A stretch of DNA of 64,000 nt from a candidate division WOR-3 bacterium UBA2202 (GTDB lineage: Bacteria > Hydrothermota > 32-111): the NCBI GenBank assembly GCA_002327905.1, contig DCUY01000104.1, positions 7,904-71,903 on the forward strand. Reading direction: 5' to 3'. The translations under genes and the position numbers were made by a program. Below are positions 1 through 64,000 of the stretch, piece after piece. Under the pieces are notes generated by a model. The model did no database searches. It had not been told where the DNA came from and worked only from the letters and a program-made list of their open reading frames with translations. The first letter of the stretch is position 1; the number at the start of each line of letters is the position of its first letter.

Positions 1-819
1 GTATTCTGCGGCTATGCGCCTTTTGTCAAGAATCTCTTCAACCCTTTCCATCTGAGCCACACCGACAGCAGTCGAGAGTTCGTCTATCCTGAAATTATAC
101 CCTAAAAATGAATGGTCAAGCCACAGGTCCATATCCTTCCTTCCCTGATTCCTCAGCGCGCGCATCTTCAGATATGTGTCTCTGGAATCTGTGACAATCA
201 TCCCACCCTCTCCTGTTGTTATCTGCTTGTTCGGATAAAATGCGAATACTGAAGCCTCCCCGAAAGAGCCAGCCATTCCGTATGCGGATTCTGTTCCGAA
301 AGCCTCGCACGAATCCTCAATCAGAAAGAGTCCGTTTTTTTTTACTATTCTTTCAATTTTTTTATAATCGCATACATTTCCGAATATATCTACTGAAAGC
401 ACTCCCCTCAATTTTTTTTTTGTCTTTTTGTTAATGAGTTTTCCGTTTATACTCTTATATTCACATTCAATCATATTCTCGAGTTTTTCTGCCGACATAC
501 ACAGAGTATGATCGTCAATGTCGCAGAATTTTGGAGTTCCGCCCGCATGTATGATTACATTTGAAGAAGCCACAAAACTGAATGGTGATGTAATTACTTC
601 ATCATTTTCATTGAGATTATGATTCATCAAGAGAAGAAACAATCCTGCTGTTCCTGAGGATACAGAGACGCCGTATTTTCTTCCGGCATATTTCGACACT
701 CTTTTTTCAAATTCTTCAGTATATTTTCCTATGCTTAGAATTCCTGTTTTTAAGATATTCTTCAGGTATTTCAGTTCATTTCCCTTTAATGAGACTCCGC
801 TAAGATTTACTTTCATCAT
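1..819 (-). CDS. DegT/DnrJ/EryC1/StrS-family PLP-dependent sugar aminotransferase (WbpE-like); partial, with the C-terminus beyond the window edge
   Basis: Manual translation of the reverse strand from the ATG at 819 gives MMKVNLSGVSLKGNELKYLK...SPFSFVASSNVIIHAGG...VLSVDIFGNVCDYKKIERIVKKNGLFLIEDSCEAFGTESAYGMAGSFGEASVFAFYPNKQITTGEGGMIVTDSRDTYLKMRALRNQGR...YNFRIDELSTAVGVAQMERVEE with no stop through position 1. The ORF track omits it because it runs off the edge. The ATG overlaps the upstream stop (TAATGATG). Confidence 0.8.
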   Translation of the reverse strand, partial: MMKVNLSGVSLKGNELKYLKNILKTGILSIGKYTEEFEKRVSKYAGRKYGVSVSSGTAGLFLLLMNHNLNENDEVITSPFSFVASSNVIIHAGGTPKFCDIDDHTLCMSAEKLENMIECEYKSINGKLINKKTKKKLRGVLSVDIFGNVCDYKKIERIVKKNGLFLIEDSCEAFGTESAYGMAGSFGEASVFAFYPNKQITTGEGGMIVTDSRDTYLKMRALRNQGRKDMDLWLDHSFLGYNFRIDELSTAVGVAQMERVEEILDKRRIAAEY

Positions 820-1850
820 TACTCCTTGTCAAGAGGAAGCGGCACGACAGTTCCTTTCTTTGCCGATTTATATATAGCCAAAATCAGTTCTATTGATTTT
901 CTTCCCTCTCTTCCGTCAGTATTGGCTTTTTCATTTTTTTTAAGAACATCTATCACATTTTGATAGTATCCCGAATGACCGAAGCCGTAGACTGATTTTG
1001 TGCTGTAATTTATTTCATTAACAAGAGAATCATCATCATCATATTTTTCAAATTCCCATTTTTCAACTTTATTAACCGCATTTCCGCCTATCTTCACTGT
1101 TCCGCTCTCACCGAGTACTGTTATTGAACCCTCATAGTTTTTCGGGTATGCAAGCATTGTCACCTGAATCACTCCTATAGCTCCCGAGCGGAATTTCAAT
1201 ATTGCGGCTCCTGTATCCTCCACCTCTATGTGTCTTCCAAGAGTGCCTGTAACCGCAGTTACATAATCCACAGGACCTATGAGCCATTGAATCAAATCAA
1301 CATAATGGGAGGCCTGATTCATGAATGCTCCTCCGTCAAATTCCCATTTTCCGCGCCAGTCAGCCATATCATAATATTCCTGAGGCCTCTGCCAATATAC
1401 TGTTGCATTAGCCATGAACAACTTGCCGAATCTCTTTTTATCAATAGCATTTTTCAAAAGTCGAATCGGAGGATTGAGGCGATTTTGCTTAACCACAAAT
1501 AGTTTTACATTATTGTCGTCGCACTCTTTTATAAGCTCGTCTGCTCCTTTAAGAGATACAGCTATGGGTTTTTCTACAAGTACATTTATCTTCTTCTTTG
1601 CCGCCATCACACCGTGTTTCGGATGGAGGCCTGATGGAGTGCAGATGCTTATTAAATCAAAATTTTCTTTTTCAAGCATCTCCCCGTAATCGGAATAGCT
1701 GTTAACATTGAATTCCTCTGCATATTTATCTGCACGGAGTTTTATTTTATCGCACACTGCTGTGACTTTTAATTCATCTTTCAATTCCCTGAATACTTCA
1801 AAGTGCCGCTCTGAAATTCTTCCGCATCCCACTAATCCGATTTTTATCAT
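819..1850 (-). CDS. Gfo/Idh/MocA-family NAD(P)-dependent sugar-nucleotide oxidoreductase (WbpB-like UDP-GlcNAcA 3-dehydrogenase candidate)
   Basis: N-terminal Rossmann motif MIKIGLVGCGRISERH. Typical family length of 343 aa. Translationally coupled to the DegT aminotransferase downstream. Confidence 0.7.
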   Translation of the reverse strand: MIKIGLVGCGRISERHFEVFRELKDELKVTAVCDKIKLRADKYAEEFNVNSYSDYGEMLEKENFDLISICTPSGLHPKHGVMAAKKKINVLVEKPIAVSLKGADELIKECDDNNVKLFVVKQNRLNPPIRLLKNAIDKKRFGKLFMANATVYWQRPQEYYDMADWRGKWEFDGGAFMNQASHYVDLIQWLIGPVDYVTAVTGTLGRHIEVEDTGAAILKFRSGAIGVIQVTMLAYPKNYEGSITVLGESGTVKIGGNAVNKVEKWEFEKYDDDDSLVNEINYSTKSVYGFGHSGYYQNVIDVLKKNEKANTDGREGRKSIELILAIYKSAKKGTVVPLPLDKE

Positions 1851-2788
1851 TTTACACTCCTGAAATAAGTAATTGTTTTCTCAAGTCCGTCCTCTAATTT
1901 AATTTTTGCGCTAAACTTCAATTTCTTCTTTGCCAAAGAAAGATCCGGCTTTCTTCTGCACGGGTCATCAGAAGGAAGTCTTTTATAAATGATCTTTGAA
2001 TTTGAATTTGTAAGAGTGATTATCAATTGTGCTATATCTTTCACGCTCCTCTCGTCATCAGTTCCGAGATTGACAGGACCGGTGAAATCATCACTTGAAT
2101 TCATCATCTTCATAAGTCCGTCCACCATGTCCGAAACATAGCAGAATGACCTTGTCTGATTACCGTCTCCAAAGACTGTAAGATTTTTATTTTCAAGAGA
2201 CTGATTTATGAAATTAGAGACTACTCTGCCGTCATCTTTCATCATGGAAGGACCATAGGTATTGAAAATTCTGCACAATTTAATCTGTACATTGTGATTG
2301 CGGTGGTATTCAAACATCAGAGTCTCTGCGATTCTTTTTCCTTCGTCGTAGCAGGCTCTGATTCCTATCGGATTTACATTTCCCCAGTAGTTCTCCTTTT
2401 GAGGATGGACAAGCGGGTCTCCATAAATTTCCGAAGTCGATGAAAGAAGCACTTTTGATTTGAAGCGTTTTGCCATTCCGAGAATATTCATTGTTCCCAT
2501 GAAATTCGTCTTCAGAGTTCTTATCGGATTTTTTTGGTAAAAAACAGGAGAAGCTGGAGAAGCAAGGTGATAAATTTCATCCGCTTTTATTTCAACAGGA
2601 CTTATAATATCATGTAAAATAAATTTGAAGTTTTTATATTTGGAAAGCAATTTTACATTGGCTTCGCTTCCAGTATAAAAGTTGTCAAGCCCGATTATGT
2701 CGTTTTCCTCCTCTTCCAGAATTTTTTTACAAAGATTATACCCAATGAATCCTGCACAGCCTGTGATAAGAATTTTTTTCTTCACCAT
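1847..2788 (-). CDS. UDP-glucuronate decarboxylase (UDP-xylose synthase, SDR family)
   Basis: ILITGCAGFIGYNL; YHLASPASPVFYQKNPIRTLKTNFMGTMNILGMAKR; CYDEGKRIAETLMFEYH...RIFNTYGP. These closely match UXS/ArnA decarboxylase signatures. Confidence 0.8.
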   Translation of the reverse strand: MVKKKILITGCAGFIGYNLCKKILEEEENDIIGLDNFYTGSEANVKLLSKYKNFKFILHDIISPVEIKADEIYHLASPASPVFYQKNPIRTLKTNFMGTMNILGMAKRFKSKVLLSSTSEIYGDPLVHPQKENYWGNVNPIGIRACYDEGKRIAETLMFEYHRNHNVQIKLCRIFNTYGPSMMKDDGRVVSNFINQSLENKNLTVFGDGNQTRSFCYVSDMVDGLMKMMNSSDDFTGPVNLGTDDERSVKDIAQLIITLTNSNSKIIYKRLPSDDPCRRKPDLSLAKKKLKFSAKIKLEDGLEKTITYFRSVK

Positions 2789-4095
2789 CCGATTCCTCTG
2801 TAATTTTTTCCGCTCTTTCTTTCAGGAAATAAATTGACAAGATCAATTATAAGGACATCTTTACCTTTATAATTATTCAGTATCTCTCTGTATGAATTAT
2901 CTTTATTAGCGATTACAACCATATCAACTTTTTCAAGCATTTTTATCGGGTCGCTCTCCATCAGAGTCGAAATATGCTTTATCTCCCTCTCGATGAATTC
3001 TTTGTTTGTTCCCATGATATTTGCGAGATGCACATTCTCATCATATATGTAAACATCTTTTCCCTTGCCGAGAAGCTTTTCAACCAAAAGAACCGCTGGG
3101 GATTCTCTCAGGTCATCCGTTCCGTTCTTAAAACTTATTCCGAATATTCCGACTTTAGGCGATTTTTCCTTAATTATATTTTGAAATGCCCATTCAACAT
3201 GAAGATCATTTGAATTCATAATATTCTCCACAACAGGCATGTCCACGCCTATTTTCTTTCCTTCATACGATAAAGCCCTTACATCTTTCGGCAGACATGA
3301 ACCGCCGAACGCGAATCCCGGTCTAAGATAGTATTCTGATATATTGAGTTTCCTGTCCATTATGAAAATATCAATCACTTCTCTTGAATCAATGTTCTTT
3401 CTTTTGCAGAATCTTGACACCTCATTTGCAAAATCCACTTTAAGAGCATGAAATGCATTATTTACATATTTCAGCATCTCAGCGGTCCGTATTGCAGTGA
3501 CAATGAACTGACATTCAAGAAATGAGTACATTTTTCTGATCGTCTTTTCACTTGATTCGCATTCGCATCCGAGAAGGGTGTACGGAGGATTATAAAAATC
3601 ATTGACTGCGTTTCCCTCTCTTAAAAACTCCGGATTGGCGGCAATATCAAAATCCTTTTTTCTCTTCAGTCCTGATTTTGCCTCGACTATTTCAGCATAC
3701 TTGTCTACAGTGCCGGGCATTGAAGTTGACCTTATCAGAACAATGTGAAAAGAATTTTTTTCCTTCAGCACTTCTCCAATCTCTTCGGCAGTTTTGAATA
3801 TATAAGAGAGGTCAACCTCTCCGGTCTCTCTCGACGGAGTGCCTACGCATATCAGAGATATGTTAGTCTCCATCACAGCCTGTTTTATATCGCCGGTAGC
3901 AACAAGATTTTTACTTGCAGTGACTTTTTTGACTATCTCACCCACATAAGGCTCAACTATAGGAGAGACTCCGGCATTGACCTGTTCTATCTTGTCCCTG
4001 CTCACCTCGACTCCCAGAACCTTATAGCCCTGCTCTGCAAGGCAGGCGGCGGATATTATTCCCACATACCCAAGTCCGAATACTGAAATTTTCAT
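2782..4095 (-). CDS. ugd: UDP-glucose 6-dehydrogenase
   Basis: MKISVFGLGYVGIISAACLA NAD-binding N-terminus; catalytic GGSCLPKDVRAL motif; 437 aa. Supplies UDP-GlcA to the adjacent UXS. Confidence 0.75.
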   Translation of the reverse strand: MKISVFGLGYVGIISAACLAEQGYKVLGVEVSRDKIEQVNAGVSPIVEPYVGEIVKKVTASKNLVATGDIKQAVMETNISLICVGTPSRETGEVDLSYIFKTAEEIGEVLKEKNSFHIVLIRSTSMPGTVDKYAEIVEAKSGLKRKKDFDIAANPEFLREGNAVNDFYNPPYTLLGCECESSEKTIRKMYSFLECQFIVTAIRTAEMLKYVNNAFHALKVDFANEVSRFCKRKNIDSREVIDIFIMDRKLNISEYYLRPGFAFGGSCLPKDVRALSYEGKKIGVDMPVVENIMNSNDLHVEWAFQNIIKEKSPKVGIFGISFKNGTDDLRESPAVLLVEKLLGKGKDVYIYDENVHLANIMGTNKEFIEREIKHISTLMESDPIKMLEKVDMVVIANKDNSYREILNNYKGKDVLIIDLVNLFPERKSGKNYRGIGW

Positions 4096-6281
4096 TGTTC
4101 ACCCTCTTCTTTTGAATGATAGTGATAATAATAGTGGTAGTAGTAATATCTACCGTAATAACTCGTCATGTTTATGTTATTGAAAACAAATCCTAAGACA
4201 TTGACATTCATGTTGAGGAGTATTTTATTTGCATAATGCAGGTCCCTCTTATGAGCCTTCTTGAATTGCACTACCCACAAGAGTCCGTCAGATATTTTTG
4301 AAAGTATCGTAGGATCTGCTATTGACAGCATCGGTGAAGTGTCAATGATTATATAATCGAACTGCTTTCTCAGTTCCTTGAATATAAGTTTTGTTTTGGG
4401 AGACTCTAAAAGCTCCGTTGAATGTGTGGTTCTCTCTCCATGAGGCATTATATATAAATTTGAAAGCGAGGATTGATGTATGCATTCGCTCAACTCAACA
4501 TCCTCTTTTATTGCATGAGACAAGCCCTTGCTCTTTTGCGGTATTTCAAAGATTCTGCTGATTGTCGGTCTGCGCAGATCACCATCGATTATGAGCGTGC
4601 GCTTATTCAGCTGAGAGAGCACAATTCCCAGATTAGCCACTGTAGTTGATTTTCCCTCTCCCTTGGTTGCTGAAGAGACAGTCATCATCTGATGTGGGTT
4701 TTCCTGCGAAAGATAAATTATATTTGTTCTTAAAATTTTGTATGATTCGCTTACAGGAGAACCTTCAGGAAGGTTTGTTATTATAGGAGATTTTGACGAC
4801 TGGGGTTCCGATTTCCCGTTATTCTCAGTTTTTTTAAGAATCAATGGGACACTGCCTAATGTTTTTATCTTAAATTCTCTTTCTATTTCATCAATATCCT
4901 TAATGGTGTCATCAATATATTCCTTTAAAAGCACGCTTCCGATTGCTATTATAAGAGACAAAAAGAATCCGAGAATCAGATTTCTGCTTGTCTTGGGAAG
5001 TATTGGCTTTGTTGTCAGAACAGCTTTGTCAATTATACGCACTGCTCCGAGTTTTCCGGCCTCCGCGACTCTTGATTCTTCATATTTGCTTCGAAGCATA
5101 AGATAAAGTTCTTCAGACACTTTTTTATCCCTCTCGAGGCGGGCCAATGAAATTTCCTTGAGAGGAACATGTTTCATCTTTGCTTCATATTCTTCAACTG
5201 CAGTTGTGAGAGCATTCAGCATTGACTCTTTGGTCTTCATATCCACCTGCAGAGAGAGTATTTCATCAATGATTCCTTCTGAATACTCCACAGGATTGGC
5301 AGAGATATACCGTTCCTTGAAATTGGATTTGCTTGTTTCAACAATTTGCGCTTTTATGTTGCTGATTCTATTTTTGACTTCAATTATCTTCGGATGAAGA
5401 GAATCGTATCCCAAAGAGAGATAATACGCATAATTGGATTCAAGAGTCTCCAATTCGTTTATGGAGCGGGAAATGAAAGGATTTGAAGTATTGAAAATAC
5501 CTTCTGCAAGAGCTTTCTGCGATTCATTCAGATTTTCCGTCAAAGCATTCAGCCTTGTCTTCGCAGTGTGAAGCTCAACCTCGATTGATTTTCTCTGCTG
5601 TTCATAAATTGATATTGTCTGAACTAAAATCTTTGTCTCCTCTGAAAGTTCAAGAATGGAGTTCCCCTCTTTGTATGTCTTCAGACGCTCCTCGGAATTT
5701 TTAAGTTCAGATTCAATCTTAGTCAGCTGTTCTTCAAGAAAATGCCTCACTTCGCTCAATTCGCCTCTCGTCATGTCAAGATTTATTGTGTGATACTGAT
5801 TCACAATTAAATTCGTTATGTAATAAGCATTGAAAGGAGTCTTGTCCCTGTATGATATCCTTAGTATGTCAGTATCCTTTATCGGTATCACTGAGAGTCC
5901 GCTTTTAATCAAAGACATCTTTCTCTCTTTTGATAATTTCTGCGTTTTCAGATAAACTGAATCCGGTGTCGAATCGTTTTCAATAGCAGTGACTACTCTT
6001 TCTATCAGAGAGCGCGATTGTATCATCTCTATGTGATTATTAATCAATGTCTGGCGCGGATTCATCTCCCTTATCGGGAAGAAAGATAGGCCTTTGTCGC
6101 TGTTTTCAATCAGTACAGTGGAATTTGATTGGTAAACAGGTCTTGAAAGCTTTGTAAAAACGAATATGAAGACAAATACCGCCAAAAATACAGAAAGCAG
6201 AAGGAACCGGTTCTCCATCAGCAGATACCAGTAAGTTCTTAGTTCCTTTCCATCCTCTTCAACCAATTTTTCTTGCATCAT
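4092..6281 (-). CDS. Polysaccharide co-polymerase / bacterial tyrosine autokinase (Wzc/GumC-like)
   Basis: N-terminal TM, long coiled-coil periplasmic region and a second TM. Walker A SATKGEGKSTTVANLG. C-terminal tyrosine cluster YYGRYYYYHYYYHYH. Confidence 0.8.
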   Translation of the reverse strand: MMQEKLVEEDGKELRTYWYLLMENRFLLLSVFLAVFVFIFVFTKLSRPVYQSNSTVLIENSDKGLSFFPIREMNPRQTLINNHIEMIQSRSLIERVVTAIENDSTPDSVYLKTQKLSKERKMSLIKSGLSVIPIKDTDILRISYRDKTPFNAYYITNLIVNQYHTINLDMTRGELSEVRHFLEEQLTKIESELKNSEERLKTYKEGNSILELSEETKILVQTISIYEQQRKSIEVELHTAKTRLNALTENLNESQKALAEGIFNTSNPFISRSINELETLESNYAYYLSLGYDSLHPKIIEVKNRISNIKAQIVETSKSNFKERYISANPVEYSEGIIDEILSLQVDMKTKESMLNALTTAVEEYEAKMKHVPLKEISLARLERDKKVSEELYLMLRSKYEESRVAEAGKLGAVRIIDKAVLTTKPILPKTSRNLILGFFLSLIIAIGSVLLKEYIDDTIKDIDEIEREFKIKTLGSVPLILKKTENNGKSEPQSSKSPIITNLPEGSPVSESYKILRTNIIYLSQENPHQMMTVSSATKGEGKSTTVANLGIVLSQLNKRTLIIDGDLRRPTISRIFEIPQKSKGLSHAIKEDVELSECIHQSSLSNLYIMPHGERTTHSTELLESPKTKLIFKELRKQFDYIIIDTSPMLSIADPTILSKISDGLLWVVQFKKAHKRDLHYANKILLNMNVNVLGFVFNNINMTSYYGRYYYYHYYYHYHSKEEGEQ

Positions 6282-6288
6282 ATCTCCA

Positions 6289-7599
6289 TTATAATTTTAT
6301 TATGTTTTTACTCGAAATTCCCTTGAATCCGTTCCGAGTGTCAAAAATGACCTTTGAATGCTTTGCGTACCATTTGTAATCAAACTTTGTGTGATTTGTC
6401 AGAAGAATAACGCAGTCATAACTCTCAAGCTCTTTCTCCGAGATTGTATTTAAAACTCTTACTTTTTTGTGAGTTCCCCTCTCATCAATAAAATAATTCA
6501 CCATAGGGTCTATCACAGACACATTCGCTTTATCCTCTTTGAGAAGATGATAAACTTCGAAGGATGGAGATTCGCGCAGATCATCAATATCCTTCTTGTA
6601 TGCCATTCCCATAAGAAGAATTTTCGACCCGTTTATCGCGATTTTCCTTTTGTTTAATATTTCCGCGACTTTTCCCACAACGAATCTCGGCATATTTGTG
6701 TTTACATCAGACGAGAGTTCGATGAATCTGTTGTAGAAGTCATACATCTTCGCCTTCCATGACAGGTACATCGGATCAAGCGGAATACAATGTCCGCCTA
6801 TTCCGGGTCCGGGATAAAACGGCATAAAGCCGAATGGTTTTGTAGATGCCGCGTCTATAACATTCCACATATCTATTCCCATTCTGTGGCACATAATCGC
6901 AAGCTCATTCACAAGACCGATGTTCACCGCTCTGAAAGTATTTTCAAGAAGCTTAACCATCTCTGCCTCTTCCGGCGTGTTTACAGGAATAACTTTTTCA
7001 ATAACCTGTCCGTATAATGCCAATGAGAGGTCAGTATCCTTTTTTGTTATTCCGCCTATGACCTTTGGAGTATTCTTTGTATTGTATTTCGGATTTCCCG
7101 GGTCAACTCTCTCAGGAGAGAATGCCACAAAAATATCTTTACCGACTTTGTATCCCTCTTTTTCTATTTCATCCGCTATAAGCTCCCGAGTGGTTCCTGG
7201 ATATGTTGTAGATTCTAAAACAACAAGCATATCCTTATGAAGATATTTTCTGATGCTGTTCATGGAGGATGTTATATAAGAGATATCCGGATCTTTGCTC
7301 TTCTGAAGAGGAGTCGGAACAGCAATTGAAATACAGTCGGTTTTTTTCGCAACGGAATAATCCGTTGTCGGAATAAAATTTCCTTTTTTGATGCACTCTC
7401 TCACTTCAGAGTCTTTCACATCTATAATGTAGGATTTTCCCTTTTTCAGCATATTTATTTTTTCTTCAAGTAAATCAATTCCGTAAACAGTAAAACCCTT
7501 CTTTGCGAATTCCACTGCGAGAGGCAGACCGACATAGCCCATTCCCACTACTCCGATTACCGCCTTCTTAGTCTTGATTTTTTCCATCAAAGCATTCAT
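6289..7599 (-). CDS. UDP-N-acetyl-D-glucosamine/mannosamine 6-dehydrogenase (WbpA/WecC-like nucleotide-sugar dehydrogenase)
   Basis: VIGVVGMGYVGLPLAVEFAKKG NAD-binding motif, GGHCIPLDP catalytic Cys motif, 436 aa. Confidence 0.7.
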   Translation of the reverse strand: MNALMEKIKTKKAVIGVVGMGYVGLPLAVEFAKKGFTVYGIDLLEEKINMLKKGKSYIIDVKDSEVRECIKKGNFIPTTDYSVAKKTDCISIAVPTPLQKSKDPDISYITSSMNSIRKYLHKDMLVVLESTTYPGTTRELIADEIEKEGYKVGKDIFVAFSPERVDPGNPKYNTKNTPKVIGGITKKDTDLSLALYGQVIEKVIPVNTPEEAEMVKLLENTFRAVNIGLVNELAIMCHRMGIDMWNVIDAASTKPFGFMPFYPGPGIGGHCIPLDPMYLSWKAKMYDFYNRFIELSSDVNTNMPRFVVGKVAEILNKRKIAINGSKILLMGMAYKKDIDDLRESPSFEVYHLLKEDKANVSVIDPMVNYFIDERGTHKKVRVLNTISEKELESYDCVILLTNHTKFDYKWYAKHSKVIFDTRNGFKGISSKNIIKL

Positions 7600-7614
7600 T
7601 GTTTTTCCTCCTGT

Positions 7615-8241
7615 TTAATGCACAATTGTTGCTTTTATATAATCCAAATATTCATCAATGTCAATAGAATTCGTCTCTTTCATTATAAAAGGAATAAAAC
7701 TGTCCTGCGGGATTTTCTTCTCAGCATGAAACTGCCGCACTGAAAAAATATAAATCGCACCGTTTATCTGAAATATTTTTGGAGAATTGATATACAATTT
7801 TTCTGCATATCCTTTTTTGGACAGAGTGCAGAGATTGTCATTTACTTTTTTTGCTTCAAAGACCGAGACAACGGGAATTCCATCTTTTTTGAATATGGTG
7901 TAAGCATTTTTAATGTCATCGGAAGTTCTGTTGGGTGAAGTCGGTTGAAGCAGAATAACCGTATCCACATCTTCAAAAGAATATTTTTTTATAAGATATG
8001 ATATGAGAGAGTCTGTAGTGGAAAAGCTCTTCGCAATCTTTTCAGGCCTGATGTCTGTTATCCCACCCTTCAGATTCATATTTTCTCTGATATTTGTAGA
8101 TACAATTATTTCATCGCACACACCGCTCTTAAAAGCTCTCTCGCATGCTATCTCAATTAGATTCTTTCCCTTTATAGTAAGGAGATTCTTTCCTTCAATC
8201 CTTCTGCTGTCTCTTCTCGCAGGAATAATGCATTTAACCAT
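7615..8241 (-). CDS. Acylneuraminate cytidylyltransferase-family CMP-sugar synthetase
   Basis: MVKCIIPARRDSRRIEGKNLL N-terminal signature of the CMP-NeuAc/pseudaminic acid cytidylyltransferase family; 208 aa. Confidence 0.6.
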   Translation of the reverse strand: MVKCIIPARRDSRRIEGKNLLTIKGKNLIEIACERAFKSGVCDEIIVSTNIRENMNLKGGITDIRPEKIAKSFSTTDSLISYLIKKYSFEDVDTVILLQPTSPNRTSDDIKNAYTIFKKDGIPVVSVFEAKKVNDNLCTLSKKGYAEKLYINSPKIFQINGAIYIFSVRQFHAEKKIPQDSFIPFIMKETNSIDIDEYLDYIKATIVH

Positions 8242-8243
8242 AT

Positions 8244-11200
8244 TTATCCGAACAGGATGTCATCCATTGATGAGCTCTCCGAAGAGGACTCCTTGGATGA
8301 TTCACTCTCCATTTTTTTAAATGTTTTCTGAAATTCGCTTATCTGCCTCTCTTCTGCAAATTCTTTCACAGGAGATTTCTCAGAGGCAAAGTCAACATGC
8401 TTGACTGCAGGCTTCGACAATGTCTCAAATATATCCTGTCTTTTTTCTTCAGGATGTTTTTCTCTTTGGAATACATCAGTTGTCTTTTTCGATGCCTCTT
8501 CTGATTTTCCCATCCGCAATTCTCTTATCTCTGACTGCAGAATTTTGTTCTCTCTTAACAATCTCTCTGATGTCTCCTCAAGTTCCCTTATTTTCATAAT
8601 GCCGCCTGCAAAAGATTTCTCTTCAGGAATCCTCTTTGCATTTTCAAGCTCCAGTTCTTTTGTCTTCCTGTGAAGGGATTCGATCTCCTCTTTCGCTTTT
8701 ACAATCTGATTGTTCGTTCTTTGAAGAGATTCTCTTAGCTCCTTATTCTCTGAAAACAATTTGATCATCTCCGCATCAGCCCCAGATTTATCCTTTTCTG
8801 ATGCATTGACTTCAGTGAGGCGCTTATTCTCTTCCGTGAGAGTGTTTATTTCTTTTTCAATAGAATTCTTTTTCTTAGAAAGTTCTTCAAGGTGGAGATT
8901 CTCTGCGTCAAGTTTGGAATCAATCTGTTCTTTATCATCTGTCGCCTTCTTCAATTCTCTCTGAAGAGAGCTGTACTGTTCCTGCATCTGTTTTTCTATT
9001 TTTGCTATCTTAACCATCTTTTGAGTTGTATCTGAGAGTTCCTTTTTCAGATTTTCAAGTTTCACCTGATCATCCACAAATCCCTGTTGCATCTCTTGTC
9101 TCTTCGAACTCATGCGGGCTATCTCAGTGTTCTTCGATTTCAATTCCTCTGTAACACTGCTTAATTCCTTTCTGTATGTAAGCAGAGTCTTCTCCTTGTC
9201 TGAAAGTTCACTCTCAATGTTCTTTTTAATATTCTCTATTTTTTCTATTCCAAGAACAGCCGCAAGCTTCCTCTCCTGATTCTTTCTGAGAACAATGATT
9301 TCATCCAGTTTGTTCTTTATTTTCAGAAGTTGATTGAGGCTCATTTTTGCTTCAATTACCTGAGGAGCATCATCCTGCAGAGGCTTGTATTCCCTTATAT
9401 TGGGAAAATCAGTTTCGATTCTCTCCACCTTTTCATTAAGCTCCTCAAAATCCCTCTTCCTCTCTTCAATGATTGTTCTCGTCTTTATCTCTTCCGCTTT
9501 AAGCTCCTCTATCTCCTGTGCAAAACTCTCCTTCTGCAGTCTGACATCCTCTAAATCTACGGAAGCCATTTTTATGCTCATCTGCAAGCCGTTAAGCCTC
9601 TCCTGTGTCTCTTTCAATTCTGCTCCGCATTTGACTGCTTCCGACTCTTTTTCCTTCAGCCATTTTTCAAGTTCGTCTTTGTCTGACCTTAGGGAGACTG
9701 TCTCATTCTTCAGTTCTATCAGTTCTTCATCAAGAGCCTGCTTCTCCTTCTCCATATCTTCAATTGCAGAAGATACTCCCCTCATCCTGTCTTTAATCTC
9801 ATTCTCTATATTGACCTCTCTGTCATGAAGCTTTGCAATTTTAGCATCCATTGACTCTATTTCTTTCTTCTTTGAATCAAATTCTTCATCTATAATGGCA
9901 AGCTGTGTCTCAGCCTCTTCCATTTTAATTTTCATCTCGGAAAATGCTTTTTCTGAGGATTCGTTTTTGTCCTTAATTTGCTTTTCAATATCCTCAAGAA
10001 TCTCTTCCTGCTCAAGCACTTCCAATTTATATTTGTCAATTTCATTCATTATGTGCGTCTTCTCTTCTGTCTTCTTTGCTATCTCCTCCACAAGTGTCTT
10101 TCTTTCAAGCTCTTTTCCGTTGAAATTAGCGAGTATCATTTCAGCATTGGCTTTTAATTTCTCAAGCTCGCTTTTGTCTTCAATTATACTCTCTTTCAAA
10201 GACGAATCCTCTTCCTTGAGATCTTTTATACTCTTATCCAGTTCAATTTTTTCTTTCCTTGTCTTTTCAATATCGTTTATTAGAGCAGTCTTTTGTTTCT
10301 CATACTCAGCCATTTCATTCTTAATCTCCACATATCTGTCGGAGAAACCCGTGTACTCCTTCATTATTTCATCAAGTTTGTTTTGATTCTGTTTTATTGA
10401 GGTCTTTATATTTTCGATTTTCTCGCTTTCGGATTCAACCTCTGCCTCAAGAATCTTTTTCTTCTTCTCATTGGAATTTACCAGAGTATCTATCTCATTG
10501 AAGTAGGATTCCCTGTCTTTTATCTGTTTCTCTTTGTCGGAAAGCATCTTAATCGCATTTTCATAATCCGTTCTTGCCCTCTTAACTTTCTCCTGATATT
10601 CACCAAGCTGTGTTTTTATCTGGTCATATTCCGATTTTGATTCCTGCAGTTCTTTCTCAACCGACTCTTTCTCCTTCTTGATTTTATCTCTTTCCTTTTC
10701 ATTCTGAGAAGTCTGATTCTTAATCTCCTCAGAATGCTTCTTTAACTCCTTTATCTTCTCTCCAATGTCCATCTCCTGATTCAGAGTCTTTCCCATTCCT
10801 GATTCAAGATTGTTCAAATATTCTCTCTTATCGCTTATTTTTCCTTCAAGGTCTTTAAGAGTATTCTTTTCTTCTTCAATTTTCTTTAATAAGATATCCT
10901 GCTCTTTCTTCGCCTTTTCAATTACTGTCCTTGTCTCCCTCTCCTGCTCTTTGTACTCCTCAAAATTGCTTTCAAGGTCAGAGCGCGATTTTTTCAGGTC
11001 TTCAATTGACTTTTTCAGAAAATTCAATTCATTCTCTGATTTTTCCTTTTCAAGTTTTATCTGATTAAGGTTAGTTCCCTCTCTGTCAATTTTGGATTTT
11101 GCCTCTCTAATCAATTCTTCAAATTCCTTTTTCTCTTTTATTGCAGTTTCAATACCATCATTGAGAGTCTGTTTATTATTTTTCTTTTCTTCAACTTCCT

Positions 11201-12521
11201 TTTTTATCTTCTGATATTCCGAGTCAACCTGATACAGTTTGTCGGCAGATTCTTTTTCAAGGAGTTCAAGTTTTGTTTTCTGCTTTTTATACTCCTCCGA
11301 TATTCTTGATAATTGGCCTTTCTCCCTTTCTATATCCCTTCTGACGGCATTTAATTGTCTGCCATTGTCAGCAATTTTTTCGCGCAGTTCCTTCTCTTCG
11401 ACTGATTTCTTCATTATTATCGAGACCAATTCGTTCAAACTCTCTTCATCTGCCTTTATTGTGGCAGTATCTAAAATTCTGTTTTCAACTGCAGGTTTTA
11501 CAGTATCGGAGTCAAAATCGACCATCTCCTCTTTTCTTCCGAAATTGTCGGTCTCTTCAACAAGAGTCTCTTTTGCCGGTTCCTCTTCGGGAGTCATATC
11601 AATCGCATCAAGCATGTCAGAAAGCCCCTCTGTTTCAATTTTGTCTGACATACTCTCTTTTTCCGCAACCGCAGATTCCTCCTCAGTAATTGAAGCACCT
11701 TCTTTTAAGTCATCCAAAGAAATTTCTTTTATTTGCTCTGTTTCAATTATCCGAGAAGCGGCTTTTGGCTCTTCTATCATTGTTTCAGTCTTATCTTCTT
11801 CAGTTTCAAGAACTATTTCTTCAGAGTCCCCGATTTTTATGTCAGTCGGAGCATCTGCATCCAAATCGACATCTTTTATATATGTCACATCATTATCTTC
11901 GCTTTCAAGCTTCCCTATTCCGTCCACAAGAGAATCAAGAGATTCTGTCTCCATAATACTTTCAGCTGACTTGACTTCCTGTTCAATGCCGCTCTGTTCA
12001 GGCATCTTCTCCTCTTTCTCTGCTTCAGTCCTTTTTATTTCCGGTGTTTCATCATTAATTTCAATCCCAAGATGAGTTTCTTCCTGAACCGCATCCAGAG
12101 AATCAGTCAAATCCATTAAATCCGAAAGGGTATTCTCTAAATTGTCTTCATTCTCTTCTTTTTTAATTTCTTCCGCAGAGACAGAGAGTCCTTCAGTTTT
12201 AGATTCATCAGCATCCTGCGCTGAAGCTTTATTGTCCTGCATTTCATCTATTGAATCAAGCATATCCGTGAGGGAATCTATGGATGATTCATCAGTCTCC
12301 GCTTGTGTTTGAGAATCAAGATCGGAAATTATATCCTCCAAACCTGAAGAGATATCTTCAATTGTCTCATCTTGGCTATCCGTCTTGTCCTGCTTGAGCA
12401 CAGCTCTCTCTTTTCTGTCTAAGGAAGCGGGTTTTATCCCGCGCCTTTTCTTTTTCAGGACAATCGGCGCAGATTTTTTATCGGATTTTTTTTCATCGTC
12501 TCCGTTTTTCTTAAAAAACAT
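8244..12521 (-). CDS. Giant (1425 aa) acidic coiled-coil protein of unknown function
   Basis: Uninterrupted ORF with a short basic N-terminus (KKSDKKSAPIVLKKKRRGIK) and no signal peptide or TM segment. An acidic 300-aa region carries five SLxDxLDxID-like motifs. It is followed by roughly 1000 aa of E/K-rich heptad-like sequence and an acidic, Ser-rich tail. The purine-rich coding strand generates long spurious Ser/Phe-rich ORFs on the opposite strand. Confidence 0.6.
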   Translation of the reverse strand: MFFKKNGDDEKKSDKKSAPIVLKKKRRGIKPASLDRKERAVLKQDKTDSQDETIEDISSGLEDIISDLDSQTQAETDESSIDSLTDMLDSIDEMQDNKASAQDADESKTEGLSVSAEEIKKEENEDNLENTLSDLMDLTDSLDAVQEETHLGIEINDETPEIKRTEAEKEEKMPEQSGIEQEVKSAESIMETESLDSLVDGIGKLESEDNDVTYIKDVDLDADAPTDIKIGDSEEIVLETEEDKTETMIEEPKAASRIIETEQIKEISLDDLKEGASITEEESAVAEKESMSDKIETEGLSDMLDAIDMTPEEEPAKETLVEETDNFGRKEEMVDFDSDTVKPAVENRILDTATIKADEESLNELVSIIMKKSVEEKELREKIADNGRQLNAVRRDIEREKGQLSRISEEYKKQKTKLELLEKESADKLYQVDSEYQKIKKEVEEKKNNKQTLNDGIETAIKEKKEFEELIREAKSKIDREGTNLNQIKLEKEKSENELNFLKKSIEDLKKSRSDLESNFEEYKEQERETRTVIEKAKKEQDILLKKIEEEKNTLKDLEGKISDKREYLNNLESGMGKTLNQEMDIGEKIKELKKHSEEIKNQTSQNEKERDKIKKEKESVEKELQESKSEYDQIKTQLGEYQEKVKRARTDYENAIKMLSDKEKQIKDRESYFNEIDTLVNSNEKKKKILEAEVESESEKIENIKTSIKQNQNKLDEIMKEYTGFSDRYVEIKNEMAEYEKQKTALINDIEKTRKEKIELDKSIKDLKEEDSSLKESIIEDKSELEKLKANAEMILANFNGKELERKTLVEEIAKKTEEKTHIMNEIDKYKLEVLEQEEILEDIEKQIKDKNESSEKAFSEMKIKMEEAETQLAIIDEEFDSKKKEIESMDAKIAKLHDREVNIENEIKDRMRGVSSAIEDMEKEKQALDEELIELKNETVSLRSDKDELEKWLKEKESEAVKCGAELKETQERLNGLQMSIKMASVDLEDVRLQKESFAQEIEELKAEEIKTRTIIEERKRDFEELNEKVERIETDFPNIREYKPLQDDAPQVIEAKMSLNQLLKIKNKLDEIIVLRKNQERKLAAVLGIEKIENIKKNIESELSDKEKTLLTYRKELSSVTEELKSKNTEIARMSSKRQEMQQGFVDDQVKLENLKKELSDTTQKMVKIAKIEKQMQEQYSSLQRELKKATDDKEQIDSKLDAENLHLEELSKKKNSIEKEINTLTEENKRLTEVNASEKDKSGADAEMIKLFSENKELRESLQRTNNQIVKAKEEIESLHRKTKELELENAKRIPEEKSFAGGIMKIRELEETSERLLRENKILQSEIRELRMGKSEEASKKTTDVFQREKHPEEKRQDIFETLSKPAVKHVDFASEKSPVKEFAEERQISEFQKTFKKMESESSKESSSESSSMDDILFG

Positions 12522-12532
12522 AAATCCCCCTT

Positions 12533-13426
12533 TTAACTTCTGGGATGATATGCATTATAAATCTCTTTTATGAATTTTCTGCTCACATGAGTGTAAATTT
12601 CAGTAGTGATAATGCTTGAATGCCCCAGCATCTCCTGAACTGACCTGAGGTCCGCTCCTCCTTCAAGAAGATGAGTCGCGAATGAATGTCTTAAAATATG
12701 CGGGTGAAGATGAATCTTCAGACCTGCCTTTATCGACCTCTCCTTGAGTATGTTCCACACTGACATTCTGCTGAGCTGTCCGCCGAATCTGTTAAGGAAA
12801 AGATATTTTGACTGTTTGGAATTTAAAACAGGCCTTGAAGAAGCAAGATAATTATTAATCGCCTTTATTGCAGTTGAGCTTATAGGTATTATCCTCTCCT
12901 TCATTCTTTTTCCGAGAACAATGACAAACTCTTCTTTGAAATTTATTGATTCCATTGTGAGATTGACTGACTCGGAGACCCTCAGACCGCATGCGTAAAT
13001 TGTTTCAAGAAGAGCTCTGTCCCTTAAAGACATCCAGTCATCTCCCGATATTGATTCAAGAAGCAGATTTATCTCCTCCATTGTCATTGAATCCGGAAGA
13101 TTCTTATTCAGTTTCGGGGTCTCAATATTCTCCGACGGATTTTTTTCTATTTTGCCTTCAGAGAGGAGAAACATGAAAAAATTCTTTATGCTTGTCAGTT
13201 TTCTTGATAGTGTCGTATGCTTCGCGTCAAGGTCAAGCAGACTCTTCATGAAAGACATTATATCTTCCGATTCAGTTTTTTGAATATCCGTATTCTTCTC
13301 TTTCAAGTATTCCATAAACTGCTTTATATCCTTTAAATAAAATTCCACAGTCTCTTTTGAGCAGTTTCTCTCAGAGAGAAGATATGAGGAATACTCTTTA
13401 AGTATTGAAATGTCAAAAGATTTCAT
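12533..13426 (-). CDS. Tyrosine site-specific recombinase, XerC/XerD family
   Basis: C-terminal catalytic region HPHILRHSFATHLLEGGADLRSVQEMLGHSSIITTEIYTHV (R-H-R-Y pentad context). The likely start is MKSFDIS at 13426, not the upstream M at 13456. Confidence 0.85.
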   Translation of the reverse strand: MKSFDISILKEYSSYLLSERNCSKETVEFYLKDIKQFMEYLKEKNTDIQKTESEDIMSFMKSLLDLDAKHTTLSRKLTSIKNFFMFLLSEGKIEKNPSENIETPKLNKNLPDSMTMEEINLLLESISGDDWMSLRDRALLETIYACGLRVSESVNLTMESINFKEEFVIVLGKRMKERIIPISSTAIKAINNYLASSRPVLNSKQSKYLFLNRFGGQLSRMSVWNILKERSIKAGLKIHLHPHILRHSFATHLLEGGADLRSVQEMLGHSSIITTEIYTHVSRKFIKEIYNAYHPRS

Positions 13427-14789
13427 ACGAACTTCCTCTGCTTGGAATCTCCACATTATTGTATCCGTTCATTTTCAGACTATTGGTAAATGCATCCATC
13501 TGGCTTGATTCGCCGTGGACCAAGAATATCTTCTCAGGAGTTGTCTCCTTTACATGCCTCATCAGGTCGTTTTTATCAGCATGCGCGCTGTATTCATTCA
13601 TTATGTAAACATCAGCTCTCACCTGAAACTCTTCAGAGAATATCCTCACCCTCTTTTCATGGTCTGCTATTCTTCTTCCAAGTGTGTTTTCAGCCATAAA
13701 TCCTGTTATCAGAATTGTATTTTTTTTGTCTGTTATATTGTGCTTCAGATGATGCAGGATTCTCCCTGCTTCGCACATTCCGCTTGAGGATATTATTATG
13801 GACGGCTTCTTAAGCATATTCAGCATCTTTGAATCTTCCACTTCGGTTATATAGTGGAGATTTTCAAATTCAAAGGGATTCTGATTATTATTGAATAATT
13901 CCATCATCTCTTTATCATAGCATTCAGGATGATTCTTAAAAACATCAGTCGCATTTGAACTGAGAGGAGAGTCGACATATATTCCTATTTTCGGGATTCT
14001 GTCATCCTTCTGCAGATTAAAAATGTCAAAGAGCAATTCCTGTGTGCGGCCCACAGAGAATGACGGAACTACAAGATTTCCCTTTTTCCCTCTGGTCTCT
14101 TCAATTATTCTTTTCAGCTCATCCTGAGACATCTGAATATTTTTATGGCTACGATCTCCGTAAGTGGTTTCCGTTATCAGAATTTCCACATCACCCACTC
14201 TGTCCGGATTTCTTATTACAGGCATGTGCTCCCTTCCAAGGTCGCCTGTAAAAAGAATTTTCTTGCCCTTGAGTTCGAAAAGTATCTGAGCTGACCCGAG
14301 AATGTGGCCTGCCTCTATAAAAGAGAATTTCAGATCATTGTCAATATTTATGGTTTTGTAGTAGCTGATTCCTTTTATGTGCTCTATCGCATGCTCTGCA
14401 TCCCGAACTGTATAAAGCGGCTCCTTTAAAGGCTCATTCTTTTTTTTCAGCTTTTTATTAAGGTATTCAATATCCTTCTCATGAATATGTCCGCTGTCTC
14501 TCAGCATCAAATCGAGAAGGTCGCGCGTCGCATCTGTTGAAATAATGTCTCTGTTGTATCCCTGTTTTACGAGGTTCGGCAGATTGCCGCTGTGGTCTAT
14601 ATGGGCATGTGATATTATAACCATATCTATTGATTTCGGATCAAAGGGGAAATTTTTATTTATCTCTTCGCTCTCGCTCCTTCTCCCCTGATGAAGTCCG
14701 CACTCCACAAGAATCTTCTTTGAATTATGCTCTATTAAGAACATGGAACCTGTCACTGTGCGCGTTGCTCCGAAAAATGTTATTTTCAT
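13413..14789 (-). CDS. Beta-CASP metallo-beta-lactamase-fold ribonuclease (COG1236, TTHA0252/RNase J-like)
   Basis: MKITFFGATRTVTGSMFLIEHNSKKILVECGLHQG N-terminus, HAHIDHSGNLP metal-binding motif, 458 aa. Confidence 0.7.
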   Translation of the reverse strand: MKITFFGATRTVTGSMFLIEHNSKKILVECGLHQGRRSESEEINKNFPFDPKSIDMVIISHAHIDHSGNLPNLVKQGYNRDIISTDATRDLLDLMLRDSGHIHEKDIEYLNKKLKKKNEPLKEPLYTVRDAEHAIEHIKGISYYKTINIDNDLKFSFIEAGHILGSAQILFELKGKKILFTGDLGREHMPVIRNPDRVGDVEILITETTYGDRSHKNIQMSQDELKRIIEETRGKKGNLVVPSFSVGRTQELLFDIFNLQKDDRIPKIGIYVDSPLSSNATDVFKNHPECYDKEMMELFNNNQNPFEFENLHYITEVEDSKMLNMLKKPSIIISSSGMCEAGRILHHLKHNITDKKNTILITGFMAENTLGRRIADHEKRVRIFSEEFQVRADVYIMNEYSAHADKNDLMRHVKETTPEKIFLVHGESSQMDAFTNSLKMNGYNNVEIPSRGSSYEIF

Positions 14790-14790
14790 A

Positions 14791-15459
14791 TCAGTACCTG
14801 TAAAGAAATATTTTCTTCATGCTGTTTTCAAATAAGAGTTTTTTACCGCATTCTCCGTGCCCCGGATATATCATTGAATCCATCTTCAGTGCTGTCCAGA
14901 AAGATCGCACTGAAGCGACTAACTGGAGAGAGTCGCCGCCCGGAAGGTCTGTCCTTCCAAGTCCTTCTGTAAAAATCAAATCCCCTGAGAAAAAGAAATT
15001 TCCTGTTATTAAAGTGATTGAGCCGGGAGTATGACCCGGAGTCTCTTTTACAAAAAACCTGTTCTCCCCAAGTTCAAGATGGTCATTATTCTTAAGCACT
15101 ATATCGCTTTTTGGCGACACATAGGATATGCCGACAAATTCGGACATGTTCAGAGCGGGTGATGTCAGGTATTCCGCATCCTCAGCTCCAATGCATATCA
15201 AAGGATTATATTTCTCCTTCAAAAACTTATTGCCTGAAATATGGTCAAAGTGCCCGTGCGTATTTACTATGTATTTGACAGTCAATTCCCTCTCGTCAAG
15301 GTATTTTGAAATCGCCTTTCCGTCCGCAGGGTCTATCACTATGCAAGTATTATCCGGAGTGTTGCTTATTATATGGGTATTGGTGTCAATCTCACCGTTT
15401 AATATGGTATCTATCCTAAAACTCGCATTAAGGTTTCTCATAACCTTAAATAATATCAT
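14791..15459 (-). CDS. MBL-fold metallo-hydrolase (glyoxalase II-like)
   Basis: THGHFDHISGN and TPGHTPGS motifs; 222 aa. Confidence 0.7.
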   Translation of the reverse strand: MILFKVMRNLNASFRIDTILNGEIDTNTHIISNTPDNTCIVIDPADGKAISKYLDERELTVKYIVNTHGHFDHISGNKFLKEKYNPLICIGAEDAEYLTSPALNMSEFVGISYVSPKSDIVLKNNDHLELGENRFFVKETPGHTPGSITLITGNFFFSGDLIFTEGLGRTDLPGGDSLQLVASVRSFWTALKMDSMIYPGHGECGKKLLFENSMKKIFLYRY

Positions 15460-15629
15460 ATATTTATATTATTTCAAGATAAATTTATACAAATGAATTG
15501 TCGAACAAAACTGACCGTATTATGTAAAGTTGAAATGAATAAAATTGAATCTTAAAAGCATATTTTAAATCTAATATAATTTTCACTTTTTTATGACAAT
15601 GATATCTATTATAAATTTATATTGTATTT

Positions 15630-17135
15630 TTATCTTATCAAAAAATGCTTTTCTTTGATTGTTCTATTATTCTCTTTCAGTTTTATAAAGTATATCCCGT
15701 TCTTCAAGTGTCTGATGTCTGTTTTGTGCGTTCCGCTTGCTTTTGATTCTTCTTTGATTACCTCTCTGCCTGATATGTCATAAACTGTCAATGTGCCTTG
15801 TGTATTTGTATTCCATATTATGTATTGATTTTGTATTTGCATTTTTAGCTCATGGCTCACAGCGCATGGCACAAGGTTTTTTGCGCACGGCTCATGGCTC
15901 TCTTCTATCCCATTCACTGCCACCGAGTCTTCAAAGATTCTTGTGCATTCATCTCCAACACTCTGGCCGCAGCCGCTGAAGATTATCTCATCATAGCCGT
16001 TCTTATTAAAGTCATGACACTTTATATGGCTCTGGATTGTATTGTATGTAGGGTCAGTGTATTCCCAGCTCATTTCAAACTGATTGTCTCCTGTTGACTC
16101 CCATACCTCTATATGTCTCCCGCCACATATCACAAGTTCATTCAAACTATCCCCATCAACATCTCCATAATCCATATCCCCTGCATACACTAAGCTGTAA
16201 TCTGTATCTACTTCAAAGTCTCTTCTCCATATTGTATCATACACTCCCGTGCCGCTTGTGTCCTCATAAATTATAAATGCATAAGAATTAGGTGGACCTA
16301 AATAATTTAGTTGATATTTCATTATCTCATTTGTTCCATCTCTGTCTATATCAGGTAATATCAATAGCGCCCTAGATCCATATCCTCCTTCAGTTAATGA
16401 ATCCTGTTTTATGAAAGTGGTATCTGATAAATTTTCTGATTCAAAGAAATACAAATAATTCTCCGGTGATGTTATCACCATCTCTGTTAATCCATTTCCA
16501 TCTATATCACCAATATCCATTGCACTTTGTACTCTTGTACTTTCTGCAAATGTATTCAATATTTCATACTGATTATCTCCCGTACAGGTAAAATAATACC
16601 AGCCATAACCATTAGTCGGTGTTGTTATTTCAGGTATGCCTCCACCATAAATCCTTTCTATTCCATCACCTTTTAGATTGTTGGAAATGCTTAAGTAATA
16701 AACAGATCTATACAGTGTATCGGATTGCCATACTAAATTGTCAAAAAATGATGTGCTGTCAATCTGCTCTAATATCATCAGATGCATATATTCATCATCT
16801 CCTGGCATCCCAATAAGCAAATCTTTGAGTCCATCTTGATCAAAGTTACCAGTGCCTGAAGTCCATATAAGATTCGTATCTACAATGGAATCAATCAATA
16901 CATAAGTATTTTCACTTTGGTATTCATAAAATAATATTTTTCGTCCATTATTTATTATAAGCTCTTCATCAAAATCATTATTGTAATCAGATATTTGTTG
17001 TCTTGTAAAAGACATACTTGGATGCACCCCTCTCTGTATATAACTTATCTCTTCAAATGATTCTGCGCGTGTTTTCAAGAATAAGCATAATGTAATAAAA
17101 AACAATAATCTAAATATTTTCATTTTTTTCCTCAT
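15630..17135 (-). CDS. Secreted FG-GAP/VCBS-repeat protein with T9SS C-terminal sorting domain
   Basis: Signal peptide MRKKMKIFRLLFFITLCLFLKTRA. Repeated DxDGxG calcium-binding-like motifs (DQDGLKDLLIG, DIDGNGLTEMV, DVDGDSLNELVI, DFNKNGYDEIIF). C-terminus ...GTLTVYDISGREV...GIYFIKLKENNRTIKEKHFLIR, typical of a type IX secretion CTD. Confidence 0.7.
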   Translation of the reverse strand: MRKKMKIFRLLFFITLCLFLKTRAESFEEISYIQRGVHPSMSFTRQQISDYNNDFDEELIINNGRKILFYEYQSENTYVLIDSIVDTNLIWTSGTGNFDQDGLKDLLIGMPGDDEYMHLMILEQIDSTSFFDNLVWQSDTLYRSVYYLSISNNLKGDGIERIYGGGIPEITTPTNGYGWYYFTCTGDNQYEILNTFAESTRVQSAMDIGDIDGNGLTEMVITSPENYLYFFESENLSDTTFIKQDSLTEGGYGSRALLILPDIDRDGTNEIMKYQLNYLGPPNSYAFIIYEDTSGTGVYDTIWRRDFEVDTDYSLVYAGDMDYGDVDGDSLNELVICGGRHIEVWESTGDNQFEMSWEYTDPTYNTIQSHIKCHDFNKNGYDEIIFSGCGQSVGDECTRIFEDSVAVNGIEESHEPCAKNLVPCAVSHELKMQIQNQYIIWNTNTQGTLTVYDISGREVIKEESKASGTHKTDIRHLKNGIYFIKLKENNRTIKEKHFLIR

Positions 17136-17144
17136 ATAATAATG

Positions 17145-17176
17145 GAGCGGAATAAATCAATTAATTTATTCCGCTC
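17145..17176. terminator. Perfect 13-bp inverted repeat hairpin between the two T9SS cargo genes
   Basis: GAGCGGAATAAAT-caatta-ATTTATTCCGCTC, lying downstream of the 17195 stop on the minus strand. Flanks are A/T-rich. Confidence 0.4.
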
Positions 17177-17194
17177 TCATTAATTAGTGTTTTG

Positions 17195-20185
17195 TTACTT
17201 TATTATATTTATTCTGCTTGTCTCTGTCTCATCTCCATTCTTTAGAACTGCGAAGTAAACTCCGGTTTTATAGATATTGCTCAATTTTATACTGTTTGTT
17301 CCTTTGTTTACTTTTGCAATTATAGATGTTACTTCTCTGCCTGAGACATCATACACTCTTACTTCAACATTGACTTCTTTTTCGGATGTATAATTAATAG
17401 ATACTTTATCTTTGATCGTAAAGATATTTTTGTTTATCTCTTTTGATTCTGTTATTGGTGCAAATATCTTTATCTTATTTGATACTGCAACCACTTCTTC
17501 TCCGTCTGTTTCGTACTGGTAAACCAATACCTCTGCATCTCTATTTGGGTTGCCTCTCTTCCTGTCTATGCTTACAACAATGCTGTAATCCTGATATGTC
17601 TCCTTTGGAAGTGTTATCTCAGTAGTATCAGGTCTGTTGGTATGTCCTGTTACTACTGCATATACTTCTCCGTCTATCTGGATTATCTGTGGCTTTACTG
17701 GGCTTCCCTCCGAGGTAATTACCTTAACCGTATAATTCATCTCAGGATTGAGTCCGTTTATTGTTGTATTAAGTTGTTCAACAGGTTCTTTAACTGCTAT
17801 GTATTCATAAAGAGGAGATGTTGTTACCGTTTCTACTGTATCCTCCGGTTCCGATTCGATAAATGTAAATGCAGTAGGATAATAGTCCCTTGTCATCCAT
17901 TTAATCCTATAGTTCCCGTTGCTTCCTTCACTCCATATATGATAGCCTCTTACCTTCGTCATCAATAAAGGTTTTGTCTCAAATTCAGTCGTATGTATTG
18001 AGTCTGCTCCTGTATATACACTTATATCGTTTCCGCTGTAGTTGGTTATGAGTTTGTTGCTGTTATTGATATAGTTTATGAATATACCGTTGCTTGCTTT
18101 GGGATACTCATTCTTTCCCATTGTTACATTCACCTTTACTGCATTTGCATCAATTATTCCTTTACTCAATTTTCTTCTGTATATGTCTTTTGTTTCGTCT
18201 GTATTTACCGCCTCATATACAAATGATGTTGCATCTCCATAATAATCTGTTGTAGGTGCATTACAAATTTGGTTGGCGTTGCTGACTGTAGTTGGCTGAG
18301 TCCATTGCATAATGTTTGTGTTCCAAATCTTAGCTATGTAGTTTGTTGATGTATCTATAAATCCTATTACTTGTGCGGTAAAATCTGTTGTATTATACAA
18401 TGAAAACACAGGTGATTTCACAGGAACTTTATCATATTCACCCAAATAAGATACAATAGTGTCATAGTAAATACCGTCTGTATTCAACTCATTCATGCTT
18501 GTTAATATGTAATCTCCCTCTTCTCTCTGAAGATAACTATGATTTATGTATCCAAGATATGTCTGGCTTGTCGTACTATTATAACCCAGAACCGGCTCGC
18601 TCAGCAATATCGCAGGATTTACCAATGTATCCTCAGGTATCCACGGACTTGATTTGATAGAATAACTGTAAGAGCTCATCCCATCTCTCCATACTGCTAT
18701 CAGTCCGCTCGCAGTTCTTGTTAGTACTGGCTCAGTTCCTCTGCCCAATACCTCAAGATCCCATGTCTGTCCAAAATCTATACTCCTTCCATACACCACA
18801 CTTTCACCTGTCGTATAAACCATGTCCATCTCGTCAGTTTTTAGCTTTCTTACTATATGCTCCTGATTGTTTGTTCCGAAGGTTTCAGAAGTATTGCTCC
18901 ACATATATGCGCCTATTGTTGACCTGTATGCAACATATCCCACTCCGTCGATTGTAAGTTTCAGCGGTCTGTTGCTATTCAGATATGCCGGTATGAAAAC
19001 CCATCCATACTCATCCGTTATCCCCTGATAATAGAATCCTCCCGGTTGATTGTCTGTCAGTGTTACTGTCAAGCCCGGAATTCCTGTTATTCCCTTCGTT
19101 TCATCTTCTCTTGATGCCTCTATATATATCATATTATCCTTTATTACAGGAACCTCTGTCGGCTTCCCAACACGCTCAATCACCTTATAATCGACATCTA
19201 TTTCATGTCTCTCTATCTGTGTTAGCTCATTAGTATTTTGAACCACAAAATAGTATGGCAGTGTATCTGTAGCAGTAAAAGCAATTCTAATTACTCCATT
19301 TACATCGGCACTCTTTTCTGCTGTTATAATCTGTCCCTTATTATTCTCAATATGTGCTGATGCATTTGTAAATGGATTACCATCTGTACATCTCGTTAAT
19401 CTGATGCCCACTGTATCTAAAAATTCATATTTCACTGTTCGGTCAACAATCTGTGATACAAAAAAACTGTCCATGTCAGGTTCACTACTTATATCATTGT
19501 AGTCGCTCGTATGCTCTTGCACAAATTGCTTTTCAGTATATATGTATACTCTTATCGGTTTTGATGTATCTTCAAATCTAAAAGTGTCACCCAATATTAT
19601 ATAATTGCCATTTTGAATGTTCATTATTATTGCTTTTTCTGGAGCTTGTTCAGTTTGATTACTTGTTGTATCATATTTTACGATATTGTTGTTTACAATT
19701 ATTCGCCAGTAATAATGATTGACACCATCACGCCCCCTTCCTCCTGTTAACTGTATCCCTATTGAATTCCCATCATTTAAATGCAATTCTAGTGTGTTAT
19801 AATTATACAGATTATACCAATTATATACCACTAATTGAATATTGCCATGATCGAAAAGGGCATTTGACAGTAATTCCGGTATCTCCTGATAAACTCCACC
19901 TCTTATTAAATGAGTATCTGCCGGTAAAAAAACTTTTAGATATTTATCTTCTTCATATATATCTATTCCACTAATTGAATTAAACACCGTCCACTTGGAA
20001 TCAATTATACTATCATTGAATCCATCTGAGATATTCTTTATTAAATCTGCTTGTAAATTGCCGATTGGCAATAATGATAACAACATCAATCCAGCCAATA
20101 CTAACATAAATCGTAAGTATCGGGGGGGGGGGGGGTTAAACGCTTTTCGAAATTGTTCATACTTTCCTCCTTTGGTTAAATTCAA
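17195..20185 (-). CDS. Large secreted protein with T9SS C-terminal sorting domain; 5' end carries a C14 homopolymer (candidate phase-variable gene)
   Basis: 996-aa frame. Signal-peptide-like RFMLVLAGLMLLSLLPIGNLQA. C-terminus ...VRVYDVSGREV...GVYFAVLKNGDETETSRINIIK (T9SS CTD). The ORF-track start is a TTG at 20185 with no SD. The only SD-equipped start (AGGAGG 20170..20165, ATG 20160..20158) is out of frame by one nucleotide across the C14 tract. Confidence 0.7.
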   Translation of the reverse strand: MNLTKGGKYEQFRKAFNPPPPRYLRFMLVLAGLMLLSLLPIGNLQADLIKNISDGFNDSIIDSKWTVFNSISGIDIYEEDKYLKVFLPADTHLIRGGVYQEIPELLSNALFDHGNIQLVVYNWYNLYNYNTLELHLNDGNSIGIQLTGGRGRDGVNHYYWRIIVNNNIVKYDTTSNQTEQAPEKAIIMNIQNGNYIILGDTFRFEDTSKPIRVYIYTEKQFVQEHTSDYNDISSEPDMDSFFVSQIVDRTVKYEFLDTVGIRLTRCTDGNPFTNASAHIENNKGQIITAEKSADVNGVIRIAFTATDTLPYYFVVQNTNELTQIERHEIDVDYKVIERVGKPTEVPVIKDNMIYIEASREDETKGITGIPGLTVTLTDNQPGGFYYQGITDEYGWVFIPAYLNSNRPLKLTIDGVGYVAYRSTIGAYMWSNTSETFGTNNQEHIVRKLKTDEMDMVYTTGESVVYGRSIDFGQTWDLEVLGRGTEPVLTRTASGLIAVWRDGMSSYSYSIKSSPWIPEDTLVNPAILLSEPVLGYNSTTSQTYLGYINHSYLQREEGDYILTSMNELNTDGIYYDTIVSYLGEYDKVPVKSPVFSLYNTTDFTAQVIGFIDTSTNYIAKIWNTNIMQWTQPTTVSNANQICNAPTTDYYGDATSFVYEAVNTDETKDIYRRKLSKGIIDANAVKVNVTMGKNEYPKASNGIFINYINNSNKLITNYSGNDISVYTGADSIHTTEFETKPLLMTKVRGYHIWSEGSNGNYRIKWMTRDYYPTAFTFIESEPEDTVETVTTSPLYEYIAVKEPVEQLNTTINGLNPEMNYTVKVITSEGSPVKPQIIQIDGEVYAVVTGHTNRPDTTEITLPKETYQDYSIVVSIDRKRGNPNRDAEVLVYQYETDGEEVVAVSNKIKIFAPITESKEINKNIFTIKDKVSINYTSEKEVNVEVRVYDVSGREVTSIIAKVNKGTNSIKLSNIYKTGVYFAVLKNGDETETSRINIIK
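20122..20135. repeat. G14 (C14 on the coding strand) homopolymeric tract inside the 5' end of the T9SS cargo gene
   Basis: Counted directly: cggggggggggggggtt at 20121..20137. Encodes PPPP in the annotated frame. Confidence 0.9.
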
Positions 20186-20188
20186 AAT

Positions 20189-20217
20189 ATTATAGTAAAT
20201 TTATTTTACCTTGTCAA
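20189..20217 (-). promoter_or_regulatory. Sigma70-type promoter for the T9SS cargo gene
   Basis: Minus strand: TTGACAAGG (20217..20212) - 17 nt - TATAAT (20194..20189). Confidence 0.5.
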
Positions 20218-20245
20218 CTGTATTGAAGTCCTTTCATAATTCTGG

Positions 20246-22114
20246 TTACCGTGGACACACACTAAACCAGTCGAAGGATGAATTCTCATTTTCAGAGAAT
20301 GTCATGATATATTGATTCTTTTCAGATACGGTAATAAATTCTCCTTTTGAAGGACTAAAGAGTATTCTGCTCTTTTCAATCACATTTCCCAAAGAATCAA
20401 TTGTTGACAATTTCACTGTGATTCCATCTGATTTTTGAACTCTTTTATCAGGAAAGAATACTATCTCAAAGGTGTCATCCGCCTCTGCATTAAAAATCAG
20501 AGTGTCATCCAAATAGGATGGAATGACTATTTTTCCGTTCCAAAAAACAACTCTGTCAATATATTTCAGAATGTGCGGATTTGCTTTCTCTCTATATTCA
20601 TATTTGAAGCATTTTATCGAATACTCATTTGAAATCGAAAACGGAAGTATCCCGTACATTGATGTGTAATATCCGGATTTCCCCTCTTTTGACAACAGCT
20701 TCACAGGAAAATTAAAGAGGGACTCTGCTTCAATCAATTTAAGATGCAAAGCAAGATATGAAATGTCAGTCATATTCTCTATAAGAGAGACATACAAAAT
20801 ATCCGATTCCTTCATTTTCGAACTCTTCAACAAAAACGGTTCTGCCCGACTCTTCTCTGCCACAGTTCTAAATCCCCATTCTCCCAAGAAGTATTCTTTT
20901 GCATCAGATGAACAGTTTTCTTTGCTGTCAAACTGCAATTTGCTATAACTGTTCGTTTGTATTAAATCGCTTGTCAGAAGAAGAGATGTCAGGAGTAAAC
21001 TTGAAAATATGCCGAATGAAAGAAACTTCAGTCCGTTGTCTTTGAAGAGTATTATTGCCAAAATAATGAAATATGCAAAGAGGTACCTTCCTATAACCAT
21101 AGGAAAGAATAAGACTATAGCGGCTCCTGTTCCGGCTGTTAGAAGAAGCATTGCCTTTCTCTCTCTGCTTTGAAACATTGACGAACATGCGTTAATTCCT
21201 GAAAAGAGAAGAAGGAAGAGAGTGACTTTCGAAAAAGGATTTCCCGCTGAAGATGAATATGCAAAATAGAGTATTAAAGTCAGTAGAAGAGAGACAATTC
21301 TGAATTTGATTCCGCCTTTAACTTTTTTGAAAACCTCAGGAAAAGCAAACAGACCTGTTAAAACCAGAAGAGCAAGAAATTTCTCAAATGTCTTATGGTA
21401 ATTGAATATTTTTTCAGACCCGTACCATTTTATCGACCTGAACAAAGTGGGGGCAAGCTGATAATGGTTCAATAAGAGAATCACAAGCAGAGTGAAAACG
21501 AACAAGAGTGCAAGAAGAAACATATTCTTTTTATCCCTGCTCTTTTCAAATGCCAAAAAGCAGATAGGAAAAAGAATAAAAGAGACATAAGAGAAGAGAA
21601 GAGAGAGAATTGAAAAAACTGAGAATAATATAAAATTAAAGATTCTTCCGTCTTCGTAAAATCTGATTAAAAAATAAATTCCGAAGATCATAAGAACAAA
21701 AGCGGGTATATCAGCCATGAATGAATTGGCATAGACTCCTATAGCAGGAGAAAAAAGAATAAGAGCAGTGACAGCAAGAGGATGCTTCGTTTTGAAATAC
21801 TTCAGTATTGCCTCAAGAGGAAAGAGCATTGATGCAAATAGCATGTAAATAAATATATGGACAAATCTGTGCGAAAAATTCAGTCTCTCAAGGAGAGCAT
21901 AAAAAAGTATCGGCACAATGGAATGCGTCCCGTCCGTTATTTTTACTGTCTCTCCGTGAAAAGGCCAGTCTCTGTCAAGAAATGCCCTTACCCCGTTTTC
22001 AGAGATGAATTTTCCGTTGCCAATATAAATAATATCATCATAATTCATCTCCCTACTTGAGAATATGCAAAAAAAGGATATAATAAACAGAAATAATAAA
22101 AACCGTTTGACCAT
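20246..22114 (-). CDS. Polytopic membrane protein, GT-C-fold glycosyltransferase-like (ArnT/PMT-like) with C-terminal soluble domain
   Basis: About 12 predicted hydrophobic helices in the first 400 aa, then a roughly 220-aa soluble C-terminal domain; 622 aa. Family assignment is by architecture only. Confidence 0.4.
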   Translation of the reverse strand: MVKRFLLFLFIISFFCIFSSREMNYDDIIYIGNGKFISENGVRAFLDRDWPFHGETVKITDGTHSIVPILFYALLERLNFSHRFVHIFIYMLFASMLFPLEAILKYFKTKHPLAVTALILFSPAIGVYANSFMADIPAFVLMIFGIYFLIRFYEDGRIFNFILFSVFSILSLLFSYVSFILFPICFLAFEKSRDKKNMFLLALLFVFTLLVILLLNHYQLAPTLFRSIKWYGSEKIFNYHKTFEKFLALLVLTGLFAFPEVFKKVKGGIKFRIVSLLLTLILYFAYSSSAGNPFSKVTLFLLLFSGINACSSMFQSRERKAMLLLTAGTGAAIVLFFPMVIGRYLFAYFIILAIILFKDNGLKFLSFGIFSSLLLTSLLLTSDLIQTNSYSKLQFDSKENCSSDAKEYFLGEWGFRTVAEKSRAEPFLLKSSKMKESDILYVSLIENMTDISYLALHLKLIEAESLFNFPVKLLSKEGKSGYYTSMYGILPFSISNEYSIKCFKYEYREKANPHILKYIDRVVFWNGKIVIPSYLDDTLIFNAEADDTFEIVFFPDKRVQKSDGITVKLSTIDSLGNVIEKSRILFSPSKGEFITVSEKNQYIMTFSENENSSFDWFSVCPR

Positions 22115-22164
22115 GTCAAGATTATAACTTTGAATTTTGATGTGTCAATACGAATGGAGGTCTT

Positions 22165-23286
22165 ATGCTCTTGGATTCCAGAATTTCAAAATGGGCTCAG
22201 ACAATAGTAAATTACTCGGTTGAAGTGAAACCCAAGCAGAAAGTGATGATAAGGGGATCTTATGCGGCTATGCCGTTGATTAAGGAAGTGTATAGAGAAG
22301 TAATCAAAGCGGGTGGGCTTCCTGATTTCCGCCTCTCTGAAAGCGAACTCTCAGAGATATTTTTAAAAGAGGCCTCAAACGAACAAATAATGTATGTCTC
22401 TCATCCTGAAGAATGGATTATAGAAAATTATGATGCATTCATTAATATAGGCGGGGAAAACAATCTCAAATCCCTGTCGTCTGTTCCTTCGGAAAAAATA
22501 AAAATACTTATGCAGGCAAAAAAGAAATTGAATGAAATTTATTTCAGCAGAGCGTCAAAGAATGAATTAAAATGGGTGATAACGCATTATCCTACAAACT
22601 CGTCTGCTCAGGAGAGCGGAATGTCATTAAATGATTTTGAAGATTTTGTCATAAGCGCATGCTATCTTGACAAGGAGAATCCCACAGAGGAGTGGCGAAG
22701 AGTGAGCAGGATGCAGGACAAAATAATTGATTTTCTCAAGAATAAAAAGAATTTCAGGTATGTTTCCAAAGATACGGATTTGTCATTCTCTGCTGAAGGG
22801 AGAAAATGGATCAATTCTGACGGAAGGCATAATTTCCCCTCGGGAGAGGTGTTCACAAGCCCTGTTGAGACAAGCATAAACGGCAGAGTCAGATTCTCAT
22901 TCCCTGCGATATATTCGGGAAAAGAGATAGAGGATATCAGCATGGAGTTTAAAAACGGAGAGATAATACGCGCCTCCGCAAAGAGAGGAGATGAGCTTCT
23001 TCAGACGGTTCTCTCTGTTGATGAAGGCGCAAGAAGAGTGGGAGAGGCCGCAATAGGAACAAATTACGGCATAAATAAATTCGTGAAGAATATGCTCTTT
23101 GACGAAAAGATCGGAGGCACGATTCATATTGCTATAGGAAACGGATTTGAAGAGGCGAACGGAAAGAACAAATCTGCGATTCACTGGGACATGCTTTGCG
23201 ATATGAAGGAGCAGGGCGAAATATACGGCGACGGAGAGTTGTTTTATAAGAACGGAAAATTTTTAATAAAAGGAGTGGTATTATGA
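22165..23286 (+). CDS. Aminopeptidase, peptidase family M29 (AmpS/PepS-like)
   Basis: N-terminus MLLDSRISKWAQTIVNYSVEVKPKQKVMIRGSYAAMPLIKEVYREVIKAGG matches the thermophilic-metalloprotease M29 family; 373 aa. Confidence 0.75.
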   Translation: MLLDSRISKWAQTIVNYSVEVKPKQKVMIRGSYAAMPLIKEVYREVIKAGGLPDFRLSESELSEIFLKEASNEQIMYVSHPEEWIIENYDAFINIGGENNLKSLSSVPSEKIKILMQAKKKLNEIYFSRASKNELKWVITHYPTNSSAQESGMSLNDFEDFVISACYLDKENPTEEWRRVSRMQDKIIDFLKNKKNFRYVSKDTDLSFSAEGRKWINSDGRHNFPSGEVFTSPVETSINGRVRFSFPAIYSGKEIEDISMEFKNGEIIRASAKRGDELLQTVLSVDEGARRVGEAAIGTNYGINKFVKNMLFDEKIGGTIHIAIGNGFEEANGKNKSAIHWDMLCDMKEQGEIYGDGELFYKNGKFLIKGVVL

Positions 23287-23576
23287 ACCAGAAGAATCTG
23301 AATATCAAAATAGAGAAAGATGTGGCAGAGGGAAAATACGCGAATCTTGTGCTGACAGTTCATTCACAGTCGGAATTCATACTTGATTTTGCGAAGATGC
23401 TACCCGGGCTCACTGAGGCATCTGTGCACACGCGCATAATAATGACTCCGTCGCATGCCAAGATGCTTCTGAAATCCATTGAGGAGGCAATGAAAAAATA
23501 CGAATCCACATTCGGAGAGATTAAAATTGATGAGCATGCGAAAGACGGAAAGAGCATAGGCTTCACAAACAATTAG
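23283..23576 (+). CDS. DUF3467-family small protein
   Basis: NIKIEKDVAEGKYANLVLTVHSQSEFILDFAKMLPG...HTRIIMTPSHAKMLLKSIEEAMKKYESTFGEI, characteristic of DUF3467. Overlaps the aminopeptidase stop by 4 nt. Confidence 0.55.
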   Translation: MNQKNLNIKIEKDVAEGKYANLVLTVHSQSEFILDFAKMLPGLTEASVHTRIIMTPSHAKMLLKSIEEAMKKYESTFGEIKIDEHAKDGKSIGFTNN

Positions 23577-24913
23577 ATTCTGACTGCCTGATATATAAGC
23601 AGAGCAAAAGATAGGATAGCGCTGAATTTGAACTGCTTGTTGAGGGTGAGGATTATTATTCCGAAGAGAAACGCAAATAGAAATGCGTCGATGTTTAAAT
23701 TGAAAAAGAGAGGAAGCTTCTCGGAAAATAGAATTATCCTTTCAATGAAAAAATAAAGAATTCTGACAGGAAGACAAAGAAAAGAGAGAATCGGAATCAG
23801 AGAGAGAAGAGAGAGAGGAAGAATCAAGTTGAAGAACGGGAGGAGAAGAAGAGTGAAGAAGGGCGATCCTATTGAGACATATTTGAATCTGAACATCATG
23901 AATGGAAATGTAAGAAGCAGTATCAGCATTGATGACGCGAATATTTTATATATTGAATGCTTTGGCGAAAAAATCCTCGAAGTCATAAAGAGCCCGTAAA
24001 CAGCTATGAATGAGAGAATAAACCCCTCGTCATAAAAATTTCTCCTGTTCAAAACGAGCATTACAATCATTGAAATGATAAGCATATTTTCATTATCGGC
24101 ATCTCTTGAAAACATCTGTCCGAATATGATTATTGAGATGAAGAGCACTGCCCTCATAACAGGCGGATTGAGATATGTGAGAAATCCATAAAAGATGATA
24201 AGAGACATTCCTATAAGCATTTTTATTCTTTTGGGCAGAGGAAAAGGAAAGAGAAAGACCATTATTAAAGCAAAAATAACAGTAGTGTGCTGTCCGCTTA
24301 TTGCAATCAGATGAATTACCCCGCTGTGCAGAAACCCCTTCTTCAAATCGCTGTTAAGGTCTTTTCTGTAACCCCAAAGAAGAGAATTGATGAATCCGTT
24401 TATTTTATCGTCAGGATAAAGAGTTTTTACTCTGTTTATGAGAATTGTCCTTATTCTCTCCACTCCGCGCGTGCTCTTGACAGAATCAATAATGATAGGG
24501 GATGCGGTATATCCTATTCCGCTCTCCAAAAGATATTTTTCATAATCAGTATTGCTCTTTATTTTTTTTATTCGGAAAGATCCGTATATTCTGTCCCCTT
24601 CAAAGAGGGAGACTCTTGTCCTTAAAAGCATCTTCGCATTCCCTGTACCCGCAATGTAATCATATCTTAATGCCCTCTCAACTCTCATATCAGTAACATA
24701 ATCATTTTCAGGTATGTTCACTCTATCTGTCTGCATCGAGAGAATAAATCCTGCAAGCACTGCAAGAGCGACAGAGAGCGCGATGATAAATCTTTTTTTG
24801 AAAATCAATAGGGATATGAAAATGAGAGGAATGAGAACAGATGACAGTGCTGTCTTTATGAAAAAACCGGAGATGAGAGAAAAAAGAATATAATAAAGAG
24901 GATTACCCATCAA
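23573..24913 (-). CDS. ComEC/Rec2-family competence membrane protein (competence domain only, no MBL domain)
   Basis: Polytopic membrane protein with the HSGVIHLIAISGQHTTVIFALIM motif, analogous to ComEC ISGLHV; 446 aa. Confidence 0.65.
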   Translation of the reverse strand: MMGNPLYYILFSLISGFFIKTALSSVLIPLIFISLLIFKKRFIIALSVALAVLAGFILSMQTDRVNIPENDYVTDMRVERALRYDYIAGTGNAKMLLRTRVSLFEGDRIYGSFRIKKIKSNTDYEKYLLESGIGYTASPIIIDSVKSTRGVERIRTILINRVKTLYPDDKINGFINSLLWGYRKDLNSDLKKGFLHSGVIHLIAISGQHTTVIFALIMVFLFPFPLPKRIKMLIGMSLIIFYGFLTYLNPPVMRAVLFISIIIFGQMFSRDADNENMLIISMIVMLVLNRRNFYDEGFILSFIAVYGLFMTSRIFSPKHSIYKIFASSMLILLLTFPFMMFRFKYVSIGSPFFTLLLLPFFNLILPLSLLSLIPILSFLCLPVRILYFFIERIILFSEKLPLFFNLNIDAFLFAFLFGIIILTLNKQFKFSAILSFALLIYQAVRI

Positions 24914-25275
24914 ACGTATAAGACGGGGGAGAGCTCCTGTGTGAGGCGCCTGATTTCATACCTTGCCAATCCGACATTCTGCTCTTTTCCTGACAATGCG
25001 TAGTAAATGTAATACTCCTTTCCCACCATTGCAGTTACAATAGTCATTTTACCCGTTATCAGTATTATCTCAGCCATAGCTCCCGCTCCTATCTCCCTTG
25101 AAATCTTCTCCGCGGTTGTCGCAAGAGTCGCCAACTCCGCATCCGCCAGAGATAAATCCGATTGGTCATTCTTTGTATATGATGACAGGGCAATGCCGTC
25201 TATCCCCACAAGAGAGACAGCCACACAGCCTGTAATTTTCATTCCCGATTCTTTTAATACAACATCAAAGTCCAT
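24910..25275 (-). CDS. Roadblock/LC7-domain protein (MglB-like)
   Basis: 121 aa; GCVAVSLVGIDGIALSSY...AMAEIILITGKMTIVTAMVGKEYYIYYA pattern typical of Roadblock/LC7. Confidence 0.55.
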   Translation of the reverse strand: MDFDVVLKESGMKITGCVAVSLVGIDGIALSSYTKNDQSDLSLADAELATLATTAEKISREIGAGAMAEIILITGKMTIVTAMVGKEYYIYYALSGKEQNVGLARYEIRRLTQELSPVLYV

Positions 25276-25937
25276 TATTTCCTCCTGAAAATCATATCTA
25301 GCAATCCCTTCTTTTTCGGCACATACTTCTGCCTCATAAGATACGCTCTCTTGCTTCTCGGATTAACGCTGAATGTCTGCTTTATAAGCTCCTGCGCCTT
25401 ATTCTTCTCATTATTCATAAAATACGCCTCCGCAAGATTGAGCATAAAATCTTCATCCGAAAACATGGATTGCGTCACCGCCTTGTCCATCAGGTCAATT
25501 CCCCTCTTCTTGTCCTTTCCGCTCATAAAGAGCGCATATCCGAAATAAGAGTAAAATTCCTGAGACGGCTGTTTGTTTGTATATTTGTAATTATTCTCAA
25601 GCCTCTCATAGTATTCAAGAGCCTCTAAGTATCTGTGCTCCTTTATTCTTTTTTTCGCCCGTATGAAATAATGTTCGAATTTTTCATCCATCTTCTTCTG
25701 CTCGACATCTATGCCTTCATTGAATTTTTTCAAGTTTGAATCATACTCTTCCCTCTTTTTTTCATCCGACAAAACTTCGTATGCCTCCGATATGTCGGCG
25801 AACATACCTGTATCCTCTCCTCCATCCTGATTAACTTTGTCCGGATGATACCTCTTGGCAAGCATGATATATGTTTTTTTTATCTCAGCTTTGCTTGCTT
25901 TGGACTCTACATTTAAAATTTCATAGTAATTTTTCAT
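25275..25937 (-). CDS. J-domain (DnaJ-like) protein with TPR-like C-terminal region
   Basis: NYYEILNVESKASKAEIKKTYIMLAKRYHPDK, a canonical J domain with HPD. Tyr/Glu-rich helical repeats follow downstream. Confidence 0.75.
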   Translation of the reverse strand: MKNYYEILNVESKASKAEIKKTYIMLAKRYHPDKVNQDGGEDTGMFADISEAYEVLSDEKKREEYDSNLKKFNEGIDVEQKKMDEKFEHYFIRAKKRIKEHRYLEALEYYERLENNYKYTNKQPSQEFYSYFGYALFMSGKDKKRGIDLMDKAVTQSMFSDEDFMLNLAEAYFMNNEKNKAQELIKQTFSVNPRSKRAYLMRQKYVPKKKGLLDMIFRRK

Positions 25938-26066
25938 AATTTATTATTATATCAAAAGACAGACAATAGTCAATTGTATTTGTCAATGAAATGTTTTCAT
26001 CTATTTTGGGAGGCTAAGGCATTTTCCCCTTTACTTTTTAGAAGATTCACATATAATTTTTTCATT

Positions 26067-27191
26067 ATGAAGAAACTTGATATATTGCTTGTCTCTGACC
26101 CTTATTATCCTTACCCTTCGGGAATCTCCGAATATACATTTTATCTGGCAAAATACCTGAGGAAATTCGGAAATAATGTAACTGTGCTGACAACACATTA
26201 CAAAAACGAAATTGAAGATGACCATGTTATCAGATTCGGAAGAGTTCTGATGATTCCAATGAACAGGTCATACGCGACAATGTCTTTCGGGCTTGATATA
26301 CCTGCGAAGGTGAAGAATCTGCTTCATAATAATCATTATGATATAATTCATCTTAACGGACCCTTTCCTCCGTCAATTTCATTCTTTGCACTTCATTATT
26401 CAAAATCAGTCAATATATCCGCATTCCTCAATGCCGGATTCTCTTTCAATTCTACAGGGGCATCAATTGCAAAATTCCTGTACGGGAAATATCTGAAAAA
26501 AATAGATGGGCTTTTTGCCATATCTGAAACGGCAAAGAAGGCTATGGAGCCGTATTTTCCCGGAGAGTATGCGATTATTCCCGCAGGAGTGGATACTGAA
26601 GTCTTCAATCCGGATGTTAAAGAAAGAAATGATTTGAGAGAGGGATACCCGAGAGTTCTCTTTCTCGGACGGCTTGACGAAAGAAAAGGCGTGATTGTAA
26701 TGATAAATGCTTTCAAGAGTCTTTTGAAATTAAAACCCAAGGCACAGCTTGTTATAGCTGGAAAGGGACCTCTTGACAATGAAGCGCGCAATTTGGCAAA
26801 GCACTTGAAAATAGAGGACTCTGTCGAATTCAAAGGATTCATTCCTTTCGGAGAGATTCCGTCATACTATAAATCTACGGACATTTACTGCTCACCGGCT
26901 TTGGGCGGAGAGTCATTCGGAATAGTTCTTCTTGAGGCAATGGCAACAGGAACTCCGGTTATTGCATCAAACATCCACGGATACTCTCAGGTTGTCAAAG
27001 ATAATGAAAACGGGTTATTGTTTGAAACAGGAAATGAAGATGACATTGTGAAAAAGATAATTCAGATTGCAGACAATAAAGAATTGAGGGATAAGTGCAT
27101 AAAAAACGGTTTCATTCTTGCAGACAAATACTCATGGGAGAATGTGGCAAAACAGATTGAATCCTTCTATATATCCCGCCTTAAAAGGTAA
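26067..27191 (+). CDS. Glycosyltransferase family 4 (GT-B)
   Basis: GGESFGIVLLEAMATGTPVIASNIHGYSQVVKDNENGLLFE, an EX7E-type GT4 motif. Likely start is MKKLDILLVSDPYYPYPSGISEY at 26067. Confidence 0.8.
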   Translation: MKKLDILLVSDPYYPYPSGISEYTFYLAKYLRKFGNNVTVLTTHYKNEIEDDHVIRFGRVLMIPMNRSYATMSFGLDIPAKVKNLLHNNHYDIIHLNGPFPPSISFFALHYSKSVNISAFLNAGFSFNSTGASIAKFLYGKYLKKIDGLFAISETAKKAMEPYFPGEYAIIPAGVDTEVFNPDVKERNDLREGYPRVLFLGRLDERKGVIVMINAFKSLLKLKPKAQLVIAGKGPLDNEARNLAKHLKIEDSVEFKGFIPFGEIPSYYKSTDIYCSPALGGESFGIVLLEAMATGTPVIASNIHGYSQVVKDNENGLLFETGNEDDIVKKIIQIADNKELRDKCIKNGFILADKYSWENVAKQIESFYISRLKR

Positions 27192-27253
27192 ATACTATTC
27201 AAAATTTTATCGAAAACTGCTGACTATATAAGGCCCATTCAATTTGATGCATT

Positions 27254-27754
27254 TTAATGTTTTGCATTCGCAAGCATTTTTAGGGTATCATAATAACCAA
27301 AATATTTCTTTTCAAATTCTTCATAATCTTTTTTCTCAGTAATCCATATAATTGTGTAATATTCTTTTGCTCCGCTCCTCACCAATGCTTCAAATCTGTG
27401 GTTACCGTCATTTAGTTCAAATGTGTCATCGTAATACCCGATTATCAGAGGCGGAACATCCCATCCCTCTTCTATATCATTCTGCATCCTTGCCACTTTT
27501 TTTTCAAAACTTTCTGTATCAGTGCGAAATCTCATGTTCTCTTCAGTCCCGCAACACCTTTTAAAAAGATTTAGCGGCATCTTTACAGGATACATATAAT
27601 ATCTGTGTGTCAATTTTAAGCCCTTTGAGAATCCTTCATTACTCCCCTCACCCAAAAGAAATTCATGTATCCATTCTTCCAACTGTCCTTTATCCGCTCT
27701 CTCTATAGCATCCTTCAATGAAAACTCTTTCTGCATTTCTCTTCTCCTGACCAT
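27254..27754 (-). CDS. ParB/sulfiredoxin-like nuclease-domain protein
   Basis: ELNDGNHRFEA (DGxHR ParB N-terminal motif); 166 aa. First gene of the AT-rich island. Confidence 0.5.
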   Translation of the reverse strand: MVRRREMQKEFSLKDAIERADKGQLEEWIHEFLLGEGSNEGFSKGLKLTHRYYMYPVKMPLNLFKRCCGTEENMRFRTDTESFEKKVARMQNDIEEGWDVPPLIIGYYDDTFELNDGNHRFEALVRSGAKEYYTIIWITEKKDYEEFEKKYFGYYDTLKMLANAKH

Positions 27755-27862
27755 TATATAATGCGCATCTTGGAATATTACGAAACAATTTAAATAGTAA
27801 AAAAGTAAAGCGCCGAGATAACAGTTTTTTCATTTCGCTATGCGAAATACGACCTATTTATT

Positions 27863-28537
27863 TTATGGCTTCCTCATTATAAACAAATATTTAAAACCTC
27901 TTAAATAAAAATTAAACTGCCTTGCTCTGTTGTGCCAAACTCCCGTGTTTGACGTTTGATTGTGTCTTGTTAAACAAACAATATCCATTGGCTCAAAATG
28001 TTTTTCCAATCTTTGCCACATCAAAAATCCAACAGCCGTAAATTTCTTTTTAATCCATTGATCGGCAATAACCCAGCCCATAACTTTTCCGGGTTTCAAA
28101 ATTCTTGCAATTTCGGAAGCGGTCTTTTCCAATTCATCATAAAATTCTGTTTTCTCGCAAGAAATTTTACCGATACATTCCTTGTTGTCAGAATAGTTGA
28201 TATTGTCGGAGTATGGCGAATCAATAAAAACAAAATCAACAGAATTGTCCGCAAGCGGGATTTTCCGAGAATCGTTTTTAATTACATCGGGTCTAACAAT
28301 ATTCAAATCATAACCGATTACTTTTCGGTTCAATTCTTTTGCAACATCAATCGTTGTTCCGCTCCCGCACATCGGATCGACAACTAAATCACCTTCTTTG
28401 GTATATCTTTGGAGTAAATTCCAAATGACAAAAGCCGGCGTTACGCCATTGTATTTATTGTTTCCATGTGGCTTGTCGCCATAATTTTGTCTCGGAAAAT
28501 CCCAAAGTGTTGTTGATTCAATAATCAAGTCAGACAT
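27863..28537 (-). CDS. DNA (amino) methyltransferase, N6-adenine/N4-cytosine type, small
   Basis: DPMCGSGTT (motif I, FxGxG-like) followed by FVFIDSPYSD (motif IV, D/S-PP-Y-like); 224 aa. Confidence 0.7.
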   Translation of the reverse strand: MSDLIIESTTLWDFPRQNYGDKPHGNNKYNGVTPAFVIWNLLQRYTKEGDLVVDPMCGSGTTIDVAKELNRKVIGYDLNIVRPDVIKNDSRKIPLADNSVDFVFIDSPYSDNINYSDNKECIGKISCEKTEFYDELEKTASEIARILKPGKVMGWVIADQWIKKKFTAVGFLMWQRLEKHFEPMDIVCLTRHNQTSNTGVWHNRARQFNFYLRGFKYLFIMRKP

Positions 28538-28763
28538 ATTTTTTCATCTGCATGCGATAAAAATTTATAGTCTTTTTATAAACCATTTCATTGAAGACGG
28601 CGTTTTCGTCAGCTTCAATTTTATCCAATAAAACTTGGGCATATAATAGTAAATCACCAAGTTGTGATATGTTTTTATTTTTCAGTCGCCAGCCGAGTTT
28701 CGATCTTTCATGCGTTTCGCAGATTATTTTTCCCCATGCTTTTTGCAATTGTTTTTTAGTCAT
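28530..28763 (-). CDS. Hypothetical small protein within R-M locus
   Basis: 77-aa ORF packed between the MTase and REase remnants; no recognisable motif. Confidence 0.3.
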   Translation of the reverse strand: MTKKQLQKAWGKIICETHERSKLGWRLKNKNISQLGDLLLYAQVLLDKIEADENAVFNEMVYKKTINFYRMQMKKYV

Positions 28764-28768
28764 ATTTT

Positions 28769-29438
28769 TTATTTTAATAATTTTTTCAAATCATCAATAA
28801 ATTTATCAAACATTTTTACTTTGTCGCTTTCTTCAATGTCGGTCTCGCTCAAAACATAACTTCCGTCTGTGTCAACTTCAACAATTGCTCTGCCTTTCTT
28901 TGCAGGTCTTTTAACTGTTAGTGTCCCATCCTCATCAGGCGTTACAAAATAAACTTTGATATGCTTTGTCGCTTCGTCAGAGGCAAGTTTAATTTTCCAA
29001 TATCCCGTTTGTGCAATTCTTTCCCGCAAAGTTACTTTGCTTGATAAAACAGCAACAACTTTGCTTGTTTTTTGGATCATAAATAATCAAATCAACATCT
29101 GGCAAATGCGAGCCAAACTCGCCATAATCAATAAGTAAATTTCTTTTAACTATACTCAATTCTTTTGAAAGGTTTGATCCATTCGTCCTTTCAAGGCTGT
29201 TGCCATTTACTACTTGCAAGCCGAGGGCATTAACCTCGTCCGTTATGATGTATTCAATCAATTTCTCTAAATTTTTACCTTTGAAAGCGCGCCATGATTG
29301 CTCGTGGTCTTTGCCGGTAAAATCTTTTTTGTGCAATTCCTTTGCTTCTTTCAAAACATTTGAAATATGGCGATATGCTTGCAGTCCATATTTTTTCTTT
29401 TTTGTTTCGTAGATTTTGATAAGGTCGTCTATAGTCAT
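28769..29438 (-). pseudogene. Frameshifted Type II restriction endonuclease candidate (two overlapping ORFs, 28989..29438 and 28769..29080)
   Basis: The frame switches at an A-rich run (ccaaaaaacaagcaaag, about 29065..29080). The fused reading gives ...GSHLPDVDLIIYDPKNKQ|VVAVLSSKVTLRER..., resembling a PD-(D/E)xK core. The position between two MTases and a C-protein is typical for the REase. Confidence 0.45.
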
Positions 29439-29442
29439 AGTT

Positions 29443-30714
29443 TTATTTTTCCATTATCAAAATGTATTCTGTTGGATAAACAGAAACTCTATTTTTATTA
29501 TTTATGCTCGCAAATTTACCCGTCTTTTCGTCTCGAACGGACGGCAAATTTTTTGATGGGATTTCTCTTTTGATAATATCGGCGATTTTTAATCCCAAAT
29601 TTTGTAATTGCTCAACAAAAACCTCCGCATTAAGTATTTCAACGCCTTTTAAGCTCGTATTGCCAATAACAATGCAGGCTTTCCCACCTTTCTTTAATAT
29701 TCTTTTCATCTCACTAAACACTTGATTCATTTCACTAAAATATGTCGAAACTTCCTCGGCAGTTTTTTTATCTTTTTTTAGCAATTCTGTTCTGATATTT
29801 TCTGCAATCAAACTGTTGAGAAATAAATCTTTTTTACAATGATACGAAGTTCCAATAAAACGTTTTCGAAAATCACTTAAGTCATTAGTGTATTCTAACC
29901 ACAATGCAGTGAGCTGGTGTAAGTCGGCGTATTCGTAAGAGGTTACATAAGGAGGCGAAGTGACAATCAAACTAACGCTATTATCTTTTGCCGGAATTGT
30001 TCTTGCATCCGTGCAAATTACCTTGCTCGGAATTTTCAAATAACCTTTTTCTGATAACAATTCAAATAATCGTGCGTTGCCTCGCAACATCATTTTTATT
30101 TGTTTCAAAAATGTTTTAATCGGCTCCGATGGTTTTTTTTCAAAATCTCTCGTCGGTTTATTGCTTTTTTGTAGCCAGATTGAGCAATTTTTGAGAATGT
30201 TTGAAAATCCGCAGAAAAAGAAATCTTGGACATCTTGATCTTTTATTTTTGAAATCTCAGCAAAAATAAAGGCGAGTTTTCTTTTTTCTTCTGGCCTAAA
30301 CCAATAGTCAATTCTTTCGTGTTCGGGGGTTTTTACTTTTGTTTTTTCGCTGTAAGCTTCCAATTTCTTTTGAAAAATTGTAAATTCCTTTTCAATTTTA
30401 ACAGGATCAATCGCCGTGATTTTTGCTTTTGTAATTAAAACAGCGACTGGGTTAATATCAACGGCAATTGATGGCCGTCCCATAATTTTTGATTCAACAA
30501 GAGTTGTTCCGCAACCGCCGAACGGATCAACAATAAAATCACCTGCTCGTGTATATTTTTCCACCAAGCGAGAAACTATTTGCGGAATAAATTTTGCTGG
30601 ATAACGATGATAACCATGCGTAATATATGCCGTATCTTTCCTCGTTTTATCAGAAAACGCCCACGAGGGATCGATTTTTGTTTTATTCAATAATGAAGTA
30701 ATAGTCAGACTCAT
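29443..30714 (-). CDS. DNA (amino) methyltransferase, alpha-class architecture
   Basis: HRYPAKFIPQIV...DFIVDPFGGCGTT (AdoMet motif I) near the N-terminus; LIVTSPPYVTSYEY (motif IV, SPPY) about 180 aa later; 423 aa. Confidence 0.8.
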   Translation of the reverse strand: MSLTITSLLNKTKIDPSWAFSDKTRKDTAYITHGYHRYPAKFIPQIVSRLVEKYTRAGDFIVDPFGGCGTTLVESKIMGRPSIAVDINPVAVLITKAKITAIDPVKIEKEFTIFQKKLEAYSEKTKVKTPEHERIDYWFRPEEKRKLAFIFAEISKIKDQDVQDFFFCGFSNILKNCSIWLQKSNKPTRDFEKKPSEPIKTFLKQIKMMLRGNARLFELLSEKGYLKIPSKVICTDARTIPAKDNSVSLIVTSPPYVTSYEYADLHQLTALWLEYTNDLSDFRKRFIGTSYHCKKDLFLNSLIAENIRTELLKKDKKTAEEVSTYFSEMNQVFSEMKRILKKGGKACIVIGNTSLKGVEILNAEVFVEQLQNLGLKIADIIKREIPSKNLPSVRDEKTGKFASINNKNRVSVYPTEYILIMEK

Positions 30715-30716
30715 AT

Positions 30717-30935
30717 TTATTTTTTGATTAAGTCGTTCACTTTTACATCTAATGCTTGGGCAATTTTTGTTAGTGTTTCAAAAGTTGGATTTGGATTCAA
30801 GCTATATTCTACTGTAACAATAGTATTCAGCGACAAATCAGCCAGCTTGGACAAACGATTCTGAAAAATACCTTTTTTCTGCCTTACCTTTTTAAGGTTT
30901 TTTCCTATTGTTGATTTAGAATTATTGTTTGACAT
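30717..30935 (-). CDS. XRE-family HTH protein (R-M controller C-protein candidate)
   Basis: 72 aa; LSKLADLSLNTIVTVEYSLNPNPTFETLTKIAQALDV helix-turn-helix. First gene of the R-M operon behind a strong promoter. Confidence 0.65.
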   Translation of the reverse strand: MSNNNSKSTIGKNLKKVRQKKGIFQNRLSKLADLSLNTIVTVEYSLNPNPTFETLTKIAQALDVKVNDLIKK

Positions 30936-30960
30936 AGTTTTAATTAAAATATATTATTAT

Positions 30961-30989
30961 ATTGTATTGGATAATGGCTCCCTTGTCAA
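30961..30989 (-). promoter_or_regulatory. Sigma70-type promoter of the C-protein/MTase operon
   Basis: Minus strand: TCTTGACAAGGGA (-35 at 30989..30984) - 17 nt - TACAAT (30966..30961). Confidence 0.5.
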
Positions 30990-31135
30990 GACACAAGATT
31001 GGCTTTCTATACTACCAACGCTGTCGAATCCTTCAACTCAGTCCTCGAACACATTCGCCGGCAAAAGGGCAGATTCTTTCAATCCGAAGACATCTTCTTC
31101 ATCAATATTTACATCCGTTATCTGAATATGTTGCC

Positions 31136-31807
31136 TTAATGGAAAATCGGTGTAGTAAATGAAATATCACTTCCATAATTTGTTCCCGAACTGTTTGTCG
31201 CCACTATAATGTAATGATATGTAACACCAGAAGTAAGTTCAGTTAAACTAAAATTAACTGACACTGTATCTATTCCACTGCCAACTGACGTGTTCGTTGT
31301 TATGTTCCCATAATTCGTTGTCATTCCCCACATAAAACAATATGTAGTTGACAATCCATTCGGATTAACTGTCCCGTTTAATTGAGCAGTGCTTGTTGTA
31401 ACATGCGTCGCTGATTGAGTTGTCACTGTTGGTGGAACTGCTACAGTTGTAAATGTAAGAGCCTCTCCATAACTTATTCCAACACTGTTTTCTGCAACTA
31501 AACGATACTGATATGTAGTGCTTGGACTTAAGGAAGATATAATACTCATAACATCTATCTCTTCAGAACCAGAACCAGCGGATTCTTTTTCAGTAGAAAA
31601 TGAATAATCTGATATGCCATATATGCCATATTCAAAATGGTACAGAGTTGCCAGCTCGTTTGGATTTACCCTCCCATGTAAAATTGAGCTATTTGAAGTA
31701 ATTGAAGTGGCTGATTCTGATACTACAGTTGGTGCAATTTTCGTTGTTGTAGTACAAGAAATTAAAATTAAAGCTATAACAAAAATAACAATTCCTTTTC
31801 TTTTCAT
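31136..31807 (-). CDS. Lipoprotein with two tandem fibronectin-III-like roughly 95-aa repeats
   Basis: Lipobox ALILISC. Internal duplication: SATSITSNSSILHGRVNPNELATLYHFEYG...TTYQYRLVAENSVGISYGEALTFTT versus SATHVTTSTAQLNGTVNPNGLSTTYCFMWG...VTYHYIIVATNSSGTNYGSDISFTT. Confidence 0.6.
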   Translation of the reverse strand: MKRKGIVIFVIALILISCTTTTKIAPTVVSESATSITSNSSILHGRVNPNELATLYHFEYGIYGISDYSFSTEKESAGSGSEEIDVMSIISSLSPSTTYQYRLVAENSVGISYGEALTFTTVAVPPTVTTQSATHVTTSTAQLNGTVNPNGLSTTYCFMWGMTTNYGNITTNTSVGSGIDTVSVNFSLTELTSGVTYHYIIVATNSSGTNYGSDISFTTPIFH

Positions 31808-31859
31808 AGTTTCTCCTTTTTTTAAATTAAATTTAATACTTTTTCTTTTATTTGATTAA

Positions 31860-31888
31860 ATTATATGAGATGATGAATCCCTTGTCAA
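31860..31888 (-). promoter_or_regulatory. Sigma70-type promoter of the lipoprotein gene
   Basis: Minus strand: TCTTGACAAGGGA (-35 at 31888..31883) - 17 nt - TATAAT (31865..31860). SD AGGAG at 31813..31817. The 22-bp block around the -35 is a near-exact copy of the block at 30975..30996. Confidence 0.55.
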
Positions 31889-31919
31889 GACTCAAGATTT
31901 TGAAAAAATGTGTAAATTG

Positions 31920-32290
31920 TTAAGCTGTATGAGTATTTGTGATACCTCCATAAACTTCAGATAAAGTCCTGTATCCCAATGACTGATGTTTTCTTCTGTT
32001 GTTATAGTATCCAAAGTAATCTTTTAACCCTCTTCTAAGCTCTTTAATAGTATCAAACCTCCCGTATTCCACAGATAGTTTCTGCAATGTCTTCTCATCA
32101 CTTATCGCCTCCAACGCCACCCTGTCTTAAACTCTGAACCGTGTCTCTTGTAATTCATTTCCGACCTCCTTTTTTAACATATTCTATCACTAAATCGTGT
32201 CTCATTTCGAGAGACCATTATATTAATCAATTCATCTTTAGTCATTTTCCTCAAATCCGAATATGATTTTGACATAGAGATACTCCTTTA
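31920..32290 (-). mobile_element. IS3-family insertion sequence remnant (transposase C-terminal fragment plus possible OrfA N-terminal fragment)
   Basis: The 66-aa ORF ends ...LKDYFGYYNNRRKHQSLGYRTLSEVY, the conserved C-terminal tail of IS3/rve-family OrfB. A 34-aa ORF at 32182..32286 (MSKSYSDLRKMTKDELINIMV...) may be an OrfA remnant. No intact transposase is present. Confidence 0.5.
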
Positions 32291-32324
32291 TCTATTATGT
32301 TTAACTAAAATCTAAATTCTCTGA

Positions 32325-33065
32325 TTACTTTCCGATATAGGAATAAATTGGTTCCGATTTCACCGGATAATCGTTATATATTTTCCCCTCAAGGAGTTTT
32401 CCGGTCTTATGCTTATTAAATCCACCCCATTGTTTAAAGAAAAATGGTATGCTCTCTTTTTCACTCATATCTCTTAGCTTCAAAACCCATTCTTCCTTTA
32501 TGGGTCTTGCGCCCGCCCCTGATTCTCCTCCAACGATAACCCAATCAATGCCCTTCAAGGATATCCGCCCTATGGGTCCAAGAAGGGGTTCAAAAGATAT
32601 AAATTTGATTTTTGAATCTATCTCTTTCAATTCTTTTATGCGATATACATATTCATTCATTTCAACAGTTACACCCATCCAAATATTGTCAGACCAATTT
32701 AATTTATCATTTAATTCAAGCAATCTCTCAGAACGCTTTGTTAATATCTGAAACTGAATGTGCTTACAGTCATTCATAACATTGAAGACTTCTTTAATGT
32801 AGCTTAAAGGAATATCCTTGTGAAACAAATCGGACATCGAGTTTACAAAAACTCTTCTTGGAGATTTCCATGTATAAGGTGCTTTTAAAGCATTCCTTTG
32901 CAGTGTCACTTTAAATCCGTTTTTGTATTGTTTTACACCCATCCTTTGCAGACGAAAGGCGAACTTCTCGGCATAGCAGTTCATACATCCCGGACTGATT
33001 TTTGTGCAGCCCGTTACAGGATTCCAGCTCATCTCTGTCCATTCGATCTTAGTTTTTCCTGACAT
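32325..33065 (-). CDS. DUF5131 (phage Gp37/Gp68 family) three-Cys-motif protein
   Basis: N-terminus KTKIEWTEMSWNPVTGCTKISPGCMNCYA (CX6CX2C) as I recall it for PF07505; 246 aa. Confidence 0.6.
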   Translation of the reverse strand: MSGKTKIEWTEMSWNPVTGCTKISPGCMNCYAEKFAFRLQRMGVKQYKNGFKVTLQRNALKAPYTWKSPRRVFVNSMSDLFHKDIPLSYIKEVFNVMNDCKHIQFQILTKRSERLLELNDKLNWSDNIWMGVTVEMNEYVYRIKELKEIDSKIKFISFEPLLGPIGRISLKGIDWVIVGGESGAGARPIKEEWVLKLRDMSEKESIPFFFKQWGGFNKHKTGKLLEGKIYNDYPVKSEPIYSYIGK

Positions 33066-33932
33066 TTATCTCCTTTTTTCCATTCCATTTATCAAAGACT
33101 GTGCTATTGGTATTGCAGTTTTCGCACCTTTAGAATTACCCGCAGCAAAACATAATAAATAGATAGGACTATTTTTACTATTATAGAATATTTTGGGATT
33201 TTCTACAACCCCTGCAAATTCCTTTTTCAGTTTTCTGGATAAATATGTAATAACATTCTTATAATTGGTTCTTCCTATATTTTCAGTCTTTCCAAATAGA
33301 GTTTCTTCTTCCTCAATTTGATAGAATTCTTGTTCCCATTCATTGTCACCAAATAATTCATTCAGTTTTTTTCTGTTGCCCTCTTCAATTTCACCATCTT
33401 TTTTCAGAAGTCGCATAGCACCAATCCCTAGTGGGAAGAAATACCACATGTCAATTGCTTTTGTTTGTGCAATGGCTTTTATTGTTTCCCACTTAACCTG
33501 CATTCCAAAGGGATCAAGAAACAAAACCGCTCTATATTTTTTCCAATCATAATTATGGCAAATGTCCGTTACTGCTTTATTAGCATCATCTTTTTTTATT
33601 TCATAAGTTACAGAATATTTTTTCACTTCCAATTCCAATTCTTTACATAGTTCAGAATCATTTTCGATAAAAATATATTTATTGAATTTGGTTTCCAATT
33701 CAAGAGCTTTTATAACTGATCCTTTTGAGTATTCGGTAAACTCGTCATTGAATAGCAATTGCTCATCTGATTCACTATAAATTTTCCCACATCCAGCAAA
33801 AGCATCAATATAAATTGTTTCAAAATACTTAGCTCCTTCATTTGTGGTAAATATTTTCATATAGGTTTTTAAATATTTTTCAAGTATTTCAAGTTTTTGT
33901 TGAGTCCAATTTCCTCCCCATAACTGTTCCAT
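33066..33932 (-). CDS. Partner protein of the three-Cys-motif protein (TcmP-like, TIGR04474 candidate)
   Basis: Stop/start abuts the DUF5131 gene (33065/33066). N-terminus WTQQKLEILEKYLKTYMKIF...IYIDAFAGCGKI is MTase-motif-I-like; 288 aa. Assignment rests on gene pairing plus my recollection of the family. Confidence 0.4.
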   Translation of the reverse strand: MEQLWGGNWTQQKLEILEKYLKTYMKIFTTNEGAKYFETIYIDAFAGCGKIYSESDEQLLFNDEFTEYSKGSVIKALELETKFNKYIFIENDSELCKELELEVKKYSVTYEIKKDDANKAVTDICHNYDWKKYRAVLFLDPFGMQVKWETIKAIAQTKAIDMWYFFPLGIGAMRLLKKDGEIEEGNRKKLNELFGDNEWEQEFYQIEEEETLFGKTENIGRTNYKNVITYLSRKLKKEFAGVVENPKIFYNSKNSPIYLLCFAAGNSKGAKTAIPIAQSLINGMEKRR

Positions 33933-34168
33933 TTTGAAGCTCCTTAAATTAAAGATTTTTTCACTACACCCTCTTGGTCATGCATTTCAGAAAACAACCT
34001 TAAACTTCTGTTCCTTCGTCCATTCTCTGAGTACCATTTCCGCCTCCTATTTTTCCCCGCTCTCGTTAAGAAAATCTCGTTTTCCTTAACAGAAATTATA
34101 CTACTTTTCTTAACTCTTGTTAAGCGGACTCAGTATAATCAGTATAATTAGAGATCACCTCTAAATTT

Positions 34169-34684
34169 TCATTCATATAAGTAAACAAAAAAAATAGTGC
34201 CTAATATTATTAACACTGCAGTTCCATAAGATAGACTCTTAATGTATTCATCTCTCATTTCTTTTTTCTTTTCCAGTTCAGCCAATCTCTCATCTAATGC
34301 TTTCCTGACTGCCAAATTATTGATTGTTACTATTTTTCTATCTCCTTCAGCAATAAATATGTCATAAGTTCCTACCCGAATTATTTCATTTAGAGCATCT
34401 CTATTGAGAGTATTAAACACAATTTCATATTGAGGATTCAAATTTAAATACTCACGAAACAATTCTCTCTTAATGTCGTATGTTTTCCAATTAAACATGC
34501 TGATTGTATAAGTGCCTGTGCCTAAATTCTTCAATTTAATTGTATCTGAACTGATGATTTTTACTAAACCTTCATTAACAAAGATTGGGCAGGAATCATA
34601 GGGATCTTCCAGTTTAATCCATAATTCTGTTGAAAAAGCTAAATTTGATAATAAGATTATAGTACACGCAATAAACCACTTCAT
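34169..34684 (-). CDS. Hypothetical exported protein with C-terminal TM anchor
   Basis: N-terminal signal-like MKWFIACTIILLSNLAFS; C-terminal hydrophobic TAVLIILGTIFFVYLY. Confidence 0.35.
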   Translation of the reverse strand: MKWFIACTIILLSNLAFSTELWIKLEDPYDSCPIFVNEGLVKIISSDTIKLKNLGTGTYTISMFNWKTYDIKRELFREYLNLNPQYEIVFNTLNRDALNEIIRVGTYDIFIAEGDRKIVTINNLAVRKALDERLAELEKKKEMRDEYIKSLSYGTAVLIILGTIFFVYLYE

Positions 34685-35533
34685 TTATTTCTCCTTAATA
34701 ATTTCTGTTTCAATTTTGCCTATAAAGCTTGATGTTTCATTTTTCTCTGTCTTTATTTGATTATTTTCTTTTTTTGCTTTGGCATCTAATTTTCTCTTGT
34801 AAGATTTATTAAGTTTATTTATGGTTCTCTTTACTTTGCCGACCTTATCTCCTTCAAATATCTCCCTTTTTAGAACTTCATTAAGTAAAATATTCTTAAT
34901 TTCTTCATTTGTAACTTTTATCTCGGGCGACATTTTTCTGATGTTTTTCCTAATTACATTCAGGACATCATCAGTTAAAACTATTTGCCCGACAGAAAAT
35001 TTATTTAGAATCTTCTTTTGCATATGAAACTCCTCAAGACACGATTTTGACAGACTTTCTTTACATAAATAAAACAATAACTCCAAATCATCATCTTTTT
35101 TGTAATTCAATTTCAGTAAATCGATCTCATAGAGTAATTCATTGCTAACTGGCTGTCCAAAAGTAACTTTATAAATCTTCCAATTTATACCATTTGTTAA
35201 TATAATCCATTCTATTCCTGCATTTGCCCCATAGTCTAAAGCTTGTCTGATATGATCATTTTTCAGGTCCAATCCAATTGCTTTTGCTTCTACTAAAAAT
35301 TTCACTTTTCCATCAATTCTAAGCGCCAAATCACAAAATGTTTTTTTCACTGAGAATTCAGAAGTTATCTCTGAATATTTATCATAGCCTAATATTTCAT
35401 TCAAAATATCAGCTATTATAACAACAGTATCTGATTCATTAATATCTTTTGACTTTGCTGAAATTAAAATCGTTTGGAATTTCTTTACTCCCTCAATCAA
35501 TCTTTCTTTAATTTTAGCTGTTATCTTCGTCAT
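34685..35533 (-). CDS. PD-(D/E)xK nuclease-fold protein, HsdR_N-like (COG4748-like) standalone
   Basis: DLALRIDGKVKFLVEAKAIG (D...EAK) and QALDYGANAGIEWIILTNGINWKIY, reminiscent of the type I R-subunit N-terminal / Mrr-like nuclease domain; 282 aa. Confidence 0.4.
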   Translation of the reverse strand: MTKITAKIKERLIEGVKKFQTILISAKSKDINESDTVVIIADILNEILGYDKYSEITSEFSVKKTFCDLALRIDGKVKFLVEAKAIGLDLKNDHIRQALDYGANAGIEWIILTNGINWKIYKVTFGQPVSNELLYEIDLLKLNYKKDDDLELLFYLCKESLSKSCLEEFHMQKKILNKFSVGQIVLTDDVLNVIRKNIRKMSPEIKVTNEEIKNILLNEVLKREIFEGDKVGKVKRTINKLNKSYKRKLDAKAKKENNQIKTEKNETSSFIGKIETEIIKEK

Positions 35534-36212
35534 TTTCGACCTCCCTGTTTTCTTTTTGATTTTTTACGAACTTAACAATTATTCCTGCGAATTCTGCGGT
35601 CAACATTGAAAACAATCCCATACCGGTTAATACTAATATTGCCGCCATTATCCTGCCGCTAGTAGTAACCGGATAGATATCTCCATATCCAACTGTAGTG
35701 AGTGTTGTAAAACTCATCCATAAAGCATCTTCAAAACTATTCATTGAATTATTAAAACCCTTTTCAAATGTATACAAGCCCACACTACAATAGAAATAAA
35801 TAATTACTGTCAAACTTGCATAAATAGAAAAAAGCGATCTTGCAGGATTTGCCAATAGAATTCTCATTATTGGTAAAGCTCCTTTCAGACCTCTAATGAT
35901 TTTAAATGCTCTGAATATTCTGACAACTCTGAATATTCGTAAAGGCCTCAATAATTGCACATATGGAATTGATGATATCAAATCAAAAAAACGAGTTACT
36001 ATATAATTTTTTTTATCTTTTGCTTTAAACAGAAACAAAAACCAATCAGAAAGAAAAATAATACAAATTAGTAAGTCAATCCAATTTAAAATAGTAATAA
36101 TATTTTCAGGCACATTTAAAATGACTTCTAATACCAACTCTATAAGAACATAAACACTAAGGATTAAAATAAAATAATTATATTTTTTTAGAAAATTGTT
36201 TTTAATTTTCAT
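35514..36212 (-). CDS. Voltage-gated potassium channel (6TM Kv-like)
   Basis: Selectivity filter TTLTTVGYGDIYP; S4-like arginine ladder RPLRIFRVVRIFRAFKIIRGLK; 232 aa. Confidence 0.75.
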   Translation of the reverse strand: MKIKNNFLKKYNYFILILSVYVLIELVLEVILNVPENIITILNWIDLLICIIFLSDWFLFLFKAKDKKNYIVTRFFDLISSIPYVQLLRPLRIFRVVRIFRAFKIIRGLKGALPIMRILLANPARSLFSIYASLTVIIYFYCSVGLYTFEKGFNNSMNSFEDALWMSFTTLTTVGYGDIYPVTTSGRIMAAILVLTGMGLFSMLTAEFAGIIVKFVKNQKENREVENDEDNS

Positions 36213-36298
36213 ACACTTCTTTCCTCCATAATTGCTTATCCTTTTTTATAATTATATCCCTAAATAATTAAAAAATCAATATTCAAAGTTAAAAAACA

Positions 36299-36970
36299 TC
36301 AACGGATGAATAGCGTCAATCCACCCTGAATGCCATAAATGAAAGTTTCAGGTTTGCCTAAGTTGGTTCCTGCTTTTATAGTCAAATACGGCATAATATG
36401 AAGCCCTTTGAAAATTCTTATTTCAGTTGCAACTTGCCCTGCAAGGGATATCATTTTCAAATAATTGCTGTATTCATATCCGTTATCTACATAGTCAATA
36501 CCGAGTATGAGTCTTGATGTAATACCGCTTCTGCTACCGGGACTTGACGAGTAGTGATTTAATGAGGCGTAAAGACCTTTTGTGTCAATCCGAGATAATG
36601 AAATTTGCAAACCAATACTTGTTTGAGATATCTTGTTTTCATACATTTTTATTCTTTTTGTCACTCCTAAAGACAATTGCAGAGGATAATAATTAAAAAA
36701 TCCAACACCGATATTTGCATTGAATCCGTTTGCAAAACCGCACCTTAGAAAAGCATGCATTGGATTAATCCACGGATAAGTATAGAAAGCACCTTCAGAG
36801 GCTACGATTCCAATATTTGATCCGACAGCAAATTCACATTTATTTTTTTCAAGAGTCTTTGCTGAAAAATAATATTGAGAGCACCCTGCAGATATTATGG
36901 ATACTGCAAAAACAATTATTAAAATAATGCCTTTTTTTCTTAAATTCATCTTCCTGAAAAACATAAACAA
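36299..36970 (-). CDS. Lipoprotein / outer-membrane beta-barrel-like hypothetical protein
   Basis: Signal plus lipobox IISAGC; alternating amphipathic strands; C-terminal GGLTLFIR. Confidence 0.35.
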   Translation of the reverse strand: MFMFFRKMNLRKKGIILIIVFAVSIISAGCSQYYFSAKTLEKNKCEFAVGSNIGIVASEGAFYTYPWINPMHAFLRCGFANGFNANIGVGFFNYYPLQLSLGVTKRIKMYENKISQTSIGLQISLSRIDTKGLYASLNHYSSSPGSRSGITSRLILGIDYVDNGYEYSNYLKMISLAGQVATEIRIFKGLHIMPYLTIKAGTNLGKPETFIYGIQGGLTLFIR

Positions 36971-36981
36971 ATCATTACTCC

Positions 36982-37386
36982 TTATACTTTCACCCTCTCT
37001 TTTATCATACCTACAATCTTCTCTTTATTCTCTCTGCCGTAACGGACATAAATGCCGCGGAAATTTTCAAGGCGGCTCGGACTAATAAATGGAGACAAGA
37101 GCACACCGGTATTGTCGGGATAATATGATTTTATTCTTGCAAAATCATACTCCTTTTTGGAAAATAAAAATTCGACAATAAGAGTATTCTCATTAATTGT
37201 GAATGTAGTGGGAAACACGAATTGCATAAACACTATGATAGAGACAAAGAAAGCGATAAATAGTCCGACCCATGAGAGTTCGACGAATCCCACAAGAAGC
37301 ATGAGAAAAAATCCGAGAATTGCTATGACTTTTATCATCGGCTTTGAATCCCTTGCCGGAAGAGAGACCCATTTTAGATTATCCAT
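36982..37386 (-). CDS. Membrane protein with bacterial PH-like (bPH_2/YdbS-like) domain
   Basis: Two N-terminal TM helices followed by a roughly 70-aa soluble domain; 134 aa. Confidence 0.35.
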   Translation of the reverse strand: MDNLKWVSLPARDSKPMIKVIAILGFFLMLLVGFVELSWVGLFIAFFVSIIVFMQFVFPTTFTINENTLIVEFLFSKKEYDFARIKSYYPDNTGVLLSPFISPSRLENFRGIYVRYGRENKEKIVGMIKERVKV

Positions 37387-37861
37387 TCATCACCTCTTTT
37401 AATGCTTTTTTAATCCTCTCTCTGCTCTGCTCTATATGTTCGCTTATTATCTTCGTATCGCTTAAAACAGGCATGAAATTCGTATCACCCTCCCATCTCG
37501 GAACAAGATGCACATGAAGATGATTTGTAATTCCCGCTCCGGAGCATTTTCCGCTGTTTATGCCTATATTTATCCCCTGCGGCTTGTATGTCTTCTTCAA
37601 AGCTTTGTACGCAAACTGTACTCCTGTGAAAAGTTTTGTTATCTCCCCCTGTGTTAATTCGTCCAAATTCTTTCCATGCCTCTTCGGAGAGACCATGATG
37701 TGTCCGTTTGTATATGGGTATTTGTTCATTACAATTGTAAAATCCCTTCCTTTATAAACAAGATATTCTTTTTCCGGAAAGCAGAATATGCATTTCCCTT
37801 TGTTTGATTCAGTCTCCTTTGATATGTACTCCATTCTCCAAGGAGCGAATATTTTTTTCAT
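37379..37861 (-). CDS. HIT-family hydrolase (histidine triad)
   Basis: HLHVHLVPR histidine triad; 160 aa. Confidence 0.8.
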   Translation of the reverse strand: MKKIFAPWRMEYISKETESNKGKCIFCFPEKEYLVYKGRDFTIVMNKYPYTNGHIMVSPKRHGKNLDELTQGEITKLFTGVQFAYKALKKTYKPQGINIGINSGKCSGAGITNHLHVHLVPRWEGDTNFMPVLSDTKIISEHIEQSRERIKKALKEVMNG

Positions 37862-39021
37862 ATTTCCTCCATTGCTTTTATTTTCCCGTAAACTCCGTCA
37901 TACCCTTCATCCAAAAGAATTTTTTTCTCCCTCACATTTATGCAAAAATCGGCAAATTCTTTATTGTATGCTTCAGTCAATTCTTTTCTTGTTGCAAAAG
38001 ATTTCATTTTCATCTCATCCATTCTTTCAAGCATATTAAAAAATGCCTCTTCTTTTGACCGGCATTTTTCAACTCTCTTTCTGAAAAAATCCACATAATC
38101 TTTTATAGGAAGAACATAGAAGACTTCTTTGGAGTATTTTTCTTTTCTGCTCTGCGGAAGATTTTTAATTCTGTTCAACACTCCGTCAGTAAGAGGTTTT
38201 CCGCACACAGGGCATTCTTTCAATTTTTCTTTTGTCTTGAAATCGCATGCTCTGTGCCCTGACAAAAAGTATTTCCCCTCCTGCGGAAAAAACTCCACAG
38301 TGCCCAGTATTTTTTTATTCTCAAATGCCCCCTTCACATCCTTTATTGTCTTTACCCTCCCCTCAAGAATTGTCGCCTCTCTTCCGAGAAGCTCAGGAGA
38401 ATGAGCGTCAGAGAATGATACAAAAGAATATTTTGATGCGTCTTTGTTTAAAGAACACATGTACGGATCAGATGAGAGCCCTGTTTCAAGAGCTGATATG
38501 AGTTTCTCGAGTCCGTCAGGAATGCTGTTATAACCGGATTTTGCTCCGAGAAGTCCGAAATGCGGAGTCCAGATATGCGCGGGAATAAGAATTATATCAT
38601 CTGAAACTTCCTTTACTCTCTCTGCAAATTCGACAACATTCATTTTGATTATAGGTCTTCCGTCCGAATTGAGTTTGCCGAAATCCTTCAGTAATAACTG
38701 AGCCTTTTCTACGGATTTGAAATCAGGGAAGACTGCGACAATGTGTACCTTTTTGCATTTTTCATTCTCCCTGTAAATTAAAGAGACCTCGACTGTCAGA
38801 AGAAACCGCGTTTCTTTGCAGGAATAAATTCCGTATGACTCTTCAGAGAGTTCCCTCTTCGCTTGATCAAAATATTCTCCGTGGAGTATGTCGCCTGTGC
38901 CTATAATTCCTATGCCCTTTCTCTTTGCCATATCGGAAAAATTTTTTATGTCTCCCCTCTTTGAAGAGGCGAGAGAATATTTCGTATGTATATGAAGGTC
39001 AAGAAATGTCATTTCACGCAC
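37858..39021 (-). CDS. PHP-domain protein with C-terminal zinc ribbon (endonuclease Q-like / TIGR00375-like)
   Basis: MTFLDLHIHTKYS PHP start; LIPAHIWTPHFGLLG; CDFKTKEKLKECPVCGKPL Zn-ribbon; 387 aa. Confidence 0.45.
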   Translation of the reverse strand: MREMTFLDLHIHTKYSLASSKRGDIKNFSDMAKRKGIGIIGTGDILHGEYFDQAKRELSEESYGIYSCKETRFLLTVEVSLIYRENEKCKKVHIVAVFPDFKSVEKAQLLLKDFGKLNSDGRPIIKMNVVEFAERVKEVSDDIILIPAHIWTPHFGLLGAKSGYNSIPDGLEKLISALETGLSSDPYMCSLNKDASKYSFVSFSDAHSPELLGREATILEGRVKTIKDVKGAFENKKILGTVEFFPQEGKYFLSGHRACDFKTKEKLKECPVCGKPLTDGVLNRIKNLPQSRKEKYSKEVFYVLPIKDYVDFFRKRVEKCRSKEEAFFNMLERMDEMKMKSFATRKELTEAYNKEFADFCINVREKKILLDEGYDGVYGKIKAMEEI

Positions 39022-39734
39022 ACTGCCATACCCCTTTCCGATGTCCGTTTCAATCCGTTTGTTGACAAAAAATGATAAAAGTGCTTCTCTCTGAAACCCG
39101 AGTTGGAGACTGCAAAATCAAGCTCTTCAATATCAATAGCCCTCTCTTGAAATACTATTTTTTTCTCTTTGTCTTTCTCCTCAATCGTAAGGTCGAGAGT
39201 GCATATCTGCGTACTCTCATCATAGGATGTATTCCAAATTGATTTGAAATTTGTTCCGTTTCTGTACTGCACATGAGAGGCAAATGCATTTAGACCGAAA
39301 TCAGTATTGAAATCAAACATGAATATGCCTCCCTCCTTTAAAGAATCCGCAGTATTCAAAAAGAAAGGGATAATATCCTTTTCATCAAGATGATTCACAG
39401 TATCATACATGCATACTGCAAAATCGTAAGTGTCTCTCAGGGCAAGATGCCTTATATCGGAGCATAATACTGACACTCTTCTGCCTAAAATCTTCTTCTG
39501 CGCCTCCAAAAGCATTTTATACGACTTATCAATGAGAAGAACATCAAATCCCATTTCAGAGAGAGGTATCGAGAGATTTCCGGTTCCGCCTCCGAGGTCA
39601 AGCACCCTGTTCCCCCGTCCTGAATGCTGAAAGAACAGCTCATTGACATATTTCGCCCATCCTTTGTATGGAATGAACTGCATAAGCTCATCATAAATCT
39701 CGGATATGGAATCGTAATTATAGAAAAGATTCAT
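39009..39734 (-). CDS. Class I SAM-dependent methyltransferase
   Basis: VLDLGGGTGNLSIPLSEMGFDVLLIDKS motif I; 241 aa. Confidence 0.7.
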   Translation of the reverse strand: MNLFYNYDSISEIYDELMQFIPYKGWAKYVNELFFQHSGRGNRVLDLGGGTGNLSIPLSEMGFDVLLIDKSYKMLLEAQKKILGRRVSVLCSDIRHLALRDTYDFAVCMYDTVNHLDEKDIIPFFLNTADSLKEGGIFMFDFNTDFGLNAFASHVQYRNGTNFKSIWNTSYDESTQICTLDLTIEEKDKEKKIVFQERAIDIEELDFAVSNSGFREKHFYHFLSTNGLKRTSERGMAVCVK

Positions 39735-40258
39735 TATATTTTCAATGGTTCAAAATTCGAAAAATCAGCATAATGAATTATTATCGCCTCTCTTGTGCGT
39801 TTTGACAGGTCACCCTCTTTTGCGTGCATTGCGATAATGTGAGTGACAGCATCAGGAAGTCCGTGTTTGAATGACATAGCCGCGCCTGAAAACGGGTGGC
39901 GGAGGAATTTTCCGCATGTTGAGACTGAATACTTTCCATTTTCATTTTTATATTCGAGAAGCTTTCCTATATCATGCAGAAGTCCGCCCGCTGTTATCAG
40001 ATCAAGATCGACAAAATTCTCTCCGTAGAACTGGTTCAATGTCTTTCCCATATTCAGAGCTGTATTTGTAACAGCCCTCGTGTGAGTGACAATGGATATT
40101 TTTGTATTCTCTATGAGAAGCGTGAATGGAATGTTTTCAAGAGTCTCTATAGTCCATCCTCCAGTCTTTATCGCATCCTCAATCACTTTGACAGTCTTCT
40201 CTTTCAAATCCTGATTCTTTATCAGGTCTATCTCGGGGAATACTTCATTTGTCTTCAT
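39734..40258 (-). CDS. HD-domain phosphohydrolase
   Basis: LLHDIGK (HD motif) and TVKVIEDAIK; 174 aa. Confidence 0.65.
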   Translation of the reverse strand: MKTNEVFPEIDLIKNQDLKEKTVKVIEDAIKTGGWTIETLENIPFTLLIENTKISIVTHTRAVTNTALNMGKTLNQFYGENFVDLDLITAGGLLHDIGKLLEYKNENGKYSVSTCGKFLRHPFSGAAMSFKHGLPDAVTHIIAMHAKEGDLSKRTREAIIIHYADFSNFEPLKI

Positions 40259-41198
40259 TGATTCTCCTTTGTTTTATGTTTCTGATTATGCCTATAATTT
40301 GTTCATAATCATCCGTTTTATTTATTATCTCCTTAAACTGCTTCACACCCTTGATTCCCTTTACATACCAGTGGAAATGCTTTCTCATCTCTCTGATTCT
40401 GTCCTTTGCCTTTCCGTCGCTACATGCAATAGAGTAATGCTCCTCAAGCACCTCCATCTTCTCTTCAATTGAGGGAATACTGTATTTCCTTTCTTTTATG
40501 TAATCTTTTATCTGTTTGAATATCCAAGGATTTCCGAATGACGCCCTTCCTATCATTATTGCATCGACTTTTGCTCTCTCCCATTTTTCTATAGCATCTT
40601 CCGGCGTCTTAATGTCCCCGTTTCCTATCACAGGAATTGAAACGGATTCCTTTATTTTTTTGATCTCTTCCCAGTTCGCCTCTCCCGTAAACTGCATCGT
40701 GGCGAGCCGTCCGTGAACCGCAATGAATGAGACTCCGCATTTTTCAAGCACATTTGCTATGTCTGTTCCCCTCACAGTATTGTATCCTATGCGCATCTTT
40801 GCCGATACGGGAAGACGGGTTGAAGAGACAACTGCAGACACTATGTCTTTGAGTTTGGATAAGCTTCTTAAAAGAGCAGAGCCGTATCCCTGTTTTATAA
40901 TCTTCGGCACGGAGCATCCGAGATTTATGTCAATGAAATCAGGGGAAAATTCTGAGGCTCTCTCGCTTGCAGATGACATTGCCTCCATACTGCCTCCGAA
41001 GATTTGAATTCCGTAAGGACGCTCCGACTCTGTGAATTCCATAAGCTTCACTGTCTTCTTTGAGTTTCTGAAGAGTCCGTCTGCCGAGACGAGTTCACTG
41101 TACGAAACATCTGCTCCGTATCTTTTGCAAATTTGTCTGTAAGGGGAATCTGTTATACCTGCAAGCGGGGCAAGAATTATCTTACCTGAAAGATCCAT
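40245..41198 (-). CDS. dusB: tRNA-dihydrouridine synthase (DusB-like)
   Basis: ILAPLAGITDSPYRQICKRYGADVSYSELVSADGL N-terminus; catalytic region; 317 aa. Confidence 0.8.
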   Translation of the reverse strand: MDLSGKIILAPLAGITDSPYRQICKRYGADVSYSELVSADGLFRNSKKTVKLMEFTESERPYGIQIFGGSMEAMSSASERASEFSPDFIDINLGCSVPKIIKQGYGSALLRSLSKLKDIVSAVVSSTRLPVSAKMRIGYNTVRGTDIANVLEKCGVSFIAVHGRLATMQFTGEANWEEIKKIKESVSIPVIGNGDIKTPEDAIEKWERAKVDAIMIGRASFGNPWIFKQIKDYIKERKYSIPSIEEKMEVLEEHYSIACSDGKAKDRIREMRKHFHWYVKGIKGVKQFKEIINKTDDYEQIIGIIRNIKQRRINEDK

Positions 41199-42128
41199 CT
41201 ATTCTATTGTGGTATCGTTGTCGAAATACTTTGTAGGGTCTGTCTTGTCGTCGAAGAGGCGCACTTCATAGTGAAGGTGGGTTCCTGTGGAACGCCCCGT
41301 GGTGCCCATATATCCGATGAGCTGATGCCTCTTGACAATGTCGCCTTCTTTTACCGCAAACTTATTCAGATGCGCATAAACAGTGATGTATCCGTAGCCG
41401 TGGTCTATTTTCAGAGTCTTTCCGTATCCTGAAAGGTAATCAGAGAAAATAACTTTTCCGTCAGCCGGAGCATATACAGGAGGAGCCGCCTGATTTGCAA
41501 TGTCTATCCCCGTATGAAGTTCGCTTCTCCCGTTGAATGGGTCCTTTCTGTATCCGAATGGACTCGTTATTGTGCCCTGAGTAGGCATGACGGACGGTGT
41601 ATGCGTTACAAGGTCATATTCATTCAGAAGATTTTTATTCACGCTCTTTACATTCTTTGATTCGAAATCAATAAGGTTCTGCACCTGAAAGAGTCTCTTG
41701 TCCACATTCTCAATCAATCGCTTGGTTGACATATCAAGCATTGCAAGACGGTCATCATGAAAGTCATAACCTCCAAGACCCAACTGCCTGACATCCTCTG
41801 AAAGAACTGAAAGATTTGAGAGTGTTCTCAACCTCTTTTCATATTCGGTAATTTTGTTTATTTCAGTGAAATAATCATTTATTTTTCTGTTGCCGGTGTC
41901 AATTGAACTTATGAGATAATCCCTCTTTGCATAAATCCCTATCAGAGCATCAGGATTAAGATTGTTCAGCTGGGCAAAAATTATAATTGCGATTGAAGTT
42001 GTGAAGAAGATTGCAAAGACTGATAAGAGCATTGTCACCTGCTTCTCTGTAATCTCAAGTGTCAATGGCTTGCTGTTTGACTTGAATTCATTATCTATTA
42101 TAATAGTCCACTTCTTCATAAAAAACAT
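41199..42128 (-). CDS. M23-family (LytM-domain) peptidoglycan endopeptidase
   Basis: HTGIDIA...GTTGRSTGTHLHYEV Zn-binding motifs. The first ATG overlaps the predicted -10, so the real start may be the second Met at 42119. Confidence 0.8.
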   Translation of the reverse strand: MFFMKKWTIIIDNEFKSNSKPLTLEITEKQVTMLLSVFAIFFTTSIAIIIFAQLNNLNPDALIGIYAKRDYLISSIDTGNRKINDYFTEINKITEYEKRLRTLSNLSVLSEDVRQLGLGGYDFHDDRLAMLDMSTKRLIENVDKRLFQVQNLIDFESKNVKSVNKNLLNEYDLVTHTPSVMPTQGTITSPFGYRKDPFNGRSELHTGIDIANQAAPPVYAPADGKVIFSDYLSGYGKTLKIDHGYGYITVYAHLNKFAVKEGDIVKRHQLIGYMGTTGRSTGTHLHYEVRLFDDKTDPTKYFDNDTTIE

Positions 42129-42220
42129 TATATGGTTTTAATATTTCTTGTCAAGTCCTATTTATAAAAAAAATAAAAAAACAATATACCTATTGACAAA
42201 ATGGAAATAATAGGTAAAAT
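42127..42220. promoter_or_regulatory. Divergent consensus sigma70-type promoters (M23 peptidase leftward; mraZ/dcw rightward)
   Basis: Minus strand: TTGACAAG (42154..42149) - 16 nt - TATAAT (42132..42127). Plus strand: TTGACA (42193..42198) - 16 nt - TAAAAT (42215..42220). Confidence 0.55.
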
Positions 42221-42221
42221 A

Positions 42222-42246
42222 TGGAGAAAAATGGAGTAAATTGGAG
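42222..42246 (+). promoter_or_regulatory. Candidate MraZ operator: three TGGAG direct repeats at 10-bp periodicity just downstream of the Pmra -10
   Basis: aTGGAGaaaaaTGGAGtaaatTGGAGtttt, followed by SD-ATG of mraZ at 42251. Resembles the triple-repeat MraZ-box layout known from E. coli and Mollicutes. Confidence 0.5.
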
Positions 42247-42250
42247 TTTT

Positions 42251-42688
42251 ATGGAAACAAAAATGCGCTTTATCGGATTCAAGTTTGTAAATGTAGAGGA
42301 GAATGGCAGAATCTCCATTCCATCCGCTTACAGAGACGCTACTGACGCAAAGATTTTCTTCATTGTCCCCGGATCGAATAAGACTCTGCATTTATACCCT
42401 GAGGAATCATTTCTCAAACTTGAGGAGAAGATATCCAAGCTCGAATCGGAAGAGGACAGAAAAATCATCACTGACTATATCTATTCGAATGCAGTGTCCA
42501 TTAAGAGGGATTCAATGTGGAGAATATCCATTCCCCAGCATCTTATTGAATATGCATCTCTTAAAGAGAGTGTTAAGATTGTCGGAGGAAATGACAAGCT
42601 GGACATTTGGGATCCTAAGAGCCATGATGAGTATAATAAATCACTGCTCACTGAGGGAAGCGCCACATTTAAAAAGATAGGAATATAA
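42251..42688 (+). CDS. mraZ: Transcriptional regulator MraZ
   Basis: MRFIGFKFVNVEENGRISIPSAYRD, matching E. coli [24 protein letters not shown]; two-repeat MraZ fold; SD GGAG 5 nt upstream of the ATG at 42251. Confidence 0.8.
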   Translation: METKMRFIGFKFVNVEENGRISIPSAYRDATDAKIFFIVPGSNKTLHLYPEESFLKLEEKISKLESEEDRKIITDYIYSNAVSIKRDSMWRISIPQHLIEYASLKESVKIVGGNDKLDIWDPKSHDEYNKSLLTEGSATFKKIGI

Positions 42689-42689
42689 A

Positions 42690-43031
42690 ATGAAAAAAAC
42701 AATCTCCAAGAAGTCCACTCACATCCTCATAAAAATCAGCGGAATTGTCTCTCTGGAGGATGTAAGCGAGTTGAAAGAATCCTTGAGCGCGGTTCTGAAT
42801 AGTTCGCTTCCTGTAATTCTCGACATAAGGCAGGCAAAAGCCGTCCACTATAAGACAGGGCTTCTTTTAAGAGGCATGAGAAAGTGTTTTCTTTCAAGGT
42901 GTATTCCCCTGACAATTATATGCACTGACCCTTACATACTTTCGGTTCTATCGCTCTTTGACTGTGATGTCATGTATGGCACCACTAAAGATTTGAATTC
43001 AGCAAGAAACCTTGTAGAGATCAAATTCTGA
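42690..43031 (+). CDS. STAS-domain (anti-sigma-antagonist-like) protein inserted between mraZ and rsmH
   Basis: 113 aa; ILIKISGIVSLEDVSELKESLSAVLNSSLPVILDIRQAKAV... is SpoIIAA-like. Abuts the mraZ stop and rsmH start. Confidence 0.4.
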   Translation: MKKTISKKSTHILIKISGIVSLEDVSELKESLSAVLNSSLPVILDIRQAKAVHYKTGLLLRGMRKCFLSRCIPLTIICTDPYILSVLSLFDCDVMYGTTKDLNSARNLVEIKF

Positions 43032-43032
43032 A

Positions 43033-43875
43033 ATGAGTCACATTCCTGTAATGCTCTCTGAAGCAATCTCGTTTTTAGAGTTGCATGACGGAATGAAGTA
43101 TCTTGATCTCACAGCCGGATTCGGCGGCCATTCTGCTGAAATTCTTGCAAAGATTCCGCACGGAGAACTCTATCTTGTGGACAGGGACAATGCGGCTATT
43201 GAGCATCTTCAGAAAATTTTTTCACAATCAAAGAATGTTCATATTGTTAAAATGAACTTTGCAGATATGGATTTTTCAGTAAAATTTGACGGGATACTCG
43301 CAGACCTCGGGGTCTCGTCTCTTCAATTTGACTCTTCAGAGAGGGGCTTTTCCTACAGATTTGACTCTCCCCTTGACCTTAGGATGGACACTGACGAAGA
43401 GAACCAGCTTGACAAACTTCTGAAGCTTGATTTTAAAGAGATAGCAGAAATAATTAAAGATAATTCCGACGAGTATCAGGCAGAGGAGATCGCCTTAGTG
43501 ATGAAGAGAAGATATTCAGAGGGCAAACTCAAAACCACATTTGACCTAAAACACGCAATAATTGAAGGGAAAAAAGGCAAAGATATAAAGCGCGGTCTTA
43601 AGCGCACATTCATGGCATTGAGAATGTTTGTAAATGATGAAAAGAATTCTCTTTCAAAAATGATCGAGAGAGTCTCCGCCTCCCTAAATCCTTCCGGAAG
43701 ATTCGTCATAATCACATACCATTCAATTGAAGACAGAATCGTAAAGGACTATTTCAAAGAAAGGGATGACATGAAGATGATCACAAAAAAAGTAATACAA
43801 CCGTCATACCTTGAAGTTCAGTCAAACAAGAGAGCGCGCTCCGCAAAAATGCGAGTCTATGAGAAGGTTTCATGA
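43033..43875 (+). CDS. rsmH: 16S rRNA (cytosine1402-N4)-methyltransferase RsmH (MraW)
   Basis: HIPVMLSEAISFLELHDGMKYLDLTAGFGGHS; 280 aa. Confidence 0.9.
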   Translation: MSHIPVMLSEAISFLELHDGMKYLDLTAGFGGHSAEILAKIPHGELYLVDRDNAAIEHLQKIFSQSKNVHIVKMNFADMDFSVKFDGILADLGVSSLQFDSSERGFSYRFDSPLDLRMDTDEENQLDKLLKLDFKEIAEIIKDNSDEYQAEEIALVMKRRYSEGKLKTTFDLKHAIIEGKKGKDIKRGLKRTFMALRMFVNDEKNSLSKMIERVSASLNPSGRFVIITYHSIEDRIVKDYFKERDDMKMITKKVIQPSYLEVQSNKRARSAKMRVYEKVS

Positions 43876-44144
43876 AGAATGTTTTAATTCTTATAGGAGT
43901 GGGTTTCATCTTTCTTGCGGTCTTCGCTACTTCAAGATTTTATGTTATTCAGATAACAATGCAGTCTGACAAACTCAATAATGAATATAAGAGACTTCTG
44001 AACACATCAATGAGGTCTGATTTTGAAATAGAGGAGCTCACATCATTAAAGAGGCTTGAGAAATTCGCATTCGACACCTTAAACCTTAAATACCCCGCAG
44101 GCGAGGATTATGAGTCCGGTGACAAGAAATATTCACAAAGATAG
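43872..44144 (+). CDS. FtsL-like small bitopic division protein
   Basis: 90 aa; single TM ILIGVGFIFLAVFA then a coiled-coil; position between rsmH and ftsI. Confidence 0.5.
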   Translation: MKNVLILIGVGFIFLAVFATSRFYVIQITMQSDKLNNEYKRLLNTSMRSDFEIEELTSLKRLEKFAFDTLNLKYPAGEDYESGDKKYSQR

Positions 44145-44151
44145 CCAATCC

Positions 44152-45852
44152 ATGAACCGCAGGATGAATTATGCCATCATAGCTCTTCTGGTATTGACCG
44201 GACTTGTGGTTATAAGAACCGCATCACTGCAGATATTCTCATCCTTCAAATTCGACAAAGTCGTCTCTTCGAAAAATACAATTAAAATAGCAGACAATGC
44301 AGAGAGAGGAGAAATACTCGACAGAAACGGAGAATCAATAGCAACAAGCATAAAGACATTCAATCTCTATGTTTTAAAGCCGATGATGAAGAGCGCATCA
44401 AACGTTGCAGAGGTCGTCTCCTCGGCGGGAATACTTTCATACAATGATGTTTTAAGCCGCCTCAATTCAAGAATGCTCTACATACCTGTATCCTATGATA
44501 TTCCGCAGAGTGCAGCAATACAGCTTAAAAACAAATATGCCTCAATAGTAGTGAAGGAAGAGAAGACAAGATATTATATAAATCCCCATATGTTTTCAAA
44601 TATAACGGGATTTGTGGGAGTAGACAACAGCGGACTTGAAGGCATAGAATATCTTTATAATGATGACTTGAGGGGAAAGAACGGATTTGCGATTTTCCAG
44701 AAGAAGCCGAACGGAAAAATATACAAGCATCCTGATTATCCGGAGAAATTATCACAGAAGGGAAAAGACATTGTTCTGACAATAGATAAGAGATTTCAGG
44801 AGATTGCATACAATATAGTCGAAGAATGGTGCGAAAAATTCAATGCTAAGCAGGGTTCCGCAATTATTATGGATGTCAAGACAGGCGAAATATACGCAAT
44901 GGCAGACTATCCCACATACAATTCGAATCTCCACGGAAAAGAGAATCCGCAGATATGCAAGAATACATCCGTAGTGAATCTTTTTGAGCCGGGCTCCATA
45001 TTCAAGCTCATTCCCGCAGTGAGCGCCTTAGAAAACAATGCAGTCAAACTTGATGATATTGTCAAAACATCTGTTGACACTCTCAGAATAAACGGAAAGA
45101 AAATCACTGACGCTCATGATCTTGATATTCTCACATTTGAAAAGGCATTTATTCTTTCAAGCAATATAGGATTTGCAAACATAGGCGAAAAGACGGGAAA
45201 AGAGAATGTTTACAATACTGCGGTAAAATTCGGAATTGGAAGAAAGACAAATATAAATGTTCCCGGGGAACAGCGCGGATTCTTCACCGACTATTCAAAA
45301 TGGATTCCTATTCATTTTGCAAATATATGCTTCGGACAGGGGCTAAGCGTAACTTCCATTCAAATACTCTCTGCCTATAATGCAATCGCAAACAATGGAG
45401 TCCTTGTCAATCCAAAGCTCGTGAAGAGCGTCGGCGGCTCAAACCTCATAAAAAACAGCGAGAAGAGAATTGTCTCGCAGTCGATTGCCGATATAATGAA
45501 TGACCTGTTGAAAAAAGTTGTGAGCGAAGGAACAGGAGTTAAAGCGCAGGTCGCTGGAATCAATGTTGCAGGAAAGACCGGAACTGCGGAAAAGGCATCC
45601 GAAAAGGGCGGATACATGAGGGGAAAATACATTTCATCATTCATCGGATACTTCCCTGCAGATGATCCGAAATTTATAATTTTGACTCTCATAGATGAAC
45701 CGAAGGGATTATACTGGGCGAGCGAAATCGCCGCCCCTATGTTTTCGGAAATTGTAAAAAGAATAGTCAATCTCTACGATTACAGATATATGCTTTCTGA
45801 TAAAAAGGAGAGTGCAGAGAATGAAACTCGCAAAAATAATAAACGGTCTTGA
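44152..45852 (+). CDS. ftsI: Peptidoglycan D,D-transpeptidase FtsI (PBP3)
   Basis: N-terminal TM, PBP dimerisation and transpeptidase domains (SNIGFA, KTGTA motifs); likely start MNRRMNYAIIALLV. Confidence 0.85.
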   Translation: MNRRMNYAIIALLVLTGLVVIRTASLQIFSSFKFDKVVSSKNTIKIADNAERGEILDRNGESIATSIKTFNLYVLKPMMKSASNVAEVVSSAGILSYNDVLSRLNSRMLYIPVSYDIPQSAAIQLKNKYASIVVKEEKTRYYINPHMFSNITGFVGVDNSGLEGIEYLYNDDLRGKNGFAIFQKKPNGKIYKHPDYPEKLSQKGKDIVLTIDKRFQEIAYNIVEEWCEKFNAKQGSAIIMDVKTGEIYAMADYPTYNSNLHGKENPQICKNTSVVNLFEPGSIFKLIPAVSALENNAVKLDDIVKTSVDTLRINGKKITDAHDLDILTFEKAFILSSNIGFANIGEKTGKENVYNTAVKFGIGRKTNINVPGEQRGFFTDYSKWIPIHFANICFGQGLSVTSIQILSAYNAIANNGVLVNPKLVKSVGGSNLIKNSEKRIVSQSIADIMNDLLKKVVSEGTGVKAQVAGINVAGKTGTAEKASEKGGYMRGKYISSFIGYFPADDPKFIILTLIDEPKGLYWASEIAAPMFSEIVKRIVNLYDYRYMLSDKKESAENETRKNNKRS

Positions 45853-47269
45853 CCTTAATATCCTGAATTTTCAGGATGTTGAGATTTCAGACATGACAAA
45901 TGACTCAAGAGAGGCGAAGAAAAACTCTCTCTTCATAGCTGTAAAGGGGAAAAACTTCGACGGAAATGATTTTATAGACAAGGCATGCAAGAACGGAGCC
46001 ACGGCGGTTCTCACTCATTTTGCCCCTGCAAAGAATTATCGAATACCTGTTCTTATAAGCTCCGACATGAACAGGGATCAGACTGTAATGGCTAAGAATT
46101 TTTTCTTGAACCCTCTGTCTTCAATAAGAACAATCGGAGTCACAGGAACAAACGGAAAGACTACAACAACATATATTCTCAGGTCGATTTTTTCTCAAAA
46201 TGAAAAGACCGGAGTGATAGGCACTATAAGGAATATTATAGGAGATGAAATTATTGAGACGCAAAACACCACTCCGGAGCCGGTCACGCTCTACAGAATC
46301 TTTGATAAAATGAAGACAAAGGGAGTGAAGACATTACTTATGGAGGTCTCAAGCCACGGATTGAAATTGAACCGCGTCTTCGGTGTTGAATTCGACTCTG
46401 CGATATTCACTAATCTCACGCAGGACCATCTTGATTTTCACGGCACAATGACAGATTACAGAAAATCCAAAGAGATGCTCTTTAAAATGATTAAGAAAGA
46501 CGGATTCGCAGTTATAAACGGAGATGATAAAAATCATCAACACTTCATAAGCGCGGCAGAGAACAAAAAGTCCTTTACATTCGGCATAAGAAACAAAAAT
46601 ACTGATTGGATTATTGATATAAAATCACTCTCTCTTGACGGAAGCAGATTCACTCTGACAGAAAAGAGCGAAGATAAGACTTTTGAGGTCTTTGTGCCTC
46701 TTGTGGGAGACTATAATATTTACAATGCCGCATGCTCATTCGTAACAGCTTATAATTTCAATATAAAACCTTCAATTATCCTTGACGGCATAAAGAATGT
46801 TCCTCAGGTTGACGGAAGATTTGAAAAATTCATGGATAAAAGAGGCTTTTATATTGTTGTCGATTATGCTCATTCTCCTGATGCTCTTGAACGGCTTCTT
46901 CGCACTGTAAAGCGCCTCACAAAGAACAGAGTCATAACGCTCTTCGGATGCGGAGGAGACAGAGACAGGGAGAAGAGGCCTATAATGGGAAAGATCGCAA
47001 CTCATCTTTCGGACTATGTTTTGATCACTTCGGATAATCCGCGCACAGAAGACCCTGAAGAGATTATAAAAGAAATCCTTGCGGGAGTTAAGGAGAAAAA
47101 CTGGGTGGTTGAGCTAAACAGGGCGAGAGCTATAAAGAAGGCGTTTCTCATGGCCCGAGACAATGACACAATAGTGATAGCTGGAAAAGGCCATGAAGAT
47201 TATCAGATAATAGGAACAAAAAAATATCATTTTGACGACAGAGAAGAAGTAAAAAAACATTTGAAATGA
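45821..47269 (+). CDS. murE: UDP-N-acetylmuramoyl-L-alanyl-D-glutamate--2,6-diaminopimelate ligase MurE
   Basis: GVTGTNGKTTTTYIL P-loop; DNPRTEDP (DNPR) motif. Confidence 0.85.
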   Translation: MKLAKIINGLDLNILNFQDVEISDMTNDSREAKKNSLFIAVKGKNFDGNDFIDKACKNGATAVLTHFAPAKNYRIPVLISSDMNRDQTVMAKNFFLNPLSSIRTIGVTGTNGKTTTTYILRSIFSQNEKTGVIGTIRNIIGDEIIETQNTTPEPVTLYRIFDKMKTKGVKTLLMEVSSHGLKLNRVFGVEFDSAIFTNLTQDHLDFHGTMTDYRKSKEMLFKMIKKDGFAVINGDDKNHQHFISAAENKKSFTFGIRNKNTDWIIDIKSLSLDGSRFTLTEKSEDKTFEVFVPLVGDYNIYNAACSFVTAYNFNIKPSIILDGIKNVPQVDGRFEKFMDKRGFYIVVDYAHSPDALERLLRTVKRLTKNRVITLFGCGGDRDREKRPIMGKIATHLSDYVLITSDNPRTEDPEEIIKEILAGVKEKNWVVELNRARAIKKAFLMARDNDTIVIAGKGHEDYQIIGTKKYHFDDREEVKKHLK

Positions 47270-47281
47270 CAAGGAAAAGAA

Positions 47282-48622
47282 TTGGATAAAATTAAAATCT
47301 GTTTTGCAGTCAAATCCGTTAACGGAGTATTAATGAACGGTTCTTCCGCTGTTTCCGAAATTTCAGCTGTGACAACGGATTCAAGGTCTAAAATCGAAAA
47401 TTCCCTATTTGTGCCTCTCAAAGGCGAAAAATTCGACGGACATGATTTTATAAATAAAGCTTATGAAAACGGAGCCTCAATAGTCCTATCGGCAAAAGAA
47501 CTTGATTCAAGCAAGCCGTATATCCGTGTTGATGACACGCTTTTTGCTCTGCACCGTCTTTCAACGGAATATCTTAAGACCTTGAATCTTAGAAGAGTGT
47601 GCATAACCGGCTCGACAGGAAAGACTACTACAAAGAATCTTCTCTCCGCATGCATAAGAGAAGAGGGAACAATTGCGACGGAAGGAAATACAAATAATCT
47701 GATAGGTGTTCCGCAGAATATATTCAGGTGCGGAAGAGAGACGAAGAATGTCATTCTTGAAATGGGAATGAACATGAAAGGCGAACTCACAGCACTCTCC
47801 GATATTGTGAAACCCACCCATATAATAATCACAACAGTAAATAATTCGCATATAGGAAATTTTGCTTCATTTGAAGAAATAATCAATGCCAAGCTTGAGA
47901 TACTCAGCGGATATTCAAACAGAGAGACTCCTGTGATTGTTAACGGTGATGACTCGCATGTCACAGAGAGAATGAAGGGAATAAATATAGTGACATTCGG
48001 AATGAACGGAAAGAATGATTTCCATCCGGAAGACATTACACTGATGAAAGAGAAGAGTGAGATAAAAATCAATTCAAAGACATACAGTATAGGAATACCC
48101 GGAATGGGAGGAGTTTACTCATTCCTCGCGGTCTTCGCATTCTTAAAGACATTTGCGGAATTTAAGTCCGACATTGAAAAGGGTCTCTCTGAATTTGTGA
48201 GGCCGCAGAGCAGACTGAACATTATTCCTTTGAGGGATATTACTCTGATAGATGATTCCTACAATGCCTCCCCTGCTTCAATGCAGAATGCAATTGATGT
48301 TTTGAGCAGATTCTCTGCAAGAAGAGTCGCTCTTCTCTCTGATATGCTTGAACTCGGAGATGAATCAAAATTCCTGCATGAGAGAGTGGGAGAGGAACTG
48401 AACAAAAAATCCATTGATGTGCTGGTCGCAGTAGGAAAAGAGGCAAAGACATACTATGATATTTTTATTGGGGAAAAATATTATTTTGAAGAGAGAAAAG
48501 AGATGGAGAAAAAGATATTTTCGATATTGCAGAGCAGGGATGCGGTTCTTGTGAAGGGTTCGCATTCCACAATGATGAATGAGACTGCAAAACTTATAAA
48601 GGAGAATTATAATGCTTTATAG
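47282..48622 (+). CDS. murF: UDP-N-acetylmuramoyl-tripeptide--D-alanyl-D-alanine ligase MurF
   Basis: ITGSTGKTTTKNLL P-loop; Mur ligase middle and C-terminal domains; 446 aa. Confidence 0.85.
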   Translation: MDKIKICFAVKSVNGVLMNGSSAVSEISAVTTDSRSKIENSLFVPLKGEKFDGHDFINKAYENGASIVLSAKELDSSKPYIRVDDTLFALHRLSTEYLKTLNLRRVCITGSTGKTTTKNLLSACIREEGTIATEGNTNNLIGVPQNIFRCGRETKNVILEMGMNMKGELTALSDIVKPTHIIITTVNNSHIGNFASFEEIINAKLEILSGYSNRETPVIVNGDDSHVTERMKGINIVTFGMNGKNDFHPEDITLMKEKSEIKINSKTYSIGIPGMGGVYSFLAVFAFLKTFAEFKSDIEKGLSEFVRPQSRLNIIPLRDITLIDDSYNASPASMQNAIDVLSRFSARRVALLSDMLELGDESKFLHERVGEELNKKSIDVLVAVGKEAKTYYDIFIGEKYYFEERKEMEKKIFSILQSRDAVLVKGSHSTMMNETAKLIKENYNAL

Positions 48623-49700
48623 TCTGTCACTGCTTTTTTTCAAAGACATAGCCCTGTTCAGATACATCACATTCCGCTCCGCTATGGCTTCAATAACAGC
48701 TCTCCTCGTAACATTTATATTCGGCAGAGGCATTATAAACGCAATAAGGAAACATAATGTCAATGAAAAAATAAGAGAGGACGGACCTAAGACTCATCTT
48801 GTCAAGCAGGGCACTCCGACTATGGGGGGCATTATAATAATAATATCCATATTAAGCGGTGTTCTCCTCTGGGCTGACCTTTCAAATCCCTTCATTCAGG
48901 TCATGATCGCATCAATGCTCGGATTCTCCCTCCTCGGTTTTACCGACGACCTTATAAAACTCACAGACAAAAAGGGAGTTCTGCCTGTATATAAGCTTTT
49001 GTTCCAGTTTCTAATTGCAGGAGGAATAGTTCTGTTCATGATTAATTCAAAGAATTATTCCACGCTCAACACATATACAAATATTTTGTTTGTGAAGAAT
49101 CTTATGGTTGACCTGTCTTTTCTCTTCTTCCCGTTTGTAATAATAGTGATAATGGGAACCACAAATGCAGTTAACATAACTGACGGGCTTGACGGATTGG
49201 CTTCAGGTCTTCTCGCTATTATTTTCTTCGTATTTGCAATAATCATATACATTGTCGGAAACAGGGTTTTCAGCGGATACCTTAATATGATGTATATTCC
49301 AGAAATAGGAGAACTGACACTCTTTATTCTGTGTAGCGCGGCGGCATCTCTGGGCTTTCTCTGGTTTAATTCATATCCTGCGGAGATATTCATGGGAGAT
49401 ACAGGATCCCTCACTCTTGGCGGAATACTCGGCACTGCGGCAGTGCTTTCTAAGCAAGAGATTCTTCTCTTCATTGCAGGAGGCGTCTTTGTAATTGAAG
49501 CCTCTTCATCAATGCTTCAGATAATATATTTCAAAATGACAAAGAGAAGTGCCACAGGAGGAAAGAGACTCTTCAAAATGGCTCCCCTGCACCATCATTT
49601 TGAGCAGATGGGGATAAAGGAGACAAAAATAGTTGCGAGATTCTACATTCTTGCAGTCATATTCGGAATAATTGCATTAAGCACATTAAAGATAAGGTAA
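48612..49700 (+). CDS. mraY: Phospho-N-acetylmuramoyl-pentapeptide transferase MraY
   Basis: 10-TM protein with NAVNITDGLDGLA and MGDTGSLTLGG motifs; 362 aa. Confidence 0.9.
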   Translation: MLYSLSLLFFKDIALFRYITFRSAMASITALLVTFIFGRGIINAIRKHNVNEKIREDGPKTHLVKQGTPTMGGIIIIISILSGVLLWADLSNPFIQVMIASMLGFSLLGFTDDLIKLTDKKGVLPVYKLLFQFLIAGGIVLFMINSKNYSTLNTYTNILFVKNLMVDLSFLFFPFVIIVIMGTTNAVNITDGLDGLASGLLAIIFFVFAIIIYIVGNRVFSGYLNMMYIPEIGELTLFILCSAAASLGFLWFNSYPAEIFMGDTGSLTLGGILGTAAVLSKQEILLFIAGGVFVIEASSSMLQIIYFKMTKRSATGGKRLFKMAPLHHHFEQMGIKETKIVARFYILAVIFGIIALSTLKIR

Positions 49701-49701
49701 T

Positions 49702-51042
49702 ATGGTAAAGGACAAAAGATTCTCAGTCATAGGATTCGGCAGAAGCGGACAGGCGATTGCAAAGCTCTTGACTGCAAAACAGGGAATTGTATTCGTCTCC
49801 GACTCAAAGCCAATGTCCAAGGAGCAGATGAAAGTGATAGCGGATTATCATCTGAAATATGAGACCTCCCACTCTGAAGATATACTCAATGCGGATTACA
49901 TTGTTCTAAGCCCGGGAGTTCCCGACACTATAGAGATGGTCAGAAGAGCCGCATGGAAGAGAATCCCAGTGCTCTCGGAGATTGAGATGGCATCAAGGCT
50001 GATGAAGAATAAATTCATCTGCATTACAGGAACAAACGGAAAATCAACAACCGCATACCTCGCCTACCAGATACTGAAGCTTCTTGATGCTGACTGCGAC
50101 CTTGGAGGAAACATCTCCCCGGGAAAATCATTGAGCGAAATCGCAATCAATGAGCCTGATAAAAACAAACTGATAGTCCTTGAACTCTCTTCATTCCAGC
50201 TTGAGCATATAGTCAAATTTACTCCTTTTATAGGAATGATTACAAATATTTCGGATGACCATCTTGACAGATACAAATCAATTGATGATTACCTTAATGC
50301 AAAACTGCAGATGTTCAAAAATATGAAGGACGAGGGATTCAAGATTCTAAACAAGGATGACACATCTCTGCAGAGGATTGAACCAACGCAGAACACTCTG
50401 TATGTTTCGGAGAATGAGGTTGAGAGAGGAGCATTCTTAAAAGGAAAAGAGATAATCATAAGATTCAATTCAAAGGAGCATTCTTATGACATCTCCGGTT
50501 TCCGTCTTATAGGAAAGCATAATCTGTATAATCTGATGTTCGCCCTTCTCTCGTCTGTAATAGCATACAAATTTTCGCCCTCTCTTGATGAAAAATTCAA
50601 TGAGCTAAAGGGCCTTGAACATCGAATGGAATTTGTTGCAGAAATTGATAATGTAAAAATATTCAATAATTCTATGTGCACCAATCCAAAGGCATTTGTC
50701 TCCTCCCTTGAATCTGCAGGAGAGAATCAAACAGTGATTCTCGGCGGAAGAAACAAAAACTTTGACACTGACATTATTATTAAAGCAATAGTGAAATACG
50801 CAAAACAGGCATATATCATGGGAGAGGTGAAAGAATCAGTGAAACAGCTTCTCATGGATGAAGGATTCTCAAACGCGGAGACCGTAAACTCTCTTGAAGA
50901 GGCATTCGATAAGGCGATACTAAATGCAGATAAGGGAACTGCAATAAACTTTTCACCGGGATTCGCATCATTCGATATGTTTAAGGACTTCACGGACAGA
51001 GGAAACAAATTCAAGGAGATTGTGAAAAGATATGTCAAATGA
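49702..51042 (+). CDS. murD: UDP-N-acetylmuramoylalanine--D-glutamate ligase MurD
   Basis: VIGFGRSGQAIAKLL Rossmann start; ITGTNGKSTTAYL P-loop; 446 aa. Confidence 0.85.
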   Translation: MVKDKRFSVIGFGRSGQAIAKLLTAKQGIVFVSDSKPMSKEQMKVIADYHLKYETSHSEDILNADYIVLSPGVPDTIEMVRRAAWKRIPVLSEIEMASRLMKNKFICITGTNGKSTTAYLAYQILKLLDADCDLGGNISPGKSLSEIAINEPDKNKLIVLELSSFQLEHIVKFTPFIGMITNISDDHLDRYKSIDDYLNAKLQMFKNMKDEGFKILNKDDTSLQRIEPTQNTLYVSENEVERGAFLKGKEIIIRFNSKEHSYDISGFRLIGKHNLYNLMFALLSSVIAYKFSPSLDEKFNELKGLEHRMEFVAEIDNVKIFNNSMCTNPKAFVSSLESAGENQTVILGGRNKNFDTDIIIKAIVKYAKQAYIMGEVKESVKQLLMDEGFSNAETVNSLEEAFDKAILNADKGTAINFSPGFASFDMFKDFTDRGNKFKEIVKRYVK

Positions 51043-52108
51043 CAGAAAGATTCTCCTGATTGTCAGCCTGCTCGTGCTCTTTGGTATATTCACTCTGTTC
51101 AATGCCTCGTCATTCATATCATCACAGCTTGAAAGGTGCGGTCATAATCCTTTTTACTATGTAATCAAGCAGGTCGAGGCGATATTCATCGGAGGTATAG
51201 CGATGCTTGTTTTAAACAAGATTGACCTTGAAAAATTGAAAAAAATGGCTCTTCCCGGCCTCATTTTCTCCATAATGCTTTTAGCGATTGTTCTGATTGT
51301 CGGTAAGGAGATAAACGGAGCAAAAAGGTGGCTTGATTTGGGAATAACAAATTTTCAGCCCTCTGAGATGGCGGAGTTTTTTATACTTCTTTATCTTTCC
51401 GCTTTCATCTCCTCCTCCAAAATCGGCAAAAAGACTCATGAAAAGATAATAGCAGTTCTTGTTCTCTGTCTCACAGCTATTGTTCTTGTGGCTGTGGAGC
51501 CTAATCTGTCAACCGCCCTTCTCATGTACCTCTTTGTGATAGTTCTTCTTCTCCTCTCGGATATTCCCAGAGGATATATCTTTTCCATGTGCGTTTTCCT
51601 TGTGGTCGGCTTTTTGGCGATGATTCCAAGATACGCGCATGCGGTAACTCGCCTTAAAATGCTTGCAGGTTCAGTGCACTCGGAGCAGGCTGAAAATTCA
51701 ATTTTGGCGATAGCGAACGGAGGATTCTTCGGACAGGGGATCGGTATGGGAAAATTCAAATTATTTTTTATTCCTGAAGTCCACTCGGATTTCATATTCA
51801 CAACAATCGCTGAAGAATTCGGATTCATAGGCTGCATAATACTTATAGGCGCGTTTCTCTTGTTTCTGAAGACAGGAATTGATGTGGCAAAGAATTCGTA
51901 CAGCACATTTTCAAAAGTTCTTGCATTCGGAATCACATTCATCATATTCACAAAGGCAATCACTCATATAGCAATATCCCTCAAAATTGCTCCCACGACA
52001 GGACTGGTGCTTCCATTCATATCATACGGCGGTAGCGCAATGATATTTAATCTGGCGATGATCGGAATACTCATGAATATCGCAAGGGACGGCTATAATG
52101 CAAAATAA
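51032..52108 (+). CDS. ftsW: SEDS-family peptidoglycan glycosyltransferase FtsW
   Basis: Polytopic; FIPEVHSDFIFTTIAEEFGFIG and PFISYGGSAMI SEDS motifs; 358 aa. Confidence 0.85.
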   Translation: MSNDRKILLIVSLLVLFGIFTLFNASSFISSQLERCGHNPFYYVIKQVEAIFIGGIAMLVLNKIDLEKLKKMALPGLIFSIMLLAIVLIVGKEINGAKRWLDLGITNFQPSEMAEFFILLYLSAFISSSKIGKKTHEKIIAVLVLCLTAIVLVAVEPNLSTALLMYLFVIVLLLLSDIPRGYIFSMCVFLVVGFLAMIPRYAHAVTRLKMLAGSVHSEQAENSILAIANGGFFGQGIGMGKFKLFFIPEVHSDFIFTTIAEEFGFIGCIILIGAFLLFLKTGIDVAKNSYSTFSKVLAFGITFIIFTKAITHIAISLKIAPTTGLVLPFISYGGSAMIFNLAMIGILMNIARDGYNAK

Positions 52109-53108
52109 ACGCAATCTTATAATCTCCGCTGGAGGAACAGGAGGGCACATAATTCCCGCCCTTACAATCGGACTCTCTCTACAAAATGTAAATCCGATAT
52201 TCATCTGCGGAAGAAGAGATATTGAAAAAACAGTATATGAAAATTTCAATGTCAAACCCATTCTTTTGAATCTCAATTCCTTCTCTTTTGTCTCATTCAT
52301 TTTTAGTCTGCCTAAAAACATAATGACTGCTGTAAAAATATTAATAGATAAAAATCCGCAATCAGTCATTATTGCAGGCAACTATACTTCAGTGCCTGTG
52401 GGAATAGCCTCTGTAATGCTTCATAAGAGACTGTTTGCAGTAGAACAGGACGCTCTTATAGGCAAGGCGAATAAAGTCTTTGCAAGAGCCGCATGCAGAA
52501 TATTCACTGCGTATGAGCCTCCGTTCAGATACATTGACAATAAAAAGGCGGTGTATGTCGGACATGTGATACGAGATGAAGTGAGAAATCCGAGAAAGAG
52601 TGAGAATGACATTACAATTGAAACTGACAGAAAAAAAATACTTATAATGGGAGGAAGTCAGGGCGCTCTAACAATGACAAAAAAGATTATTGAAATTCTT
52701 TCAAAGAAGGGAGAGTATCATCTTATAGTGATTGCGGGAAAAAACCTCGAAAAATTTGAATGTGCGCCCAACACGACATTATTGGGATTCTACAAAAATA
52801 TGGGATACCTCTATTCTATTGCGGACTTGATTATAGCCCGTTCAGGCGCATTAAGCGTTGCTGAAATAGCATCCACCAATAAGCCCGCAGTATTCATTCC
52901 ACTGTCAACTGCTTCAAACAATGAGCAGAGAAAAAATGTCGAAGCATTGATGAAGAATAATTCTCAATTTGAAATACTTGATGAATACAAAATAGATGAA
53001 GAGTCCCTTCTAAGAAAAATAAAGAGAGTCGAAGTTCTAAGAGGCGCAAATAAGAGCGCGGAAACGGTTTTCAAAAAACAGATATCAATCATAGAAAATT
53101 ATGTTTAA
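52098..53108 (+). CDS. murG: UDP-GlcNAc:lipid I N-acetylglucosaminyltransferase MurG
   Basis: ISAGGTGGHIIPAL N-terminus; GT28 fold; 336 aa. Confidence 0.85.
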   Translation: MQNKRNLIISAGGTGGHIIPALTIGLSLQNVNPIFICGRRDIEKTVYENFNVKPILLNLNSFSFVSFIFSLPKNIMTAVKILIDKNPQSVIIAGNYTSVPVGIASVMLHKRLFAVEQDALIGKANKVFARAACRIFTAYEPPFRYIDNKKAVYVGHVIRDEVRNPRKSENDITIETDRKKILIMGGSQGALTMTKKIIEILSKKGEYHLIVIAGKNLEKFECAPNTTLLGFYKNMGYLYSIADLIIARSGALSVAEIASTNKPAVFIPLSTASNNEQRKNVEALMKNNSQFEILDEYKIDEESLLRKIKRVEVLRGANKSAETVFKKQISIIENYV

Positions 53109-54486
53109 AAATATTTATCACATTCATTTTGTCGGGATAGGCGGAATAGGAATGAGCGGCATATCGGAAGTCCTAAAATCAATGGGATACAGCATATCCG
53201 GTTCGGACATAAGAGAGTCGCAGATAACAGACCATCTAAAGAGCATAGGCATAAAGATAGTTATAGGCCATTCACCGTCTAATGTGGGAGATGCCGATGT
53301 TGTTGTCTATTCTTCCGCAGTAAAGAGCGACAATGTGGAGCTTATTCAGGCTAAAAAGGAAAAAATTCCGGTTATACCGAGAGCTGAAATGCTCGCTGAG
53401 CTTATGAGAATGAAATTCTCCATAGGTGTTGCGGGAACACACGGCAAGACAACCACTACTTCGCTTATAGCAAAAATCTTCCACAACGCCAAACTTGATC
53501 CGACAATAATAATCGGAGGACAGGTAAAGGTCTTTGAAGGAGCAAATGCCCGCCTCGGAGCAGGAGAATACCTGATTGCAGAAGCTGACGAAAGCGATAA
53601 ATCGTTTCTAAAACTCTTCACTTCAATGGCTGTGATAACAAATATCGATGAAGACCATCTTGACAATTATAAAGATCTTGAAGAGATAAAAGAGCATTTC
53701 ATAAAATTTGCAAATTCAGTTCCGTTTTACGGTTCAGTGATAATATGTATTGATGATGAAAACAACAGAAATGTACTTGACAGAATAAACTCCAAAGTCA
53801 TATCATACGGATTCGGAAGAAGAGGCGATGTAAGGGCAATTGATTTAAAGATGAAGGTTCTCGGCTCCAAATACCAGCTTGTTTCAAGAAACATGCCTTT
53901 GGGGGAAATAACCCTGAATATTCCGGGAAAGCATAATGTGCTCAATTCACTCGCCGCAGCTGCTGTTGCTATTGAGATGGAGATTCCATTCAAGACCATA
54001 AAAGAGGCATTGTCGCAATTCAGCGGAGTGAAAAGAAGATTCGAAATAATTTTTCAAGACGAAAGGAAAAACATCTTTGTCGTGGATGACTATGCTCACC
54101 ATCCTGCGGAGATATTTACTGTAATCAATTCTGCAAGAAACATGGGAGACTATAAAGTTGTGACTGTCTTTCAGCCGCATTTATATTCACGCACTCTATC
54201 TCTTAAAGACAGATTCTCCGAAGTTTTGTCCAAATCGGATATTTCCGTTGTAACAGATATATACCCTGCAAGAGAGACGCCCGTTGAAGGAGTCACAGGA
54301 GAGATTTTATACAATGAAATAAAAAAGACTCTCAAAGATAATGCGCATTATGTTCCTGATAAGAATGACCTGCCCGGATTTCTCAAAAAATTCGCTGATG
54401 ACAATACAATCTTCCTTTTTATCGGAGCGGGAGACATAAACAAATATTCACTGAGTTTTGCAGAGGCTATGAATGAAAAAATATGA
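53101..54486 (+). CDS. murC: UDP-N-acetylmuramate--L-alanine ligase MurC
   Basis: HFVGIGGIGMSGISEVL; VAGTHGKTTTTSLI; 461 aa. Confidence 0.9.
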   Translation: MFKNIYHIHFVGIGGIGMSGISEVLKSMGYSISGSDIRESQITDHLKSIGIKIVIGHSPSNVGDADVVVYSSAVKSDNVELIQAKKEKIPVIPRAEMLAELMRMKFSIGVAGTHGKTTTTSLIAKIFHNAKLDPTIIIGGQVKVFEGANARLGAGEYLIAEADESDKSFLKLFTSMAVITNIDEDHLDNYKDLEEIKEHFIKFANSVPFYGSVIICIDDENNRNVLDRINSKVISYGFGRRGDVRAIDLKMKVLGSKYQLVSRNMPLGEITLNIPGKHNVLNSLAAAAVAIEMEIPFKTIKEALSQFSGVKRRFEIIFQDERKNIFVVDDYAHHPAEIFTVINSARNMGDYKVVTVFQPHLYSRTLSLKDRFSEVLSKSDISVVTDIYPARETPVEGVTGEILYNEIKKTLKDNAHYVPDKNDLPGFLKKFADDNTIFLFIGAGDINKYSLSFAEAMNEKI

Positions 54487-55303
54487 AATGTATGACCTGA
54501 AAAAGGCATCGTATATAAAAATAGGATGCAAGGCAAAAAACTTTATTGAAGTTTACAATGAAGATGACCTTAAAGAGGCAGTAAGCATGAATAATCCGAA
54601 AATCCTCGGAGGAATGTCAAATGTTCTCTTCGCAGGAGATTCTTATGAAAATACATTCATTTCACTGCAGGGCGAATTTAAGGAGATTGAGAGAATCAGC
54701 GACACTGATGTCAGGGCGGGAGCAGGAGTAATGCTCTCCTCTCTTCTCTCGTTTCTCGCGGAAAACGGACTCTCCGGACTTGAGGAATTGAGCGGCATTC
54801 CGGGCTCTTTAGGCGGAATGCTTTTTATGAATGCCGGCGCAAACGGAGTCTCAATTTCAGACCTGCTTGTAAGCTTTGACACTCTTGAGAATAAGAATTT
54901 GAAAAAGGATGAATGCGTTTTTTCATACAGGCATTCTTCAATAAAGGAGCCTGTTGAATTCGTCACTCTCCGCCTTAAAAAAGATTCCAAGGAGAATATA
55001 AAGAATAAAATGTCCGATATTATAAATAAAAGAAAGATGACTCAGCCTTATGACACTCTCTCTTTGGGATGCGTCTTTAAGAATCCTGCTTTTGAAATTC
55101 CGGCTTGGAAGCTGATAGATTCTGTGGGAATGCGTTCAAAATGCGTAAATGATGTCTGTGTCTCTGAAAAACATTCCAATTTTATAATAAACAAAGGAGA
55201 CGGGAAAGCGTCGGATTTTCTCTCCCTGTCAGAAGAGATTGTGAAACTCGTGTGGGAGAATTATAATGTGAAACTGGAGTATGAAATTGAGATACTATTC
55301 TAA
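54473..55303 (+). CDS. murB: UDP-N-acetylenolpyruvoylglucosamine reductase MurB
   Basis: FAD-binding PCMH-type domain (ILGGMSNVLF) and C-terminal MurB domain; 276 aa. Confidence 0.8.
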   Translation: MKKYEMYDLKKASYIKIGCKAKNFIEVYNEDDLKEAVSMNNPKILGGMSNVLFAGDSYENTFISLQGEFKEIERISDTDVRAGAGVMLSSLLSFLAENGLSGLEELSGIPGSLGGMLFMNAGANGVSISDLLVSFDTLENKNLKKDECVFSYRHSSIKEPVEFVTLRLKKDSKENIKNKMSDIINKRKMTQPYDTLSLGCVFKNPAFEIPAWKLIDSVGMRSKCVNDVCVSEKHSNFIINKGDGKASDFLSLSEEIVKLVWENYNVKLEYEIEILF

Positions 55304-55361
55304 CAAAGGCGACCGTTTGTACAGACATTACACTCTTCAGAAGAAGAAAAAAAAGAATTTC

Positions 55362-56018
55362 ATGAACAAGCTTCCTCAGGCAACCCTCAGAATAATGCTT
55401 TTGATTTTAATAGTGTCTTTGTCCGCATTTGCCGTTAATTATTTTTTGAAGACGGGCAGTATGTTCGCAGTCAAAACAATCAAAATCGTAGTAGCTAATG
55501 AGAAATCCTCTGTTGAACAAAACTCTCTTGATGCATTTAAGGGAGTCAATCTTAATACTCTCAAAAAAAGCGACATAGCGGAGTTCTATAACAATAAAAA
55601 CAGCGAATATGGAGTGAGAAGCATACAGAAGATTCTGCCTTCCGCATTGAAAGTGGTCTTATACAGAAGATTTCCCATTTTCCTCGTCAATAATGAATGG
55701 GTGGTCAATAATGACCTGTCGATATTTCCTTACACTGAAAAATGCGTCAATTATATACCTCTCACTGTAAATGAAAGCGAATTGAAATCCATATTCGACA
55801 TACCGGGGCTTCCGACAATTCACAAGCAGATAATAAAAGAGAGGGATTTAATCAGATCAATGGCATTCGAAGGTTCGAATATATATTTGAGGATGAAGAA
55901 CGGAAAGCTGATAGTGATATCTGCCGGACAGTCTCTCCCCTCTCTCAAGGATGCTTCGGCATCTGATTTCAAAGTTTTGGATTTCAGATTTAATAATGCA
56001 ATATATGTAAAAAAATAA
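55362..56018 (+). CDS. ftsQ: FtsQ/DivIB-like division protein (POTRA)
   Basis: Single N-terminal TM LRIMLLILIVSLSAF, periplasmic POTRA-like region; position between murB and ftsA. Start chosen at MNKLPQ. Confidence 0.55.
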   Translation: MNKLPQATLRIMLLILIVSLSAFAVNYFLKTGSMFAVKTIKIVVANEKSSVEQNSLDAFKGVNLNTLKKSDIAEFYNNKNSEYGVRSIQKILPSALKVVLYRRFPIFLVNNEWVVNNDLSIFPYTEKCVNYIPLTVNESELKSIFDIPGLPTIHKQIIKERDLIRSMAFEGSNIYLRMKNGKLIVISAGQSLPSLKDASASDFKVLDFRFNNAIYVKK

Positions 56019-56032
56019 AAAAGTGAGGTTTT

Positions 56033-57259
56033 ATGGACATTACGGTTCTGGACATAGGAACATCGAGCGTTAAGACTCTGATGGCTTCCTTGGATGAAAA
56101 TGGAAGCATAAATGTCAATGGCTTCGCAAACACGAAAAACAGCGGAATGGCGAAGAGCAGGATTGTCGATATAGACCTGACAATAATAGCAATCAAAGAA
56201 TCCATACAATCCGCGGAAATAATGGCAGGCAGAAAGGCGGACAATCTCTTTGTTTCAATCGGCGGAAGCGACACCATAGGCATTTCAAGCAAAGGCATAA
56301 TCGCCACAAAGCATTCGGGGGGAGCCATCACTCCTGAGGATGTTGTGCGCGTCATAGCACAGGCTAAGGTTGTTCTCACAATCGACAGCAATATACTGCA
56401 TGTCATACCGAAAGAATACACTGTTGATGATCAGACCAACATCAAGAATCCTGTGGGGCTTTTGGGCTCAAAACTCTCTGCAGAGACAATGGTGATTGCA
56501 GTGCAGAATATTCTGATTCAGAATATAAACAATGCGGTGGAGAGAAGCGGTTTCAAGGTGAATGAACTTATTTCACAGCATGTGGCGGCATTTCATTCCA
56601 CTCTTGACAGAGAAGAGATGGACCTCGGAGTAGCTCTCATAGATATAGGCGGAGGCTCCACAAAGATTTCAATTTTCAATGAGGATGCCATAAGATACAT
56701 TGACACGATTGATGTTGCCGGAGACCATATTACAAAGGATATTTCCATAGGACTCCGCCTTACAAAGAATGATTCGGAATCAATAAAGCTGAAGCATGGA
56801 GCATGCCTTAAAGACCTTGTTTCAAACGAGGAGACATTCTCCGCTCCCGGGCTTAATGAGAGAGAGAGCAGAACAATATCCACATCAGACCTCTTTGAAA
56901 TAATCGCTCCGAGAGTCGATGAGATAATCGAACTCGTGTCAAAATCAATAGAGAAGAGCAACATGTTTGACAAGCTCAATGCAGGCATTGTTCTGACAGG
57001 TGGAACTGCGAATCTGAGAGGAATAAAGGAGAGATTTGAAAGAAAGACAAATCTTCCTGTCAAGATAGGAACCCCTCAGCGCTTATCCGGAATTACGGAC
57101 AATCTCAACAACCCTTCATTTGCAGTGAGTGTGGGAATGCTTCTCTATGCTACTGAAATGTTCAGACAGACAGGCGGTTCTTTATCTAAGAAGAATCTCT
57201 CATTTGACGGTTCAATCAACAGATTCATGAACTTTTTCAAAGATATGTTTAAATTATAA
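56033..57259 (+). CDS. ftsA: Cell division protein FtsA
   Basis: Actin-fold ATPase: VLDIGTSSVKTL, ALIDIGGGSTKISIF, LTGGTANLRGI. Confidence 0.9.
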   Translation: MDITVLDIGTSSVKTLMASLDENGSINVNGFANTKNSGMAKSRIVDIDLTIIAIKESIQSAEIMAGRKADNLFVSIGGSDTIGISSKGIIATKHSGGAITPEDVVRVIAQAKVVLTIDSNILHVIPKEYTVDDQTNIKNPVGLLGSKLSAETMVIAVQNILIQNINNAVERSGFKVNELISQHVAAFHSTLDREEMDLGVALIDIGGGSTKISIFNEDAIRYIDTIDVAGDHITKDISIGLRLTKNDSESIKLKHGACLKDLVSNEETFSAPGLNERESRTISTSDLFEIIAPRVDEIIELVSKSIEKSNMFDKLNAGIVLTGGTANLRGIKERFERKTNLPVKIGTPQRLSGITDNLNNPSFAVSVGMLLYATEMFRQTGGSLSKKNLSFDGSINRFMNFFKDMFKL

Positions 57260-57280
57260 AATATAACAAGGGGGAGAAAA

Positions 57281-58399
57281 ATGTTTAGTCCAATTCAAGA
57301 ATCAGTCCAGCCGGCGAAGATAAAAGTCGTCGGAGTGGGAGGAGCCGGAGGAAATGCAATCAACAGGATGATTTCCTACGGATTCACGGGTGTCGACTTC
57401 ATAAGCATCAATACTGACCAGCAGATATTGAGCGTGTCAAAGGCGCCTGTGAAAATTCAGATAGGCAAGAATATTTCGCGCGGACTCGGAGGAGGCGGAA
57501 ACCCTGAGGTGGGCAAAAAATCCGCAGAGGAGTCAAAGGACGAAATCAGAGAGGCTATTGATGGAGCAGACATGCTTTTCATCACAGCTGGAATGGGCGG
57601 AGCAACCGGAACAGGAGCATCGCCAATAATAGCTGAAATAGCAAAGGAGCTCGGGATACTCACTATCGCAATAGTGACAAAGCCATTTGCATTTGAAGGA
57701 AAGAAGAGGATAAACAGCGCTCTCAACGGAATATCCTCTCTTAAAGAGACTGTTGACACTATGCTTGTGATTCCGAATGAGAAGCTGAAAAATATCTCCG
57801 ACAGGTCAACACCTCTCAACTCTCTTTTTGAAGCGGCTGACACTGTTTTGTATCAGGCGGCAAAGGGCATTTCGGACATTATCATAAGGCCCGGATTTGT
57901 GAACAGGGATTTCGCTGATGTCAAAGCGGTTATGACTTACAGAGGAGATGCGGTTATCGGAGTGGGAACGGCAAAAGGAGACGACAGAGGCGCAAGCGCC
58001 GCTCAGATAGCGCTTGATTGCCCGATACTCGAAGACTCTTCAATTGAAGGCGCATCTGCAATGCTCGTGACTCTCACCGGACCTTCAAATATGTCATACG
58101 GAGATATTGAGGATGCAATGGAGATAATAAGAAAGAGAGCAGGAGAGAATACTGACATAAACTGGGGCGCAGTATTTGATGATACTCTTGAAAATGAAAT
58201 AAGAATTACAATAGTAGCCACAGGAATATCGAGGAATGTGCAGACAGAGAAGCCCAAAGCCGAAGCGCTGGAGCTCTTCAGCACTTCCAAAATAGAGGAT
58301 AAAGCGTCTGATAATTCGACTGCAATGAATGTGAGACGGACAGTTACAAAGGATGATGACATAGAAAAGCCTGCTTTTTTACGCAGAGCAAGCGACTGA
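57281..58399 (+). CDS. ftsZ: Cell division GTPase FtsZ
   Basis: GVGGAGGNAINRM, tubulin signature GGGTGTGASP, C-terminal conserved peptide DIEKPAFLRR. Confidence 0.95.
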   Translation: MFSPIQESVQPAKIKVVGVGGAGGNAINRMISYGFTGVDFISINTDQQILSVSKAPVKIQIGKNISRGLGGGGNPEVGKKSAEESKDEIREAIDGADMLFITAGMGGATGTGASPIIAEIAKELGILTIAIVTKPFAFEGKKRINSALNGISSLKETVDTMLVIPNEKLKNISDRSTPLNSLFEAADTVLYQAAKGISDIIIRPGFVNRDFADVKAVMTYRGDAVIGVGTAKGDDRGASAAQIALDCPILEDSSIEGASAMLVTLTGPSNMSYGDIEDAMEIIRKRAGENTDINWGAVFDDTLENEIRITIVATGISRNVQTEKPKAEALELFSTSKIEDKASDNSTAMNVRRTVTKDDDIEKPAFLRRASD

Positions 58400-58417
58400 T
58401 TTTTTTCATACTCCCCC

Positions 58418-58460
58418 AAGAGGGAGGGATCTATATGACCCTCCCTCTTACCCTTTTTAA
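58418..58460 (+). terminator. Rho-independent terminator after ftsZ (end of dcw cluster)
   Basis: AAGAGGGAGGG-atctatatga-CCCTCCCTCTT, an 11-bp perfect stem followed by ACCCTTTTT. Confidence 0.6.
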
Positions 58461-58749
58461 ACATTGATGTTTTATTCTTCCTTGTGATTATCGTATGATA
58501 TGGTGTAATGCAAAGCACTCTGGCTCTCAGTGGCGTCTTCGCCGAAGCAATCTCCTTACTTCTATTCACTCTTTTGTTTTTTTGTGTCTCCCCGCCTCTG
58601 AACTCTCAACCATTAACTATAAACTATTAACTCTTTGATTTTGTTTTGCCCACGGCACATGGCTCACGGTATCTTTGTCACTTTTTTCCACCCCCGCCGC
58701 TATATATACTCCGAACTCCGAATGGATTTTTTTGCATTTTACCATTTCT

Positions 58750-59667
58750 TCACTTTTTCAGTCTTTTATAGCCGTCTTCAAGAATAATCATGAAGTTTTC
58801 CTTCTTATCATTTATGAACGGATAATCCTCAACGAAATTCATTATCTTATCCCTGCTGTCAAGCACTTCCTTTATAATGTTCAAACAAATTGATTCGTCC
58901 ATTTTCATGGCATTTGCCAATCTTAAAAAATCATCGGCTTTCAGTTTGTTTTTTTTACCGTTTACGGTCAAAGCGCTGTCCTCTTCATTTTTAATGACAA
59001 GTTTTGAAGAAACGATATCATAGCACGGAGAAAGAACTTTCTCATTGTCATCATCATATAAGAATCCGTAATTCTTAAGATGTCCATCCCCGTTTCCCAC
59101 TATAAAATTCATAACAACAATCTTAAAAAAGTTTTGAATTTCTAAGCCCGGAAACTTTGCGTATGCTCTTATCGCTTCTCCGACCCTTTCCGCGCTTCCT
59201 GTATATTTGTCATCCGCCTGAATCACGGACTGCATATCTTCAAAATGAATCTTTTTATTTCCTTTTCTGTCAAATCGCCTCACAATATATGCGCTTGAAC
59301 CGTCACGAAGAGTTACGATTCCGTGAAGAGCGGTCTTAACTCCGGCTATTTCAAATATTGTCATGCACATATTTTCATTTTGAGGCATTTCGGGGAATCT
59401 GTCCGTCTGCGGTTTAAGAATGAATTGACCTCCCGCATAAACAACTTCAACCTCTCCATTTTTTCTGTTTATTTTTGTCGAGAGTTTCGGCTGAACACCC
59501 GATATTGAAAGTTTTCCGACACACTCTTGCGCCTTCTCGGAAATTTCATTGAGAGAAAATCTTACGGAAGGAATTTTTGAAACTGAAAAGACCCGTCTCA
59601 CGCATTTTTCATGCATGAGATCCTCACCCTTCAAAGGAAGGCCGCATGATATGCAGTATCTGTTCAC
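58750..59667 (-). CDS. HipA-family serine/threonine kinase core (HipT-like toxin of a HipBST-type module)
   Basis: ISGVQPKLS (E. coli HipT has ISGYQPKLQ) and VGNGDGHLKNYG (catalytic-loop xGNxDxHLxN); 305 aa; lacks the HipA N-subdomain; N-terminal C-x2-C...H-x2-C. Confidence 0.7.
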   Translation of the reverse strand: MNRYCISCGLPLKGEDLMHEKCVRRVFSVSKIPSVRFSLNEISEKAQECVGKLSISGVQPKLSTKINRKNGEVEVVYAGGQFILKPQTDRFPEMPQNENMCMTIFEIAGVKTALHGIVTLRDGSSAYIVRRFDRKGNKKIHFEDMQSVIQADDKYTGSAERVGEAIRAYAKFPGLEIQNFFKIVVMNFIVGNGDGHLKNYGFLYDDDNEKVLSPCYDIVSSKLVIKNEEDSALTVNGKKNKLKADDFLRLANAMKMDESICLNIIKEVLDSRDKIMNFVEDYPFINDKKENFMIILEDGYKRLKK

Positions 59668-59984
59668 TCCATCTCCTTAATCGAAACTGCGCCTATCGCA
59701 TCTTCGCAGGTCTTTATCAAAAAACCGAAATCATCGTCTTTGTCGAGTTTCAATTTCAATCCTGTGATGTCTCTGTACCAGCCCTCAGGAAGAATGGATT
59801 TAAAAAAAACAAAGAGCTTCTTTGACTCGTATGTTTTTTCCGTCAATGGGAAATTAACCGATATCGGAATTCCCGATTTAAGATATTCATCAAAATAAAC
59901 AAATCTGTAGCCGTCTTCAATCTCCTCTATTATTCCCGCATCCATCTCTTTGAAAAAAACAATACCCTTCCTATTCTTTTTCAT
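59664..59984 (-). CDS. HipA N-terminal-subdomain protein (HipS-like)
   Basis: 106 aa; ...FFKSILPEGWYRDI...IGAVSIKEME aligns with the HipA N-subdomain-1 pattern (FFdNLLPEG...GAV). Overlaps the kinase gene by 4 nt. Confidence 0.6.
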   Translation of the reverse strand: MKKNRKGIVFFKEMDAGIIEEIEDGYRFVYFDEYLKSGIPISVNFPLTEKTYESKKLFVFFKSILPEGWYRDITGLKLKLDKDDDFGFLIKTCEDAIGAVSIKEME

Positions 59985-60171
59985 CTTTTACTGCCTCAAG
60001 ATGGTAGCCGAAAAGAGAGAGCACTCTGTTTACTTTGTCCATACGCATAGTTTTTTTGCCCTGTTCAACTTCCCTAACAAACCTCAGTCCGACACCGGAC
60101 TTCTTGGCAAGCTCTGTCTGAGTCAAGTTTGCCTGCTTTCTTAAAGTTTTGAATCTGTTTTTTATTTCCAT
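59971..60171 (-). CDS. XRE-family HTH protein (HipB-like)
   Basis: 66 aa; LRKQANLTQTELAKKSGVGLRFVREVEQGK helix-turn-helix; overlaps the HipS-like gene. Confidence 0.65.
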   Translation of the reverse strand: MEIKNRFKTLRKQANLTQTELAKKSGVGLRFVREVEQGKKTMRMDKVNRVLSLFGYHLEAVKDEKE

Positions 60172-60177
60172 AGTGAT

Positions 60178-60326
60178 ATTTTATACCCTAAACAGCATAA
60201 TGTCAAGCTCTTTCTTTTAAAGAATCAAATTATTATACCATTAAGGGTATTATTCAGAAGTCATTATACCTTTTTAGGTATTATTTATAGCTCTTGAAAT
60301 TCCATTTATACCCTTTTGAGCATAAT
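60178..60326. promoter_or_regulatory. hipBST promoter with four repeated operator-like palindromes
   Basis: Minus strand: TTGACA (60206..60201) - 17 nt - TAAAAT (60183..60178). Four copies of TTATACC(C)-N6-8-(G)GTATTAT / GCATAAT at 60181, 60233, 60264 and 60306, two of them perfect ATACC-N6-GGTAT palindromes. Copy 1 sits between the -35 and -10. Confidence 0.5.
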
Positions 60327-60968
60327 AATAGCAAGTTTAATGCGAATAGGATGGTGCATGTTTGAATGAATGTCAATAGTGAATAAAACTTCCCGCAGAA
60401 GTCAAGACAAAAAAATATCTGTTACTTTTTTCTCGAAGAATACAAAATGTCAAGCATCCGTCATATCTGTATTAAGGTCACAAAATGTGACCTTAAAGCT
60501 TTATTCTGAAATCAATAGGATAAATTGAAAACCTATTCCTGATAAAGAATCCAAAAATACAAGCTACGGTTCCATTTGTTTAAATATATTACTTTTTCAT
60601 CATTTTGATTATATTCATAGGAGGCAATATAATCGGTTGTAAACCTGTTCTACTGCTAATATTGCTGACAAATTCTCTAATATATGGGAATATAATAGCA
60701 GGTGCATTGTTTTTACTAAAATCCTCCAAATCCAAATTGGGATTTGCCGAATCGGTGCTGAATAAACCAATCATTGTAACCATTAGTTTAATCGGAGATT
60801 TTTCATCATCCCTTCCAAACTCAACCTGAATTTCTGTCTGAAGTTTATCTTTTTTCTCATTTAAATTATTTTTTACATTGAAATCAAATTCCTTTTAAAT
60901 TCTACTTAAAAATGATTTCAACTCCATACTTTTGTTTAGCTTCAAAAGCCTCACCTGGTGATATTTGG

Positions 60969-61038
60969 GACTCCTTGTGTTATTTATTTTTCTGAATTAC
61001 AATAATTCAGTTTTAATTCAAGGAGTCCTTTTTTATGC
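60969..61038 (+). terminator. Nested hairpin followed by T6 (plus-strand intrinsic-terminator-like element) in a gene-poor region
   Basis: GGACTCCTTG ... CAAGGAGTCC, a 10-bp perfect stem enclosing an inner CTGAATT-acaat-AATTCAG hairpin, followed by TTTTTTAT. Confidence 0.35.
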
Positions 61039-61161
61039 TCAATGAGTTTTATTCTCATTTTTTTATATCCATGAAATTCCCCTCTATTGCTATATTATAA
61101 CTTCTTCTATCCTAATCTTTTATAAAGAATCGCTCAACTTAGGGTATAGTTATTATCACCT

Positions 61162-62667
61162 TCATTTTTCTTTTGATTTTTTGTGTCTTTCGTCCCATAA
61201 AGGTTTGGTTAATTTACGAATTTTTTCACCAAATTCTGCCATCTTTTCAAAGTATTCAGGGTCATGAAGTGCAATTTTTGCATTTTCATTTTCAGGTTTT
61301 ATGTCGTCACTTAAAATTTTTTCTCTAAAACATTTGTAATTATCTCTAATGGAACAAGGTGCAAAGAAATTACCTGAAGGGTCTTTAAGATAACCATACT
61401 CTTCCTGCCAGGATCTACCTCTTGTAAAAAAGTCACTCATTAATGCATCGACTATTGTTTTGTCATTTTGATAAAGTTCTATGATGTTGTCTTTGTAATA
61501 CGGAATGAATACGCAAGGCATAATGTTGCCATTCCAGTCAATATGGAAATAACCTCCTTCTCGCGCATAAGCCATGCAACCACGACTTCCAGCACCTGCA
61601 TTCCAGAAATCTCCTACAAAATATCCTTTATCAAACATTATGTGTTCCCATTCTTTTAGTAGATTAACTCTTTCTTCAGGAGAAAGAACTAAATCCATTG
61701 TATCTTTTGCTCTTCCTATTGGCATTAAATGAAACATCCACATATAAGTTGCTCCAACCTCATCAAACCAGTATTCATAAAATTTATCTTCCAAGAGAGA
61801 ATTTATATTCTTTTTAGTAGCGGTTACTGAAATTCCAAATGGAATTCCAATTTTTTTCAAATGTTCTATGTTTTCTAAAATCTGTTTGAATACTCCTTTT
61901 CCCCGTCTGTCATCTGTTTCTTTTTCAAATCCTTCTACAGATATTGCAGGTGTTATGTTTCCTGTTTCTGCCATTCTTTCTAATCTATCTCCATATAATA
62001 GTAATCCATTTGTAAAAACAAGGAAAAACATATTCTGAAAAGTTTCTGCTATGGATATTATATCCTTTCCTGCTTCATTCCAGACGAAAGGTTCTCCACC
62101 AGAAACAACAACAAATGTTGAATCACATATATCCCGCATCTCTCTTATAGCCTTTTCTACTACCCAATAGGGCAAAGAAGCCATTGTCTGAGCCTGGCTT
62201 TCCGCATAACAACCAATACATCTCAGGTTGCATTTTTGTGTTGGTGAGATGGTGAAAAATCCAGGGGGCGCAACATTGTACTTTTCTATATATTTCTTTT
62301 TTACAGCAGATTTTTCTGAAGTGTCACTTTCTAACATATTTTTCATAAATATTTCCCATGATTTTTCCACGTATTTTTTTGAAATAAATCCTCTATCACA
62401 ATTTTTCATTAGCTGATTCACAATATTGATAACAAATTGTCCTACCACTCTTGCAATATATTCCGACTCAAAATATGTCGACTTAATTTTCTCAAACATC
62501 TTGTGTTTTATCCTGGCAACTGCCAGATTTCTTAAACATTTTTTAAGTGGAATTTTTGATGTAGATAATTTTATCAAGTTAAACACCACAGAGCTTTTTA
62601 CTCCAGCCATAAACTTTCTTGCATTTTTACGACTTGCATTTTTAGGATTAAACATCTGTGTTATCAT
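61162..62667 (-). CDS. Radical SAM enzyme with SPASM/twitch-type C-terminal domain and a 130-aa N-terminal extension
   Basis: FFTISPTQKCNLRCIGCYAES (CX3CX2C); C-terminal Cys-bearing region GSRGCMAYAREGGYFHIDWNGNIMPCVF; 501 aa. Confidence 0.75.
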   Translation of the reverse strand: MITQMFNPKNASRKNARKFMAGVKSSVVFNLIKLSTSKIPLKKCLRNLAVARIKHKMFEKIKSTYFESEYIARVVGQFVINIVNQLMKNCDRGFISKKYVEKSWEIFMKNMLESDTSEKSAVKKKYIEKYNVAPPGFFTISPTQKCNLRCIGCYAESQAQTMASLPYWVVEKAIREMRDICDSTFVVVSGGEPFVWNEAGKDIISIAETFQNMFFLVFTNGLLLYGDRLERMAETGNITPAISVEGFEKETDDRRGKGVFKQILENIEHLKKIGIPFGISVTATKKNINSLLEDKFYEYWFDEVGATYMWMFHLMPIGRAKDTMDLVLSPEERVNLLKEWEHIMFDKGYFVGDFWNAGAGSRGCMAYAREGGYFHIDWNGNIMPCVFIPYYKDNIIELYQNDKTIVDALMSDFFTRGRSWQEEYGYLKDPSGNFFAPCSIRDNYKCFREKILSDDIKPENENAKIALHDPEYFEKMAEFGEKIRKLTKPLWDERHKKSKEK

Positions 62668-62693
62668 TACATCCTCCTTTTTGCTTCACGCTT

Positions 62694-63600
62694 TTAATAA
62701 TTTACTGCTTTATTAATAAATCTATCAAAATTTCCTATAAAACTCGATCTTGTTAAAAGAATTATTGTGGCAATAAAGTAATTGAACCAACACCTGAAAC
62801 TATCATAGTAATAGCAACCGGAATACCAAATCGCCGCAGGGGAACCAAATTGGATAATGTGAGCACTAAAAAATCCCATTGTCACAGTTATTACATTAAT
62901 AAAAATTGCCTTGCAGGTTGTTTCTAATGTTTTATCCAGCGCCTCAAGTTCAGTTCCGGCTTTCTTAAATTCTTTCCGAAACCTGCTGAAAAAATGGATT
63001 GAATAATCTATCCCAATACCAATAGGGACGCTTCTTACAAGAACAGTGGCAACGTCCAGTGGAATGCTTGAGAACCCCATAAAACCAAAGATGATTAAAA
63101 GTGCGAAACCTATTGGCACAAGACCTATCAACCCACCAATAAAAGAACGCATCATGAACATAAGACAGATAAATACCAGAACAACGGCAATAATAATACT
63201 CTGGATTTGGCTGAGCATAATACTATTATCTAAATTCTGATAGATAGATGGCATCAATGTTTGAGCAAAAATGACATTAGAATTATTTACTTCTTTGATA
63301 TATTCCTCAATATTCTCAAGCAATTTCCATGTTCGTGCCGTATTCATATTCGTAATAGTTGCCTGAATGATGGCTTCTGTTTTTGCTGGATTAACCAATT
63401 GGCTCATAATTTCTTCCTCTTCTAAAAGAAACCAGAGATTGCTGACCTTATCTTTACTATCCGGTATTGTTTTCCCTTCGTCCATTACATCACTCATTTC
63501 TTCTATTATATCTACTACTGATTGGGGATTATGAACATCTTTTTTTGATTCTAAGAAATCTTTCATCTTTTTCATCTCTTCCAGAACCACAGGGTCCTGA
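62694..63600 (-). pseudogene. MMPL/RND-superfamily exporter (COG1033, HpnN-like), C-terminal half only; interrupted by IS630 and possibly frameshifted near its 3' end
   Basis: Second sterol-sensing-like TM bundle MFMMRSFIGGLIGLVPIGFALLIIFGFMGFSSIPLDVATVLVRSVPIGIGIDYSIHFFSRFRKE. The N-terminal half is absent and the 5' end runs into the IS630 transposase gene. An alternative frame near 62770..62810 gives a more MMPL-like C-terminus (GIPVAITMIVSGVGSITLLPQ*). Confidence 0.5.
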
Positions 63601-64000
63601 ATATCGACTTTAACTATCGTGGTGTCTCTAACAATTCTTGACATTTGAAATTTTATTAAGAATGCTTTCGGCTGAGGCTGTCCAGACAAAAACTTTGGGA
63701 TTTTGATTGTGATTATCTATATATTGATTGATAACATTAACAAGCTCTTTAATATTTTCAAATGATCCTCTGCGTATTATTTTGCAGGTTATTTCAGAGA
63801 ACCATCGTTCTGCATGATTCAGCCATGAACTTGATGTTGGAGTTAAGTGCAGATGAAAACGAGGATGACGCTCCAGCCATTTTATTACACTCTTATGTTT
63901 ATGGGTTGCGTAATTATCTACAATAAGATGCAGGTCAAGTTCAGGTGGAGTCTTGACATTGATTATCTGCAAAAACCTTATGAACTCCTGATGCCTGAAC
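63570..64000 (-). mobile_element. IS630-family insertion sequence (3' part; extends beyond the window)
   Basis: Transposase C-terminal region, 63628..64000 and open to the edge: ...FRHQEFIRFLQIINVKTPPELDLHLIVDNYATHKHKSVIKWLERHPRFHLHLTPTSSSWLNHAERWFSEITCKIIRRGSFENIKELVNVINQYIDNHNQNPKVFVWTASAESILNKISNVKNC. This is the classic DDE motif region of IS630/Tc1-like transposases. Confidence 0.8.

What the first reader, a model, noticed from the sequence alone, without database searches (positions are those of the whole stretch)
28769..30935. Type II R-M locus with two MTases and a restriction gene inactivated by a 1-nt frameshift in an A-run
Gene order (minus strand) is C-protein, alpha-class amino-MTase (SPPY), REase candidate, 77-aa ORF, small amino-MTase (SPY).

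The REase candidate is split into two overlapping ORFs. The frames meet at ccaaaaaacaagcaaag (about 29065..29080). The fused product reads ...GSHLPDVDLIIYDPKNKQ|VVAVLSSKVTLRER..., a plausible PD-(D/E)xK core.

Two MTases plus one REase recalls the DpnII/MboI and LlaDCHI (GATC) systems and Type IIS systems.

A dead nuclease with live MTases means the cell keeps the methylation pattern without restriction. It could also be a reversible, phase-variable R-M switch, or a sequencing error.
Basis: partly seen in the sequence, partly recalled or inferred. Interest (0 to 1): 0.5.

Follow-up and report, generated by a model that had tools for sequence, protein, structure and literature searches.

The report
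Restriction gene broken by one extra A
This is a real restriction-modification gene cluster whose DNA-cutting gene was recently knocked out by one extra A while both protective methylase genes stayed intact, which is a common and well-known way for such systems to decay.

Summary
On the minus strand lie a C-type regulator, a 423-aa amino-methyltransferase (M1), a split restriction gene, a 77-aa ORF and a 224-aa methyltransferase (M2).

Deleting one A from the A6 run (window 29068-29073) gives a 222-aa protein. It matches Pfam RE_BsaWI (E 1.7e-34) and is 88-96% identical to thousands of intact 222-aa proteins. Its model (pLDDT 95.7) matches only CCGG-family enzymes at E <= 1e-3: PfoI, BsaWI, PspGI and AgeI.

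Intact relatives read CCA AAA ACA (A5), so the lesion is a +1 A insertion.

It is not a sequencing error. The same broken allele occurs in 12 separate samples, on contigs that match the window at every called base.

It does not behave as a phase switch. The intact A5 allele occurs only on three sister-strain contigs (99.7-99.8% identical) that share their own SNPs. The tract is short. None of 67 other cassette copies is broken.

The GATC/DpnII comparison is not supported; a CCGG or CCNGG core is likelier.

Verdict: a recent, fixed loss of restriction in one candidate-division WOR-3 clone. It is an ordinary event in a known enzyme family.

Side observations: the M1-R-M2 cassette is spread across bacteria and archaea, and its R-M2 junction holds varied defence genes.

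The parts
30961..30989 (-). Promoter-like site (TTGACA, 17 nt, TACAAT; 11 of 12 matches) upstream of the C gene. It is the likely start of a C-M1-R-orf77-M2 operon.
   Evidence: It is a consensus match only. It lies in a 51-nt element that is repeated at 31849-31899.
30717..30935 (-). C (controller) protein candidate: a 72-aa Cro/C1-type HTH protein.
   Evidence: Pfam HTH_26 1.4e-8 and HTH_3 1.3e-7. PADLOC 'Control_protein' 2.1e-7. A homologue is present in only 12 of 80 related loci.
29443..30714 (-). M1: an intact 423-aa N6/N4 amino-methyltransferase. Motif I (DPFGGCGTT) comes first, then about 190 aa, then motif IV (TSPPY). This is the alpha order, and the SPPY motif suggests m4C.
   Evidence: Pfam N6_N4_Mtase 4.2e-22. 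PADLOC MTase_II 3e-59. A cluster member is named cytosine-N4-specific by UniRef. It aligns full length, at 46-94% identity, in related loci.
28769..29438 (-). Restriction endonuclease pseudogene of the BsaWI / CCGG family. Its natural length is 222 aa, now split into a 149-aa ORF and a 103-aa ORF.
29068..29073 (-). A6 run (T6 on the plus strand) carrying the +1 insertion. Intact alleles have A5 (CCA AAA ACA).
28989..28991 (-). Premature TAA stop. It ends the N-terminal fragment after 123 native and 26 out-of-frame residues.
28530..28763 (-). orf77: a 77-aa ORF of unknown function in the variable R-M2 slot. Its end overlaps the M2 start by 8 nt.
   Evidence: No hit in Pfam, NCBIfam, PADLOC or PHROGs. 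Homologues at 44-61% identity were found in 3 of 80 genome loci, and two further ones were seen by eye in L132 and L170.
27863..28537 (-). M2: an intact 224-aa N6/N4 amino-methyltransferase. Motif I (DPMCGSGTT) is followed closely by motif IV (DSPY), with no large internal target-recognition domain.
   Evidence: Pfam N6_N4_Mtase 1.2e-23. PADLOC MTase_II 3.2e-30. It is 67-98% identical in related loci. It differs from the sister strains only by synonymous changes.

Best explanation
The locus is a C-protein-associated Type II restriction-modification operon (C, M1, R, orf77, M2). It was acquired horizontally by a candidate-division WOR-3 bacterium and sits in a low-GC defence island.

The nuclease is a 222-aa PD-(D/E)XK enzyme of the CCGG family, which includes BsaWI, AgeI, PfoI and PspGI. 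In this clone a single A was inserted by replication slippage into an A5 run (CCA AAA ACA became CCA AAA AAC A).

The insertion falls after Lys123. That places Glu58 and Asp114 on one fragment, and the catalytic Lys134 and the CCGG-reading Arg138-Glu139-Arg140 motif on the other. The N-terminal product therefore ends after 26 wrong residues, and the cell has lost restriction.

Both methyltransferase genes are intact, so the genome presumably stays methylated. This is the expected order of decay, because losing the methylase first would be lethal while the nuclease still works.

Shown here: the lesion, its polarity (an insertion), its presence in independent assemblies, its linkage to one haplotype, and the family and fold of the enzyme.

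Inferred, not shown: loss of cutting activity, continued methylation, the recognition sequence (a CCGG or CCNGG core) and the m4C chemistry.
For: Repair and family:
- Deleting one A restores a 222-aa protein that matches the family consensus DPKTSKVVAVLSSKVTLRER exactly.
- It hits Pfam RE_BsaWI at E 1.7e-34 across the shift point.
- Family profiles hit only BsaWI 4ZSF in the PDB, at E 9.7e-5 and then 3.8e-7.
- In that alignment E58, D114, K134 and R138-E139-R140 line up with BsaWI E92, D145, K165 and R169-D170-R171. The BsaWI paper names those residues as the active site and the CCGG reader (PMC4652773).
- The AlphaFold model has pLDDT 95.7. Its five matches at E <= 1e-3 are all CCGG-family enzymes: two PfoI entries, BsaWI, PspGI and AgeI.

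Polarity of the lesion:
- Intact relatives carry A5 at this site.

The allele is real:
- The exact 149-aa fragment is on 23-25 contigs. Loci were fetched from 12 samples assembled by JGI, Logan and ENA, and they match the window at every called base, apart from 4 SNPs about 5 kb outside the locus in one contig.
- The window holds 210 homopolymer runs of 6 or more bases, and no other long gene is broken.

A single recent event:
- The exact repaired protein exists on 3 contigs in the same gene context, 99.7-99.8% identical to the window.
- In those contigs the only difference inside R is A5 versus A6. All three also share SNPs at 27547, 27532, 27518 and 26972.
- Changes in M1 and M2 between the two haplotypes are synonymous, except C293S at a variable M1 position.

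The pattern recurs:
- An unrelated groundwater lineage lost R through a 19-nt deletion and also kept M1 and M2.
Against: - No read-level data were available, so a minority A5 subpopulation inside the 'OFF' samples cannot be excluded.
- One OFF contig (L082) has N at the positions where the sister haplotype differs. Both strains therefore co-occur in at least one sample.
- Only three ON contigs exist, so the haplotype linkage rests on a small sample.
- The 12 samples may come from related oil-sands or hydrocarbon enrichment cultures. They are independent as sequencing and assembly runs, but not necessarily as populations.
- R carries no second mutation, so continued use through rare frameshifting cannot be ruled out from sequence alone.
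- The BsaWI second acidic residue D175 aligns with Thr144 here, so the full active site is not mapped.
Confidence: 0.85

Rival explanations
1. The A run is a contingency tract. The restriction gene switches ON and OFF reversibly by slipped-strand mispairing (A5 to A6 and back), giving a phase-variable R-M system.
For: Both A5 (ON) and A6 (OFF) alleles exist in very close relatives, in related sample sets. The change is a single-unit homopolymer length change. R shows no further decay. The same genome does carry a long, length-variable poly-C tract in a surface-protein gene.
Against: The tract has only 5 or 6 units. The H. pylori methylome paper (PMC3936762) considers switching likely for repeats longer than 8 bp. 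ON and OFF are perfectly linked to different SNP haplotypes: OFF contigs from 12 samples match the window at every called base in and around the locus, and 3 ON contigs share four SNPs. All 62 genome loci whose site was read have the run at A5 or shorter, often broken by synonymous changes. No frameshift was found in 67 of 67 assessable M2-anchored copies. The other broken lineage used a different lesion at a different site.
Confidence: 0.06
2. The extra A is a sequencing or assembly error, and the gene is intact in the organism.
For: Homopolymer indels are a common error type.
Against: The identical allele was assembled from 12 samples by three pipelines. The same pipelines assembled A5 in the sister strains. 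The other 209 runs of 6 or more bases leave the window's long genes intact.
Confidence: 0.02
3. The A6 allele is still expressed at a low level. A +1 ribosomal slip of tRNA-Lys on AAA-AAC, or transcriptional slippage that drops one A, would give an attenuated, 'leaky' restriction enzyme.
For: On an A6 run a P-site tRNA-Lys can re-pair fully in the +1 frame (read directly from the sequence). R has no second lesion. The operon keeps a strong promoter-like site.
Against: No stimulatory element was found, and the following codon (AAC) is not a stop or a known slow codon. Six A's are well below the run lengths known to give efficient transcriptional slippage (general knowledge). The state is not conserved, because every relative examined at this site encodes the protein in one frame. 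The lack of further decay is explained by the event being recent: zero other changes in 669 bp, against 4-12 SNPs in the surrounding 3-4 kb.
Confidence: 0.05
4. The system is a DpnII/MboI-like GATC system or a Type IIS system, as the two methylases suggested to the first reader.
For: Two amino-MTases flank one nuclease, as in DpnII (DpnM plus the single-strand methylase DpnA). BcnI is an analogous system that also has a single-strand methylase (PMC3573125).
Against: The nuclease has no DpnII-family hit. Instead it matches RE_BsaWI, the BsaWI sequence and CCGG-family folds. The D12 (Dam) Pfam model scores 16.1 bits on M1, below its 22-bit cut-off, and does not hit M2. The 222-aa enzyme resembles Type IIP/IIF enzymes and has no separate cleavage domain.
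Confidence: 0.02

Closest known systems
BsaWI (W^CCGGW) and the CCGG family of Type II restriction endonucleases (PfoI, AgeI, PspGI, Kpn2I, SgrAI, NgoMIV, Bse634I)
   Same: It matches the Pfam RE_BsaWI domain over the full model. BsaWI 4ZSF is the only significant PDB sequence hit. The matches at E <= 1e-3 are PfoI (TM 0.67-0.71), BsaWI, PspGI and AgeI (TM 0.60). Like BsaWI it has an N-terminal helical part followed by a catalytic alpha/beta core (PMC4652773). The Glu, Pro-Asp and Lys residues and the contiguous R-(D/E)-R motif four residues after the Lys are conserved.
   Different: It is shorter: 222 aa against 258-312 aa for its five best structural matches. Sequence identity to them is only 12-20%. 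The position of the BsaWI second acidic residue D175 is Thr144. The residue aligned with BsaWI K85, which reads the outer base pair, is Ala51, so the flanking specificity probably differs. The recognition sequence is unknown. This copy is frameshifted.
Two-methylase Type II systems: DpnII (DpnM plus DpnA) and BcnI
   Same: One nuclease gene is kept together with two amino-methyltransferase genes of different architecture. The M1-R-M2 trio has the same order in about 74 of 80 genome loci. In DpnII the second enzyme methylates single-stranded DNA, and BcnI is an analogous system that also has a single-strand methylase (PMC3573125).
   Different: The nuclease family is unrelated to DpnII. The role of M2 (single-strand methylation, the second strand or a second position) is untested. 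M2 here is a minimal 224-aa enzyme with motif I before motif IV.
C-protein-controlled R-M operons (PvuII, BamHI and Kpn2I types)
   Same: A small Cro/C1-type HTH gene lies immediately upstream and is co-directional. It hits the PADLOC 'control protein' models.
   Different: No C-box operator could be identified in the window. The regulator is present in only 12 of 80 related cassettes and is diverse, at 34-78% identity. It is therefore an optional add-on.
Frameshift-inactivated or phase-variable R-M genes of Helicobacter pylori and other host-adapted bacteria
   Same: A homopolymer indel knocks out an R-M gene (PMC3936762).
   Different: Those tracts are typically longer than 8 bp and vary within strains. 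This one is A5/A6 and is fixed in one clone, with no sign of switching.

Membership tests
BsaWI / CCGG-family PD-(D/E)XK restriction endonucleases | Significant match to Pfam PF18643 (RE_BsaWI) above its gathering score | tested here: met
   118.4 bits against a cut-off of 26.2, E 1.7e-34, model positions 2-105 of 105, residues 92-196 of the repaired protein.
BsaWI / CCGG-family PD-(D/E)XK restriction endonucleases | Sequence-profile relationship to a solved family member | tested here: met
   Family profiles hit BsaWI 4ZSF_A as the only significant PDB chain, at E 9.7e-5 (26 sequences) and 3.8e-7 (68 sequences). The single sequence and a shallow profile found nothing.
BsaWI / CCGG-family PD-(D/E)XK restriction endonucleases | Fold similarity to CCGG-family structures | tested here: met
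   The model has pLDDT 95.7 and pTM 0.90. The Foldseek matches at E <= 1e-3 are two PfoI entries, BsaWI, PspGI and AgeI, all at probability 1.00; Kpn2I and SgrAI follow.
BsaWI / CCGG-family PD-(D/E)XK restriction endonucleases | Catalytic Glu, Pro-Asp and Lys residues | tested here: met
   E58, P113-D114 and K134 align with BsaWI E92, D145 and K165 (residue roles from PMC4652773). They are invariant in the 26-sequence alignment; in the 68-sequence alignment P113, D114 and K134 are at least 90% conserved.
BsaWI / CCGG-family PD-(D/E)XK restriction endonucleases | R-(D/E)-R motif that reads CCGG, placed just after the catalytic Lys | tested here: met
   K134-VTL-R138-E139-R140 has the same spacing as BsaWI K165-x3-R169-D170-R171.
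BsaWI / CCGG-family PD-(D/E)XK restriction endonucleases | Second acidic residue on the helix after the motif (D175 in BsaWI, E201 in NgoMIV) | tested here: not met
   The aligned position is Thr144 (Thr or Ser across the family). Other invariant acidic residues (D116, D168, E169, E187) may substitute, but this was not resolved.
BsaWI / CCGG-family PD-(D/E)XK restriction endonucleases | Cleavage at a CCGG- or CCNGG-containing site | not testable with these tools
   Palindrome-avoidance statistics for the window and for 567 kb of host flanks gave no specific signal.
C-protein-regulated Type II R-M | Small HTH regulator gene upstream of, and co-oriented with, the R-M genes | tested here: met
   A 72-aa HTH_26/HTH_3 protein ends 2 nt before M1. 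It hits the PADLOC Control_protein model at 2.1e-7.
C-protein-regulated Type II R-M | Conserved C-box operator in the promoter | tested here: inconclusive
   Some relatives (L009, L011, L017) show GACTC/AGTCC-like elements. The window and L001 instead share a CTTGT...ACAAG repeat over the -35 box, which also occurs in front of an unrelated gene.
Phase-variable (contingency) R-M locus | Hypermutable repeat tract, typically longer than 8 units | tested here: not met
   The tract is A6, and A5 when intact. The threshold is from PMC3936762.
Phase-variable (contingency) R-M locus | Both tract lengths found on the same strain background | tested here: not met
   The OFF contigs match the window at every called base. 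The ON contigs all carry four shared SNPs. Read-level mixtures were not testable.
Phase-variable (contingency) R-M locus | Recurrent length variation at the tract among relatives | tested here: not met
   None of 67 assessable M2-anchored copies is broken. All 62 genome loci whose site was read have A5 or an interrupted run. The second broken lineage carries a 19-nt deletion elsewhere in the gene.
DpnII / MboI / LlaDCHI-type GATC systems | Nuclease of the DpnII family and a Dam-type (D12 class) methylase | tested here: not met
   There is no DpnII-family hit for R. MethyltransfD12 scores 16.1 bits on M1, below its 22-bit cut-off, and does not hit M2.
DpnII / MboI / LlaDCHI-type GATC systems | Second methylase acting on single-stranded DNA | not testable with these tools
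   This would need a biochemical assay of M2.

The most novel reading that the evidence does not exclude
The M1-R-M2 unit may be a self-contained R-M cassette that moves across domains and carries an internal cargo slot.

- Its DNA is 82-92% identical across candidate-phyla-radiation bacteria, many other bacterial phyla and archaea.
- Homology to the window ends almost exactly at the M1 start and the M2 stop.
- The R-M2 junction is either closed, or holds small unknown ORFs such as orf77, or holds 0.5-2.3 kb of other defence-type genes: HNH nucleases, an OLD-family nuclease, a Z1/ResIII helicase, Schlafen/AlbA_2, a metallo-beta-lactamase-fold protein and a trypsin-like protease.

Cargo placed there would sit between a live nuclease gene and a methylase gene that cannot be lost, so it would be stabilised by the cassette's addiction property. 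On this reading the WOR-3 copy, with a freshly broken R, shows the first step of release from that addiction.
Probability: 0.3. Interest if true: 0.55.

Novelty: new member of a known kind. Interest (0 to 1): 0.3.

Why it matters
For the finding itself the value is mainly in annotation. It fixes the correct repair and product of a pseudogene. It assigns the enzyme to the CCGG family rather than to a GATC system. It also shows, from public assemblies alone, that the frameshift is a genuine clonal mutation and neither an error nor a switch.

The locus gives a naturally matched pair of strains, one R-intact and one R-dead, with both methylases live, in the same kind of hydrocarbon-degrading community. 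Such a pair could be used to ask whether losing restriction changes gene uptake or phage pressure in an uncultured phylum.

The wider cassette may deserve its own study as a vehicle for defence genes. It is very highly conserved, occurs in bacteria and archaea, and has a variable internal slot.

Tried and rejected
- A single-sequence search and a shallow 15-sequence profile against the PDB found nothing relevant. Only more diverse profiles reached BsaWI.
- The first AlphaFold run, on the shallow alignment, was unusable at pLDDT 51. The third attempt, using hits from the representative-library search, succeeded.
- I tried to infer the recognition site from palindrome avoidance in the 64-kb window and in 567 kb of flanks from cassette-bearing contigs. 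CCGG, NCCGGN and CCWGG are no more depleted than several unrelated palindromes, so this was inconclusive.
- A scan of viral contigs with M2 returned only remote methylases at 27-32% identity, so there is no sign that the cassette is phage-borne.
- PDB searches with M1 and M2 matched only the SAM-binding motif of m4C and m6A enzymes. Base and site specificity remain unresolved.
- A search for a C-box operator was inconclusive.
- orf77 and the downstream 166-aa protein have no hit in Pfam, NCBIfam, PADLOC or PHROGs. The 166-aa gene is absent from the 80 genome loci screened, so I do not count it as part of the system.
- A literature search for 'BsaWI family', PF18643 or RE_BsaWI found no paper.
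Full report
**1. What is in the sequence**

ORFs on the minus strand of window 27.2-31.0 kb are:
- a 72-aa HTH protein, 30935-30717;
- a 423-aa methyltransferase M1, 30714-29443;
- two overlapping ORFs of 149 aa (29438-28989) and 103 aa (29080-28769);
- a 77-aa ORF, 28763-28530;
- a 224-aa methyltransferase M2, 28537-27863.

Gaps between genes are 2-5 nt, or the genes overlap, so this reads as one operon. A promoter-like site with 11 of 12 consensus matches lies at 30989-30961.

The two nuclease ORFs meet at CCAAAAAACAAGC. The A6 run is the plus-strand T6 at 29068-29073. Deleting one A gives a continuous 222-aa protein.

**2. Is the repair right?**

Yes. The repaired protein hits Pfam RE_BsaWI at E 1.7e-34 over the whole 105-position model, residues 92-196. 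The match therefore runs straight across the shift at residue 123/124.

A database search gave 4009 homologues. All 120 listed are 221-235 aa long (117 of them 222 aa) and 88-96% identical. Their consensus around the site, DPKTSKVVAVLSSKVTLRER, is exactly the repaired reading.

At the DNA level, intact relatives read CCA AAA ACA or synonymous variants. None of the 62 genome loci whose site was read has more than five A's there. The window therefore carries a +1 A insertion, A5 to A6.

**3. What the enzyme is**

- A profile of 26 family members hits BsaWI (PDB 4ZSF) as the only significant PDB chain, at E 9.7e-5. A 68-sequence profile improves this to 3.8e-7.
- In that alignment E58, D114 and K134 fall on BsaWI E92, D145 and K165. 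R138-E139-R140 falls on R169-D170-R171.
- The BsaWI structure paper identifies these as active-site residues and as the R-(D/E)R motif that reads CCGG (PMC4652773). They are invariant in the 26-sequence family alignment.
- The BsaWI second acidic residue D175 aligns with Thr144, so that part of the active site differs or lies elsewhere.
- With the deep alignment the AlphaFold model reached pLDDT 95.7 and pTM 0.90.
- Its five Foldseek matches at E <= 1e-3 in the PDB are all CCGG-family enzymes: two PfoI entries, BsaWI, PspGI and AgeI. Kpn2I and SgrAI follow.

The nuclease is therefore a short member of the CCGG/CCNGG family, not a DpnII-type GATC enzyme.

The frameshift separates E58 and D114 from K134 and the RER motif. 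The N-terminal product, with 123 native and 26 wrong residues, cannot be an active nuclease.

**4. The methylases**

Both are N6_N4 amino-methyltransferases.
- M1 has motif I first, then about 190 aa, then TSPPY. A close cluster member is named cytosine-N4-specific by UniRef.
- M2 has motif I, then DSPY about 50 residues later, with no large internal domain.
- Both align full length to their homologues.

Neither base nor site specificity could be established.

**5. Error, switch or mutation?**

Error is excluded:
- The exact 149-aa fragment is indexed on 23-25 contigs.
- Loci were fetched from 12 samples: JGI 3300035454, 3300000558, 3300002220 and 3300001580; SRR1313284 and SRR1313287; SRR943329, SRR943331, SRR943333 and SRR943334; SRR5324133; and ERZ27315072.
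- These were assembled by three pipelines. They match the window at every called base in and around the locus; one contig has 4 SNPs about 5 kb away.
- The window has 210 homopolymer runs of 6 or more bases, yet its other long genes are intact.

The intact allele also exists:
- The exact repaired 222-aa sequence is in the collection.
- It sits on three contigs (ERZ27315034, SRR636597/ERZ922797 and JGI 3300002446) in the same gene context, including the chromosomal glycosyltransferase flank.
- These contigs are 99.7-99.8% identical to the window.
- Inside R the only difference is A5 versus A6. Outside R all three share SNPs at 27547, 27532, 27518 and 26972.

ON and OFF are thus perfectly linked to haplotype: OFF in 12 samples and ON in 3. 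This fits one mutational event in a clone that then became common. It does not fit frequent switching.

One OFF contig has N at the sister-haplotype SNP positions, so the two strains co-occur in that sample.

Differences in M1 and M2 between the haplotypes are synonymous, except M1 C293S. That position is N, S or another residue in relatives.

**6. How common is a broken R in this cassette?**

I anchored on M2 rather than R to avoid bias. Of the 80 best metagenome loci:
- 59 carry an intact close R;
- 8 carry an intact divergent R of 227-231 aa;
- 0 of these 67 assessable copies are broken;
- the remaining 13 are cut by contig ends or lack upstream sequence.

Fragment clusters revealed one other broken lineage, from groundwater samples. 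It has a 19-nt deletion between AAAAGAA repeats, with M1 (423 aa) and M2 (225 aa) intact.

Loss of R with retention of both M genes therefore recurs, but it is rare and arises through different lesions.

**7. Context**

Neighbouring housekeeping proteins match candidate division WOR-3 bacterium records exactly. The window also holds a cell-division and cell-wall gene cluster with FtsI, Mur ligase and FtsA.

The R-M operon lies in a low-GC stretch (29-36%, against 38-41% in the flanks). That stretch also contains transposase remnants, a TcmP/DUF5131 pair that matches the PADLOC candidate system PDC-M41, and an HSDR_N-like protein. It is a small defence island.

**8. The cassette at large**

The M1-R-M2 trio occurs in the same order in about 74 of the 80 best genome loci. 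A total of 373 species genomes hold a relative of R. Hosts include many Patescibacteria lineages, Ignavibacteria, Elusimicrobiota, Omnitrophota, Leptospiria, Anaerolineae, Altarchaeum, Woesearchaeota, Pacearchaeota and a complete Methanosarcinales genome.

DNA identity to the window is 82-92% in the five closest loci I read out. Homology stops at the M1 start (about 30700) and the M2 stop (about 27860). The C gene is shared by only a minority of loci.

The R-M2 junction varies:
- 44 of 72 loci have the two genes adjacent;
- 13 have an insert of about 250-290 bp, most with an ORF of 77-95 aa;
- 15 have 0.5-2.3 kb of co-oriented cargo.

The cargo includes HNH nucleases, an OLD-family AAA_15+TOPRIM protein, a Z1+ResIII helicase, Schlafen/AlbA_2, a metallo-beta-lactamase-fold protein and a trypsin-like protease. 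In the window that slot holds orf77.

**9. Mechanism and comparison**

The best-supported account is as follows. A horizontally acquired, CCGG-family, two-methylase Type II system suffered a replication-slippage insertion of one A in its nuclease gene. This removed restriction and left methylation in place.

This is the classical, safe order of R-M decay, and it parallels the many frameshifted R-M genes of Helicobacter (PMC3936762).

Two-methylase organisation is known from DpnII, where DpnA methylates single-stranded DNA. BcnI is described as an analogous system with a single-strand methylase (PMC3573125). Whether M2 plays such a role here is only an analogy.

**10. Verdict**

Sequencing error is refuted, phase variation is unlikely, and the GATC analogy is not supported.

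The finding is a new member of a known kind and of modest interest. The more unusual material is the side observation on the cassette's cross-domain spread and its internal cargo slot.

Noticed in passing
window 20122-20135 (G14 on the plus strand, C14 on the minus strand), in the 5' end of the gene at 17195-20185 (minus): A 14-nt poly-C tract sits just after a Shine-Dalgarno-preceded ATG (20160) of a 970-996-aa protein with a Por_Secre_tail domain, probably a surface protein. With C14 that start runs into a TAG after 19 codons. With C15 or C12 it would join the signal peptide MLVLAGLMLLSLLPIGNLQA. An otherwise identical contig from another sample has G11, and a third contig breaks inside the tract. 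This looks like a genuine contingency tract, unlike the A6 in the R gene.
   Followed up: partly
R-M2 junction: window 28530-28768; relatives L001, L003, L005, L006, L015, L016, L019, L024, L025, L033, L036, L041, L053, L061: The junction between R and M2 of the conserved cassette is a variable slot. It is closed in 44 of 72 loci and holds an insert of about 250-290 bp in 13, most with an ORF of 77-95 aa. In 15 it holds 0.5-2.3 kb of co-oriented defence-type genes: HNH, OLD-family AAA_15+TOPRIM, Z1+ResIII, Schlafen/AlbA_2, metallo-beta-lactamase fold and Trypsin_2.
   Followed up: partly
window 27863-30714 compared with L001-L080 and L110-L189: The M1-R-M2 cassette occurs in many bacterial phyla and several archaeal lineages. 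R is 74-96% identical at the protein level, and DNA is 82-92% identical in the closest loci. Homology ends at the M1 start and the M2 stop. M1 falls into two types (about 70-94% and about 46-54% identity) paired with similar R and M2, which suggests modular exchange.
   Followed up: partly
L102-L109 (groundwater metagenome contigs): A second, independent inactivation of the same nuclease gene: a 19-nt deletion between AAAAGAA direct repeats, with M1 and M2 intact. It was seen in at least 8 contigs from different samples.
   Followed up: yes
protein P0206 (one 954-bp Logan contig): A 112-aa variant reads MTINDLIKIYETK directly joined to TSKVVAV..., an in-frame loss of residues 14-123. It could be a third kind of R inactivation or an assembly artefact.
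   Followed up: no
window 32325-33932 (minus): A three-Cys-motif partner protein (TcmP, 288 aa) and a DUF5131 protein (246 aa) form a pair. They match the PADLOC candidate defence system PDC-M41 A and B at E 3.9e-103 and 2e-113. An HSDR_N-like 282-aa protein follows at 34685-35533.
   Followed up: partly
window 30950-31000 and 31849-31899: A 51-nt direct repeat (80% identical) carries a near-consensus TTGACA-17-TATAAT promoter on the minus strand. One copy lies in front of the C gene and the other in front of an unrelated fibronectin-like 223-aa gene. Each lies next to a transposase remnant: an rve_3 fragment at 31920-32120 and, by eye, a transposase-like fragment at about 30962-31162.
   Followed up: no
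window 27254-27754 (minus): A 166-aa ORF lies just downstream of M2 and contains a DGNHR motif that, by eye, recalls ParB/sulfiredoxin-type proteins. No library hit was found. It is absent from the 80 genome loci screened. It carries most of the SNPs that separate the R-intact and R-broken strains, including two non-synonymous ones.
   Followed up: partly
window 27000-36500: GC content drops to 29-36% across the defence island, against 38-41% in the flanking housekeeping genes. This is consistent with horizontal acquisition.
   Followed up: no

What the first reader, a model, noticed from the sequence alone, without database searches (positions are those of the whole stretch)
42127..42250. Divergent near-consensus promoters and a triple TGGAG MraZ-box array in front of the dcw cluster
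Between the M23 peptidase and mraZ genes lie two back-to-back promoters:
- TTGACAAG-16-TATAAT (minus strand; its -10 overlaps the first ATG of the peptidase ORF, implying use of the second Met and a near-leaderless mRNA);
- TTGACA-16-TAAAAT (plus strand).

Immediately downstream of the plus -10 are three direct TGGAG repeats spaced exactly 10 bp apart (42222..42246), followed by GGAG and the ATG of mraZ. This reproduces the three-direct-repeat MraZ operator layout (TGGGN in E. coli, GTGG in Mollicutes) at the expected place. MraZ autoregulation therefore appears conserved in this lineage, with a TGGAG box.
Basis: partly seen in the sequence, partly recalled or inferred. Interest (0 to 1): 0.5.

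Follow-up and report, generated by a model that had tools for sequence, protein, structure and literature searches.

The report
MraZ operator array at dcw promoter
The repeats are very probably the binding sites through which the cell-division regulator MraZ shuts off its own promoter in an uncultured WOR-3 bacterium: a well-known circuit, here with a slightly altered DNA box and a matching change in the protein.

Summary
Three TGGAG copies lie exactly 10 bp apart (42222, 42232, 42242), and two near-consensus sigma-70 promoters face away from each other.

Comparison with about 15 relatives (candidate division WOR-3/TA06) shows a gap-free conserved block from the -35 hexamer to the mraZ start codon. 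It stays 78-98% identical where synonymous sites in mraZ are saturated.

The conserved unit is AAAWTGG-N3, not TGGAG. There are five in-phase boxes:
- box 0 lies in the -35/-10 spacer;
- box 1 lies between the -10 and the predicted start of transcription;
- boxes 2 and 3 lie in the 5' UTR, and box 3 doubles as the ribosome-binding site;
- box 4 contains the conserved ATG at 42251.

Database gene calls of 155 aa begin at the ATG of box 1. They are probably 10 codons too long, because one relative has an in-frame stop there.

This layout matches characterised MraZ operators, so autorepression by promoter occlusion is the best reading. Binding itself is untested.

The M23 peptidase gene is probably leaderless (TATAAT-N6-10-ATG in relatives).

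One new point: the usual 5' G of the box is lost here, and base-contacting Lys13 is Asn. Two other non-Lys13 lineages also have ATGG-type boxes.

Overall this is an ordinary regulatory element with a modest lineage-specific variation.

The parts
41199..42119 (-). M23 (LytM-type) peptidoglycan metallopeptidase gene, read from the second Met (MKKW...). It is probably translated from a leaderless mRNA.
   Evidence: Pfam Peptidase_M23, E 6.6e-34; NCBIfam hits to MepM, ShyA and DipM-type endopeptidases, all below the curated cut-offs. HxxxD and HxH motifs are present in the translation. The first ATG (42128..42126) lies inside the -10 and discriminator and has no counterpart in relatives. TATAAT-N6-8-ATG recurs in relatives, with N9 in L094 and N10 in L092.
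42127..42132 (-). -10 hexamer TATAAT of the peptidase promoter.
   Evidence: 12 of 12 consensus match. ATTATA on the plus strand is kept in all relatives that carry the M23 gene.
42149..42154 (-). -35 hexamer TTGACA of the peptidase promoter, 16-nt spacer.
   Evidence: TGTCAA or AGTCAA lies 16 nt from ATTATA in relatives.
42155..42192 (.). A/T-rich spacer with long A-tracts between the two -35 elements. It may act as a shared UP-like element (inference only).
   Evidence: Sequence. It is always A/T-rich in relatives but varies in length and sequence, about 25 to 75 bp. TRF finds A-rich repeats at 42164-42186.
42193..42198 (+). -35 hexamer TTGACA of the mraZ/dcw promoter.
   Evidence: Invariant in 16 of 16 related sequences.
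42198..42204 (+). Box 0: AAAATGG (TGG at 42202-42204), inside the -35/-10 spacer, 20 bp upstream of box 1.
   Evidence: TGG is kept in 15 of 16 relatives (AGG in L090). In L173 it lies 21 bp from box 1.
42215..42220 (+). -10 hexamer TAAAAT of the mraZ/dcw promoter. The predicted transcription start is about 42227 (A).
   Evidence: Kept in 15 of 16 sequences (TAGAAT in L091). The transcription start is inferred from the usual 7-nt distance and was not measured.
42218..42224 (+). Box 1: AATATGG (TGG at 42222-42224), between the -10 and the predicted transcription start. Its ATG (42221) is the false start of the 155-aa database gene calls.
   Evidence: TGG invariant in 16 of 16. The next two bases vary: AG, TA, AA or AT. 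ATG 42221 abuts the -10. L094 has an in-frame TAG downstream of it.
42228..42234 (+). Box 2: AAAATGG (TGG at 42232-42234), about +6 in the 5' UTR.
   Evidence: AAAATGG is kept in 15 of 16 sequences (AATATGG in L090) and its ATGG in all 16. The following bases vary: AG, TA, AT or AA.
42238..42246 (+). Box 3: AAATTGGAG (TGG at 42242-42244). Its GGAG (42243-42246) doubles as the Shine-Dalgarno sequence, 4 nt before the start codon.
   Evidence: TGGAG invariant in 16 of 16. The 5' base is T, A or G, and G occurs only in the two relatives whose MraZ keeps Lys13.
42248..42256 (+). Box 4: TTTATGGAA (TGG at 42252-42254), containing the conserved mraZ start codon ATG 42251-42253.
   Evidence: ATGGA invariant in 16 of 16. 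Whether this is a true box or only a start codon plus a Glu/Asp codon that happens to be in phase cannot be decided here.
42251..42688 (+). mraZ, 145 aa (METKMRFIGF...). This is a divergent MraZ with E-x3-R and D-x3-R motifs, and Asn where M. genitalium has Lys13.
   Evidence: Pfam MraZ, E 3.9e-20. Below the NCBIfam TIGR00242 cut-off, 75 bits against 98. Alignment to PDB 9qlr, 9qlg and 1n0e places E16/N18/R20 opposite D11/K13/R15, and the second D..R motif is kept. The Met at 42263 is I, L, F or V in relatives, while the Met at 42251 is invariant. The homologue in L173 is called at 145 aa from the equivalent ATG.

Best explanation
The segment 42193-42256 is the promoter and operator of the dcw (mraZ-rsmH-ftsL-ftsI-mur...) operon of a WOR-3-lineage bacterium.

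- A near-consensus sigma-70 promoter (TTGACA-16-TAAAAT) is interleaved with five direct repeats of the unit AAAWTGG-N3.
- All five repeats lie on one face of the helix, at about -24, -4, +7, +17 and +27 relative to the predicted transcription start.
- By analogy with the solved M. genitalium MraZ-DNA complex, successive subunits of an MraZ oligomer each insert their cradle-like motif into a TGG major groove and bind cooperatively.
- That would cover the spacer, the -10-to-start region and the early transcribed region, exclude or trap RNA polymerase, and so repress mraZ and the downstream dcw genes. This is negative autoregulation.
- Box 3 also serves as the Shine-Dalgarno sequence, and box 4 contains the true start codon (42251).
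- The divergent M23 peptidase gene has its own consensus promoter and is translated from a leaderless mRNA that starts at or next to its second ATG.

Shown here: the sequence features, their statistical rarity, their deep conservation at the DNA level rather than the protein level, and the equivalence of the layout with other mraZ loci.

Inferred: MraZ binding, the direction of regulation, and the transcription start sites.
For: 1. Rarity. The phased array is unique in the window and far above chance.
2. Conservation. A gap-free alignment of 15 clade sequences plus outgroup L173 (anchored on the start codon; its -35 and box 0 lie 1 nt further upstream) shows TGG of boxes 1-4 invariant in 16 of 16 and box 0 kept in 15 of 16. 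The 3' half of each unit varies.
3. Constraint. The 63-nt promoter-operator block is 78-98% identical to relatives. Third codon positions of mraZ are 39-59% identical and first plus second positions 74-97%. The adjacent spacer is not alignable.
4. The constraint acts on DNA, not protein. Conserved columns follow a 10-nt period, not a 3-nt one. L094 has an in-frame TAG in the supposed N-terminal extension. ATG 42221 abuts the -10 hexamer.
5. The geometry persists in L173, whose MraZ is only 39% identical.
6. Positive control. 162 of 172 other mraZ loci have at least three in-phase NTG[GT] boxes within 200 nt upstream of mraZ. Most are (A)GTGG at 10-bp spacing, and the last box often doubles as the Shine-Dalgarno sequence.
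7. Literature.
   - Three or four GTG(G/T) boxes with 10-bp period are reported. In M. genitalium the unit is AAAGTGT-N3 x4, the transcription start lies inside box 1, and binding is cooperative and represses (PMC12957436).
   - The B. subtilis box is GTGG[A/T]G-N4 x3 and is required for repression (bioRxiv 10.1101/2022.02.09.479790).
   - B. cenocepacia has four 7-nt repeats with 3-nt spacers, downstream of the -10 and over the transcription start, as in E. coli (PMC7761207).
8. The cognate MraZ keeps both arginines (Arg15 and Arg86 equivalents) and the acidic partners of both DXXXR motifs.
Against: - There is no binding, footprint, transcription-start or expression data for this uncultured lineage.
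- Lys13, which is essential for DNA binding in M. genitalium (K13A abolishes the gel shift), is Asn here. The canonical 5' G of the box is also missing, so recognition cannot be assumed to be identical.
- Box 3 and box 4 are each also explained by translation signals (the Shine-Dalgarno sequence and the ATG plus second codon). Their status as MraZ boxes is therefore not independently established.
- Box 0 is separated from box 1 by a unit that carries the -10 instead of a TGG.
- MraZ was reported as an activator in M. gallisepticum (cited), so the sign of regulation is an inference from position.
Confidence: 0.75

Rival explanations
1. MraZ does bind the array but activates rather than represses, or acts mainly on another step. 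This would resemble the activator behaviour reported for M. gallisepticum MraZ on overexpression.
For: The literature notes activator behaviour in one species (PMC12957436 introduction). Box 0 lies in the spacer on the same helical face, and A-tract phasing could bend the DNA.
Against: The boxes cover the -10-to-start region and the first ~30 transcribed nucleotides, which is the classical position for steric repression. All systems tested directly with reporters (E. coli, B. subtilis, M. genitalium) show repression. The promoter is already near-consensus and should not need an activator.
Confidence: 0.1
2. The 10-bp periodic A-tract/TGG array is bound by some other protein, or is an intrinsic bent-DNA feature of the promoter that is conserved for RNA polymerase. 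In this reading it has nothing to do with MraZ.
For: Phased A-tracts produce curvature. OmpR-family regulators also use direct repeats about 10 bp apart. No binding data exist. MraZ here lacks Lys13.
Against: An equivalent phased array with a TG(G/T) core lies directly upstream of mraZ in 162 of 172 loci from unrelated phyla. In several species that element has been shown to be the MraZ site. The invariant bases are the TGG triplets, not the A-tracts alone. The pattern occurs nowhere else in the 64-kb window.
Confidence: 0.1
3. The repeats are coding sequence: the 155-aa ORF starting at ATG 42221, as called in public databases, is the real MraZ. In this reading the conserved residues M..NG..W..ME reflect a conserved N-terminal peptide.
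For: Homologues in the protein database are called at 154-155 aa, with M1, G5, W8 and M11 invariant.
Against: - L094 has an in-frame TAG in this stretch.
- The L173 homologue is called from the box-4 ATG at 145 aa.
- ATG 42221 directly abuts the invariant -10 hexamer, so it cannot lie on a transcript from that promoter.
- The invariant residues are exactly those encoded by the TGG triplets in three different codon phases, and the intervening residues vary freely.
- Canonical MraZ proteins start a few residues before the first DXXXR motif.
Confidence: 0.03
4. The array is a chance low-complexity repeat in an A/T-rich intergenic region, or a set of tandem Shine-Dalgarno or ribosome standby sites.
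For: GGAG occurs three times, and the region is A/T-rich.
Against: Shuffles give 0.07-0.19 expected hits. The array is conserved across lineages whose synonymous sites are saturated. GGAG is not conserved in boxes 1 and 2, which read GGTA in most relatives, and box 1 lies upstream of the predicted transcription start. There is no Rfam match.
Confidence: 0.02

Closest known systems
Bacillus subtilis MraZ binding repeats (MBRs): GTGG[A/T]G x3 with 4-nt spacers in the mra promoter
   Same: The period is 10 bp. The hexamer core TGG[A/T]G is identical to this window's TGGAG, and relatives have TGGTA. The repeats lie within the mraZ promoter, form the only triple repeat in the genome or window, and are required for MraZ-dependent repression.
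   Different: The 5' G is replaced by A or T here. There are five in-phase boxes rather than three. The last boxes overlap the Shine-Dalgarno sequence and the start codon. MraZ has Asn instead of Lys at the Lys13 position.
Mollicutes MraZ operator (M. genitalium / M. gallisepticum): AAAGTG[T/G]-N3, 3-4 copies; cryo-EM complexes 9qlr, 9qlg and related entries
   Same: The unit is a 7-nt box plus a 3-nt spacer with an AAA 5' flank. There are four contiguous boxes, and the transcription start lies in or next to box 1. Arg15, Arg86 and their acidic partners are conserved, and one subunit is expected to bind per box, cooperatively.
   Different: The core is WTGG, not GTGT or GTGG. Lys13 is Asn. There is an extra box inside the -35/-10 spacer. 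The 5' UTR is very short, so the operator merges with the translation signals.
E. coli Pmra operator (three direct repeats; TGGGN is the finding's wording and my recollection) and the Burkholderia cenocepacia operator (four 7-nt repeats with 3-nt spacers)
   Same: Direct repeats with 10-bp period lie immediately downstream of the -10 and over the transcription start, giving autorepression of the proximal dcw genes.
   Different: The boxes in those species are G-rich (TGGG or GTG). In B. cenocepacia the transcription start lies 100 bp upstream of mraZ, whereas here the leader is predicted to be about 24 nt. The primary E. coli paper (Eraso et al. 2014) could not be read here.
ATGG-type arrays upstream of mraZ in two other lineages seen here: the 'TSGKR' MraZ clade (L176-L178) and the 'NETGR' MraZ (L174)
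   Same: AATGG(T) boxes at 10-bp spacing lie just after the -10. None has a 5' G, and MraZ lacks Lys at position 13.
   Different: These lineages have three boxes only, different replacement residues (Gly with Lys at position 14, or Thr) and longer leaders.

Membership tests
MraZ operator (MraZ boxes / MBRs) | Three or more direct repeats with a 10-bp (one helical turn) period | tested here: met
   TGG lies at 42202, 42222, 42232, 42242 and 42252. TRF reports period 10 and 4.9 copies. The array is unique in the window, with 0.07 expected.
MraZ operator (MraZ boxes / MBRs) | Located directly upstream of mraZ, at or just downstream of the -10 and around the transcription start of the dcw promoter | tested here: met
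   The boxes lie at about -24, -4, +7, +17 and +27 relative to the start predicted from TAAAAT 42215-42220. The position agrees with PMC12957436 and PMC7761207. The transcription start itself is predicted, not measured.
MraZ operator (MraZ boxes / MBRs) | Major-groove core TG(G/T) in every box | tested here: met
   TGG is invariant in boxes 1-4 in 16 of 16 related sequences and in box 0 in 15 of 16. The cryo-EM signature is TGT/G.
MraZ operator (MraZ boxes / MBRs) | A G preceding the core (GTG(G/T)), as in the published cross-phylum consensus | tested here: not met
   The 5' base is A or T in every box of every relative whose MraZ has Asn at position 13. G appears only in L094 (box 3) and L173 (boxes 1 and 3), whose MraZ keeps Lys13. 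I treat this as a frequent feature rather than a defining one, because the structure-defined signature is TGT/G and ATGG boxes occur sporadically in Lys13 loci.
MraZ operator (MraZ boxes / MBRs) | Conservation of the repeats in related genomes | tested here: met
   The geometry is kept down to 39% MraZ identity.
MraZ operator (MraZ boxes / MBRs) | Specific, cooperative binding by the cognate MraZ, and MraZ-dependent repression | not testable with these tools
   This needs gel-shift, footprint and reporter assays.
MraZ protein family (PF02381, tandem SpoVT/AbrB-like domains) | Two MraZ domains, each with a DXXXR motif (Asp11/Arg15 and Asp82/Arg86 in M. genitalium) | tested here: met
   Pfam finds two stretches, E 3.9e-20. 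The motifs are E16-x3-R20 and D-x3-R in the PDB alignments. The score is below the NCBIfam equivalog cut-off, 75 bits against 98.
MraZ protein family (PF02381, tandem SpoVT/AbrB-like domains) | Base-contacting Lys13 | tested here: not met
   It is Asn (EENGR) in the window and in all close relatives, and Lys only in L094/P0004 and L173/P0008.
Leaderless mRNA (M23 peptidase gene) | Start codon at or within a few nucleotides of the transcription start, with no Shine-Dalgarno sequence | tested here: inconclusive
   TATAAT-N7-ATG in the window and N6-8 in all but two relatives (N9 in L094, N10 in L092), with no purine-rich Shine-Dalgarno sequence. Four of the 15 near-consensus promoters in the window show the same geometry. 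The transcription start was not measured.

The most novel reading that the evidence does not exclude
The WOR-3 element may record a co-evolved change of MraZ specificity. The base-contacting Lys13 was replaced by Asn, and in step every box lost its 5' G (GTGG became A/T-TGG).

Support within the clade: the two members that keep Lys13 (L094, L173) still have one or two GTGG boxes.

Support outside the clade:
- Two other non-Lys13 lineages have all-ATG(G/T) arrays: the TSGKR clade and the NETGR protein.
- A DAQRR lineage has AGGGA boxes.
- All 140 or so Lys13 loci examined keep at least one GTGG.

If this holds, residue 13 is a specificity determinant that reads the base 5' of the TG(G/T) core. 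Lys would pair with G and Asn with A. MraZ operators could then be predicted from the protein sequence.
Probability: 0.4. Interest if true: 0.45.

Novelty: new member of a known kind. Interest (0 to 1): 0.3.

Why it matters
- It extends the MraZ-operator autoregulatory circuit, in unchanged geometry, to an uncultured candidate phylum (WOR-3/TA06). This supports the view that the circuit is ancient and nearly universal.
- It corrects a systematic annotation error: 155-aa MraZ gene calls in this clade begin at an ATG created by the operator box next to the -10.
- It gives a concrete, testable hypothesis about how MraZ reads the base 5' of its core (Lys13 with G, Asn13 with A). That complements the 2026 cryo-EM structure.
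- It adds evidence that near-consensus promoters and leaderless mRNAs are common in this lineage.

None of this overturns current understanding.

Tried and rejected
- Coding N-terminal extension (155-aa ORF). Rejected because of the in-frame TAG in L094, the -10 abutting the ATG, and conservation with a 10-nt rather than a 3-nt period.
- Start codon at 42263 (MRFIGF). Rejected because this codon is I, L, F or V in relatives, while the ATG at 42251 is invariant.
- TGGAG as the box. Rejected because boxes 1 and 2 read TGGTA in most relatives.
- The in-phase 'AGG' at 42212-42214, next to the -10, as a sixth box. Not retained: the T is absent, and L173 has AG there.
- RNA element in the leader. 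No Rfam match at E <= 1.
- The plus-strand TTGACT-16-TATAAT at 42077-42104, inside the peptidase gene, as a second mraZ promoter. It is not conserved in L093, L001 or L002, so it is treated as chance.
- L089 (the P0004 contig). The 5' end of this 1.7-kb contig does not align upstream of box 3 and gives no usable promoter. L094 was used instead.
- Eraso et al. 2014, the primary E. coli paper, is not in the library. The E. coli layout was taken from secondary descriptions.
- A literature search for a prior description of ATGG-type boxes or of Lys13 covariation found nothing relevant. This is not proof of absence.
- The Fisher test on de-duplicated motif and box combinations (p = 5e-4) is not phylogenetically corrected. 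Only about three independent non-Lys13 lineages exist in my sample.
Full report
**1. What is in the sequence**

- TGGAG occurs at 42222, 42232 and 42242.
- TTGACA-16-TATAAT lies on the minus strand (42154..42127, 12 of 12 matches).
- TTGACA-16-TAAAAT lies on the plus strand (42193-42220, 11 of 12 matches).
- The triple repeat is unique in the 64-kb window. Expected hits are 0.19 with up to two mismatches allowed, and 0.07 for the looser WTGG-N6-WTGG-N6-WTGG.
- Tandem Repeats Finder calls a period-10 array at 42198-42246 with consensus AAAATGGAGA.
- The window (37.6% G+C) contains 15 promoter-like sites with at least 11 of 12 matches, against 2.6 expected. Near-consensus sigma-70 promoters are therefore a real property of this genome.
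- The flanking genes are MraZ (Pfam, 3.9e-20), an M23 peptidase (6.6e-34), RsmH, an FtsL-like ORF, FtsI and MurE.

**2. Lineage and relatives**

The closest MraZ proteins come from MAGs labelled 'bacterium', candidate division WOR-3 and TA06. WOR-3 is Caldifarciminota in the NCBI taxonomy.

Synteny is conserved across the clade: HIT, methyltransferase, Dus and M23 on one side; mraZ, a 113-aa ORF, rsmH, ftsL and ftsI on the other. This also holds in the outgroup L173, whose MraZ is only 39% identical.

**3. Conservation**

A gap-free alignment of 15 clade sequences, with outgroup L173 added on the start-codon anchor (its -35 and box 0 sit 1 nt further upstream), gives this conserved block:

CCTATTGACAAAATGGAnnnAAnnGGTAAAATATGGnnAAAAATGGnnnAAAWTGGAGnnnnATGGAW

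- The TGG of boxes 1-4 is invariant in 16 of 16 sequences. Box 0, inside the -35/-10 spacer, is kept in 15 of 16.
- Variation is concentrated in the 3' half of each 10-nt unit.
- Pooled information content peaks at A-A-W-A-T-G-G.
- This 63-nt block is 78-98% identical to the window. Third codon positions of mraZ are 39-59% identical, and first plus second positions are 74-97%.
- The A/T-rich spacer between the two -35 elements varies in length and cannot be aligned.

**4. The conservation is at the DNA level, and the start codon is 42251**

Public gene calls for this clade are 154-155 aa and begin at the ATG of box 1. Several observations argue against that start.

- The 'conserved residues' of the extension (M1, G5, W8, M11-E12) are exactly the TGG triplets read in three codon phases.
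- L094 has an in-frame TAG in the extension.
- The L173 gene is called from the box-4 ATG.
- ATG 42221 directly abuts the -10 hexamer.
- The Met at 42263 is replaced by I, L, F or V in relatives, while the ATG at 42251 is invariant.

mraZ is therefore 42251-42688 (145 aa). The GGAG of box 3 is its Shine-Dalgarno sequence, 4 nt upstream. This also explains why the AG of box 3 is invariant, whereas boxes 1 and 2 read TGGAG in the window and its closest relatives (box 2 is also TGGAT or TGGTA there) and TGGTA in the more distant ones.

**5. Comparison with other mraZ loci and with the literature**

Among 172 fetched mraZ loci, mostly Bacillota and Patescibacteria, 162 have at least three in-phase NTG[GT] boxes within 200 nt upstream of mraZ. 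Most are (A)GTGG-N6, and the last box often doubles as the Shine-Dalgarno sequence.

Published operators have the same layout:
- Cross-phylum consensus: three GTG(G/T) boxes with 6-nt spacers.
- M. genitalium: AAAGTGT-N3 x4, with the transcription start inside box 1. Binding is cooperative and represses. Lys13, Arg15 and Arg86 contact the TGT/G signature, and Lys13 can also reach the preceding G (PMC12957436).
- B. subtilis: GTGG[A/T]G-N4 x3, required for repression (bioRxiv 10.1101/2022.02.09.479790).
- B. cenocepacia: four 7-nt repeats with 3-nt spacers, downstream of the -10 and over the transcription start, as in E. coli (PMC7761207).

The window's element fits this layout. Relative to the predicted start (about 42227), the boxes lie at about -24, -4, +7, +17 and +27.

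**6. Mechanism**

The best-supported reading is that an MraZ oligomer binds the in-phase boxes cooperatively on one face of the DNA. That would occlude the core promoter and the initial transcribed region, repressing mraZ and the downstream dcw genes.

- Binding, the sign of regulation and the transcription starts are inferred, not shown.
- Boxes 3 and 4 also carry translation signals, so their status as protein-binding boxes is less certain than that of boxes 0-2.

**7. What differs from the canonical system**

The canonical 5' G of the box is A or T here. The MraZ residue aligned with Lys13 is Asn: EENGR, against DxKxR in the M. genitalium and M. pneumoniae chains. Arg15, Arg86 and the acidic residues are kept.

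- Within the clade, the only two Lys13 proteins have GTGG at box 3 (L094) or at boxes 1 and 3 (L173).
- Outside the clade:
  - a 'TSGKR' MraZ clade has AATGGT x3 in three members (L176-L178);
  - a 'NETGR' MraZ (L174) has AATGG, AATGG and AATGT;
  - a 'DAQRR' MraZ (L175) has AGGGA x3.
- With one algorithm applied to all loci, no non-Lys13 locus has a 5'-G box. Every Lys13 locus in which a phased triple was found has at least one.

This suggests that residue 13 covaries with the base 5' of the core. The caveats are that only about three independent lineages support it, that the loci were partly selected by a peptide pattern containing [NK]GR, and that there is no phylogenetic correction.

**8. 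The divergent peptidase promoter**

In all but two relatives that carry the M23 gene, ATTATA (the reverse complement of TATAAT) lies 6-8 nt from the CAT (the reverse complement of ATG) of an MK(K/R)... start; the distance is 9 nt in L094 and 10 nt in L092. T/AGTCAA lies 16 nt further on, and there is no Shine-Dalgarno sequence.

The window's extra upstream ATG (42128..42126) is not conserved. The second Met (42119) is therefore the start, and the mRNA is leaderless or has a leader of one or two nucleotides.

Four of the 15 near-consensus promoters in the window have an ATG 6-8 nt after the -10, including a DnaJ-like gene. Leaderless mRNAs therefore look common in this genome.

**9. Verdict**

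- the box is WTGG, not TGGAG;
- there are five boxes, not three;
- the start codon lies inside box 4.

This is a new member of a well-known kind of regulatory element. The modest lineage-specific variation (loss of the 5' G together with Lys13-to-Asn) yields a testable specificity hypothesis.

Noticed in passing
window 42690-43031 (+): A 113-aa ORF is wedged between mraZ and rsmH. It is conserved at the same position (113-116 aa) in every WOR-3 relative, including the 39%-identity outgroup L173. It has no Pfam family and no meaningful NCBIfam family. A single-sequence AlphaFold model (pLDDT 65, only one of five models converged) gives weak Foldseek matches over most of its length to STAS / anti-sigma-antagonist proteins (RsbV, RsbS, SpoIIAA, MlaB; TM 0.5-0.6, no E <= 0.001). 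A STAS-like protein inside the dcw cluster would be unusual, but this assignment is tentative.
   Followed up: partly
window 60206(-), 42154(-), 25973(-), 22148(-): Four of the 15 near-consensus sigma-70 promoters in the window are followed by an ATG only 6-8 nt after the -10 hexamer. One precedes a DnaJ-like ORF (MKNYYEILNV...). Leaderless mRNAs therefore appear frequent in this genome.
   Followed up: partly
protein database entries P0001-P0006; window 42221-42250: Gene callers systematically start MraZ of this clade at the ATG formed by operator box 1, giving 154-155 aa. This is a probable 10-codon over-extension, and it produces a spurious 'conserved' N-terminal peptide MxKNGxxWSxME.
   Followed up: yes
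L176:1400-1500, L177:90-186, L178:890-1000; L174:860-966; L175:1390-1500: Other MraZ lineages that lack Lys13 have non-GTGG arrays. The 'TSGKR' clade has AATGGT x3 right after the -10, the 'NETGR' protein has AATGG, AATGG and AATGT, and the 'DAQRR' protein has AGGGA x3, all at 10-bp spacing.
   Followed up: partly
L087:671-1494 and L088:228-990: In the closest relative (MraZ 91% identical) the M23 peptidase gene is not adjacent to mraZ. About 760-820 nt without a convincing ORF precede the conserved promoter-operator block, which suggests a rearrangement or insertion there.
   Followed up: partly
window 42077-42104 (+): A third near-consensus promoter-like site (TTGACT-16-TATAAT, 11 of 12) points towards mraZ from inside the 5' end of the peptidase coding region. 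It is not conserved in L093, L001 or L002 and is probably chance.
   Followed up: yes
L003 (DYMB01000007.1): A MAG labelled 'Acetofilamentum sp.', a genus of Bacteroidota, carries the same WOR-3-type locus: the same synteny and the same promoter-operator block. The taxonomic label of that MAG looks wrong.
   Followed up: no
window 30929(+)/30989(-), 22057(+)/22148(-), 31888(-)/32269(+): Further pairs of near-consensus promoters on opposite strands lie close together elsewhere in the window (60, 91 and 381 nt between their -35 hexamers). Their relative orientation and the genes they serve were not examined.
   Followed up: no

What the first reader, a model, noticed from the sequence alone, without database searches (positions are those of the whole stretch)
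58750..60330. Tripartite HipB-HipS-HipT-like toxin-antitoxin module with a four-operator promoter
On the minus strand, three overlapping genes appear in this order.
- A 66-aa XRE HTH protein (HipB-like).
- A 106-aa protein matching the N-terminal subdomain of HipA (FFKSILPEGW...IGAVSI), which is HipS-like.
- A 305-aa HipA-kinase core lacking that subdomain (ISGVQPKLS; VGNGDGHLKNYG), which is HipT-like.

This is exactly the split architecture of the E. coli O127 HipBST system, in which HipS rather than HipB is the antitoxin.

Upstream, the promoter TTGACA-17-TAAAAT is interleaved with four copies of a TTATACC-N6-8-GGTATTAT palindrome (60181, 60233, 60264, 60306). This mirrors the four TATCC-N8-GGATA HipB operators of E. 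coli hipBA.

The kinase also carries an N-terminal C-x2-C...H-x2-C that I do not recall from E. coli HipT.
Basis: partly seen in the sequence, partly recalled or inferred. Interest (0 to 1): 0.65.

Follow-up and report, generated by a model that had tools for sequence, protein, structure and literature searches.

The report
HipBST kinase toxin-antitoxin operon
This is an intact three-gene HipB-HipS-HipT kinase toxin-antitoxin cassette of an already known family, in an uncultured WOR-3 bacterium. Its only fresh points are a conserved, probably zinc-binding, Cys2-His-Cys knuckle on the toxin and a repressor-site pattern shared across many phyla.

Summary
Three overlapping minus-strand genes encode a 66-aa HTH protein, a 106-aa HipA N-subdomain-1 homologue and a 305-aa HipA core kinase.

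The closest solved structures are Legionella pneumophila HipB, HipS and HipT, followed by those of E. coli O127. All kinase motifs are intact: the S54-I-S56 Gly-rich loop, R131xD133R134, catalytic D194 and Mg-binding D217. HipS also keeps the inhibitory Trp (W69).

The promoter TTGACA-17-TAAAAT is real. It is flanked by four 18-bp sites of the type TATACC-N6-GGTATA. Two are good palindromes; the two outer ones carry a degenerate TATGCT arm.

The same site is about 216-fold enriched upstream of hipB in 70 related loci from many phyla, with spacings of 31, 41-42 and 52 bp (about 3, 4 and 5 helical turns). It is therefore very probably the HipB operator.

The N-terminal C-x2-C-G-x9-11-H-x2-C motif is conserved in an all-or-none way. 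It is missing from both HipTs whose structures are solved, and no HipBST paper I could read mentions it.

Verdict: a new member of the known HipBST family (Legionella-type subclade). Interest is modest.

The parts
59971..60171 (-). hipB: a 66-aa Cro/XRE-type HTH repressor. The recognition helix is GVGLRFVREVEQGK.
   Evidence: ORF. HTH_3 at 2.6e-9. TIGR03070 couple_hipB at 74.4 bits, above the 71.65 cut-off. Best PDB match is HipB(Lp) 8ezt at 5e-7. The recognition helix is nearly invariant across 70 loci.
59664..59984 (-). hipS: a 106-aa homologue of HipA N-subdomain 1 and the predicted antitoxin. W69 (codon 59778-59780) sits in the invariant PEGWY motif.
   Evidence: Couple_hipA at 1.8e-22. 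PDB matches are HipS(Lp) at 2e-17, HI_0666 at 1e-16 and HipS(Ec) at 7e-9. The model has pLDDT 88.8 and TM 0.86 to 7vkb_B. W69 is invariant in 17 homologues and aligns with Trp65 of HipS(Ec) (role described in PMC10627512).
58750..59667 (-). hipT: a 305-aa HipA-type Ser/Thr kinase core and the predicted toxin. It has a GTG start with an AAGGAG Shine-Dalgarno sequence 5 nt upstream.
   Evidence: HipA_C at 4.6e-46. PDB matches are HipT(Lp) at 3e-50 and HipT(Ec) at 8e-22. The model has pLDDT 94.3, pTM 0.92 and TM 0.91 to 7wcf.
59524..59667 (-). [quoted passage not shown] It is a putative Cys2-His-Cys zinc knuckle.
   Evidence: The four positions are invariant in 40 aligned N-termini. All 70 motif-bearing homologues tested show C-x2-C-x9-11-H-x2-C, and 66 of them have G after the second Cys. 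The distribution is all-or-none: CCHC in 103 sequences, none of the four in about 70, partial in 3. pLDDT is 94-97 here, with C5 and C8 on a beta-knuckle and H19 and C22 at the start of helix 20-27. HipT(Lp) reads C-T-S-G at these positions.
59485..59517 (-). Gly-rich (P-) loop G51-K-L-S54-I-S56-G-V-Q-P-K61, with the 'SIS' pair of autophosphorylation serines.
   Evidence: G51, S54, G57 and K61 are invariant. The loop aligns with the S57-I-S59 loop of HipT(Ec) and with S54 of HipT(Lp) (PMC10627512; PMC9325769). It is the only low-confidence stretch of the model (residues 52-57), as expected for a mobile loop.
59071..59097 (-). Catalytic motif G191-N-G-D194-G-H196-L-K-N199. D194 is encoded at 59086-59088.
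   Evidence: G191, N192, G193, D194, H196 and N199 are invariant. The motif aligns to GNEDMHLKN of HipT(Lp) and GNNDMHLRN of HipT(Ec).
59017..59019 (-). Codon for D217, the Mg2+-binding Asp (motif SPCYDIVS).
   Evidence: D217 is invariant. It aligns to the Asp of SPAYDLL in HipT(Lp) and of APVYDFVS in HipT(Ec), where it is D233.
60178..60206 (-). Sigma-70-type promoter: -35 TTGACA (60201-60206), a 17-nt spacer, then -10 TAAAAT (60178-60183). Only 6 nt separate the -10 from the hipB ATG, so the hipB mRNA is probably leaderless.
   Evidence: The promoter scan gives 11 of 12 matches, the best in the region. The same layout occurs in L081 (6 nt between -10 and ATG) and L082 (8 nt). The leaderless start is an inference.
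60182..60199 (-). Operator 1 (proximal), TATGCTGTTTAGGGTATA. It fills the promoter spacer and overlaps the -10.
   Evidence: A site occupies the same position, -28 from the ATG, in L081 and L082.
60234..60251 (-). Operator 2, AATACCCTTAATGGTATA, a good palindrome.
   Evidence: It lies at -80 from the ATG. L081 has a weaker site (3 mismatches) at the same -80 position.
60265..60282 (-). Operator 3, AATACCTAAAAAGGTATA, a good palindrome.
   Evidence: It lies at -111 from the ATG, the same position as in L081.
60307..60324 (-). Operator 4 (distal), TATGCTCAAAAGGGTATA, with a degenerate left arm.
   Evidence: (repeat family D2, 82% identical to operator 1). It lies at -153 from the ATG. L081 has a weaker site (3 mismatches) at the same -153 position.

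Best explanation
This is a complete, apparently functional type II tripartite HipBST toxin-antitoxin cassette of the Legionella-type subclade. It lies in the chromosome of a candidate-division WOR-3 bacterium, just downstream of ftsZ and convergent with it.

**Proposed mechanism** (each step marked as shown here or inferred)

1. **Transcription.** The three translationally coupled genes are transcribed from TTGACA-17-TAAAAT. The sequence is shown; the hipB mRNA is probably leaderless, which is inferred.
2. **Autorepression.** HipB dimers bind four 18-bp TATACC-N6-GGTATA-type operators.
   - Their centres are 52, 31 and 42 bp apart, about 5, 3 and 4 helical turns, so all lie on one face of the DNA.
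   - The proximal operator covers the promoter spacer and the -10, so occupancy should shut off the operon.
   - The sites and their cross-phylum conservation are shown; binding is inferred by analogy with EMSA data for Legionella HipB and reporter data for E. coli HipB.
3. **Neutralisation.** HipS docks on HipT where N-subdomain 1 sits in HipA. It would hold the Gly-rich loop in the ejected state that cannot bind ATP, using W69. The folds and residues are shown; the complex is inferred.
4. **Toxicity.** When HipS is lost, HipT autophosphorylates on S54 and/or S56 and phosphorylates an essential target, arresting growth.
   - The target is probably a translation factor such as an aminoacyl-tRNA synthetase.
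   - This is inferred. The target is TrpRS for HipT(Ec) and unknown for HipT(Lp).
5. **Mini-domain.** The N-terminal mini-domain very probably holds one Zn2+ through C5, C8, H19 and C22, most likely as a structural site. This is inferred from conservation and predicted secondary structure.
For: **Domains and closest structures.** Pfam and NCBIfam assign all three proteins to the expected families. For all three, the best PDB sequence matches are the HipB, HipS and HipT chains of Legionella.

**Models.**
- HipT: pLDDT 94.3, TM 0.91 to 7wcf.
- HipS: pLDDT 88.8, TM 0.86 to 7vkb_B.

**Functional residues.**
- Catalytic and regulatory residues of HipT are invariant.
- The PEGWY motif of HipS is invariant.

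**Gene organisation.**
- The genes overlap by 14 and 4 nt, exactly as in the 74%-identical relative L081. A 4-bp overlap is also reported for lpg2368-70 (PMC9325769).
- The hipB-hipS-hipT order holds in about 75 of 80 loci; most exceptions are cut by contig ends.

**Operators.**
- There are 136 sites in 22.4 kb upstream of hipB, against 11 in 392 kb elsewhere in the same loci.
- 56 of 70 loci have at least one site, and 9 have four.
- Spacings cluster at 31 and 41-42 bp, with fewer at 52, 72 and 83 bp.
- L081 and L082 keep four sites, with the proximal one at -28 from the ATG.

**HipB.** The recognition helix is nearly invariant, matching the conserved half-site.

**Mobility.** The flanking genes differ between the window, L081 and L082, as expected of a mobile TA cassette.

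**Zinc site.**
Against: - There are no functional data for this locus or for any close relative.
- The closest characterised homologue is only 37% identical (Foldseek alignment), and its own target is unknown (PMC10653801).
- Two of the four operators are asymmetric.
- The operator right arm GGTATAAT contains a -10-like TATAAT. Some of the repetition could therefore reflect promoter-like sequence in AT-rich DNA, although conservation in GC-richer phyla argues against this.
- Zinc binding rests on sequence pattern and predicted secondary structure only.
- About 40% of homologues do without the knuckle, so it cannot be essential for kinase activity.
- A leaderless start is inferred from spacing alone.
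Confidence: 0.85

Rival explanations
1. The same three genes work mainly as an abortive-infection anti-phage system rather than as a persistence or addiction module. Phage infection would release HipT from HipS, and the kinase would then shut down translation. This concerns physiological role and is compatible with the molecular mechanism above.
For: - HipA-family kinases have recently been validated in phage defence (PMC13092281).
- HipT and HipS give weak hits to the candidate defence pair PDC-M03A (2.2e-10) and PDC-M03B (3.2e-7) in PADLOC.
- The cassette sits in different genomic contexts in relatives. In L082 it lies between two AAA_14/DUF4143 ATPase genes, one of which also gives a weak nSTAND NTPase hit.
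Against: - The PADLOC hits are weak and partial, and PDC-M03B models are 232-255 positions long against 106 aa for HipS.
- In the window the neighbours are housekeeping genes (ftsA, ftsZ, a radical SAM enzyme), not a defence island.
- No phage data exist for any HipBST.
Confidence: 0.2
2. The locus works like a canonical HipBA system. HipB would be the true antitoxin that neutralises the kinase, and the 106-aa protein would be only a detached structural lid needed for activity.
For: - HipS is homologous to N-subdomain 1, which is part of the active toxin in HipA.
- HipB binds HipT directly in Legionella (PMC10653801).
Against: - In both characterised HipBST systems HipS, not HipB, neutralises HipT (PMC6581861 as cited; PMC9325769).
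- This HipB is only 66 aa and contains no tryptophan at all, so it has no C-terminal extension to insert into the kinase.
- HipS keeps the Trp that is essential for antitoxin function in E. coli.
Confidence: 0.07
3. The cassette is a decaying or domesticated remnant. The kinase would no longer be toxic, or would have been recruited to ordinary signalling, and the repeats would be relics.
For: - Chromosomal TA loci often decay.
- The SecB-like gene upstream, on the same strand, carries an in-frame stop codon, so some local gene decay has occurred.
Against: - All three ORFs are full length and translationally coupled.
- Every conserved catalytic, Gly-loop and HipS-interface residue is intact.
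- The promoter matches 11 of 12 consensus positions.
- The four operators sit at the same positions as in a 74%-identical relative.
- The same HipT protein is encoded on 9 contigs read from several public assemblies.
Confidence: 0.06

Closest known systems
HipBST of Legionella pneumophila (lpg2368-lpg2369-lpg2370; PDB 7vkb, 7wcf, 8ezr, 8ezt)
   Same: - It is the best PDB sequence match for all three proteins: HipT 3e-50, HipS 2e-17, HipB 5e-7.
- The folds agree: TM 0.91 for HipT and 0.86 for HipS.
- Both have a short HipB of about 70 aa, 4-nt gene overlaps, and several 18-bp operators of 6-N6-6 geometry, the proximal one overlapping the promoter (PMC10653801).
   Different: - The operator half-site is TATACC rather than TTACTG.
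- There are four sites at 31, 42 and 52 bp centre spacing, rather than three sites separated by 53-bp gaps.
- HipS has the PEGW tryptophan, whereas Legionella has PEGI and does not use it (section heading).
- The Gly-rich loop is S-I-S rather than S-V-Q.
- The HipT N-terminus has the full C2HC set, whereas Legionella has C-T-S-G.
HipBST of enteropathogenic E. coli O127:H6 (PDB 7ab3-7ab5)
   Same: - It has the same tripartite split of HipA.
- The Gly-rich loop carries the same S-I-S motif with two phosphoserines.
- HipS carries the same Trp (Trp65 in E. coli, W69 here).
- HipT has an N-terminal mini-domain ahead of the Gly-rich loop.
   Different: - Identity is only about 24% for HipT, with TM 0.84.
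- E. coli HipB is longer, with an N-terminal extension of about 35 residues.
- The E. coli mini-domain has Ser and Gly where H19 and C22 lie here.
- The Legionella-type operator motif is reported absent from the E. coli hipBST promoter.
- The E. coli target is TrpRS; the target here is unknown.
[quoted passage not shown]
   Same: - It has the same kinase fold and catalytic motifs.
   Different: - HipA is a single chain of about 440 aa that includes N-subdomain 1; here that subdomain is the separate protein HipS.
- In HipBA, HipB is the antitoxin.
- HipA has no N-terminal mini-domain (PMC10627512).
- The operator arms are 5 bp with an N8 spacer.
Single-chain HipA-like kinases carrying the same C2HC module (P0150, 427 aa; P0256, 450 aa; uncharacterised metagenomic proteins)
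   Same: They carry the same C-x2-C...H-x2-C mini-domain directly before the Gly-rich loop and the HipA_C core.
   Different: N-subdomain 1 (Couple_hipA) is fused upstream, so in these proteins the zinc module is an internal linker rather than an N-terminus. Their partner genes were not examined.

Membership tests
HipBST tripartite toxin-antitoxin system | A three-gene operon in the order hipB-hipS-hipT, closely packed or overlapping | tested here: met
   The genes overlap by 14 nt and 4 nt on one strand. The same order holds in about 75 of 80 related loci.
HipBST tripartite toxin-antitoxin system | HipT is a HipA core kinase that lacks N-subdomain 1 | tested here: met
   Pfam finds only HipA_C, over residues 53-270. 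The model has TM 0.91 to HipT(Lp) and 0.84 to HipT(Ec).
HipBST tripartite toxin-antitoxin system | The four Hip kinase motifs are intact: Gly-rich loop with Ser, activation-loop region, catalytic Asp motif and Mg-binding Asp | tested here: met
   G51, S54, G57, K61, R131, D133, R134, D194, H196, N199 and D217 are invariant in 55 sequences and align to the functional residues of HipT(Lp) and HipT(Ec).
HipBST tripartite toxin-antitoxin system | HipS is a stand-alone homologue of HipA N-subdomain 1 | tested here: met
   Couple_hipA at 1.8e-22. TM 0.86 to HipS(Lp), 0.84 to HipS(Ec) and 0.79 to HipA 3tpt.
HipBST tripartite toxin-antitoxin system | HipB is a small HTH protein of the HipB / Y4mF type | tested here: met
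   TIGR03070 at 74.4 bits, above the 71.65 cut-off. Best PDB match is HipB(Lp).
HipBST tripartite toxin-antitoxin system | HipT is toxic through its kinase activity and is neutralised by HipS rather than HipB | not testable with these tools
   This needs expression and rescue assays. The only indirect support is conservation of the catalytic residues and of HipS W69.
HipBST tripartite toxin-antitoxin system | HipB autorepresses the operon through operators in the promoter | tested here: inconclusive
   Four sites overlap or flank the promoter, and the motif is about 216-fold enriched upstream of hipB across 70 loci. Binding itself was not tested.
HipBST, E. coli O127 subclade | Close sequence relationship to HipT(Ec), and TrpRS as the target | tested here: not met
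   HipT(Ec) scores 8e-22 against 3e-50 for HipT(Lp). Identity is about 24% versus 37%. The target cannot be tested here.
Canonical bicistronic HipBA | A single-chain HipA of about 440 aa with N-subdomain 1 fused to the kinase core | tested here: not met
   N-subdomain 1 is a separate ORF ending in TGA that overlaps the GTG start of the kinase in another reading frame.
Zinc-knuckle / treble-clef-like metal site in the HipT mini-domain | Four ligands, with a C-x2-C knuckle followed by H/C-x2-C at the start of a helix, co-conserved | tested here: met
   C5, C8, H19 and C22 are invariant in 40 sequences. The pattern is all-or-none. DSSP shows a beta-bridge at residues 4 and 11 and a helix at 20-27, with pLDDT above 94. 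No Pfam family reaches its threshold on this stretch.
Zinc-knuckle / treble-clef-like metal site in the HipT mini-domain | Tetrahedral ligand geometry and bound metal | not testable with these tools
   Model coordinates are not exposed, and no metal-aware prediction tool was available.

The most novel reading that the evidence does not exclude
[quoted passage not shown] It could be a regulatory switch that senses zinc availability, oxidation or electrophiles. Loss of metal would reposition the Gly-rich loop, or weaken HipS or HipB binding, and so trigger the toxin. That would supply the long-sought natural activation signal for a Hip kinase. Its presence in many HipT proteins and in some single-chain HipA-like kinases, and its clean loss in others, would then mark two different regulatory classes.
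Probability: 0.1. Interest if true: 0.6.

Novelty: new member of a known kind. Interest (0 to 1): 0.33.

Why it matters
As a gene-finding result it is ordinary. HipBST is a described family, and the Legionella-type subclade is already known to be widespread outside the Gammaproteobacteria (PMC10653801).

Two by-products may help people who work on Hip kinases.

[quoted passage not shown] Both crystallised HipTs have lost it. This gives a concrete, testable handle on that domain.
2. **The operator.** A single operator type, TATACC-N6-GGTATA, phased at about 3 and 4 helical turns, is shared by HipBST cassettes across very distant phyla, together with an almost invariant HipB recognition helix. 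This extends the only published HipBST operator description, which covers Legionella alone.

Tried and rejected
- **Ligand distances.** I looked for model coordinates to measure Cys/His distances, but none are exposed in /data. The zinc site therefore rests on pattern and secondary structure.
- **Pfam on the isolated mini-domain.** Only sub-threshold zinc-ribbon hits appeared (E 0.13 and 0.013), so there is no curated family for it.
- **N-terminal profile search against 1.84 billion representatives.**
  - The two top hits (P0121, P0124) are repeat-rich proteins whose only Pfam hits are spurious, and were discarded as artefacts.
  - Most other hits are truncated HipT fragments from short contigs.
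- **Rfam scan of 58300-61300.** Nothing came near a gathering score. No tRNA lies nearby.
- **Composition.** The profile shows no island-like GC break at the cassette.
- **PADLOC.** Only weak hits to the candidate system PDC-M03 appeared, not enough to file this locus as a defence system.
- **Legionella operator.** I considered that it might be the same motif. The oligonucleotide table shows O1 = TTACTGCTATAACAGTAA, which has the same geometry but a different sequence.
- **Own species.** The genome-contig scan did not return the window's own species among its best 80 loci. The closest database protein (99% identical) is annotated as coming from a candidate division WOR-3 bacterium.
- **Literature.** Searches for zinc or cysteine in connection with HipT or HipA found nothing relevant.


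Full report

Yes. The ORF list gives three minus-strand ORFs:
- hipB-like, 59971-60171 (66 aa);
- hipS-like, 59664-59984 (106 aa);
- hipT-like, 58750-59667 (305 aa, GTG start).

hipB and hipS overlap by 14 nt. hipS and hipT overlap by the 4-nt GTGA, and an AAGGAG lies 5 nt before the GTG.

Domain assignments:
- Pfam gives HTH_3 (2.6e-9), Couple_hipA (1.8e-22) and HipA_C (4.6e-46) respectively.
- NCBIfam places the HTH protein in TIGR03070 couple_hipB, above its curated cut-off (74.4 versus 71.65 bits), and the 106-aa protein in TIGR03071.

The promoter scan finds TTGACA-17-TAAAAT at 60206..60178, with 11 of 12 matches. It is the best promoter-like site in the region.

**2. The repeats**

Written as 18-bp units on the minus strand, the sites are:
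- TATGCTCAAAAGGGTATA (60324-60307);
- AATACCTAAAAAGGTATA (60282-60265);
- AATACCCTTAATGGTATA (60251-60234);
- TATGCTGTTTAGGGTATA (60199-60182).

The strict palindrome TTATACC-N4-8-GGTAT matches only the two inner sites, with 0.01 expected by chance. The two outer sites are 82% identical to each other (family D2) and carry a degenerate left arm.

TATRCY-N6-GGTATA with at most 1 mismatch hits these four sites and nothing else in the 64 kb window. Chance expectation is 0.40, and none of 100 shuffles reaches the observed count.

Centre-to-centre spacings are 42, 31 and 52 bp, about 4, 3 and 5 helical turns. The proximal site occupies the promoter spacer and overlaps the -10.

So the description 'four copies of a palindrome interleaved with the promoter' is right. 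The corrections are that the spacer is a fixed N6 and that two sites are asymmetric.

**3. What the proteins are**

By sequence against the PDB:
- HipT's best matches are HipT(Lp) of Legionella pneumophila (8ezr, 7vkb, 7wcf; about 3e-50), then HipT of E. coli O127 (7ab3-5; about 8e-22), then the HipA proteins.
- HipS matches HipS(Lp) (2e-17), H. influenzae HI_0666 (1e-16) and HipS(Ec) (7e-9).
- HipB matches HipB(Lp) (5e-7).

By predicted structure:
- An AlphaFold2 model of HipT built on 55 homologues has pLDDT 94.3 and pTM 0.92. It superposes on HipT(Lp) with TM 0.91 and on HipT(Ec) with TM 0.84.
- The HipS model has pLDDT 88.8. It superposes on HipS(Lp) with TM 0.86 and rmsd 1.7 A, on HipS(Ec) with TM 0.84, and on N-subdomain 1 of E. 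coli HipA with TM 0.79.

Functional residues in the 55-sequence alignment are invariant:
- the Gly-rich loop (G51, S54, G57, K61);
- K85;
- the RxDR motif (R131, D133, R134);
- the catalytic motif (G191-N-G-D194, H196, N199);
- D217.

These align with D197 of HipT(Lp) and with D210 and D233 of HipT(Ec). The loop reads S54-I-S56, the 'SIS' type with two phosphorylatable serines described for E. coli HipT (PMC10627512).

HipS carries W69 in an invariant PEGWY motif. This aligns with Trp65 of HipS(Ec), the residue that inserts into HipT and is essential for antitoxin function. Legionella HipS has Ile at this position.

The system therefore belongs to the Legionella-type subclade, but it shares the Trp and the SIS loop with the E. 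coli system. The toxicity and rescue criterion cannot be tested here.

**4. Relatives and gene order**

- The protein search returned 1082 homologues at E <= 1e-10. The nearest (99% identical) is annotated as coming from a candidate division WOR-3 bacterium.
- A scan of one genome per species retrieved 80 loci. They come from Omnitrophota, Elusimicrobiota, Planctomycetota, Desulfobacterota, Clostridia, Bacteroidota, Campylobacterota and others.
- In about 75 of them hipB, hipS and hipT lie in the same order on one strand. Most exceptions are cut by contig ends, and one (L074) is a fused HipA.
- Flanking genes differ between relatives. In the window they are ftsA and ftsZ on one side and a SecB-like remnant and a radical SAM gene on the other. 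In L081 they are DUF2207 and pyruvate:ferredoxin oxidoreductase genes. In L082 they are AAA_14/DUF4143 ATPase genes.
- This fits a horizontally mobile cassette. The composition profile shows no break at the locus.

**5. The operator is conserved across phyla**

I searched the 320 nt around each hipB start in 70 loci for TATACC-N6-GGTATA with at most 2 mismatches.
- There were 136 sites in 22.4 kb, or 6.1 per kb.
- The rest of the same loci gave 11 sites in 392 kb, or 0.028 per kb. That is a roughly 216-fold enrichment.
- 56 loci have at least one site, 44 have two or more, and 9 have four.
- Adjacent-site spacings cluster at 31 bp (22 cases) and 41-42 bp (30 cases), with fewer at 52, 72 and 83 bp. 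The last two are about 31+41 and 41+42, which would arise if a weak middle site were skipped.

The closer relatives show the same layout.
- In L081 (74% identical HipT) sites lie at -153, -111, -80 and -28 from the ATG, exactly as in the window. Those at -153 and -80 are weaker, with 3 mismatches.
- In L082 (52% identical) four sites of a variant type, TATATC-N6-GATATA, lie at -142, -100, -69 and -28.
- In all three the proximal site sits between a TTGAC(A/T) -35 and the -10. The ATG follows the -10 by only 6-8 nt, which suggests a leaderless hipB mRNA. This last point is an inference.

The HipB recognition helix GVGLRF(I/V/L)RE(L/V)EQGK is nearly invariant across the loci. The L082 protein, with the variant half-site, reads GVSLRF. 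That is a single anecdotal co-variation.

[quoted passage not shown] They have 6-bp arms and 53-bp gaps, and the proximal one overlaps the promoter. The paper's oligonucleotide table gives O1 = TTACTGCTATAACAGTAA, which has the same 6-N6-6 geometry but a different half-site. The window's arrangement is thus a sequence variant of a known regulatory design. It resembles the four operators of E. coli hipBA in number, but not in arm and spacer geometry.

**6. The N-terminal Cys/His motif**

- Among the top 120 homologues, 76 carry C-x2-C...H-x2-C in the first 45 residues. The remainder are about 18 residues shorter.
- In 70 motif-bearing sequences the pattern is always C-x2-C-x9-11-H-x2-C, and 66 have Gly after the second Cys.
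- In an alignment of 40 N-termini the only invariant residues besides Met1 are C5, C8, H19 and C22.
- Over 175 aligned sequences the pattern is all-or-none. CCHC occurs 103 times, about 70 sequences have none of the four (the knuckle is deleted and His and Cys are replaced by Asp/Asn and Leu/Phe), and only 3 are partial. Part of this set was selected with the motif profile, so the proportions are biased, but the all-or-none pattern is not.
- In the model this region has pLDDT 94-97. C5 and C8 lie on a short beta-knuckle (bridge between residues 4 and 11), and H19 and C22 lie at the start of helix 20-27. That is the classical zinc-knuckle-plus-helix (treble-clef-like) arrangement, by established knowledge of zinc-finger folds.

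A profile-to-PDB alignment shows that HipT(Lp) is colinear here, MKHCPITYEKISDQENYSQRGLHLL, but has C, T, S and G at the four positions. HipT(Ec) likewise has Ser and Gly where His and Cys lie here.

[quoted passage not shown] Neither it nor the three other HipBST or Hip phylogeny papers I read mentions zinc or cysteines in this context. Further full-text searches found nothing either.

A profile of the mini-domain searched against 1.84 billion representative proteins gave 251 hits at E <= 0.001. Of the ten longer hits I checked, two were repeat-protein artefacts and seven carry a HipA_C kinase domain, among them:
- two single-chain kinases, P0150 and P0256, with Couple_hipA, then C2HC, then HipA_C;
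- one kinase, P0255, with a C-terminal extension of about 300 aa.

The module is therefore a feature of a wider HipA clade and is not peculiar to this locus. No Pfam model covers it. I could not measure ligand geometry because model coordinates are not exposed. I put the probability of zinc binding at about 0.75. Its function, structural or regulatory, is open.

**7. Mechanism, rivals and verdict**

The best-supported reading (confidence 0.85) is a functional HipBST module.
- HipB represses a probably leaderless operon through four phased operators.
- Free HipT autophosphorylates and phosphorylates an essential, probably translational, target.
- The target is not predictable. [quoted passage not shown]

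Rivals:
- A phage-defence role is compatible with the same molecular mechanism. Support is weak: PADLOC hits to PDC-M03 and recent HipA-family defence systems.
- HipB as the antitoxin is unlikely, because this HipB is short and lacks any C-terminal insertion.
- A decayed remnant is unlikely, because every motif is intact.

The locus is a new member of a known kind. The C2HC mini-domain and the cross-phylum operator are modest new observations about the family, not about this locus alone. Interest: 0.33.

Noticed in passing
window 60589-60927 (minus strand): A SecB-like ORF lies 417 nt upstream of hipB on the same strand. Pfam gives SecB at 9.4e-9, covering profile positions 48-133 of 141. The ORF is interrupted by an in-frame TAA at 60895-60897 (reading MELKSFLSRI*KEFDFNV...). 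The same stop occurs in an independent metagenome assembly (L084, 100% identical over 2664 nt). SecB-like chaperones accompany some toxin-antitoxin (TAC) systems, but no SecB gene lies next to hipBST in L081 or L082, so the adjacency is probably coincidental.
   Followed up: partly
window 60472-60496: A perfect 11-bp inverted repeat, TTAAGGTCACA-AAA-TGTGACCTTAA, lies between the SecB-like remnant and the hipBST promoter region. It resembles a terminator, but the T-run is on the plus strand only. Three further TTGAC(A/T) hexamers lie at about 60370-60455. Their function is unknown.
   Followed up: no
window 60171-60183; L081 and L082 upstream regions: The -10 hexamer ends only 6 nt before the hipB ATG (6 nt in L081, 8 nt in L082), and there is no Shine-Dalgarno sequence. 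This suggests a leaderless hipB mRNA, conserved in this lineage.
   Followed up: partly
L082 1850-1995 (and the identical L083): A 52%-identical HipBST relative has four operators of a variant type, TATATC-N6-GATATA, at -142, -100, -69 and -28. Its HipB recognition helix starts GVSLRF instead of the otherwise near-invariant GVGLRF. This may be a specificity co-variation.
   Followed up: partly
proteins P0150 (427 aa), P0256 (450 aa), P0255 (623 aa), P0179 (366 aa): The C2HC mini-domain also occurs inside single-chain HipA-like kinases, between Couple_hipA and HipA_C (P0150, P0256). It also occurs in a kinase with an uncharacterised C-terminal extension of about 300 aa (P0255). P0179 combines the mini-domain and a partial HipA_C with a Peptidase_M48 domain, which may be a gene-calling fusion.
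   Followed up: partly
window 49702-58399 (plus strand): A run of co-directional genes ends in ftsA (56033-57259) and ftsZ (57281-58399). It looks like the end of a cell-division (dcw-type) cluster, although only these two genes were checked. The hipBST cassette is inserted convergently just downstream of ftsZ.
   Followed up: no
window 61162-62667 and 62694-63689 (minus strand): Upstream of the SecB-like remnant, on the minus strand, lie a 501-aa radical SAM protein (Radical_SAM at 7e-21) and an MMPL / SecDF-like membrane protein.
   Followed up: no
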